Source: Escherichia coli
Lineage (GTDB): Bacteria; Pseudomonadota; Gammaproteobacteria; Enterobacterales; Enterobacteriaceae
Assembly: GCF_003334335.1 (NCBI RefSeq)
Contig: NZ_QOWQ01000034.1
Length of the DNA stretch: 50,400 nt
Strand: one strand, 5' to 3'
The notes below the pieces were generated by a model. That model was not told the origin of the DNA and ran no database searches. It saw only the letters and a program-made list of their open reading frames with translations. Of this stretch, positions 1 through 50,400 are shown in pieces. The position numbers were made by a program, and so were the translations under genes. Within the stretch, counting starts at the first letter, position 1, and every line of letters starts with the position of its first letter.

Positions 1-54
1 AGTTATCGTGAGAGTAATTCATCGGCACGTTAAATCATATCAGGCGTAATACCA

Positions 55-79
55 CAACCCTTAAGTTAGCGCTTATGGG
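55..79 (+). repeat. 25-bp sequence CAACCCTTAAGTTAGCGCTTATGGG, copy 1 (exact inverted copy at 50324-50348)
   Basis: Read directly; reverse complement of 50324-50348 is identical over 25 bp; lies 35 bp upstream of ecpB start. Confidence 0.8.
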
Positions 80-114
80 GTAGCCCCCCTGCTTTATTCC
101 TGGACGGAATTGTT

Positions 115-783
115 ATGAAAAAGCACCTTCTGCCTCTCGCTCTGCTGTTTTCCGGAATATCTCCGGCCCAGGCGCTGGATGTCGGCGATATATCATCGTT
201 TATGAACAGTGACAGCAGCACGCTGAGCAAAACGATCAAAAACAGTACCGACAGTGGTCGCCTTATCAATATCCGTCTCGAACGGCTCTCTTCACCGCTT
301 GACGACGGGCAGGTTATCTCAATGGACAAGCCGGATGAGTTGCTACTCACTCCCGCCAGCTTGCTGCTACCCGCCCAAGCCAGCGAAGTGATCCGCTTCT
401 TCTATAAGGGACCCGCAGATGAAAAAGAGCGCTACTACCGCATTGTCTGGTTTGATCAGGCCCTCAGTGATGCGCAGCGCGATAATGCCAACCGCAGCGC
501 TGTGGCCACTGCTTCCGCCCGCATCGGCACCATTCTGGTCGTCGCCCCTCGTCAGGCGAACTACCACTTTCAGTACGCCAACGGCTCCCTGACAAATACA
601 GGAAATGCGACGCTGCGGATCCTCGCCTACGGACCTTGCCTGAAAGCCGCCAACGGTAAGGAGTGTAAAGAGAATTACTACCTGATGCCGGGCAAGTCGC
701 GTCGTTTTACCCGCGTGGACACTGCGGATAACAAAGGACGGGTTGCACTTTGGCAGGGTGATAAGTTCATTCCCGTGAAATAG
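115..783 (+). CDS. ecpB: E. coli common pilus periplasmic chaperone EcpB
   Basis: 222-aa ORF with signal peptide, followed by usher and adhesin genes in ecp order. Confidence 0.85.
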
Positions 784-808
784 ATAGCTGTGCAGATGGA
801 TAACGACA

Positions 809-3334
809 ATGCCTTTACGACGGTTCTCCCCAGGACTGAAAGCCCAGTTTGCCTTCGGCATGGTCTTTTTGTTCGTTCAGCCCGATGCCAGCGCTGCTGA
901 CATAAGTGCGCAGCAAATAGGTGGGGTGATTATTCCGCAGGCCTTCAGTCAGGCGCTTCAGGACGGCATGAGCGTCCCGCTCTATATTCATCTCGCCGGT
1001 AGCCAGGGTCGCCAGGACGATCAGCGAATCGGCAGCGCTTTTATCTGGCTGGACGATGGACAGCTACGCATCCGGAAAATACAGCTGGAAGAGAGTGAAG
1101 ATAACGCCAGTGTCAGCGAACAAACTCGACAGCAGCTGATGGCTCTGGCCAACGCCCCGTTCAATGAGGCCCTTACCATCCCCCTGACTGACAACGCGCA
1201 GCTGGATCTCAGCTTGCGCCAACTGCTGCTGCAGCTAGTGGTCAAGCGCGAAGCGCTGGGCACCGTACTACGCTCACGTAGCGAAGACATCGGGCAGTCC
1301 AGTGTTAACACCCTCAGCAGTAATCTGAGCTATAACTTGGGCGTCTATAACAACCAGTTGCGTAACGGCGGGAGCAACACATCCAGCTATCTGTCGCTGA
1401 ATAACGTTACTGCACTGCGCGAACATCATGTGGTGCTCGACGGCTCGCTGTACGGGATCGGTAGCGGTCAACAGGACAGTGAATTATATAAAGCGATGTA
1501 TGAACGCGATTTTGCCGGTCACCGATTTGCCGGTGGAATGCTCGACACCTGGAACTTGCAGTCCTTAGGGCCGATGACCGCCATTTCAGCAGGGAAGATT
1601 TACGGCCTTTCCTGGGGAAACCAGGCCAGCTCCACCATCTTCGACAGCAGCCAGTCAGCCACGCCAGTGATCGCCTTTTTACCGGCGGCGGGCGAAGTAC
1701 ATCTCACCCGTGATGGGCGGCTACTAAGCGTTCAGAACTTCACTATGGGCAATCATGAAGTGGATACCCGGGGTCTACCGTACGGGATTTACGATGTGGA
1801 AGTTGAGGTGATCGTTAACGGTCGCGTGATCAGCAAACGCACCCAGCGGGTCAATAAGCTGTTTAGCCGGGGGCGCGGCGTCGGTGCACCACTGGCGTGG
1901 CAGGTATGGGGCGGTAGCTTTCATATGGATCGCTGGTCGGAAAACGGGAAAAAGACGCGACCAGCTAAAGAGAGTTGGCTAGCAGGTGCCTCGACCTCCG
2001 GCTCATTGAGTACGCTTAGCTGGGCGGCAACGGGATATGGATACGATAATCAGGCGGTGGGTGAAACCCGTCTGACGCTGCCGCTTGGGGGGGCGATCAA
2101 CGTTAACCTGCAAAATATGCTGGCCAGTGACAGCTCATGGAGCAGCATCGGCAGCATCAGCGCCACTCTACCGGGAGGCTTTAGTTCGCTGTGGGTTAAT
2201 CAGGAAAAAACCCGCATTGGCAATCAATTGCGACGTAGCGATGCCGACAACCGTGCAATCGGCGGCACACTCAACCTGAACTCACTGTGGTCGAAGCTGG
2301 GCACATTCAGCATCAGCTACAATGATGACCGCCGTTACAACAGCCATTATTACACGGCAGATTACTATCAAAATGTCTACAGCGGTACCTTTGGTTCGCT
2401 TGGCCTGCGGGCCGGTATTCAGCGCTATAACAACGGCGACAGCAACGCCAATACAGGAAAATATATCGCTCTCGATCTCTCGCTACCACTGGGCAACTGG
2501 TTTAGCGCAGGGATGACTCATCAAAACGGCTACACCATGGCAAACCTGTCAGCACGCAAACAGTTTGATGAAGGAACCATTCGCACTGTTGGTGCCAATC
2601 TGTCACGTGCCATCTCCGGCGATACCGGTGATGACAAAACCCTCAGCGGCGGGGCGTATGCACAATTCGACGCTCGTTACGCCAGCGGAACGCTGAACGT
2701 CAATAGCGCGGCGGACGGCTACGTCAATACCAACTTGACCGCCAATGGCAGCGTCGGCTGGCAGGGTAAAAACATTGCTGCCAGCGGGCGGACTGATGGC
2801 AACGCTGGGGTGATATTCAACACCGGGCTGGAGGACGACGGTCAGATCAGCGCCAAAATCAACGGGCGGATTTTCCCGCTTAACGGCAAGCGTAACTATC
2901 TCCCGCTCTCTCCCTATGGAAGATATGAGGTGGAGTTACAGAACAGCAAAAACTCACTCGACAGTTACGATATCGTCAGCGGCCGCAAAAGTCGTCTGAC
3001 TCTCTATCCAGGCAATGTCGCTGTCATTGAGCCAGAGGTGAAGCAGATGGTTACCGTCTCCGGTCGTATCCGTGCGGAAGACGGCACACTGCTGGCTAAC
3101 GCACGGATTAACAACCATATCGGCCGAACCCGAACCGATGAAAACGGCGAGTTTGTCATGGACGTGGATAAGAAATACCCCACTATCGATTTTCGCTACA
3201 GTGGCAATAAAACCTGCGAAGTGGCTCTGGAACTCAACCAGGCGCGCGGTGCCGTCTGGGTCGGTGATGTGGTCTGCAGCGGCCTCTCATCGTGGGCGGC
3301 GGTGACGCAGACAGGAGAAGAGAATGAGAGTTAA
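809..3334 (+). CDS. ecpC: E. coli common pilus outer-membrane usher EcpC
   Basis: 841-aa ORF, signal peptide, position between ecpB and ecpD. Confidence 0.9.
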
Positions 3335-4967
3335 CCTACTAATAACGATGATAATTTTCGCGCTAATCTGGCCTGTAACTGCGCTCAGAGCGGCAGTGAG
3401 CAAAACAACCTGGGCGGATGCACCGGCACGCGAGTTTGTGTTTGTCGAAAACAACTCAGACGACAACTTTTTCGTCACTCCTGGCGGGGCGCTGGATCCG
3501 CGCCTGACCGGTGCCAACCGCTGGACCGGTTTAAAATACACTGGTTCAGGAACCATCTATCAGCAAAGCCTCGGCTACATTGATAACGGTTACAACACCG
3601 GCCTTTATACCAACTGGAAGTTTGATATGTGGCTGGAAAATTCACCAGTTTCATCTCCTTTAACTGGCTTGCGCTGCATCAACTGGTACGCTGGGTGTAA
3701 TATGACCACCAGTCTTATCCTGCCGCAAACCACCGACGCCAGTGGATTTTATGGCGCGACGGTGACCAGCGGCGGCGCGAAGTGGATGCACGGCATGTTG
3801 TCAGACGCGTTTTACCAGTATATGCAACAAATGCCCGTCGGCAGCAGCTTTACAATGACCATCAATGCCTGCCAGACCTCTGTGAACTATGACGCCAGCA
3901 GCGGCGCACGCTGTAAGGATCAGGCCTCCGGCAACTGGTATGTTCGCAACGTCACCCATACGAAAGCAGCAAATCTACGGTTGATAAATACCCACTCGCT
4001 GGCGGAAGTATTTATCAACAGCGACGGAGTACCGACTCTGGGCGAAGGGAACGCCGACTGCCGGACGCAAACCATCGGCAGCCGTTCAGGATTAAGTTGT
4101 AAGATGGTTAACTATACCCTGCAAACAAACGGACTCAGCAACACCTCAATCCATATATTCCCGGCGATCGCCAACTCGTCGTTAGCCTCGGCCGTCGGGG
4201 CGTACGATATGCAGTTCAGTCTGAATGGCAGTTCATGGAAACCGGTGAGCAATACCGCCTATTACTACACCTTCAACGAGATGAAGAGCGCAGACTCGAT
4301 CTATGTTTTCTTCTCGAGCAACTTCTTTAAGCAGATGGTGAACCTCGGGATCAGCGATATCAACACCAAAGATCTATTCAACTTTCGCTTTCAGAACACC
4401 ACATCACCGGAGTCTGGCTGGTATGAATTTTCTACCTCCAACACGCTGATTATCAAACCCCGTGATTTCAGCATCAGTATTATCTCCGATGAATATACTC
4501 AGACACCGTCGCGGGAGGGATATGTTGGCAGCGGCGAGTCGGCACTCGATTTCGGCTATATCGTAACCACCAGCGGTAAAACAGCTGCCGACGAAGTGCT
4601 GATCAAGGTGACCGGACCCGCGCAGGTGATTGGCGGGCGCTCCTATTGTGTCTTCAGCTCCGATGACGGTAAGGCGAAAGTACCGTTCCCGGCGACACTT
4701 TCCTTTATTACCCGCAACGGAGCTACAAAAACCTACGATGCCGGGTGCGATGATAGCTGGCGGGATATGACCGATGCGCTGTGGTTGACCACACCGTGGA
4801 CTGATATCTCTGGCGAAGTGGGGCAGATGGATAAGACCACAGTCAAATTTTCGATTCCAATGGATAACGCCATTTCGCTGCGTACGGTAGATGATAACGG
4901 CTGGTTTGGCGAAGTCAGCGCTTCAGGAGAGATTCATGTTCAGGCGACGTGGCGTAACATTAACTAA
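3324..4967 (+). CDS. ecpD: E. coli common pilus tip adhesin EcpD
   Basis: 547-aa ORF with signal peptide; start overlaps ecpC end. Confidence 0.85.
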
Positions 4968-5646
4968 GGCCCTGCTGACAGCGGTCTGTATGCTGGCGGC
5001 ACCTTTGACACAGGCGATTTCGGTCGGCAATCTGACATTTTCGCTGCCGTCCGAGACTGACTTTGTCAGCAAACGTGTAGTGAATAACAACAAAAGCGCA
5101 CGGATATACCGTATTGCCATCAGTGCTATTGATAGCCCGGGCAGCAGTGAATTGCGCACCCGACCGGTGGATGTTGAACTGCTTTTCGCCCCCCGCCAGC
5201 TGGCGTTGCAGGCTGGTGAGAGCGAGTATTTTAAATTTTACTATCATGGTCCACGGGATAACCGCGAGCGCTACTACCGGGTCTCATTTCGCGAGGTCCC
5301 CACTCGTAACCATACAAGACGCAGCCCAACCGGCGGCGTGGTCAGCACGGAGCCGGTGGTGGTGATGGATACCATTCTGGTAGTACGACCACGTCAGGTT
5401 CAGTTTAAATGGTCCTTCGACAAGGTGACAGGAACGGTAAGTAACACTGGCAACACATGGTTTAAGCTACTGATTAAGCCAGGATGTGATTCGACCGAAG
5501 AGGAAGGCGATGCCTGGTATCTACGTCCGGGAGACGTGGTTCATCAGCCTGAGTTACGTCAGCCGGGGAATCACTATCTGGTCTATAACGACAAATTCAT
5601 TAAGATTAGCGATTCCTGTCCGGCTAAGCCCCCTTCGGCGGACTAA
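4936..5646 (+). CDS. ecpE: E. coli common pilus chaperone EcpE
   Basis: ORF 4891-5646; start chosen at internal ATG 4936 preceded by AGGAGA; overlaps ecpD 3' end by 32 nt. Confidence 0.8.
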
Positions 5647-5958
5647 GACTTATCCATCGGTCGAGGGAAGAATTCCACCTCAGAGCCCCAAAAATCGTTT
5701 AAATGATGTGGAAGCGATCGTCAATATCACCTGTAACGATGGGCTTTCTCATATGCACACCATAGTGTTCAGGAGACACGGAAAGGTATCAGGCAGCCTG
5801 CTAACGAGTGGTTTAATCACGAATTAGTACGTAAAATCGGTAACGGCTGGAAATCATTCAATACTCACACTATCGAAAGTTCCCCAGCCAACCGCGGTAC
5901 GTTCTTACATACGATGTACCGCTGTTCTCTTTACGATTTTTAGCTGTACTGGTGAATT

Positions 5959-6288
5959 ATGAGCAATCTGAATCCATGCATGACGTGTGGTGCCTGTTGT
6001 GCATTTTTCCGCGTCTCTTTTTACTGGGCCGAAGCCGACGATGCTGGCGGTACTATTCCCGCCAGGCTCACTGAACAAATATCCCCTTTTCACCGATGCA
6101 TGAGCGGTACCAATCAGAAAAACCCCCGATGTATTGCCCTTGCAGGAACCCCGGGCAAAAATGCCTGCTGCACGATATATAAAAATCGATCGTCCACATG
6201 CAGAGAATTCGCCATGTCTGGTGAGAACGGAGTCGTCAATGAGGCTTGCAATCGTGCAAGGGCTAAATACGGGCTGACACCGTTATAA
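5959..6288 (+). CDS. ykgJ: YkgJ-family cysteine-cluster protein (CxxCxxCC putative Zn/Fe-chelating domain)
   Basis: 109-aa ORF with CMTCGACC motif. Confidence 0.8.
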
Positions 6289-6493
6289 ACATACAATAAT
6301 TAATTGCACTGCCCCGCCAGCGATAATAGCGGGGCTTCGTTTTTCAGGGGTAACAAAACCCGATACTTCTTCTATTTGCCAGCAACAATGCCTCTCTTCT
6401 GTAGCGTTCTTCGGATCTACATCATCCTGAAGTAGCGCGATATACTCACTGACTATCTGCATCAGAATATAAAAAGCAATGTTTTTAACCTAT

Positions 6494-6524
6494 AAAAATG
6501 GCGCTGTATTTGCGCCATTTTTAT
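6494..6524. terminator. Bidirectional rho-independent terminator between convergent ykgJ and yagU
   Basis: Hairpin AAAATGGCGC-TGTATTT-GCGCCATTTT flanked by T/A runs on both strands. Confidence 0.55.
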
Positions 6525-6535
6525 CATTCAATGCA

Positions 6536-7150
6536 TTATCTGTTTGAGCCTAAAGGGATCTCAGGGTCTGGCTCATGAGTAATTCTGTTTCGTAAATCTC
6601 TGCGAATAATTTCAATAGACCAGAACCAGACTAAATGTCCAAAAATTTCAGAAACATTCTCATACCACGGGAGATCAAACAGAGGTGGCGTCAGTCCCAT
6701 GAGAGGGAATGAAATCATATGAACAAAAAGTTGGGCTAAAGCACCTGCCAGTAAGCCCTGCCAGAGTTTAATTTTTGGAAATACTTCAGCGACCACACAA
6801 TAACCGACAGCAAACACTATCGAAAAGATAATGTGCGTAACACCAACCCAGTTAAAGACATGCCCGGCAAAGGTATAAACAGCCGCATTGGGATCTGTCA
6901 GCCCCAACCAGTCTCGAAGAAAAATATACGGTGGATTGAGAAAATTACGCGAGCAATCAATTTGGCCTGCAGCCCTGATTAATGATTCCGGGCCACACGC
7001 TGCATTAAACATATCCACCGGGCTACGTGGCGGCAATGGAACTTCAGCCCCCCACTTCACGAATGCGGAAACAACGCCAGCAATCAGCCCAATGAATGCA
7101 GCAAGACCATAACGTCTGCGGTTCGGTGGAGTTTGTTCAAATATATTCAT
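6536..7150 (-). CDS. yagU: Inner membrane protein YagU (DUF1440 family)
   Basis: 204-aa ORF with hydrophobic segments; position between ykgJ and paoA. Confidence 0.85.
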
Positions 7151-7567
7151 ATCTACCCTGCTTGTACCATTATGTTATACACCTCTTCAGGAGTATTCAT
7201 AAAACAAGGCAAATGTAAAGAACTGTATTGTTTTGTATAACAAGATAGTTTCCTAATCGCCAATGAATATAAGCTCCATCATTTCTCCCTATTTTTATAT
7301 TAGAAGTGACAGAGATTTGCAGGGTGATGTAGAGCTGAAAATCACAGGTTTCCTTATTGGTTTTTGCATCGTACAACTAAAGCAATAAACCAGCTCCCAT
7401 CATCATCAACATCCCGGCGAACATGAATTTATTAGCCGGGCTCATAGCTGCATTCGCGTTTTAAGAATAATCCTCCTGCTGTCGCCGACTATGCTTAACG
7501 TTTAAAAAAGCATCAGCACTCTCGCAACGCACTCTTATTTTCCCCTTTAGAATACCGGAGGCCTGGT

Positions 7568-8257
7568 ATGAGCAACCAAGGCGAATACCCCGAAGATAAT
7601 CGGGTTGGGAAGCACGAGCCGCACGATTTAAGTTTGACCCGTCGCGATCTGATTAAAGTGAGCGCCGCAACAGCGGCGACCGCCGTGGTTTATCCTCATT
7701 CTACGCTGGCGGCAAGCGTTCCGGCAGCTACACCCGCGCCAGAGATAATGCCCCTGACACTGAAGGTGAACGGCAAAACCGAGCAGCTTGAGGTGGATAC
7801 CCGAACCACGCTACTGGACACTTTGCGTGAAAATCTGCATTTGATCGGTACCAAGAAAGGTTGCGATCACGGACAGTGCGGAGCCTGTACCGTGCTGGTC
7901 AATGGTCGCAGGCTTAATGCCTGCCTGACGCTTGCAGTCATGCATCAGGGGGCCGAGATCACCACCATTGAAGGCCTGGGTTCGCCAGATAATCTTCACC
8001 CCATGCAGGCGGCCTTTATCAAGCATGATGGCTTCCAGTGCGGCTACTGCACCTCCGGGCAAATTTGCTCATCAGTAGCGGTGCTAAAAGAGATTCAGGA
8101 CGGCATTCCCAGTCACGTCACGGTCGATTTGGTTTCCGCTCCAGAAACAACTGCCGATGAGATCCGTGAACGTATGAGCGGCAACATCTGTCGCTGTGGT
8201 GCATACGCTAACATCCTTGCCGCCATTGAAGATGCTGCGGGGGAGATAAAATCATGA
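7568..8257 (+). CDS. paoA: Periplasmic aldehyde oxidoreductase, 2Fe-2S ferredoxin subunit PaoA (Tat signal)
   Basis: 229 aa; twin-arginine motif LTRRDLIK; Cys clusters CxxGxCGxC and CGxC. Confidence 0.9.
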
Positions 8258-9210
8258 AGGCGTTTACCTATGAACGAGTGAATACCCCAGCCGAGGCGGC
8301 ACTTAGCGCTCAGCGCGTACCCGGCGCAAAATTTATCGCGGGCGGGACCAATCTGCTGGACCTGATGAAGCTGGAAATTGAAACGCCCACCCACCTTATC
8401 GATGTGAACGGCCTCGGGCTCGATAAGATTGAAGTGACCGACGCGGGTGGGCTGCGCATCGGCGCACTGGTACGGAACACCGACCTGGCGGCTCACGAGC
8501 GCGTGCGTCGTGATTACGCGGTACTCTCCCGCGCCCTGCTCGCTGGCGCGTCTGGTCAGTTACGTAATCAGGCAACCACCGCAGGTAATCTGCTCCAGCG
8601 CACGCGCTGCCCCTATTTTTACGACACCAATCAGCCCTGCAATAAGCGCCTGCCCGGGAGCGGCTGCGCGGCGCTTGAAGGCTTTAGCCGTCAGCACGCG
8701 GTGGTAGGCGTAAGCGAAGCCTGCATTGCCACCCATCCGAGCGATATGGCGGTCGCAATGCGGTTGCTGGATGCGGTGGTGGAAACCATCACGCCGGAGG
8801 GAAAGACTCGCAGTATCACACTGGCTGATTTTTATCACCCTCCGGGAAAAACGCCGCACATTGAAACCGCCCTGCTTCCCGGTGAGCTTATCGTTGCGGT
8901 GACGTTACCTCCACCGCTCGGCGGAAAACATATCTACCGTAAGGTGCGCGATCGCGCCTCCTACGCCTTTGCCCTGGTATCGGTCGCGGCGATTATTCAG
9001 CCTGACGGCAGCGGGCGCGTCGCGCTGGGCGGAGTAGCACATAAGCCCTGGCGCATTGAGGCTGCGGATGCTCAGCTATCCCAGGGGGCGCAGGCCGTAT
9101 ATGACACGCTGTTCGCCAGCGCCCATCCCACCGCTGAAAACACCTTTAAACTCCTGTTGGCGAAGCGAACGCTTGCCTCCGTACTGGCTGAAGCGAGGGC
9201 ACAGGCATGA
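8254..9210 (+). CDS. paoB: Aldehyde oxidoreductase FAD-binding subunit PaoB
   Basis: 318 aa; overlapping start/stop coupling with paoA and paoC. Confidence 0.9.
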
Positions 9211-11405
9211 AATTTGATAAACCCGCAGGGGAAAACCCGATCGATCAGCTGAAGGTTGTCGGTCGTCCCCATGACCGCATCGACGGACCGCTGAAAACTA
9301 CCGGCACGGCACGCTACGCCTACGAATGGCATGAAGAAGCCCCCAACGCCGCCTATGGCTATATCGTCGGTTCCGCCATTGCCAAAGGACGCCTCACCGC
9401 CCTTGATACGGACGCCGCGCAAAAAGCGCCGGGCGTACTGGCTGTCATTACCGCCAGTAACGCCGGGGCACTCGGCAAAGGCGACAAAAACACCGCCAGG
9501 CTGTTAGGCGGCCCCACTATTGAGCACTATCATCAGGCCATTGCGCTGGTAGTGGCCGAGACCTTCGAACAGGCGCGAGCGGCGGCCTCGCTGGTGCAGG
9601 CACACTATCGCCGTAATAAAGGAGCTTACTCCCTGGCGGACGAAAAACAGGCCGTCAATCAGCCGCCGGAAGACACGCCCGACAAAAACGTCGGTGACTT
9701 TGACGGGGCTTTCACCTCCGCTGCGGTGAAGATTGATGCTACCTACACGACCCCGGACCAGAGCCATATGGCGATGGAGCCGCATGCCTCGATGGCCGTC
9801 TGGGATGGAAATAAGCTTACCCTCTGGACCTCAAATCAGATGATTGACTGGTGCCGCACCGATCTGGCAAAAACGCTGAAAGTTCCCGTGGAGAATGTGC
9901 GTATTATCTCCCCGTATATCGGCGGAGGGTTTGGCGGCAAGCTGTTCCTGAGAAGCGATGCGCTGCTGGCGGCCCTCGCCGCCCGAGCGGTGAAACGTCC
10001 GGTTAAAGTGATGCTCCCCCGCCCCTCTATTCCCAATAACACCACGCACCGCCCCGCCACCCTTCAGCACTTGCGTATCGGTGCCGACCAGAGCGGGAAA
10101 ATCACCGCTATCTCACATGAAAGCTGGTCTGGAAACCTGCCCGGCGGCACGCCGGAAACGGCGGTACAGCAAAGCGAATTACTCTACGCCGGGGCGAATC
10201 GTCATACCGGCCTGCGGCTCGCCACGCTTGATTTGCCGGAAGGGAACGCCATGCGTGCGCCCGGCGAAGCCCCCGGTCTGATGGCGCTCGAAATCGCGAT
10301 CGACGAACTGGCGGAAAAAGCGGGCATCGATCCCGTCGAGTTTCGCATCCTGAATGACACTCAGGTTGACCCCGCCGACCCGACGCGCTGCTTCTCTCGC
10401 CGTCAGCTTATCGAGTGCTTGCGCACCGGAGCGGATAAATTTGGCTGGAAGCAGCGCAACGCCACACCCGGACAGGTGCGCGACGGGGAGTGGCTAGTCG
10501 GCCACGGTGTTGCGGCGGGCTTTCGCAATAATCTGCTGGAAAAATCGGGTGCTCGGGTTCACCTCGAACAAAACGGCACCGTTACCGTAGAAACGGACAT
10601 GACCGACATTGGCACCGGCAGCTACACCATTCTGGCCCAGACGGCAGCGGAAATGCTTGGCGTACCGCTGGAGCAGGTTGCGGTTCACCTCGGCGATTCC
10701 AGTTTCCCGGTTTCTGCGGGTTCTGGTGGACAATGGGGCGCGAATACCTCCACCTCCGGCGTTTACGCCGCCTGTATGAAGCTTCGCGAAATGATTGCCT
10801 CGGCAGTCGGGTTTGATCCTGAGCAGTCGCAGTTTGCCGACGGCAAGATTACCAACGGTACCCGAAGCGCCACGCTACATGAAGCCACCGCAGGCGGCAG
10901 ACTGACAGCGGAAGAGAGCATTGAATTCGGAACACTGAGCAAAGAGTACCAGCAGTCGACCTTTGCCGGGCATTTTGTGGAGGTCGGCGTGCATAGCGCG
11001 ACGGGAGAAGTTCGGGTCCGGCGTATGCTCGCTGTGTGTGCTGCAGGACGCATCCTGAATCCGAAAACTGCGCGCAGCCAGGTCATTGGCGCAATGACTA
11101 TGGGCATGGGCGCGGCACTGATGGAGGAGCTGGCGGTGGATGACCGTTTGGGCTACTTCGTTAATCACGATATGGCGGGGTATGAGGTGCCGGTTCATGC
11201 GGATATCCCAAAACAGGAGGTGATTTTCCTGGATGATACCGACCCCATATCCTCCCCGATGAAGGCCAAAGGTGTCGGTGAGCTGGGCCTGTGCGGCGTG
11301 AGCGCGGCTATCGCCAACGCGGTGTATAACGCCACCGGTATTCGGGTACGGGATTATCCCATCACTCTGGATAAGCTGCTCGATAAGCTGCCGGATGTGG
11401 TTTAA
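9207..11405 (+). CDS. paoC: Aldehyde oxidoreductase molybdopterin-binding catalytic subunit PaoC
   Basis: 732 aa; xanthine dehydrogenase-family large subunit. Confidence 0.9.
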
Positions 11406-11414
11406 GGAGGAACA

Positions 11415-12371
11415 ATGTCATACCCGCTTTTTGACAAAGACGAACACTGGCATAAGCCAGAGCAGGCGTTTCTCACCGATGACCACCGGACCATTCTGCG
11501 CTTCGCCGTAGAGGCGCTAATGTCCGGTAAAGGAGCGGTGCTGGTGACGCTGGTGGAGATACGCGGCGGCGCGGCGCGCCCGCTCGGGGCGCAGATGGTG
11601 GTGCGCGAAGATGGTCGTTACTGCGGTTTTGTCTCTGGCGGCTGCGTGGAGGCCGCTGCCGCTTTTGAAGCGCTGGAGATGATGGGCTCAGGCCGCGATC
11701 GCGAAATTCGCTATGGCGAAGGTTCGCCGTGGTTTGACATCGTTCTGCCCTGCGGCGGTGGGATCACGCTGACGCTCCATAAACTACGCTCGGCACAGCC
11801 TCTGCTCGCCGTGCTGAACCGCCTGGAACAGAGAAAACCGGTGGGGCTGCGCTACGATCCGCAAGCACAATCGCTGGTGTGCCTGCCCACGCAAACCCGG
11901 ACGGGCTGGAATCTCAATGGCTTTGAGGTGGGGTTCAGGCCATGCGTCAGGCTGATGATTTACGGACGTTCTCTTGAGGCGCAGGCAACCGCGAGTCTTG
12001 CAGCAGCCACAGGCTATGACAGCCATATCTTCGATCTTTTTCCGGCCTCAGCCAGCGCTCAGATCGATACCGATACGGCGGTCATTTTGCTGTGCCATGA
12101 TCTCAACCGGGAGCTGCCAGTGTTGCAGGCCGCGCGAGAAGCAAAACCCTTTTATCTCGGCGCATTGGGCAGCTATCGAACCCACACGTTACGTCTGCAA
12201 AAGCTCCACGAGCTGGGATGGTCCAGGGAGGAAACAACGCAAATCCGGGCACCCGTCGGGATATTCCCCAAAGCCCGGGATGCGCATACTCTGGCACTCT
12301 CCGTGCTGGCAGAAGTCGCCTCTGTACGTCTCCATCAGGAGGAGGATTCATGCCTGCCCCCGTCGTCCTGA
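11415..12371 (+). CDS. paoD: XdhC-family molybdenum cofactor insertion chaperone PaoD
   Basis: 318 aa; last gene of paoABCD. Confidence 0.85.
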   Translation: MSYPLFDKDEHWHKPEQAFLTDDHRTILRFAVEALMSGKGAVLVTLVEIRGGAARPLGAQMVVREDGRYCGFVSGGCVEAAAAFEALEMMGSGRDREIRYGEGSPWFDIVLPCGGGITLTLHKLRSAQPLLAVLNRLEQRKPVGLRYDPQAQSLVCLPTQTRTGWNLNGFEVGFRPCVRLMIYGRSLEAQATASLAAATGYDSHIFDLFPASASAQIDTDTAVILLCHDLNRELPVLQAAREAKPFYLGALGSYRTHTLRLQKLHELGWSREETTQIRAPVGIFPKARDAHTLALSVLAEVASVRLHQEEDSCLPPSS

Positions 12372-12760
12372 TCCTTGCGGCCGGGCGTGGAGAGCGCTTT
12401 CTCGCCTCCGGGGGAAATACCCATAAGTGTATCGGCTGGCGTCAGTCCCCGGAGGTTGCGCCTTATCGCTGGCCATTTGAAGAAAACGGGAGAACTTTCG
12501 ACCTTGCGATTGAACCGCAGATTACGACTAATGATCTGCGTCTGATGTTGAGGCTGGCTCTTGCCGGCGGAGGAATAACAATTGCCACTCAGGAAACTTT
12601 CAGGCCATATATTGAAAGCGGTAAGCTTGTATCGCTGCTTGATGACTTTCTTCCACAATTTCCGGGCTTCTATCTGTATTTCCCACAGCGTCGCAATATT
12701 GCACCAAAGCTCCGCGCCCTGATTGACTACGTCAAAGAATGGCGGCAGCAATTGGCTTAA
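12350..12760 (+). pseudogene. yagP: Chimeric remnant: nucleotidyltransferase-like (MocA/MobA-type) N-terminus fused to a LysR-family C-terminal fragment (yagP-like)
   Basis: ATG at 12350 after AGGAGG, overlapping paoD end; N-term MPAPVVLILAAGRGERF resembles MocA-type signature; C-terminal part resembles a LysR substrate-binding domain. Confidence 0.5.
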
Positions 12761-12885
12761 ATGTCTGCACCTGCACTGCCTGATGTCAGAACAGTATTTT
12801 GATGAATTGCCAAGGTTACAATGGCACAAATACGGCACAGGAGGAAACGTGGTGTATTTAAATATGGGGTAACTCTTTGATTTTA

Positions 12886-12961
12886 ATGGTGCCGATAATA
12901 GGAGTCGAACCTACGACCTTCGCATTACGAATGCGCTGCTCTACCAACTGAGCTATATCGG
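12886..12961 (-). tRNA. thrW: tRNA-Thr (anticodon CGU)
   Basis: 76-nt cloverleaf read on minus strand: acceptor GCCGATA/TATCGGC, TTCGACT T-loop, CGT anticodon, CCA end. Confidence 0.9.
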
Positions 12962-13076
12962 CCCTGAAAGGACATGTTCACGAACGTGAATCACGGTGGA
13001 CAAGGTTAAAACTAACCGGGCGATGCGTCAATGGCCTTGTGAATCAAATGGCTACTTTTGCATCACCCGGTTTTAT

Positions 13077-14330
13077 TTACGCACGAATGGTGTAATCACC
13101 AATGCCGATCCACTTGTAAGTGGTCAGTGCTTCCAGCCCCATTGGGCCACGCGCGTGGAGTTTTTGTGTGCTTACCGCCACTTCCGCACCCAGACCAAAC
13201 TGGCCGCCGTCGGTAAAACGCGTAGAGGCGTTAACGTAAACAGCGGACGAATCCACTTCGTTAACAAAACGCTGGGCGTTGCGCATATCGCGGGTCAGGA
13301 TCGCATCGGAGTGTTGTGTGCCGTGTTCACGAATATGGGCGATGGCATCGTCAAGATCGCTGACGATTTTGACGTTCAAATCTAATGACAGAAACTCATC
13401 GTCATACTCTTCGGCTTTAACAGCAACCACCTTCGCAGGGCCTGCCTGCAACTGCGCCAGTGCAGCTGCATCTGCGTGTAATGTCACGCCGCTTTCCGCC
13501 ATTTGTTTGCTTAATGCGGGCAGGAAGCTATCGGCGATGTTTTTATTCACCAGCAACGTTTCAACCGTATTACATGTGCTCGGACGCTGAGTTTTCGCGT
13601 TGACGATCACTTTTAATGCTTCAGCGATCTCTACACTTTCATCAACGTAAATATGGCATACGCCTATACCACCTGTGATCACCGGGATTGTCGACTGTTC
13701 ACGGCACAGTTTATGCAAACCAGCGCCACCACGCGGGATCAGCATGTCGATGTATTTATCCATACGCAGCATTTCACTGACCAGCGCACGGTCAGGATTA
13801 TCAATCGCCTGCACGGCACCCGCCGGTAAGCCGCAGGATTTCAGGGCGTCCTGAATCACCGCCACCGTTGCAGCGTTAGTGCGACACGTTTCTTTGCCAC
13901 CGCGCAGGATCACCGCATTACCGGTTTTCAGGCACAGCGAAGCGACATCAACCGTCACGTTCGGGCGCGCTTCATAAATCACGCCAATAACCCCCAGCGG
14001 TACGCGACGACGCTCAAGACGCAGGCCGCTGTCCAGTACGCCGCCATCGATTACCTGCCCCACCGGATCGGCGAGGTTGCACACCTGACGTACATCGTCG
14101 GCAATGCCTTTCAGCCGTGCGGGCGTCAGTGCCAGACGGTCAAGCATCGCTTCGCTAAGGCCATTGGCTCGCGCGTCAGCAACATCCTGGGCGTTAGCGT
14201 TGAGGATGATTTCGCTTTGTGCTTCCAGTTCATCGGCGATTTTTTCCAGCACGCGATTTTTTTCGCGGCTGGAGAGTTGCGCTAATTTATACGAGGCTTG
14301 CTTCGCGGCAATGCCCATTTGTTCCAGCAT
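13077..14330 (-). CDS. proA: Gamma-glutamyl phosphate reductase
   Basis: 417 aa; position after proB. Confidence 0.92.
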
Positions 14331-14341
14331 CAGCCTGCTCC

Positions 14342-15445
14342 TTAACGGGTAATCATGTCATCACGGTGAACGGCAACCGGGCCGTATTCATATCCCAGTA
14401 TTGCATCAATTTCTTGCGAGTGGTGTCCGGCAATACGGCGTAATGCATCGCTGTTGTAACGACTGACGCCGTGGGCGATATCGCGGCCTTCGAGGTTGCA
14501 AATGCGGATGACTTCACCACGCGAGAAATTGCCAGTCACGCTTTTAATGCCTTTCGGCAACAGGGAGCTGCCGCGTTCCAGAATGGCGGCAGTTGCCCCT
14601 TCATCTACCGTGATTTCACCCGCCGGCGGCGCACCGAAAATCCAGCGTTTACGGTTTTCAAGCGGAGTCGCCTGGGCATGGAACAGCGTACCGACGGAAA
14701 TGCCTTCCATCACATCACCAATAACGCCCGGCTTGCTGCCCGCGGCAATAATGGTGTCGATACCCGCACGGCAAGCCACGTCAGCGGCCTGCAATTTGGT
14801 ACTCATGCCGCCAGTTCCGAGGCCTGAAACGCTGTCACCGGCAATCGCGCGCAGTGCGTCATCAATGCCGTAAACATCTTTAATCAGTTCTGCCTGCGGA
14901 TTGCTGCGCGGGTCAGCGGTATACAAACCTTTTTGATCGGTCAGCAGCAACAGTTTATCGGCACCCGCAAGAATCGCCGCCAGCGCAGAAAGGTTATCGT
15001 TATCGCCGACCTTAATCTCTGCCGTAGCGACAGCATCGTTCTCATTGATTACCGGAACGATATTGTTATCGAGCAACGCTCGCAGGGTGTCGCGGGCGTT
15101 CAGGAAGCGTTCACGGTCTTCCATATCAGCACGGGTCAGCAGCATTTGCCCGACGTGAATGCCATAAATCGAAAACAGCTGTTCCCACAGTTGAATCAGT
15201 CGACTCTGCCCTACCGCCGCCAGCAGTTGTTTCGAGGCGATGGTCGCTGGCAGTTCCGGGTAACCCAGGTGCTCACGTCCGGCGGCGATCGCGCCCGACG
15301 TCACAATAACAATCCGATGCCCGGCGGCATGTAACTGCGCGCACTGGCGAACAAGTTCAACGATATGGGCACGGTTCAGACGGCGCGATCCGCCTGTTAG
15401 CACACTGGTGCCGAGTTTTACCACCAGCGTCTGGCTGTCACTCAT
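14342..15445 (-). CDS. proB: Glutamate 5-kinase
   Basis: ORF 14342-15532; start set to internal ATG 15445 ([16 protein letters not shown]) giving 367 aa. Confidence 0.9.
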
Positions 15446-15633
15446 GATTCTCTGCCATTCAATTTTAGGAAAAATGATATCAAACGAACGTTTTAGCAGG
15501 ACTGTCGTCGGTTGCCAACCATCTGCGAGCAAAGCATGGCGTTTTGTTGCGCGGGATCAGCAAGCCTAGCGGCAGTTGTTTACGCTTTTATTACAGATTT
15601 AATAAATTACCACATTTTAAGAATATTATTAAT

Positions 15634-15655
15634 CTGTAATATATCTTTAACAATC
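15634..15655 (+). promoter_or_regulatory. Pho box (PhoB binding site) of phoE promoter
   Basis: CTGTAATATATCTTTAACAATC about 80-100 bp upstream of phoE start; matches CTGTCATA-type direct repeats. Confidence 0.6.
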
Positions 15656-15732
15656 TCAGGTTAAAAACTTTCCTGTTTTCAACGGGACTCTCCCGCTGAA
15701 TATTCGCGCGTTAATTAAAATCAGGAATGAAA

Positions 15733-16788
15733 ATGAAAAAGAGCACTCTGGCATTAGTGGTGATGGGCATTGTGGCATCTGCATCTGTACAGGCTGCAGA
15801 AATATATAATAAAGACGGTAATAAACTGGATGTCTATGGCAAAGTTAAAGCCATGCATTATATGAGTGATAACGCCAGTAAAGATGGCGACCAGAGTTAT
15901 ATCCGTTTTGGTTTTAAAGGCGAAACACAAATTAACGATCAACTGACTGGTTATGGTCGTTGGGAAGCAGAGTTTGCCGGTAATAAAGCAGAGAGTGATA
16001 CTGCACAGCAAAAAACGCGTCTCGCTTTTGCCGGGTTGAAATATAAAGATTTGGGTTCTTTCGATTATGGTCGTAACCTGGGGGCGTTGTATGACGTGGA
16101 AGCCTGGACCGATATGTTCCCGGAATTTGGTGGCGATTCCTCGGCGCAGACCGACAACTTTATGACCAAACGCGCCAGCGGTCTGGCGACGTATCGGAAC
16201 ACCGACTTCTTCGGCGTTATCGATGGCCTGAACTTAACCCTGCAATATCAAGGGAAAAACGAAAACCGCGACGTTAAAAAGCAAAACGGCGATGGCTTCG
16301 GCACGTCATTGACATATGACTTTGGCGGCAGCGATTTCGCCATTAGTGGGGCCTATACCAACTCAGATCGCACCAACGAGCAGAACCTGCAAAGCCGTGG
16401 CACAGGCAAGCGTGCAGAAGCATGGGCAACAGGTCTGAAATACGATGCCAATAATATTTATCTGGCAACTTTCTATTCTGAAACACGCAAAATGACGCCA
16501 ATAACTGGCGGCTTTGCCAATAAGACACAGAACTTTGAAGCGGTCGCTCAATACCAGTTTGACTTTGGTCTGCGTCCATCGCTGGGTTATGTCTTATCGA
16601 AAGGGAAAGATATTGAAGGTATCGGTGATGAAGATCTGGTCAATTATATCGACGTCGGTGCTACGTATTATTTCAACAAAAATATGTCAGCGTTTGTTGA
16701 TTATAAAATCAACCAACTGGATAGCGATAACAAATTGAATATTAATAATGATGATATTGTCGCGGTTGGCATGACGTATCAGTTTTAA
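15733..16788 (+). CDS. phoE: Phosphate-starvation-inducible outer membrane porin PhoE
   Basis: 351 aa from [21 protein letters not shown]; porin C-terminal ...YQF. Confidence 0.92.
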
Positions 16789-16796
16789 TGAATATT

Positions 16797-16826
16797 GCCG
16801 GATGTGATGCATCCGGCACATTTCAC
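16797..16826. terminator. Hairpin terminator between convergent phoE and crl
   Basis: GCCGGATGTGATGCATCCGGC stem-loop immediately after phoE stop. Confidence 0.5.
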
Positions 16827-17285
<459 letters not shown>

Positions 17286-18530
17286 TTAACACAAGCGTTT
17301 TTCGATCCAGTCGGTGATTTCCTGAAGACCTTTGTCAAAATTCCGATACACCGGGTTAAATGGGATCTCTAATAATTTACCGTCAGCAGATGATGAGGTG
17401 ATTAAGCGTGAGTCCTCTTCCGGGCTGAACGGATCGTTCTTCCAGTAGCCTGATAACATTGGCGTTGGGCAGCGACGTCCCAGCAATCCTTGCACTTTTA
17501 ATGAATAGCGATTCAGCTCCACGCGCAACGCTTCATCGGAAGCATCATGCATCCCCAAACGACTGGCCAGAACGTCAAGATACATTTCCGGCACCTGTTG
17601 CTGGCACTTAAAATCACTCAACAGGGTATGAACTACCGGACCAAGACAGGCAACCGCTTTCAGACGCGGCGATTCAAGGTATGCCAGACGCACGGCAACG
17701 TTAGCGCCGAAACGGAAACCAAAGGCCGCGACGCGAGTGTGATCCACCCACGGTACGTTAGGCAGCGCCTTTAAGACGTGCTGATGCAACAGGCTGGAGT
17801 CCTGGGTGAGCTTCCATTTTGAAGAAAAGCCCACCGACGGCATATCAATAGTCAGCATCGCAATGCCGCGCGGCGCAAAATAACGTTCATACAGGCTGTA
17901 ATAGTCCGTCTGCATCGCATCCAGACCACCACACATTAATACCGTCGGGAACGGGCCATCGCCTTTCGGCATATGCAAAAAGCCGGTGATGGGCGCACCG
18001 CCGGGTACGGTAAACTCCATCTGCCGCATCGTGCCCGGTAGACGCTGAGCGGCCTCTTCATAGGCGCGGTTTGACAAAGCCTGCGCTTGCTCGGCCAGGT
18101 CATCTCCTTTCAGATGAGGATAGGCGGCAATGTTGTACAACGTAGCCGCATGCAGCCAGTGACGACCACTGAGTTGCGGATCGTCTTCCGCACAGGCTTT
18201 TTGTTGCCACACCATCGCCTGGGTGGCCCACTCATAAATCCAGTTGCCGCCACGGTAGCCAATCACCGTATCGTATAAATCATCGTCGGTACGTTCGGCA
18301 TCGCTCATCACAATACGTGCCTGGACGTCGAGGATTTCGCGTGGGTCAATGCCGCGCCAGATCCACATCAGACGGTTAATCATGCGATACCAGTGAGGGA
18401 TGGTTTTACCATCAAGGGCCGACTGCACAGGCGGTTGTGCGCCGTGATTAAAGCGGCGGACTAGCGTCGAGGTTTCAGGATGTTTAAAGCGGGGTTTGAA
18501 CAGGGTTTCGCTCAGGTTTGCCTGTGTCAT
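17286..18530 (-). CDS. frsA: Esterase FrsA (alpha/beta hydrolase)
   Basis: 414-aa ORF; position between crl and gpt. Confidence 0.9.
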
Positions 18531-18621
18531 GGATGCAGCCTCCAGAATACTTACTGGAAACTATTGTAACCCGCCTGAAGTTAAAAAGAACAACGCCCGG
18601 CAGTGCCAGGCGTTGAAAAGA

Positions 18622-19080
18622 TTAGCGACCGGAGATTGGCGGGACGAATACGACGCCCATATCCCACGGCTGTTCAATCCAGGTATCTTGCGGGATATCA
18701 ACAACATAGTCATCAACCAGCGGACGACCAGCCGGTTTTGCGAAGATGGTGACAAAGTGCGCTTTTGGATACATTTCACGAATCGCAACCGCAGTACCAC
18801 CGGTATCCACCAGGTCATCAATAACGATGAAGCCTTCGCCATCGCCTTCTGCGCGTTTCAGCACTTTAAGCTCGCGCTGGTTGTCGTGATCGTAGCTGGA
18901 AATACAAACGGTATCGACATGACGAATACCCAGTTCACGCGCCAGTAACGCACCCGGTACCAGACCGCCACGGCTTACGGCAATAATGCCTTTCCATTGT
19001 TCAGAAGGCATCAGTCGGCTTGCGAGTTTACGTGCATGGATCTGCAACATGTCCCAGGTGACGATGTATTTTTCGCTCAT
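18622..19080 (-). CDS. gpt: Xanthine-guanine phosphoribosyltransferase
   Basis: 152 aa; PRPP-binding motif [11 protein letters not shown]. Confidence 0.92.
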
Positions 19081-19340
19081 GTGAAGTGTCCCAGCCTGTT
19101 TATCTACGGCTTAAAAAGTGTTCGAGGGGAAAATAGGTTGCGCGAGATTATAGAGATCTGGCGCACTAAAAACCAGTATTTCACATGAGTCCGCGTCTTT
19201 TTACGCACTGCCTCTCCCTGACGCGGGATAAAGTGGTATTCTCAAACATATCTCGCAAGCCTGTCTTGTGTTGACAACATTTTCTGCTAACCCTGTGACC
19301 TGCAATACTGTTTTGCGGGTGATCGACAAGGAGACTTAAC

Positions 19341-20798
19341 GTGTCTGAACTGTCTCAATTATCTCCACAGCCGCTGTGGGATATTTTTGCCAAAATCTGT
19401 TCTATTCCTCACCCGTCCTATCATGAAGAGCAACTCGCTGAATACATTGTTGGTTGGGCAAAAGAGAAAGGTTTCCATGTCGAACGCGATCAGGTAGGTA
19501 ATATCCTGATTCGTAAACCTGCTACCGCAGGTATGGAAAATCGTAAACCGGTCGTCTTACAGGCCCACCTCGATATGGTGCCGCAGAAAAATAACGACAC
19601 CGTGCATGACTTCACGAAAGATCCTATCCAGCCTTATATTGATGGCGAATGGGTTAAAGCGCGCGGCACCACGCTGGGTGCGGATAACGGCATTGGTATG
19701 GCCTCTGCGCTGGCGGTTCTGGCTGACGAAAACGTGGTTCACGGCCCGCTGGAAGTGCTGCTGACCATGACCGAAGAAGCCGGTATGGACGGTGCGTTCG
19801 GCTTACAGGGCAACTGGTTGCAGGCTGATATTCTGATTAACACCGACTCCGAAGAAGAAGGTGAAATCTACATGGGTTGTGCGGGGGGTATCGACTTCAC
19901 CTCCAACCTGCATTTAGATCGTGAAGCGGTTCCAGCTGGTTTTGAAACCTTCAAGTTAACCTTAAAAGGTCTGAAAGGCGGTCACTCCGGCGGGGAAATC
20001 CACGTTGGGCTGGGTAATGCCAACAAACTGCTGGTGCGCTTCCTGGCGGGTCATGCGGAAGAACTGGATCTGCGCCTTATCGATTTCAACGGCGGCACAC
20101 TGCGTAACGCCATCCCGCGTGAAGCCTTTGCGACCATTGCTGTCGCAGCTGATAAAGTCGACGTCCTGAAATCTCTGGTGAATACCTATCAGGAGATCCT
20201 GAAAAACGAGCTGGCAGAAAAAGAGAAAAATCTGGCCTTGTTGCTGGACTCTGTAGCGAACGATAAAGCTGCCCTGATTGCGAAATCTCGCGATACCTTT
20301 ATTCGTCTGCTGAACGCCACCCCGAACGGTGTGATTCGTAACTCCGATGTAGCCAAAGGTGTGGTTGAAACCTCCCTGAACGTCGGTGTGGTGACCATGA
20401 CTGACAATAACGTAGAAATTCACTGCCTGATCCGTTCACTGATCGACAGCGGTAAAGACTACGTGGTGAGCATGCTGGATTCGCTGGGTAAACTGGCTGG
20501 CGCGAAAACCGAAGCGAAAGGCGCATATCCTGGCTGGCAGCCGGACGCTAATTCTCCGGTGATGCATCTGGTACGTGAAACCTATCAGCGCCTGTTCAAC
20601 AAGACGCCGAACATCCAGATTATCCACGCGGGCCTGGAATGTGGTCTGTTCAAAAAACCGTATCCGGAAATGGACATGGTTTCTATCGGGCCAACTATCA
20701 CCGGTCCACACTCTCCGGATGAGCAAGTTCACATCGAAAGCGTAGGTCATTACTGGACACTGCTGACTGAACTGCTGAAAGAAATTCCGGCGAAGTAA
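19341..20798 (+). CDS. pepD: Cytosol nonspecific dipeptidase PepD (M20 family)
   Basis: 485 aa; GTG start. Confidence 0.9.
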   Translation: MSELSQLSPQPLWDIFAKICSIPHPSYHEEQLAEYIVGWAKEKGFHVERDQVGNILIRKPATAGMENRKPVVLQAHLDMVPQKNNDTVHDFTKDPIQPYIDGEWVKARGTTLGADNGIGMASALAVLADENVVHGPLEVLLTMTEEAGMDGAFGLQGNWLQADILINTDSEEEGEIYMGCAGGIDFTSNLHLDREAVPAGFETFKLTLKGLKGGHSGGEIHVGLGNANKLLVRFLAGHAEELDLRLIDFNGGTLRNAIPREAFATIAVAADKVDVLKSLVNTYQEILKNELAEKEKNLALLLDSVANDKAALIAKSRDTFIRLLNATPNGVIRNSDVAKGVVETSLNVGVVTMTDNNVEIHCLIRSLIDSGKDYVVSMLDSLGKLAGAKTEAKGAYPGWQPDANSPVMHLVRETYQRLFNKTPNIQIIHAGLECGLFKKPYPEMDMVSIGPTITGPHSPDEQVHIESVGHYWTLLTELLKEIPAK

Positions 20799-20811
20799 TT
20801 ATTTGATTTGC

Positions 20812-20853
20812 TGCCGGATGGCGTTTAATCGCCTTCCGGCAGTTTCATCCTTC
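20812..20853. terminator. Hairpin terminator after pepD (convergent with prfH)
   Basis: CTGCCGGATGGCG-TTTAAT-CGCCTTCCGGCAG followed by TTT. Confidence 0.55.
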
Positions 20854-20854
20854 A

Positions 20855-21412
20855 TTATCCTTCGATAAAAGCCATCCCTGTAAATGTCCGTCGCGGGTTG
20901 CCACGTTCAATCTGGTGATGGAACATTCGCCGCTGCGATTTCAGCGCCGCGCTATTTTCCTGTTGCTGTTGCTCCAGCTTCCAGGCAATCAGCAATCGTG
21001 CCAGCCGCTTGTTAGCATGCTGACTACGCTCTGACTGAACCTTCACGCTAATACCGGATGCCAAATGCGTGGCGCGTACCGCCGAGTCGGTTTTATTGAC
21101 ATGTTGACCGCCCGGCCCCGACGAACGCAGCGTCTCATAACGGATTGCATCCGATTGTTCCTGCTCATCAGCGGTAAAACGCCCAATGCCCAGAAACCAG
21201 TTTTTGCGCCCATGATGAGGCCGATACGGACTCGGACAAATCCACTGAATAGTGCCACACCAGCTTTCGCTTAATGCCCATGCGTTATCGCCATCGAGAG
21301 AAACCAGCGCCGAACGCAGTGTGTCAGAGTAGCGGCCCGTTTCTGTTTCCAGCACCGTTACCGCGACGTCTTGCCGGGTAAAAACGACCAACAGAGAAGA
21401 ACGCTGCGCCAA
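20855..21412 (-). pseudogene. prfH: Peptide chain release factor homolog PrfH, apparently N-terminally truncated
   Basis: 185-aa ORF with GGQ motif ([11 protein letters not shown]); its 5' region overlaps an rtcB-like fragment. Confidence 0.65.
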
Positions 21413-21590
21413 TCGGGTAGCCGCGTCCGGGGTGTAAATCTGGCATCCCCACTACGCGCTGCATGTTGGGTAAATTTGCCGTGGTGTGTAATTGTTGGAT
21501 CGCTAAACTCTCGATCCACAGGTCATCAGATGCGATGGTAAATACCGCATCGGATAAGGGACGAATATATTTGCCCATGTACCATTCCAT
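21324..21590 (-). pseudogene. ykfJ: RtcB-like RNA ligase N-terminal fragment (ykfJ-type remnant)
   Basis: 88-aa ORF resembling an RtcB N-terminus, far shorter than a full RtcB; overlaps prfH. Confidence 0.5.
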
Positions 21591-21895
21591 TTATACTCGT
21601 CATACTTCAAGTTGCATGTACTGCGACTGCGTTCGTTCACCCCAGTCACTTACTTATGTAAGCTCCTGGCGATTCACTCGCTTGTCGCCTTCCTGCAACT
21701 CGAATTATTTAGAGTATATAAATATAAAAATCAGGAAATGGCAGACGAATCCAGGGCAAGAAAAAAAGAATTAATCCTGGAAAGGTCTGCAAAGAGTCAT
21801 TGATAAAGGATTTGTCATGATTTACCTCCTTGCAGTTTGTGGAATCAGAAAACGCGCACATACCAGGCGGGCGTTATTTTCATTGCAAGCTGGAT

Positions 21896-22348
21896 TTAAT
21901 GTTGCGGTTTATATCGCATATAAAAATTAGTAAACCACGCTCCCCGGCATTCAACGCGCTGCTGCTTAACTGTCTGAAAACCATAACGTTCAAAAAAGGG
22001 TTTTGCGGTTATGCTTGCGTCCACCGTAAGTTCGGATTCAGACTTAATCAAAGGTTTTAACAAAGCGCTGGCAACCCCACGGCGGGTGTATTCAGGGTCA
22101 ACAAATAACATATCGATATAATGTTCAATGCGGGAAATAAAACCAACCGGTTGTGCATTAATGATCGCAACCCACACTTGTGATTTCGCGAGTTTCTCCT
22201 TCCAGCGAGATTCGTCAATCTGCGCCCAGGCGGAAATTTGTTGTGGTGAATAATGCTGACTGGCGGTCATCGTAACCGCTCTAATGAAAATAGCGCATAG
22301 TTGCTGAAAATCGCCAGGCTGATAGTTTCTTATTTGTATGTTATTCAT
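21896..22348 (-). CDS. yafP: GNAT-family acetyltransferase YafP
   Basis: 150 aa; last gene of dinB-yafN-yafO-yafP. Confidence 0.85.
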   Translation of the reverse strand: MNNIQIRNYQPGDFQQLCAIFIRAVTMTASQHYSPQQISAWAQIDESRWKEKLAKSQVWVAIINAQPVGFISRIEHYIDMLFVDPEYTRRGVASALLKPLIKSESELTVDASITAKPFFERYGFQTVKQQRVECRGAWFTNFYMRYKPQH

Positions 22349-22357
22349 AATATAAAT

Positions 22358-22756
22358 TCAAAAACGCATGCGAAACGCTTCTGCCATTTTCCCAATTTTA
22401 TGCATTTGGTTGTTATCTCGAGCCAGTTTATGAGGTTCAGGTTTCAGAATGGCAATGAGCAACCATGCTTGCTCATCAAACGCCCCCTGACAATATACCA
22501 AATGCGCTTCGTCATTCGTTCTGCTGAATTGGCGCAACTGTGGCGGAAATGGATTATTCTCATTTGCCAGATGAATATGAGCAACTCGCTCAAATTTGAT
22601 TAATGGCCAGGTAAAGGAGTCGTCGTAGAGTGCATCGCGACCAAATATATCTGGCAAAACACCGTCACGCTTATAGGAAATAAAATCCGCCGTTAACGCA
22701 TCAAGTTCCTCTGCTGTAAGTTGCAGGCGAATAAGTTTTGTTTTGAATACCCGCAT
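22358..22756 (-). CDS. yafO: Type II toxin YafO
   Basis: 132 aa, directly downstream of yafN. Confidence 0.85.
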   Translation of the reverse strand: MRVFKTKLIRLQLTAEELDALTADFISYKRDGVLPDIFGRDALYDDSFTWPLIKFERVAHIHLANENNPFPPQLRQFSRTNDEAHLVYCQGAFDEQAWLLIAILKPEPHKLARDNNQMHKIGKMAEAFRMRF

Positions 22757-22758
22757 CC

Positions 22759-23052
22759 TTATTCCTTAAAGTCATTGAAATCATCATCCGTCATATCATT
22801 AAGATATTGTTCAGCGCGGCGTGTAATTTCCTCTAATCTTGCAGCACTTGGACGGAAGCGCGCCTTTATGGGCTTTTTCTCCTCTTGTTCAGCAAGCATG
22901 TCCATTAACGCTTCGAATGCGCTGGCACTTAAGAGATATCCTGCGGGGCGATTATTAGAAAGAACCGCAACCGGTTGATCAATAAAGTATTTAGCTGGGT
23001 TTTTACGTAACTCAGTGATATTGACCGATTTTTCAGCGAGAATTCGATGCAT
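22759..23052 (-). CDS. yafN: Type II antitoxin YafN
   Basis: 97 aa, acidic C-terminus; 3-nt gap to yafO. Confidence 0.85.
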   Translation of the reverse strand: MHRILAEKSVNITELRKNPAKYFIDQPVAVLSNNRPAGYLLSASAFEALMDMLAEQEEKKPIKARFRPSAARLEEITRRAEQYLNDMTDDDFNDFKE

Positions 23053-23103
23053 ACAGTGATACCCTCATAATAATGCACACCAGAATATACATAATAGTAT
23101 ACA

Positions 23104-24159
23104 TCATAATCCCAGCACCAGTTGTCTTTCCATTTGCGGGTCAAGCAACGTCACATGCAGCCCCACCAGACGCACACCGCGCCCGCCGCGGCGTTCATCC
23201 CAGGTTTTACGCGCGGTGGCGATTAGATCAGCTTTATTCAGCCGCGGCCAGACGTGCTCCTGGGTGGTTTGCTGAAAATCGTCGAACTTTAATTTCACCC
23301 CCTGGCGAGCAATCAGTAAATCAGGTTTTACCTTTGCCAGACGGCGTTCAAGTTCCGGATACAGCCGCTCGATAATCGCTTCACATTCAGACCAGTGATG
23401 AATATCTTCCGCCATCGTGCGTTCCACGCCGACGGATTTTCGCAACCGTTCGCTGTTAACATCGCGTTCGTCAATCCCCTGACTACGCTCCCACAAAATG
23501 CGGCCAAATTTGCCAAAGCGTTTAAGCAGCATCACCAGATCACACTTTTGTACATCACCGCAGGTCCGCAGCCCCATCGCTTCCAGTTTTGCCGCTGAGA
23601 CTTTGCCGACGCCGGGGATTTTTGCCAGCGGTAAGGTTTGTAAAAATGCCGGAACTTCTGCCGGCGTAATCACAAACTGGCCGTTGGGTTTATTCATGTC
23701 GGAGGCGATTTTGGCGAGAAACTTTACTGGTGCCACGCCCGCAGACGCCGTCAGTTGCAGCTCGTTGAAGATTGTCTGGCGGATTTCCTGGGCGATGAGG
23801 GTCGCAGAACCGTGGCAATGGACGCTATCGGTGACATCGAGATAAGCCTCATCCAGTGACAACGGTTCAATGCGCGAGGTGTAGCGCGAGAAGATTTCAC
23901 GGATATGATTTGAGGCTTCTTTGTAGGCGTCAAAGCGCCCCGGAAGCAAGGTGAGATGTGGGCATAATTTGAGCGCCATCCCTGTCGGCATAGCGCTACG
24001 TACGCCAAATTTACGCGCGGGATAATTGGCGGTGCTGATCACCCCCCGACGTTCGCGGCTGCCGCCAATAGCAATAGGGATATCGCGCAGGGCGGGATTG
24101 TCGCGCATCTCCACTGCGGCGAAAAAGCAGTCCATATCCACATGAATGATTTTACGCAT
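23104..24159 (-). CDS. dinB: DNA polymerase IV (Y-family translesion polymerase)
   Basis: 351 aa; [21 protein letters not shown]-terminus. Confidence 0.93.
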
Positions 24160-24175
24160 TGCTCACCTCTCAACA

Positions 24176-24191
24176 CTGGTAAAGTATACAG
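24176..24191 (-). promoter_or_regulatory. LexA (SOS) box of dinB promoter
   Basis: Minus-strand CTGTATACTTTACCAG, about 17 bp upstream of dinB ATG; matches CTG-N10-CAG LexA consensus. Confidence 0.8.
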
Positions 24192-24229
24192 TGATTTCAG
24201 GGTTTGAGAAATGCGTAAAGATTCAGCAT

Positions 24230-25153
24230 TTAACGCGTTCGCTGCGAAAGCACCTGCTGCTTATCCAGCTTTTGCACCAGCGGCTGCACCACTTTATCCC
24301 CATGCTGACCAAAGTATTGATACAGCGTATCGGACGCACTTTTGGTCAGCACCATAATCTCAATGCGCCGGTTGCCCGCGCTTTGCGGATTTTTGGAATC
24401 CAGCAGCATCTGGTCCGCCATTGCGCTTACCTGCATCACTTTATCTTCCGGCATTCCGGCCTCTTCCAGCACCCGACGAGCCGAAAGCGCGCGGTCACCC
24501 GAAAGGTTCCAGTTGTTGTAGATATTGTTTTTGTAGGCCATCGCATCGGTATGCCCGGTAATAATAATTTTATTATCGAGCGAGTCGAACACTGGCGCGA
24601 GCTCCACCAGCAGCGTTTTAAAGAACGGCATAATCTTCGCGCTGCCGCGTTCAAACATATTGCGGTTCTGGTCGTCTTTAATCAGCACGCGTAATCCCTG
24701 GGGAACAATCTCCATCTCCAGATTCGCTTCCATATGCGCATCACGGGCAATGGTGTTGATACTGGTTGCCAGCTCACCAAGCTCGGTGGCGGATTTCTTC
24801 TTCAGCAGCGCCGTTTTCTCATTCACATCACGCGCTTTTTTCTCCGTCTCTTCCGGCACCGCCACGGTGGCAGGTTTTGGCGGATGAGACGGGCTGATTT
24901 TATTTAACGGCGACAGCCCACCACCGTTAAAAATCGACTGCCCGTGCAGCGCGGCGATAATGCTTTCACGCTCGGATTTACTGACGCTGTTGACAATCCA
25001 CAGCGTCATAAACAGCGCCATCATTGCCAAAGTAAAGTCGGCGAACGCCACCTTCCACGCCCCGCCGTGGTGCCCGGCATGATTCTTTTTGATCTGCCGC
25101 CGGACGATGGTGGTTTTTGCCCCACGATCGCGGCGGTTACCCGTCTTTCTCAT
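24230..25153 (-). CDS. lafU: Lateral flagellar motor stator protein, MotB-like
   Basis: ORF 24230-25186; start set at ATG 25153; TM helix plus C-terminal OmpA-like domain. Confidence 0.85.
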   Translation of the reverse strand: MRKTGNRRDRGAKTTIVRRQIKKNHAGHHGGAWKVAFADFTLAMMALFMTLWIVNSVSKSERESIIAALHGQSIFNGGGLSPLNKISPSHPPKPATVAVPEETEKKARDVNEKTALLKKKSATELGELATSINTIARDAHMEANLEMEIVPQGLRVLIKDDQNRNMFERGSAKIMPFFKTLLVELAPVFDSLDNKIIITGHTDAMAYKNNIYNNWNLSGDRALSARRVLEEAGMPEDKVMQVSAMADQMLLDSKNPQSAGNRRIEIMVLTKSASDTLYQYFGQHGDKVVQPLVQKLDKQQVLSQRTR

Positions 25154-25155
25154 GC

Positions 25156-50400: not shown

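Follow-up and report, generated by a model that had tools for sequence, protein, structure and literature searches.

Here, we report that in this Escherichia coli genome the DNA between paoD and the tRNA gene thrW, an integration site that is currently empty, is very probably a scar left by two losses in succession, and that the short gene yagP found at this scar is most likely a non-functional relic. The window, i.e., the whole stretch of 50.4 kb that was analyzed, is 100% identical in this region to E. coli ATCC 8739 (Crooks), and the annotations under the match are paoD, a LysR-substrate-binding CDS, and tRNA-Thr. The observation at the yagP locus is real and ordinary: the gene and the empty thrW site are already known, and the origin of the 5′ stub of yagP is a small new detail; no mention of a MocA-derived N terminus was found in the literature on yagP. 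The features are collected in Table 1.

Table 1. Features of the paoD–yagP–thrW region in window coordinates.
Feature	Position	Strand	Basis
paoD (yagQ), XdhC-family molybdenum-cofactor insertion chaperone	11415-12371	+	ORF; RefSeq annotation of 100%-identical matches; NCBIfam XdhC-family matches
Shine-Dalgarno-like AGGAGGAGG	12337-12345	+	read from the sequence; 4 nt before the yagP ATG
yagP, chimeric 136-codon ORF, ortholog of K-12 b0282	12350-12760	+	135/136 identical to K-12
5′ stub of a lost pao-linked MobA/MocA-like nucleotidyltransferase gene, ~26 codons, MPAPVVLILAAGRGERFLASGGNTHK	12350-12426	+	homology to intact genes adjoining paoD
C5 homopolymer within the paoD/yagP overlap	12357-12361	+	window sequence versus proteins P0007 and P0003
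Deletion junction, 5-bp microhomology CATAA	12422-12426	+	present in both parental sequences; alignment to L087 and three-way alignment
3′ third of a LysR-family regulator gene (residues 187-299 of 299 aa, plus stop), native frame	12422-12760	+	homology; Pfam
Native LysR–thrW intergenic spacer, 126 bp	12761-12886		collinear with the DNA 3′ of the full-length O157:H7 LysR gene
Lone, unoccupied copy of the 70-bp segment that flanks CP4-6 on both sides in K-12	12869-12938		overlap of two K-12 alignments
thrW, tRNA-Thr(CGT)	12887-12962	-	ARAGORN; Rfam tRNA, 71.8 bits

paoD is the last intact gene of paoABCD, and the yagP ATG overlaps its stop codon by 22 nt; the Shine-Dalgarno sequence AGGAGGAGG is inherited from the ancestral gene 3′ of paoD. 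The next gene beyond thrW is proA (13077-14330, minus strand). The first-pass annotation had placed the elements of this locus at 12350-12961; all of them are present there, except that the tRNA runs one base further, to 12962, and the gap of about 125 bp that it gave between the LysR-fragment ORF and the tRNA 3′ end measures 126 bp. PaoD-YagP fusion proteins of 448 aa and a 336-aa PaoD variant occur in some assemblies; judged from the reading frames, a one-base gain in the C5 homopolymer would yield the former and a one-base loss the latter.

YagP is chimeric, as had been suspected from the window sequence. Residues 24-136 correspond to the C-terminal end (residues 187-299) of a LysR regulator of 299 aa, 110 of the 113 being identical to WP_000687183.1 of O157:H7, a bona fide full-length member of the family. 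Pfam places the LysR substrate-binding domain (PF03466) on residues 24-131, at model positions 103-207 of 209 (E 1.5e-14), and the C-terminal part also gives weak matches to the YafC, GcvA, and TtdR models. The effector-binding domain is incomplete, i.e., PF03466 positions 1-102 are missing, and there is no match to the helix-turn-helix (PF00126), the fragment beginning at parent residue 187. Residues 1-26, in turn, match the start of a ~184-aa PF12804 gene. PF12804 itself was not detected by Pfam in the 136-aa ORF, which does not hold a complete nucleotidyltransferase domain of ~160-190 residues, and NCBIfam returned nothing significant for stub peptides of 26 and 35 aa; since such peptides are too short for profile HMMs, we used orthologous loci instead. 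The peptide LILAAGRGERF (YagP residues 7-17) aligns with the glycine-rich motif L/T-A-A/G-G-x-G/S-x-R-M/F of the intact orthologs and of E. coli MocA. A protein search with YagP returned mostly fragments; the 136-aa architecture occurs in E. coli alone, with many shorter broken variants besides, and the short ORF is thus not an intact conserved gene elsewhere.

What the N-terminal stub once belonged to is seen in other genera. Among the PaoD loci outside E. coli we compared the closest 39 (L003-L041, PaoD 52-89% identical), and in 33 of them an intact ORF of 177-197 aa that starts with a homolog of the stub adjoins paoD; 29 of these genes are co-directional and abut or overlap paoD, and four lie on the opposite strand ~560 nt downstream. 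The full-length mocA-like gene that the first-pass annotation suggested looking for downstream of other pao operons is therefore present, and the stub has intact orthologs from this family at the equivalent place in the chromosome. In BLASTP the stub peptide matches the ORF directly 3′ of paoD in >30 species (E 6.5e-18 to 1e-5), while the remaining ~6,900 ORFs at those loci gave no comparable match; this homology strongly confirms the nucleotidyltransferase-like N terminus that the first-pass annotation had noted. The 22-nt overlap of ATG and paoD stop is shared by the intact genes of L003 (5936 versus 5957) and L085 (1755 versus 1776); gene calls at L085 and L086 carry PF12804 directly after the XdhC-family PaoD. 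The L003 protein matches PF12804 at E 2.6e-23, its top NCBIfam model is TIGR03310 (MocA/YgfJ) with PucB next, and its best PDB sequence matches are MobA/MocA-related proteins. Against the MocA equivalog model it reaches 84.7 bits, short of the curated cutoff of 186.45, and over 115 residues it shares ~21% identity with E. coli MocA.

Ancestrally, the pao operon of E. coli had a fifth gene. It encoded a MobA-like NTP transferase (MocA/PucB type) of ~184 aa, its ATG and the paoD stop formed a 22-nt overlap, and given this overlap it was probably translationally coupled to paoD. Its intact orthologs mark the ancestral gene as a predicted MobA/MocA-like nucleotidyltransferase. The first-pass annotation had called it a truncated cytidylyltransferase gene; the loss of a MocA-like gene stands, and cytidylyltransferase activity would follow from the family and the operon context, CTP specificity from the operon context only, the MocA score lying under its cutoff and the identity to MocA being so low. 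In E. coli, the molybdopterin cytosine dinucleotide of PaoABC is supplied by MocA (YgfJ), whose gene is unlinked and for which an interaction with PaoD has been reported (PMC3909100).

The truncation came first. With the intact gene as blastn query against 5426 complete E. coli genomes, no place was covered by >15% at blastn sensitivity and none kept >81 nt; all matches end at one of two points, nt 81 in the undeleted type and nt 77 in the deleted type. Please note that this distant search gave a stub match in 1046 genomes, so that truncation in all E. coli means the absence of a longer match. A tblastn search for a 3′ transferase remnant in the window, K-12, O157:H7, and AR_0015 found the stub alone. 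In the undeleted haplotypes (O157:H7, AR_0015), a homologous stub of 27 codons lies inside a 35-codon ORF and is followed by a 6.1-kb gene block in the order MFS transporter, alpha/beta hydrolase, LysR, ykgR′, hypothetical gene, SDR oxidoreductase, and a second LysR adjoining thrW. The transferase gene was cut after codon 27, leaving the stub abutting the MFS-to-LysR block, a state common to all the E. coli haplotypes examined; the truncation is old and common to every E. coli haplotype still showing the stub.

The fusion is explained by a second loss. Window positions 11400-12426 align to 5525-6550 of the undeleted locus L087 and positions 12422-12903 to its 12680-13160, i.e., 6.13 kb are deleted across the 5-bp microhomology CATAA. 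At the junction there is no att-like or IS sequence, the 5-bp microhomology being all that is found, and the deletion keeps the native 126-bp LysR-thrW spacer and the att core. This K-12-type junction occurs in 2684/5426 complete genomes (49%), and a separate lineage (L088-type) carries an independent deletion with another, shorter LysR fragment. The lineage that led to K-12, BL21/C41, and ATCC 8739 lost, through the 6.13-kb deletion, the whole stretch between the stub and codon 186/187 of the LysR gene nearest thrW; the two frames were joined in phase by chance, giving the 136-codon yagP ORF.

Next to this scar the thrW site is empty, as the first-pass annotation had stated; it happens to be so in this strain. 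The site is contiguous here as in 948 of the 5426 complete E. coli genomes (17.5%), and it is tabulated as empty in Crooks in a comparison of laboratory strains (PMC3032704). The 3′ half of the tRNA gives one match in the 50.4-kb window with none expected by chance, there is no integrase or phage ORF between yagP and proA, and neither an integrase adjacent to the tRNA nor a direct repeat of its 3′ end at a far end is found. Attachment-site repeats had been proposed as a check; around thrW neither extra att copies nor island scars turned up, nearby repeats being at chance level (12 nt), and the single copy is consistent with an empty site. The 126-bp spacer shows no terminator-like site and no island remnant, and Rfam finds the tRNA alone. 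The presence of CP4-6 at thrW in K-12, also given in that annotation, is confirmed: CP4-6 (262898-297205) sits between thrW and yagP as a 34.2-kb insert relative to the window, with a copy at either end of the 70-bp segment found once at window 12869-12938, which comprises the 3′ 52 nt of thrW and 18 nt downstream. The att core is intact and single-copy here, with no integrated island and no visible scar of one.

Could truncation and fusion have been made together, by site-specific or imprecise excision of a thrW island? The first-pass annotation had ascribed both to past recombination at this hotspot, and thrW is indeed a heavily used integration site (interrupted in ~82% of complete E. coli genomes, with tandem islands in O157:H7), the right end of the deletion lying ~465 bp from the tRNA. 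However, the undeleted haplotypes already carry the truncated stub, which makes truncation and fusion two events; the thrW-proximal LysR third, the spacer, and the whole att core are kept, although imprecise excision would take the att-adjacent DNA first; and the junction is that of a plain microhomology deletion. Since the attachment site is left untouched, the deletion was not integrase-driven, and nothing ties the fusion to site-specific recombination at thrW. We consider a common origin by excision highly unlikely, and imprecise island excision was rejected as the cause of the fusion. The likeness of the N terminus to nucleotidyltransferases might also be due to chance or be forced by the coding overlap with paoD, given that profile HMMs give the 26-aa peptide no significant score and that 22 of the 77 stub nucleotides lie inside paoD. 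The other 55 nucleotides lie outside paoD, however; the peptide is 77-89% identical to the syntenic intact genes in the eight closest loci, with E values down to 6.5e-18 and solely on the gene adjoining paoD among ~7,000 ORFs; and the DNA identity to L003 (83-88% over 77-81 nt) stops abruptly at nt 77-81. Chance likeness is close to inconceivable and is effectively refuted, and the intact gene of L003 does belong to PF12804 by its score.

It may further be asked whether YagP is a functional new gene, coupled to paoD and acting as a ligand-binding module, as an inhibitor pairing with LysR-type regulators, or as a partner of PaoD. Its Shine-Dalgarno sequence is near-perfect and is kept together with the paoD-overlapping ATG, so that translation of yagP may well occur; all deletion-type genomes sampled carry the ORF intact and with a CDS annotation, and in K-12 it now stands as an annotated protein; and YagP is a low-scoring peptide-mass match in one 2-D gel study (PMC3342100). 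Compared with the intact O157 LysR gene, the window has seven differences in 339 nt (113 codons), of which five are synonymous and two non-synonymous, a ratio that leans toward function on numbers too few to judge constraint. On the other hand, the deletion arose within the species, and an intact 411-nt ORF is therefore expected without selection. The product has just the first beta-strand and the glycine-rich loop of the transferase (26 residues); of the regulator it retains the C-terminal half of the effector-binding domain, with neither the first half nor a helix-turn-helix. The fusion is absent in about half of E. coli, another lineage has its own shorter LysR fragment, many truncated variants exist, and the conserved Arg in the stub motif is mutated in K-12. 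A functional YagP thus seems quite unlikely, and a protein without a DNA-binding domain and a transferase fold is most likely a non-functional relic. A more specific scenario, in which YagP is made via the inherited paoD-coupled start and has been co-opted, e.g., as a small effector-binding or PaoD/MocA-interacting protein tuning PaoABC maturation in the fusion-carrying half of E. coli, has a smaller chance still; if true, it would be a gene birth from two pseudogene fragments.

The relic reading of yagP leaves the current understanding of any mechanism unchanged, and its practical use lies chiefly in annotation. It does suggest that yagP is better annotated as a fusion pseudogene than as a LysR-like protein, and that paoABCD of E. 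coli is a reduced version of an operon of five genes, which many Enterobacterales still have in full. The pao-linked nucleotidyltransferase of genera such as Leclercia, Enterobacter, Cronobacter, and Mixta may be a dedicated MCD synthase handing the cofactor to PaoD, and E. coli could conceivably have dispensed with it, its function being covered by the unlinked MocA. The K-12-type junction, the L088-type deletion, and the occupancy of thrW are also convenient markers of the history of E. coli lineages.

Compared with known systems, K-12 yagP (b0282) is the same gene with the same paoD overlap and the same deletion junction; it differs from the window in having CP4-6 between yagP and thrW and in the substitution R16C within the conserved GxGxR motif of the stub. 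The K-12 annotation, [quoted passage not shown], covers the LysR part and omits the first 26 codons, which are transferase-derived. WP_000687183.1, found in O157:H7 and other undeleted E. coli and divergent from the SDR oxidoreductase gene, is the parent of YagP residues 24-136, with 97% identity and the same 3′ flank up to thrW; in contrast to that locus, the window is without codons 1-186, which encode the helix-turn-helix and the front half of the effector-binding domain, and without the divergent SDR target gene. CP4-6 and other thrW islands use the same attachment site as that of the window, whereas the window site is one att copy without integrase and without leftover island DNA. The intact orthologs of the stub share the family PF12804 with MocA (YgfJ) and PucB, whose NCBIfam models are their best, and the stub shares the MocA-type N-terminal AAG-x-G-x-R motif; these orthologs fall below the MocA equivalog cutoff, and the window keeps just 26 of ~184 codons. 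Finally, the intact orthologs stand directly after an XdhC-family chaperone gene, as do the XdhC-linked MocA/PucB homologs of B. subtilis (pucA-pucB) and of Arthrobacter and Oligotropha (xdhC-mocA), and the pairing of xdhC with mocA is an arrangement described in other bacteria (PMC2997495).

From 12200 to 13000 the window matches E. coli ATCC 8739 (Crooks) at 100% identity; the RefSeq features beneath the match are paoD and tRNA-Thr, together with a CDS named "LysR substrate-binding domain-containing protein". The yagP ATG lies 22 nt within paoD and 4 nt past AGGAGGAGG, and 126 bp separate the yagP stop from the thrW 3' end. YagP of the window and of K-12 are identical at 135 of 136 residues, the sole difference being Arg16 in the window versus Cys in K-12 (codon at 12395-12397); the Arg of this GxGxR motif is present in the window, in all intact orthologs and in E. 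coli MocA. A GGA repeat, which serves as Shine-Dalgarno sequence and also encodes the PaoD C terminus, differs by 3 nt between the window (AGGAGGAGGA, 12337-12346) and strain AR_0015 (AGGAGGA, L002 6138-6144), so that PaoD is 318 aa in the former and 317 aa in the latter. Where paoD and yagP overlap there is a C5 run (12357-12361). PaoD-YagP fusions of 448 aa (e.g., P0007, 11 contigs) or a 336-aa PaoD whose tail is altered (P0003) are encoded in some E. coli assemblies; these variants are consistent with one C more or one C fewer in the run and could be either real slippage or sequencing errors.

Coordinates of the features around yagP in the window
Feature	Position	Strand	Basis or remark
paoD	11415-12371		ORF
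yagP ORF, 136 codons	12350-12760	plus	ortholog of K-12 yagP (b0282)
thrW, tRNA-Thr(CGT)	12887-12962	minus	ARAGORN + Rfam
proA	13077-14330		other side of thrW; then proB, phoE

An alignment of PaoD sequences was used to collect 80 paoD loci (contigs, one genome per species). Among the best 39 (L003-L041; PaoD 52-89% identical; Enterobacterales for the most part), 33 have an ORF of 177-197 aa that starts with a close homolog of MPAPVVLILAAGRGERFLASGGNTHK, co-directional with and abutting or overlapping the paoD end in 29 and on the opposite strand ~560 nt downstream in four Pantoea-type loci. When the 26-mer was used as a short BLASTP query against the 6,961 ORFs (≥60 aa) of these loci, the paoD-linked genes gave E values of 6.5e-18 to ~1e-5 and all other ORFs E > 1. 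The closest loci have the start/stop geometry of the window, i.e., a 22-nt overlap in both L003 (ATG 5936, paoD stop end 5957) and L085 (1755 and 1776). The nucleotidyltransferase-like N terminus noticed in the first-pass annotation is thus the start of a gene found at full length after paoD elsewhere, and the first 26 yagP codons, judged from sequence, derive from a lost gene of this kind.

In L003 the protein belongs to the MobA-like NTP transferases (PF12804, E 2.6e-23). Among NCBIfam models it scores best with MocA/YgfJ (TIGR03310; 84.7 bits, under the curated 186-bit cutoff), the DVU_1551-type NTP transferase and PucB, and its top PDB sequence matches are "MobA/MocA-related" proteins. Its identity to E. 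coli MocA is only ~21%. In public records these proteins mostly go by the name "nucleotidyltransferase family protein", with "molybdenum cofactor cytidylyltransferase" used occasionally. Genes for XdhC-family chaperones are paired with mocA/pucB homologs in Bacillus, Arthrobacter and Oligotropha (PMC2997495); MCD is bound by PaoC, and MocA is reported to pass MCD to PaoD (PMC2997495, PMC3909100). From the protein family, this pairing and the link of PaoC and PaoD to MCD, it is reasonable to infer a role of the lost gene in making the Pao cofactor, as had been proposed; the loss of a nucleotidyltransferase gene after paoD is the firmer part of that proposal.

The intact L003 gene, searched in sensitive mode against all complete E. 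coli genomes, is matched over its first 77-81 nt only (83-88% identity), and nowhere is more than 15% of it covered. In AR_0015 and O157:H7, neither of which has the K-12-type deletion join within yagP, the ORF after paoD has 35 codons (MPASIVLILAAGRGERFLTSGGNTHKL-REKSAVAV and a stop), and its transferase homology ends after codon 27. From this stub to thrW come genes for an MFS transporter, an alpha/beta hydrolase, a LysR regulator, a ykgR fragment, a hypothetical protein, an SDR and a full-length LysR regulator, and a tblastn search of these loci for the 3' part of the transferase was negative. Since these undeleted haplotypes share the short homology and retain no 3' piece, the truncation is common to all E. 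coli haplotypes seen and older than the fusion.

On YagP, Pfam finds LysR_substrate only (residues 24-131, model positions 103-207 of 209) and no helix-turn-helix. O157:H7 has a 299-aa LysR regulator (WP_000687183.1), divergent from the SDR oxidoreductase gene, whose 3' flank toward the thrW att region is that of yagP; its residues 187-299 and YagP 24-136 are identical at 110 of 113 positions, which places the origin of the C-terminal three quarters of YagP, by homology, in the LysR gene. Window 11400-12426 aligns with O157 locus L087 5525-6550 and window 12422-12903 with L087 12680-13160, so the window lacks a segment of 6.13 kb. The five bases CATAA at the join are common to both parental sequences, and the reading frames are in phase across it by chance. 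A 200-nt junction-centred probe was at least 80% covered in 2684 of 5426 genomes. Truncation and fusion are two events, not one: of the earlier proposal that recombination at the hotspot truncated the gene and fused it to a regulator fragment, both outcomes stand and the single event does not. The deletion spares the att core and the native spacer, as well as the final third of the LysR gene, which speaks against imprecise island excision or integrase action.

A third haplotype of this interval (L088, NZ_OZ392484.1, 4652-5434) keeps the MFS-hydrolase-LysR block, but an independent deletion took out the SDR and hypothetical genes and cut ~220 codons from the LysR gene nearest thrW. A different, 77-codon LysR fragment remains beside an empty thrW; the interval has decayed more than once.

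In the K-12 record, CP4-6 begins within thrW (262898) and ends at 297205; intF, yagP and paoD come next. The window aligns with K-12 in two blocks, 12300-12938 on the yagP side and 12869-13300 on the proA side, and their overlap (12869-12938) is the 70-bp segment duplicated at both CP4-6 ends, comprising 52 nt of the thrW 3' end and 18 nt downstream. In the window this segment is single-copy, and no integrase or phage ORF lies at thrW, in agreement with the earlier reading of an unoccupied site. A search for attachment-site repeats gave nothing meaningful flanking the segment, and in the whole 50.4 kb (≤3 mismatches allowed) the tRNA itself is the only match to its 3' half. The LysR 3' end, thrW and the proA side are contiguous in 948 of 5426 complete E. 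coli genomes (17.5%); the remaining ones are interrupted inside or just beyond the tRNA, often with an annotated integrase. A published comparison of laboratory strains gives thrW as unoccupied in Crooks, W and B and as the site of CP4-6 in K-12 (PMC3032704). O157:H7 has at least two tandem elements there, with extra thrW 3'-end copies between them (L087 13144-13160, 26030-26076); one of the elements, a P4-like island, carries primase-helicase, Icd-like, polarity-suppression, Ogr/Delta, "ABC-three component system" and integrase genes, and further phage DNA lies beyond it.

Does YagP have a function? From a Rossmann-like transferase the product would retain one beta-strand plus the glycine-rich loop; the rest would be half the effector-binding domain of a LysR protein, and a DNA-binding domain would be lacking. 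Most likely it does nothing, and we hold its reading as a relic with high confidence. Co-option to a new role would account for the retained Shine-Dalgarno sequence and overlapping start, for an ORF unbroken in every sampled genome and for one low-score proteomic listing of YagP (PMC3342100); we nevertheless regard it as very improbable, as the 136-aa architecture, instead of recurring elsewhere as an intact conserved gene, is confined to E. coli beside many shorter variants, and in K-12 the motif of the stub has already lost its conserved Arg, an anecdotal sign of no constraint on the stub. The count of synonymous to non-synonymous changes (5:2) is uninformative.

Orthologs of genes in the deleted E. 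coli segment adjoin paoD in distant species. L005 (Mixta sp., 6591-7916) has an intact transferase gene followed by LysR (57% identical) and SDR genes; in L032 (Frateuria defendens, 5958-10390) the genes after paoD encode LysR, alpha/beta hydrolase, MFS (63% identical) and SDR proteins, and a search of the locus for the stub gave no match. These gene orders suggest an old functional or transfer linkage of pao with the LysR/hydrolase/MFS/SDR module. E. coli PaoD is 86-89% identical to PaoD of L003 (an "uncultured Pluralibacter" MAG), L085 and P0124 (Enterobacter oligotrophicus) and at most 72% identical to that of the named Enterobacteriaceae genera recovered (e.g., Leclercia 72%, Citrobacter 64%); horizontal transfer of the pao operon among these lineages may have occurred.

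In the literature searched we found no statement tracing the first 26 yagP codons, as a stub, to a pao-linked gene of the MocA family, nor any mention of a five-gene pao operon in relatives, and we consider these two points a small, tidy addition. The yagP gene and the empty thrW of this strain are already annotated or published, and a deletion-made fusion pseudogene next to a tRNA integration hotspot is a familiar type of object.

Follow-up and report, generated by a model that had tools for sequence, protein, structure and literature searches.

The prfH locus of Escherichia coli K-12 was reportedly described by Pel et al. in 1992. Later descriptions were given by Baranov et al. in 2006 (PMC1586002) and by Tian et al. 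in 2022 (PMC9304027), and the deletion of roughly 1000 nt which is the subject of the present analysis has been published for K12, W3110 and O157:H7 (PMC1586002; PMC9304027). Baranov et al. argued that a product of the truncated gene would be short of a central beta-strand in domain 2, so that this domain could not fold (PMC1586002). Both K-12 genes were regarded as 'presumably inactive' by Tian et al. (PMC9304027). Maviza et al. (2022) reported that deletion of the intact genes in ATCC25922 sensitises the strain to colicin E3, while deletion of the remnants in BW25113 leaves its sensitivity unchanged; the truncated operon of BW25113 gives no protection against this toxin (PMC9223846).

In the intact system, the ribosomal subunits separate, and RtcB2 then religates the 16S rRNA of the released 30S subunit (PMC9304027; PMC13166195). 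PrfH has the GGQ peptidyl-tRNA hydrolase domain in common with RF1, RF2 and ArfB. In contrast to RF1 and RF2, it is devoid of release factor domain 1 and of stop-codon reading, and reads the cleaved decoding centre instead (PMC1586002, PMC9304027). The rRNA-recognition domain of PrfH consists of residues 2–98 and 180–204, Q122 of the protein has been mutated (Q122E/N), and H294N is the inactive RtcB2 mutant of Tian et al. (PMC9304027).

Locus and gene context

The DNA analysed here, referred to as the window, is a stretch of 50,400 nucleotides from E. coli (contig NZ_QOWQ01000034.1). Two overlapping ORFs are present on its minus strand between positions 20855 and 21590, one of 185 aa (20855–21412) and one of 88 aa (21324–21590). 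The 1301 nt around them match those of E. coli K-12 derivatives (EPI300 and 'K-12'), and of some wild isolates, with 100% identity. On this identical DNA the RefSeq annotation gives the minus-strand order dinB-yafN-yafO-yafP-rtcB'-prfH', followed by the convergent pepD, and the two fragments are labelled 'RtcB family protein, missing C-terminus' and 'prfH, missing N-terminus'. In the K-12 annotation, rtcB2' is called ykfJ (b0235) and prfH' is prfH (b0236), both being pseudogenes. A literature search for 'ykfJ' returned nothing relevant, and the 2026 papers on PrfH do not mention the K-12 allele. The pair in the window is an already known and experimentally characterised pseudogene pair, and its finding is correct but ordinary. 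The region is almost certainly what remains of an rtcB2-prfH ribosome-repair operon that no longer works, and neither fragment would be functional.

A strong palindromic hairpin, predicted by RNA folding on both strands, is located at 20810–20843 between the convergent ends of pepD and prfH'. Its outer stem of 9 bp is perfect, and its inner stem is 4 bp long. The folding energy is -27.1 kcal/mol for the plus strand (z=-5.6) and -25.1 kcal/mol for the minus strand (z=-6.2). The hairpin was not called by the simple terminator scan, but is probably a bidirectional terminator or a REP-like element. The terminator scan of positions 20750–21950 gave two weak terminator-like matches inside prfH', which are at chance level, and the search for structured RNAs at the Rfam gathering threshold returned nothing within 20800–22000. 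Elsewhere in the window, gathering-level Rfam matches are present on the minus strand for the IS009 sRNA (6331–6530), a tRNA (12890–12962), the ES036 (CssrF) sRNA (30552–30594) and naRNA4 (CssrE; 36391–36468), all unrelated to the remnant.

On the other side of the remnant, an ERIC/IRU-type repeat of about 129 nt occupies 21595–21723 (core 21634–21677) between yafP and rtcB', and ends 17 nt upstream of the ATG of rtcB'. Both halves of its core correspond, with one mismatch each, to the ERIC2 and ERIC1R primer sequences. The repeat is absent from the intact-locus strain L003 and shorter in the intact-locus strain L002. The ERIC core also accounts for the extra places per genome in BLAST searches with the remnant region. 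Further upstream, the window has the yafN-yafO toxin-antitoxin pair (22358–23052). Of the five intact-operon strains sampled, four (L002, L003, L009 and L010) do not have this pair, and dinB overlaps yafP directly in them; the fifth (L011) contains yafN together with a yafO that has an internal stop. Downstream of prfH, L010 and L011 (2906–3627) carry an extra 'metal-dependent hydrolase' and a hypothetical gene before pepD, and the last three codons of their PrfH read VAV instead of IEG.

A 1027-bp deletion at a 9-bp repeat

The initial annotation viewed the locus as an intact two-gene module that had lost most of rtcB, and proposed alignment to intact rtcB-prfH loci. Five such loci (L002, L003, L009, L010 and L011) were compared with the window base by base. 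In the intact loci, a 379-aa rtcB and a 204-aa prfH lie between yafP and pepD and are joined by an ATGA stop/start overlap. Alignment revealed that the window differs from these operons by a single deletion of 1027 bp, equivalent to positions 2058–3084 of L002, which agrees with the proposed loss. The intact loci contain a 9-bp imperfect direct repeat (TACCCG[G/A]CA) whose two copies, TACCCGGCA in rtcB and TACCCGACA in prfH, are 1027 bp apart. The deletion junction of the window (21372–21380, minus strand) is the single surviving copy, TACCCGGCA.

RtcB2 residues 70–379, the ATGA stop/start overlap, the prfH start codon and PrfH residues 1–30 have been lost in the deletion. It joined codon 69 of rtcB2 to codon 31 or so of prfH in different reading frames, with the junction repeat supplying residues T31-R32-Q33 of PrfH. 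Since 1027 cannot be divided evenly by three, the reading frame of prfH' is shifted by +1 with respect to that of rtcB'. Both ORFs read out of frame across the junction, so that the apparent overlap between them is created by the junction and does not represent overlapping genes. The initial annotation had reported a release-factor-like ORF overlapping an 88-codon RtcB-like fragment; the ORFs and the RtcB N-terminus are real, but the overlap is an out-of-frame read-through and the fragment starts at 21578.

The rtcB2' fragment (21372–21578, minus strand), assigned from NCBIfam, tblastn and RefSeq, comprises codons 1–69 of the 379-aa RtcB2 RNA ligase. Intact RtcB2 matches the window over residues 1–69 at 21578–21372 with 98.6% identity (tblastn, E=5e-41). 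The 88-aa ORF matches NF007153 (E=7.7e-31, 107.4 bits; ORF residues 5–73) at profile positions 1–69 of 379 only, and TIGR03073 (E=6.2e-29, 101.1 bits) at positions 1–59 only, with both scores below the whole-protein cut-offs of 407 and 271.8 bits, respectively. The true start of rtcB is the ATG at 21578 and not 21590. Beyond codon 69 its frame continues for 15 out-of-frame codons across the junction up to a TGA at 21324–21326. In intact RtcB2, the motifs start at residues 73 (NDIGCG, metal binding), 133, 168 and 239 (His motifs) and 294; the DxxC metal-binding motif (from residue 74) and the guanylylated nucleophile His294 (HGAGR) belong to the deleted part. Every catalytic motif lies beyond residue 69 and is absent from the whole window. 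Full-length rtcB homology in another frame, which would have refuted the initial annotation, is rejected: full-length RtcB2, compared by tblastn with the entire window in any frame, recovers residues 1–69 alone and otherwise nothing better than E=1.6.

The prfH' fragment (20855–21371, minus strand) comprises codons from about 34 to 204 and the TAA stop of PrfH, as assigned from TIGR03072, the match to 7sa4 and RefSeq. The 185-aa ORF matches the NCBIfam profile TIGR03072 ('peptide chain release factor H') with E=5.8e-83 and 277.3 bits, well above the curated cut-off of 166.65 bits, and the match extends over ORF residues 13–182 and profile positions 31–200 of 200. From residue 26/31 onward (residues 26–204), 174 of 179 residues are identical to the active, structurally solved EcPrfH (7sa4). 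The E-values of the PrfH and RtcB matches are far beyond chance. Weaker NCBIfam matches to prfB, prfA and ArfB over the GGQ region remain far below the cut-offs of RF1, RF2 and ArfB. The codons of the GGQ motif of peptidyl-tRNA hydrolysis are intact at 21104–21112 (minus strand), with Q122 in the full-length numbering, which confirms the release-factor-like ORF with an intact GGQ that was first reported.

A full-length PrfH has about 200–204 aa, begins at a start codon of its own and contains the whole rRNA-recognition domain, whereas prfH' is deprived of residues 1–30 and of the ATG. The missing residues 2–30 amount to about a third of the N-terminal part of the rRNA-recognition domain. The first 11–12 or so codons of the 185-aa ORF are an out-of-frame reading across the junction, and a TTG at 21412, which is not preceded by an evident Shine-Dalgarno sequence, is the sole start codon that the frame offers upstream. 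Coupling of prfH' to rtcB2' has also disappeared, the ATGA overlap present in intact L002 being located inside the deleted 1027 bp. The initial judgement that prfH is probably non-functional is borne out by the experiments with the K-12 derivative BW25113 (PMC9223846), although the 5' truncation of prfH itself had been missed.

Population distribution and further decay

Of 5426 complete E. coli genomes, 2692 carry the contiguous junction of the K-12 type, and 2675 contain the deleted 1027-bp segment at 80% coverage or more. The deletion is thus a common natural allele and no laboratory artefact. Three junction haplotypes can be distinguished, namely TAC-CCGGCA (K-12 type, 1216 genomes), TAC-CCGACA (O157:H7/BL21 type, 1127 genomes) and TAT-CCGGCA (337 genomes). 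The G/A variant of the junction coincides with the one position at which the two copies of the 9-bp repeat differ. K-12 and L007, which are of the G type, and L004 and L008, which are of the A type, have an identical 201-nt haplotype on the left flank (four of the six sampled carriers), and this haplotype occurs in none of the five intact alleles.

The remnant has been altered further in several carriers. In L005 and L006, which have the TAT junction, a second deletion of 169 bp at a GCAT microhomology (equivalent to about 21021–21185 of the window) has removed the GGQ. The deletion, seen in these two genomes, is linked to the TAT haplotype of 337 genomes; among the matches listed, 12 of 12 TAT-type genomes have a 'hypothetical protein' in place of prfH, as in L005 and L006. 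The strain 1604D011 (L007) carries an in-frame second deletion of 189 bp between 19-nt imperfect direct repeats (21119–21137 and 21308–21326). These repeats inside prfH', spaced by 189 nt, are the exact substrate of the deletion in L007 (1010–1025). This strain also shows a dense cluster of substitutions in the 30–50 nt just downstream of the primary junction. In a wastewater isolate (NZ_CM129861.1, 4076559–4078636), an IS1A is inserted into the rtcB'-prfH' remnant.

The codons retained in prfH (20858–21371) were compared among three carriers (the window, L004 and L008) and gave pairwise dN/dS values of 0.03–0.16, no higher than those among the intact alleles. By themselves, such low values would point to constraint. 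The prfH' frame is open for 173 codons in most carriers. A site table reveals haplotype blocks common to carriers and intact alleles, as seen for K-12, which is identical to L002 over codons 136–157. Changes private to carriers comprise 3 nonsynonymous and 6 synonymous substitutions in this very small sample; two of the nonsynonymous ones, P79L and S116P, occur at positions that are invariant in the five sampled intact alleles. Recombination with intact alleles together with ancestral polymorphism produces mosaic sharing, and the low dN/dS can therefore be explained without selection. In this small sample, it probably results from haplotype exchange rather than from selection.

Origin and status of the deletion allele

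Fragmentation of the operon could be viewed as a peculiarity of laboratory K-12, whose mutagenesis history was brought up by a reviewer in PMC1586002, or as an error of sequencing or assembly. This explanation is refuted by the spread of the junction over 2692 complete genomes, O157:H7 and BL21 included, with carriers coming from humans, cattle, pigs, poultry, water and wastewater. According to another explanation, there were two or more independent deletions at the 9-bp repeat, with the rtcB-side G kept in the K-12 type and the prfH-side A kept in the O157/BL21 type. Both of the bases that the imperfect repeat can leave are indeed frequent at the junction (1216 and 1127 genomes), and for the right flank of K-12, dS is lower in comparison with intact L002 (0.04) than with the O157 remnant (0.16). 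If this were true, the 9-bp repeat would be a deletion hot spot. However, the 201-nt left-flank haplotype is common to K-12 and L007 (G type) and L004 and L008 (A type) and absent from the five intact alleles, although the sample is very small. Because both junction variants share this haplotype, a single deletion that later underwent a mutation (a G/A transition) or a conversion is more likely, and we consider recurrent deletion unlikely.

A different kind of explanation holds that PrfH' (residues from about 31 to 204) is still made and remains partly active, perhaps as a minimal peptidyl-tRNA hydrolase, and that selection maintains the remnant; translation would start from the TTG at 21412 or follow a +1 frameshift from the rtcB' frame. 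The open frame in most carriers, the near identity of the kept part to active EcPrfH and the low pairwise dN/dS among carriers are in its favour. So is the +1 position of prfH' relative to rtcB', which ends at CUC-UGA-C, a sequence superficially like the CUU-UGA-C site of prfB. CUC-U would, however, offer no slippery match for the Leu tRNA, the TTG has neither an ATG in its place nor a visible Shine-Dalgarno sequence before it, and no site was found in a scan of 20750–21950 for sigma-70-like promoters. The low dN/dS is accounted for by haplotype sharing with intact alleles. Moreover, the GGQ is deleted in at least 337 of the 2692 carriers, and others have different second deletions or IS1. Partial loss of the rRNA-recognition domain (PMC9304027), the lack of a central beta-strand argued by Baranov et al. 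(PMC1586002) and the unchanged colicin E3 phenotype of the BW25113 knockouts (PMC9223846) point in the same direction, and persistence of a working PrfH', by either route, is hardly credible. It is likewise highly improbable that the deletion allele as such is non-neutral, be it that PrfH' or the 84-aa RtcB' peptide is kept for a new role or that the roughly 50:50 frequency reflects a balanced polymorphism. Such a balance would arise if the repair module were costly in the absence of rRNA-cleaving toxins, and in either form the 9-bp repeat would serve as a switch that turns the module off recurrently.

A dead remnant left by one deletion is the interpretation that we prefer. Replication slippage or illegitimate recombination at the 9-bp repeat may have generated the deletion, most likely on a single occasion, in a strain from which much of the species descends. 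Since then the remnant would have drifted neutrally, held similar to the intact alleles by recombination, and in some lineages second deletions would have eroded it further.

Comparison with known systems

The remnant explains the sensitivity of K-12, BL21 and O157:H7 to ribotoxins of the colicin E3 type and the suitability of K-12 as a clean background for studies of the intact module. Half of the sequenced E. coli are without the RtcB2-PrfH defence. As a discovery the locus is of little importance, publications on the pseudogene pair going back to 2006 and a test of its loss of function to 2022. The population figures, the junction haplotypes and the independent second deletions are a modest addition, and illustrate the step-wise erosion of a pseudogene at short direct repeats.

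In comparison to the intact module of E. coli ATCC25922 and CFT073 (PDB 7sa4), the locus occupies the same position between yafP and pepD and the residues kept are nearly identical, whereas the catalytic residues of RtcB2, residues 1–30 of PrfH, the prfH start codon and the translational coupling are gone. In comparison to the prfH/ykfJ pseudogenes of K-12, it is the very same locus with the same gene order and the same deletion of roughly 1 kb, which extends from the 3' region of the gene upstream into the 5' region of prfH. To the published description of K-12, our analysis makes modest additions, namely the exact breakpoints and their repeat, the three junction haplotypes, the genome counts and the secondary deletions.

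Follow-up and report, generated by a model that had tools for sequence, protein, structure and literature searches.

A LexA-controlled dinB-yafN-yafO-yafP operon next to an intact lafU gene in Escherichia coli, and its preservation where K-12-type strains have lost Flag-2

Introduction

The dinB locus of E. coli and its relatives is known in several arrangements, and the closest to the one described here is the four-gene operon of K-12 MG1655 (b0231–b0234). In that operon, yafN and yafO are part of a DNA-damage-induced transcript and the deletion of the dinB promoter abolishes the induction, and a second promoter that is autoregulated by YafN lies directly upstream of yafN (PMC2814082). Both a four-gene and a two-gene form of the dinB operon have been described, with yafP as the conserved partner of dinB and with yafNO missing from about half of the natural isolates (PMC3105422). 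The two-gene dinB-yafP form, found in E. coli CFT073 and in strains of phylogroup B1, has the same promoter and the same LexA box and likewise ends with yafP, but it lacks yafN and yafO and its two genes are joined through an ATGA overlap (Gutierrez et al, 2011; PMC3105422). A monocistronic dinB with dpaA (yafK) and pepD as its neighbours is found in Salmonella, Citrobacter sedlakii/amalonaticus, Kosakonia and others. These loci share a TTCTCA-type -35 element, a TATACT -10 element and a box beginning with CTGTATACTT with the E. coli locus, whereas Flag-2, dinJ-yafQ, yafL and rayT are missing on their upstream side and yafNOP and prfH on their downstream side.

The lateral flagellar locus Flag-2 of E. 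coli 042 and other Enterobacterales ends in the order lafS-lafT-lafU beside dinB (De Maayer et al, 2020; PMC6993521). Here, a 50,400-nucleotide stretch of E. coli DNA (contig NZ_QOWQ01000034.1 of assembly GCF_003334335.1), called the window hereafter, was analysed. It shows the same order as these Flag-2 loci and no difference from them that is relevant to the dinB region. From position 18557 to 24998 the window has the same sequence as K-12 MG1655; the difference from K-12 lies in lafU, which is truncated at its 5' side and fused to a remnant of lfhA in MG1655, whereas it is complete in the window and Flag-2 continues upstream of it. The operon, its LexA box, the second promoter, both operon forms and the lfhA-lafU deletion have all been published before, and the main value of the present comparison is a correct annotation of this junction; otherwise its importance is small.

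Results and Discussion

The region between 21896 and 24191 extends exactly from the stop codon of yafP to the 5' end of the LexA box and contains four genes on the minus strand, the products of which all score above the curated cut-offs of their NCBIfam equivalog models. The first gene, dinB (23104–24159), encodes a Y-family DNA polymerase IV of 351 amino acids that matches NF002677 over residues 1–345 with 546.9 bits (cut-off, 256), and its DNA is 100% identical to K-12 b0231 in the alignment. It is followed by yafN (22759–23052), encoding an antitoxin of 97 amino acids (NF007300, 196.7 bits against 99), and by yafO (22358–22756), encoding a ribosome-dependent mRNA interferase toxin of 132 amino acids (NF007377, 246.6 against 153); the pair thus consists of neighbouring small genes which each match their own equivalog model. 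NCBIfam labels YafN "type I", which is a misnomer: PMC2814082 describes a type II pair. The final gene of the operon is yafP (21896–22348), which encodes a GNAT N-acetyltransferase of 150 amino acids (NF007338, 324.3 bits against 146). The operon in the window is the four-gene form that is typical of phylogroup A, and the presence/absence polymorphism of yafNO was also seen in the present genome comparison.

The genes are separated by gaps of 51 nt (dinB-yafN), 2 nt (yafN-yafO) and 9 nt (yafO-yafP). All four genes share one strand, and their co-transcription from the dinB promoter is reported in PMC2814082. The 51-nt gap between dinB and yafN (23053–23103, minus strand) contains the published proximal yafNO promoter that is autoregulated by YafN (PMC2814082), and a promoter scan returned a promoter-like site at 23132–23103, near this gap. 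A weak terminator-like hairpin was found by the scan at 22383–22359, at the 3' end of yafO. No strong terminator was found 3' of yafP, where a weak 5-bp hairpin with a U-rich tail is all that was seen and where the predicted fold is not above that of shuffled sequences.

Upstream of dinB, the sequence CTGTATACTTTACCAG at 24176–24191 (minus strand) forms a LexA (SOS) box with the extended palindrome cACTG...CAGTg. Of its two half-sites, the left one (CTGT) is perfect and the right one reads CCAG instead of ACAG. The SOS box given for dinB in PMC3009722, where it precedes a transcript induced by UV, has an identical sequence. The 16-mer occurs once in the window, as against none expected from shuffled sequences. 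When the window was scored with a LexA matrix made from 16 published E. coli boxes (PMC3009722) from which dinB was excluded and whose training scores range from 15.9 to 27.6 bits, the dinB box was the top site of the whole 50.4 kb with 16.94 bits, although the best site in shuffled windows averages 12.14 ± 2.32 bits and the dinB box is thus only about 2 sd higher. The loose motif CTGT-N9-CAG occurs 6 times in the window against 4.6 expected, which is not rarer than chance and is uninformative alone, and the strict motif CTGT-N8-ACAG has no match in the window. Because the loose motif is not rare and the matrix score stands about 2 sd above shuffles, the assignment of the LexA box was based on its position and its conservation jointly.

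The stop codon of lafU lies at 24232–24230, the spacer from this stop to the dinB ATG is 70 nt, and the box begins 38 nt past the stop and ends 16 nt ahead of the ATG. The scan found TTCTCA (-35, 24205–24210) and TATACT (-10, 24183–24188), both on the minus strand and separated by 16 nt, as the sole sigma-70-like promoter within the 70-nt spacer. The -10 element is inside the LexA box, as is usual where LexA represses; the overlap is that of an operator with a predicted core promoter, which was recognized by its consensus match and whose start site was deduced from the hexamers. The region of the dinB Shine-Dalgarno sequence, GAGAGGTGAG at 24162–24171 (minus strand), was read from the sequence, and a purine-rich block is kept at this position in other genera. 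Rfam searches at gathering thresholds gave nothing within 21.8–24.3 kb. Elsewhere in the window, Rfam matches were obtained for IS009, naRNA4, the thrW tRNA and ES036.

The conservation of this arrangement was examined in 81 dinB loci, comprising the window and 80 loci from other Enterobacteriaceae species, a set in which E. albertii and E. fergusonii are absent. A LexA-type box is located 14–33 nt upstream of the ATG in all 81 loci and starts with CTGTATACTT in 72 of them, and the exact TTCTCA hexamer, 15–18 nt upstream of the -10 element, is kept in 51. When the 80 upstream regions were aligned, the DNA upstream of the -35 element was unrelated between genera and the similarity began at the -35 hexamer. 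The comparison delimits a conserved promoter-operator module of dinB of about 55 nt, from the -35 element to the ATG, and all DNA upstream of this module has undergone repeated replacement in the various genera.

The gene next to this module in the window is lafU (24230–25153, minus strand), which encodes an intact MotB-like stator protein of 307 amino acids and is the last gene of Flag-2 (NF005273, 578 bits against 383). The reading frame is open for 307 codons with the RefSeq start, and the RefSeq lafU of strain 300709 is likewise 924 bp. It is preceded by the gene for the MotA-type LafT (375 bits with the MotA1 model), and in strain 300709, which is nearly identical to the window, a gene for a FliA-type sigma factor lies further upstream. 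The protein models and strain 300709 together thus identify the Flag-2 end lafS-lafT-lafU with an intact LafU. The original prediction had named a dinB-yafN-yafO-yafP operon with a LexA box about 40 bp from the lafU stop, directly adjoining the lateral flagellar locus. The operon identity was upheld by the equivalog models and the K-12 identity, the box by its uniqueness, its matrix rank and its presence in every locus surveyed, and the distance and the adjacency to Flag-2 by the measurements given above. The accompanying statement that transcription from the dinB promoter runs away from the flagellar genes is correct for dinB itself, but lafU and dinB are in tandem and flagellar transcription heads towards dinB.

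It had further been proposed that the short spacing between lafU and the LexA box marks the insertion or deletion boundary which separates this Flag-2-positive strain from K-12. This proposal has in its favour that Flag-2 indeed ends with lafU adjoining dinB and that, in comparison with other genera, the synteny of the backbone gmhA-yafJ-dpaA | dinB breaks at the lafU-dinB spacer. The alignment of the K-12 lafU-dinB junction, which had been suggested as the check, was run with the MG1655 segment 246000–256500 and refutes it. The K-12 sequence matches window positions 18557–24998 at 100.000% identity along 6442 bp, free of mismatches and gaps, and the junction is unchanged in K-12. The identical stretch includes pepD, remnants of prfH/ykfJ, an ERIC element, the four-gene operon, its promoter, the box, the entire spacer and 769 bp from the 3' end of lafU, so the breakpoint at 24996–24998 is inside lafU and not in the spacer. 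The annotated order in K-12 is lafU' (b0230)-dinB-yafN-yafO-yafP, in which lafU is a pseudogene of 756 bp with the lfhA pseudogene immediately next to it.

The K-12 junction could be reconstructed from the end of this alignment and from strain 300709, which shares 99.9% identity with the window and retains Flag-2 in full, lfhA through lafU. In K-12, the sequence at the junction is AAAGTTGAT|TGTCAAC, whereas the intact locus reads AAAGTTGAT|GATCAT on the lfhA side and GCTGTGGAT|TGTCAAC on the lafU side, with a 3-bp GAT microhomology at 24996–24998. The K-12 deletion comprises 35,582 bp, from inside lfhA to inside lafU. Its lafU end is at about codons 52–53 of LafU (..TLW|IVNS..), 805 bp from the LexA box, and its lfhA end lies beyond the window, which ends before lfhA. 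This agrees with the passage on the deletion in PMC6993521, citing Ren et al (2005), which puts the K-12-type deletion inside the ORFs of lfhA and lafU. Because intact lafU and lafT continue past 24998, the strain carries the undeleted allele; the K-12-type allele, in which lfhA' is fused to 'lafU at GAT, was not found in this strain.

The same conclusion about the spacer was reached at the population level. An 801-bp probe that spans the breakpoint was searched in 5426 complete E. coli genomes, and the intact lafT-lafU joint was covered in full in 1319 of them (24%). In a sample taken at even intervals, all 21 truncated matches, with O157:H7 and strain C among them, ended at the same position. 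About 75% of the complete genomes show this K-12-type end point. The 131-nt lafU-dinB junction was found at an identity of at least 95% in 5413 of the 5426 genomes, irrespective of their Flag-2 status. Since it is near-universal, the spacer does not separate Flag-2-positive from K-12-type strains, and few features of the neighbourhood vary as little. Taken with the breakpoint inside lafU, this leaves next to no chance that the spacing is the boundary with K-12.

The idea of a boundary does hold in a different comparison, the one with genera in which dpaA precedes dinB. Most other genera have a backbone of gmhA-yafJ-dpaA (yafK, on the opposite strand), dinB and pepD (on the opposite strand). 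Escherichia has extra DNA at two places in it, namely dinJ-yafQ, yafL, rayT and Flag-2 between dpaA and dinB, and yafNOP and rtcB'/prfH' between dinB and pepD. As the similarity to the other genera starts at the -35 element, the 19-nt Escherichia-specific spacer from the lafU stop to the conserved -35 (24211–24229, minus strand) is the right-hand limit of Flag-2 when compared with the family backbone. Judged from these alignments, the 19-nt gap thus marks a Flag-2 edge only against other genera and not against K-12. In members of the Citrobacter freundii complex, lafT-lafU is also found upstream of dinB, with an additional ORF of 226 amino acids between them.

These results together suggest, with a confidence close to certainty, that the region is the canonical LexA-controlled dinB-yafN-yafO-yafP operon of E. 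coli and that the loss of Flag-2 in K-12-type strains spares it; none of the results is at odds with this. To this interpretation our analysis contributes the gene identities, the position of the box, its overlap with a promoter-like sequence, the conservation, the K-12 identity and the breakpoint; LexA repression, damage induction, co-transcription and the second promoter come from the literature on the identical K-12 sequence. The operon would be driven by a sigma-70 promoter (-35 TTCTCA, 16 nt, -10 TATACT) in the 70-nt gap after lafU. As the operator spans the -10 element and the likely start site, LexA dimers are expected to block RNA polymerase there, and upon DNA damage the RecA-stimulated self-cleavage of LexA would lift the block; the binding of LexA and the induction by damage are carried over from the identical K-12 sequence (PMC3009722; PMC2814082). 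The transcript would then cross dinB, encoding the translesion DNA polymerase IV, the YafN/YafO pair and finally yafP, and the genes of the pair would also be served by their own YafN-autoregulated promoter in the 51-nt gap. The only difference between this strain and K-12 would be that the ancestral 35.6-kb Flag-2 has been retained here, whereas K-12 types have deleted the lfhA-lafU segment. Because the Flag-2 polymorphism leaves the dinB control region intact, Pol IV is expected to be under the same SOS regulation in K-12-type strains as in Flag-2-positive ones, provided that lafU is not read through into dinB.

Such read-through would mean that transcription of lafT-lafU, which depends on LafS/sigma-28, feeds dinB and raises the level of Pol IV mRNA without DNA damage. 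The genes lafT, lafU and dinB are in tandem on one strand, the scan returned no terminator-like site on the minus strand from 24230 to 24159, and folding of the lafU 3' end with the spacer gave no hairpin followed by a U-run. The tandem order and the lack of a terminator between lafU and dinB make read-through structurally possible in Flag-2-positive strains. In one natural genome, that of strain 23CRST013, the promoter and the box have been lost and dinB is fused straight behind the lafU stop. The argument is nevertheless a structural one that is drawn from the sequence; LexA bound to its operator could act as a roadblock to read-through from lafU, and the extra ORF between lafU and dinB in the Flag-2 loci of Citrobacter indicates that the arrangement is not conserved. 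On balance, we consider that read-through of this kind is unlikely.

The promoter is also bracketed by a 15-nt inverted repeat, the 5' arm of which, TTTACGCATTTCTCA at 24205–24219, includes the -35 element and the 3' arm of which, TGAGCAATGCGTAAA at 24151–24165, includes the end of the Shine-Dalgarno sequence and the dinB ATG (both on the minus strand; 14 of 15 positions complementary, loop of 39 nt). RNAs that start upstream could form a hairpin that hides the Shine-Dalgarno sequence and the AUG of dinB, so that translation would occur only from LexA-gated transcripts. The complementarity of the arms and a predicted hairpin that pairs both elements fit this reading, and inverted repeats of this type are rare, with 3 in the window against 0.10 in shuffled sequences. 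A duplex-energy test gave p = 0.007–0.03 in near relatives, but p = 0.06 in the window, and among 80 other loci p ≤ 0.05 was reached in 8 against about 4 expected. No covariation was seen: E. coli genomes show no variation in the arms apart from a sole substitution at a position that is already mismatched. In addition, the -35 element, the Shine-Dalgarno sequence and the first codons already place constraints on both arms. The predicted accessibility from the Shine-Dalgarno sequence to the AUG was 0.21 in the read-through RNA against 0.27 ± 0.08 when the 5' arm was scrambled, which is within the noise, and 0.33–0.42 in the promoter-initiated RNA. A translational gate of this kind is therefore very improbable; the tests came out weak and give no support to a selected function of the repeat. 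We give just as little credence to the combined reading, in which lafT-lafU reads into dinB in Flag-2 strains and the repeat hides the dinB ribosome-binding site and so keeps the polymerase under LexA control. If it were true, the deletion variant 23CRST013 would express Pol IV together with the flagellar genes.

Downstream of yafP, the segment at 21634–21677 matches the primers ERIC1R and ERIC2 at 21 of 22 positions each, and represents the inverted-repeat core of an ERIC element. In the genome search, the ERIC stretch produces several additional match places per genome.

The Flag-2 deletion segregates among very close relatives

The sequence flanking the Flag-2 lateral flagellar cluster on the dinB side (window 18557-24998) was compared with that of K-12 and found to be 100% identical, with the identity extending to the deletion junction itself. 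On the lfhA side, the flank of strain 300709, which carries the full cluster, differed from K-12 by 1 mismatch in 4062 bp. Furthermore, the haplotypes that are 95% to 100% identical to the window include both Flag-2 alleles, intact and deleted. Thus, even very closely related strains differ in whether they carry Flag-2, a pattern suggesting that one allele has spread by recombination rather than by simple vertical descent.

In the K-12-like strain CIT, the truncated lafU (5731-6516 of locus L002) was annotated by PGAP as an intact protein of 261 aa, whereas the same truncated gene is a pseudogene in the MG1655 record. The start codon of the CIT ORF lies inside the lfhA remnant, and the ORF is therefore a chimera spanning the deletion junction.

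The lafT-lafU genes were also found upstream of dinB at five loci of the Citrobacter freundii complex (L017, L021, L024, L027 and L030). These loci differ from the window in having an extra co-directional ORF of 226 aa, about 750 bp upstream of dinB, which separates it from lafU, and in lacking yafNOP downstream of dinB.

The dinB promoter region and its loss in one genome

The complete genome of E. coli 23CRST013 (NZ_AP045773.1, 1520-1560 of locus L090, corresponding to window ~24140-24216) has a deletion at the dinB start. The deletion removes the -35 and -10 elements, the LexA box, the SD and the first codons of dinB, and the junction reads ...lafU TAA-ATGCTGAATCTTT|TGGATATGGAC... In the RefSeq annotation, dinB of this strain starts immediately 3' of the lafU stop. 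This junction could be an assembly error; if the deletion is real, LexA control of Pol IV would be gone in 23CRST013 and Pol IV could be expressed only together with lafU.

In the window, the dinB promoter and LexA box are flanked on both sides by the arms of a 15-nt inverted repeat (24151-24165 and 24205-24219; 14/15 matching). Such 15-nt repeats are rare, three being observed in the window against 0.10 expected. No covariation was found between the arms, and the modelled effect of the repeat on accessibility of the dinB start site was only marginal.

Other elements of the operon and the window

A terminator-like hairpin of nine pairs followed by a T-rich tail (22359-22383, minus strand; a consensus match only) was located at the yafO 3' end, just ahead of the yafP start, and might reduce yafP transcription relative to dinB-yafNO. 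Downstream, between yafP and the rtcB/ykfJ remnant, lies an ERIC/IRU repeat (21634-21677, within an element of about 21590-21720), which accounts for several extra BLAST match places per genome.

The region 12869-18657 matched thrW-proA-proB-phoE-crl-frsA-gpt of K-12 at 99.9%, but crl is intact and without the IS1I insertion, unlike in K-12. To the left of thrW (1-12868), the sequence differs from the K-12 CP4-6 prophage and therefore represents a different island at thrW. Rfam matched IS009 RNA at 6331-6530. In addition, REP-type repeats occupy 36372-36545, an interval separating clusters of Flag-2 genes, with an naRNA4 match at 36391-36468. A match to the ES036 (CssrF) sRNA (30552-30594) adjoins the lateral flagellin region and coincides with a further 15-nt inverted repeat (30546), one of two in the window besides that at dinB.
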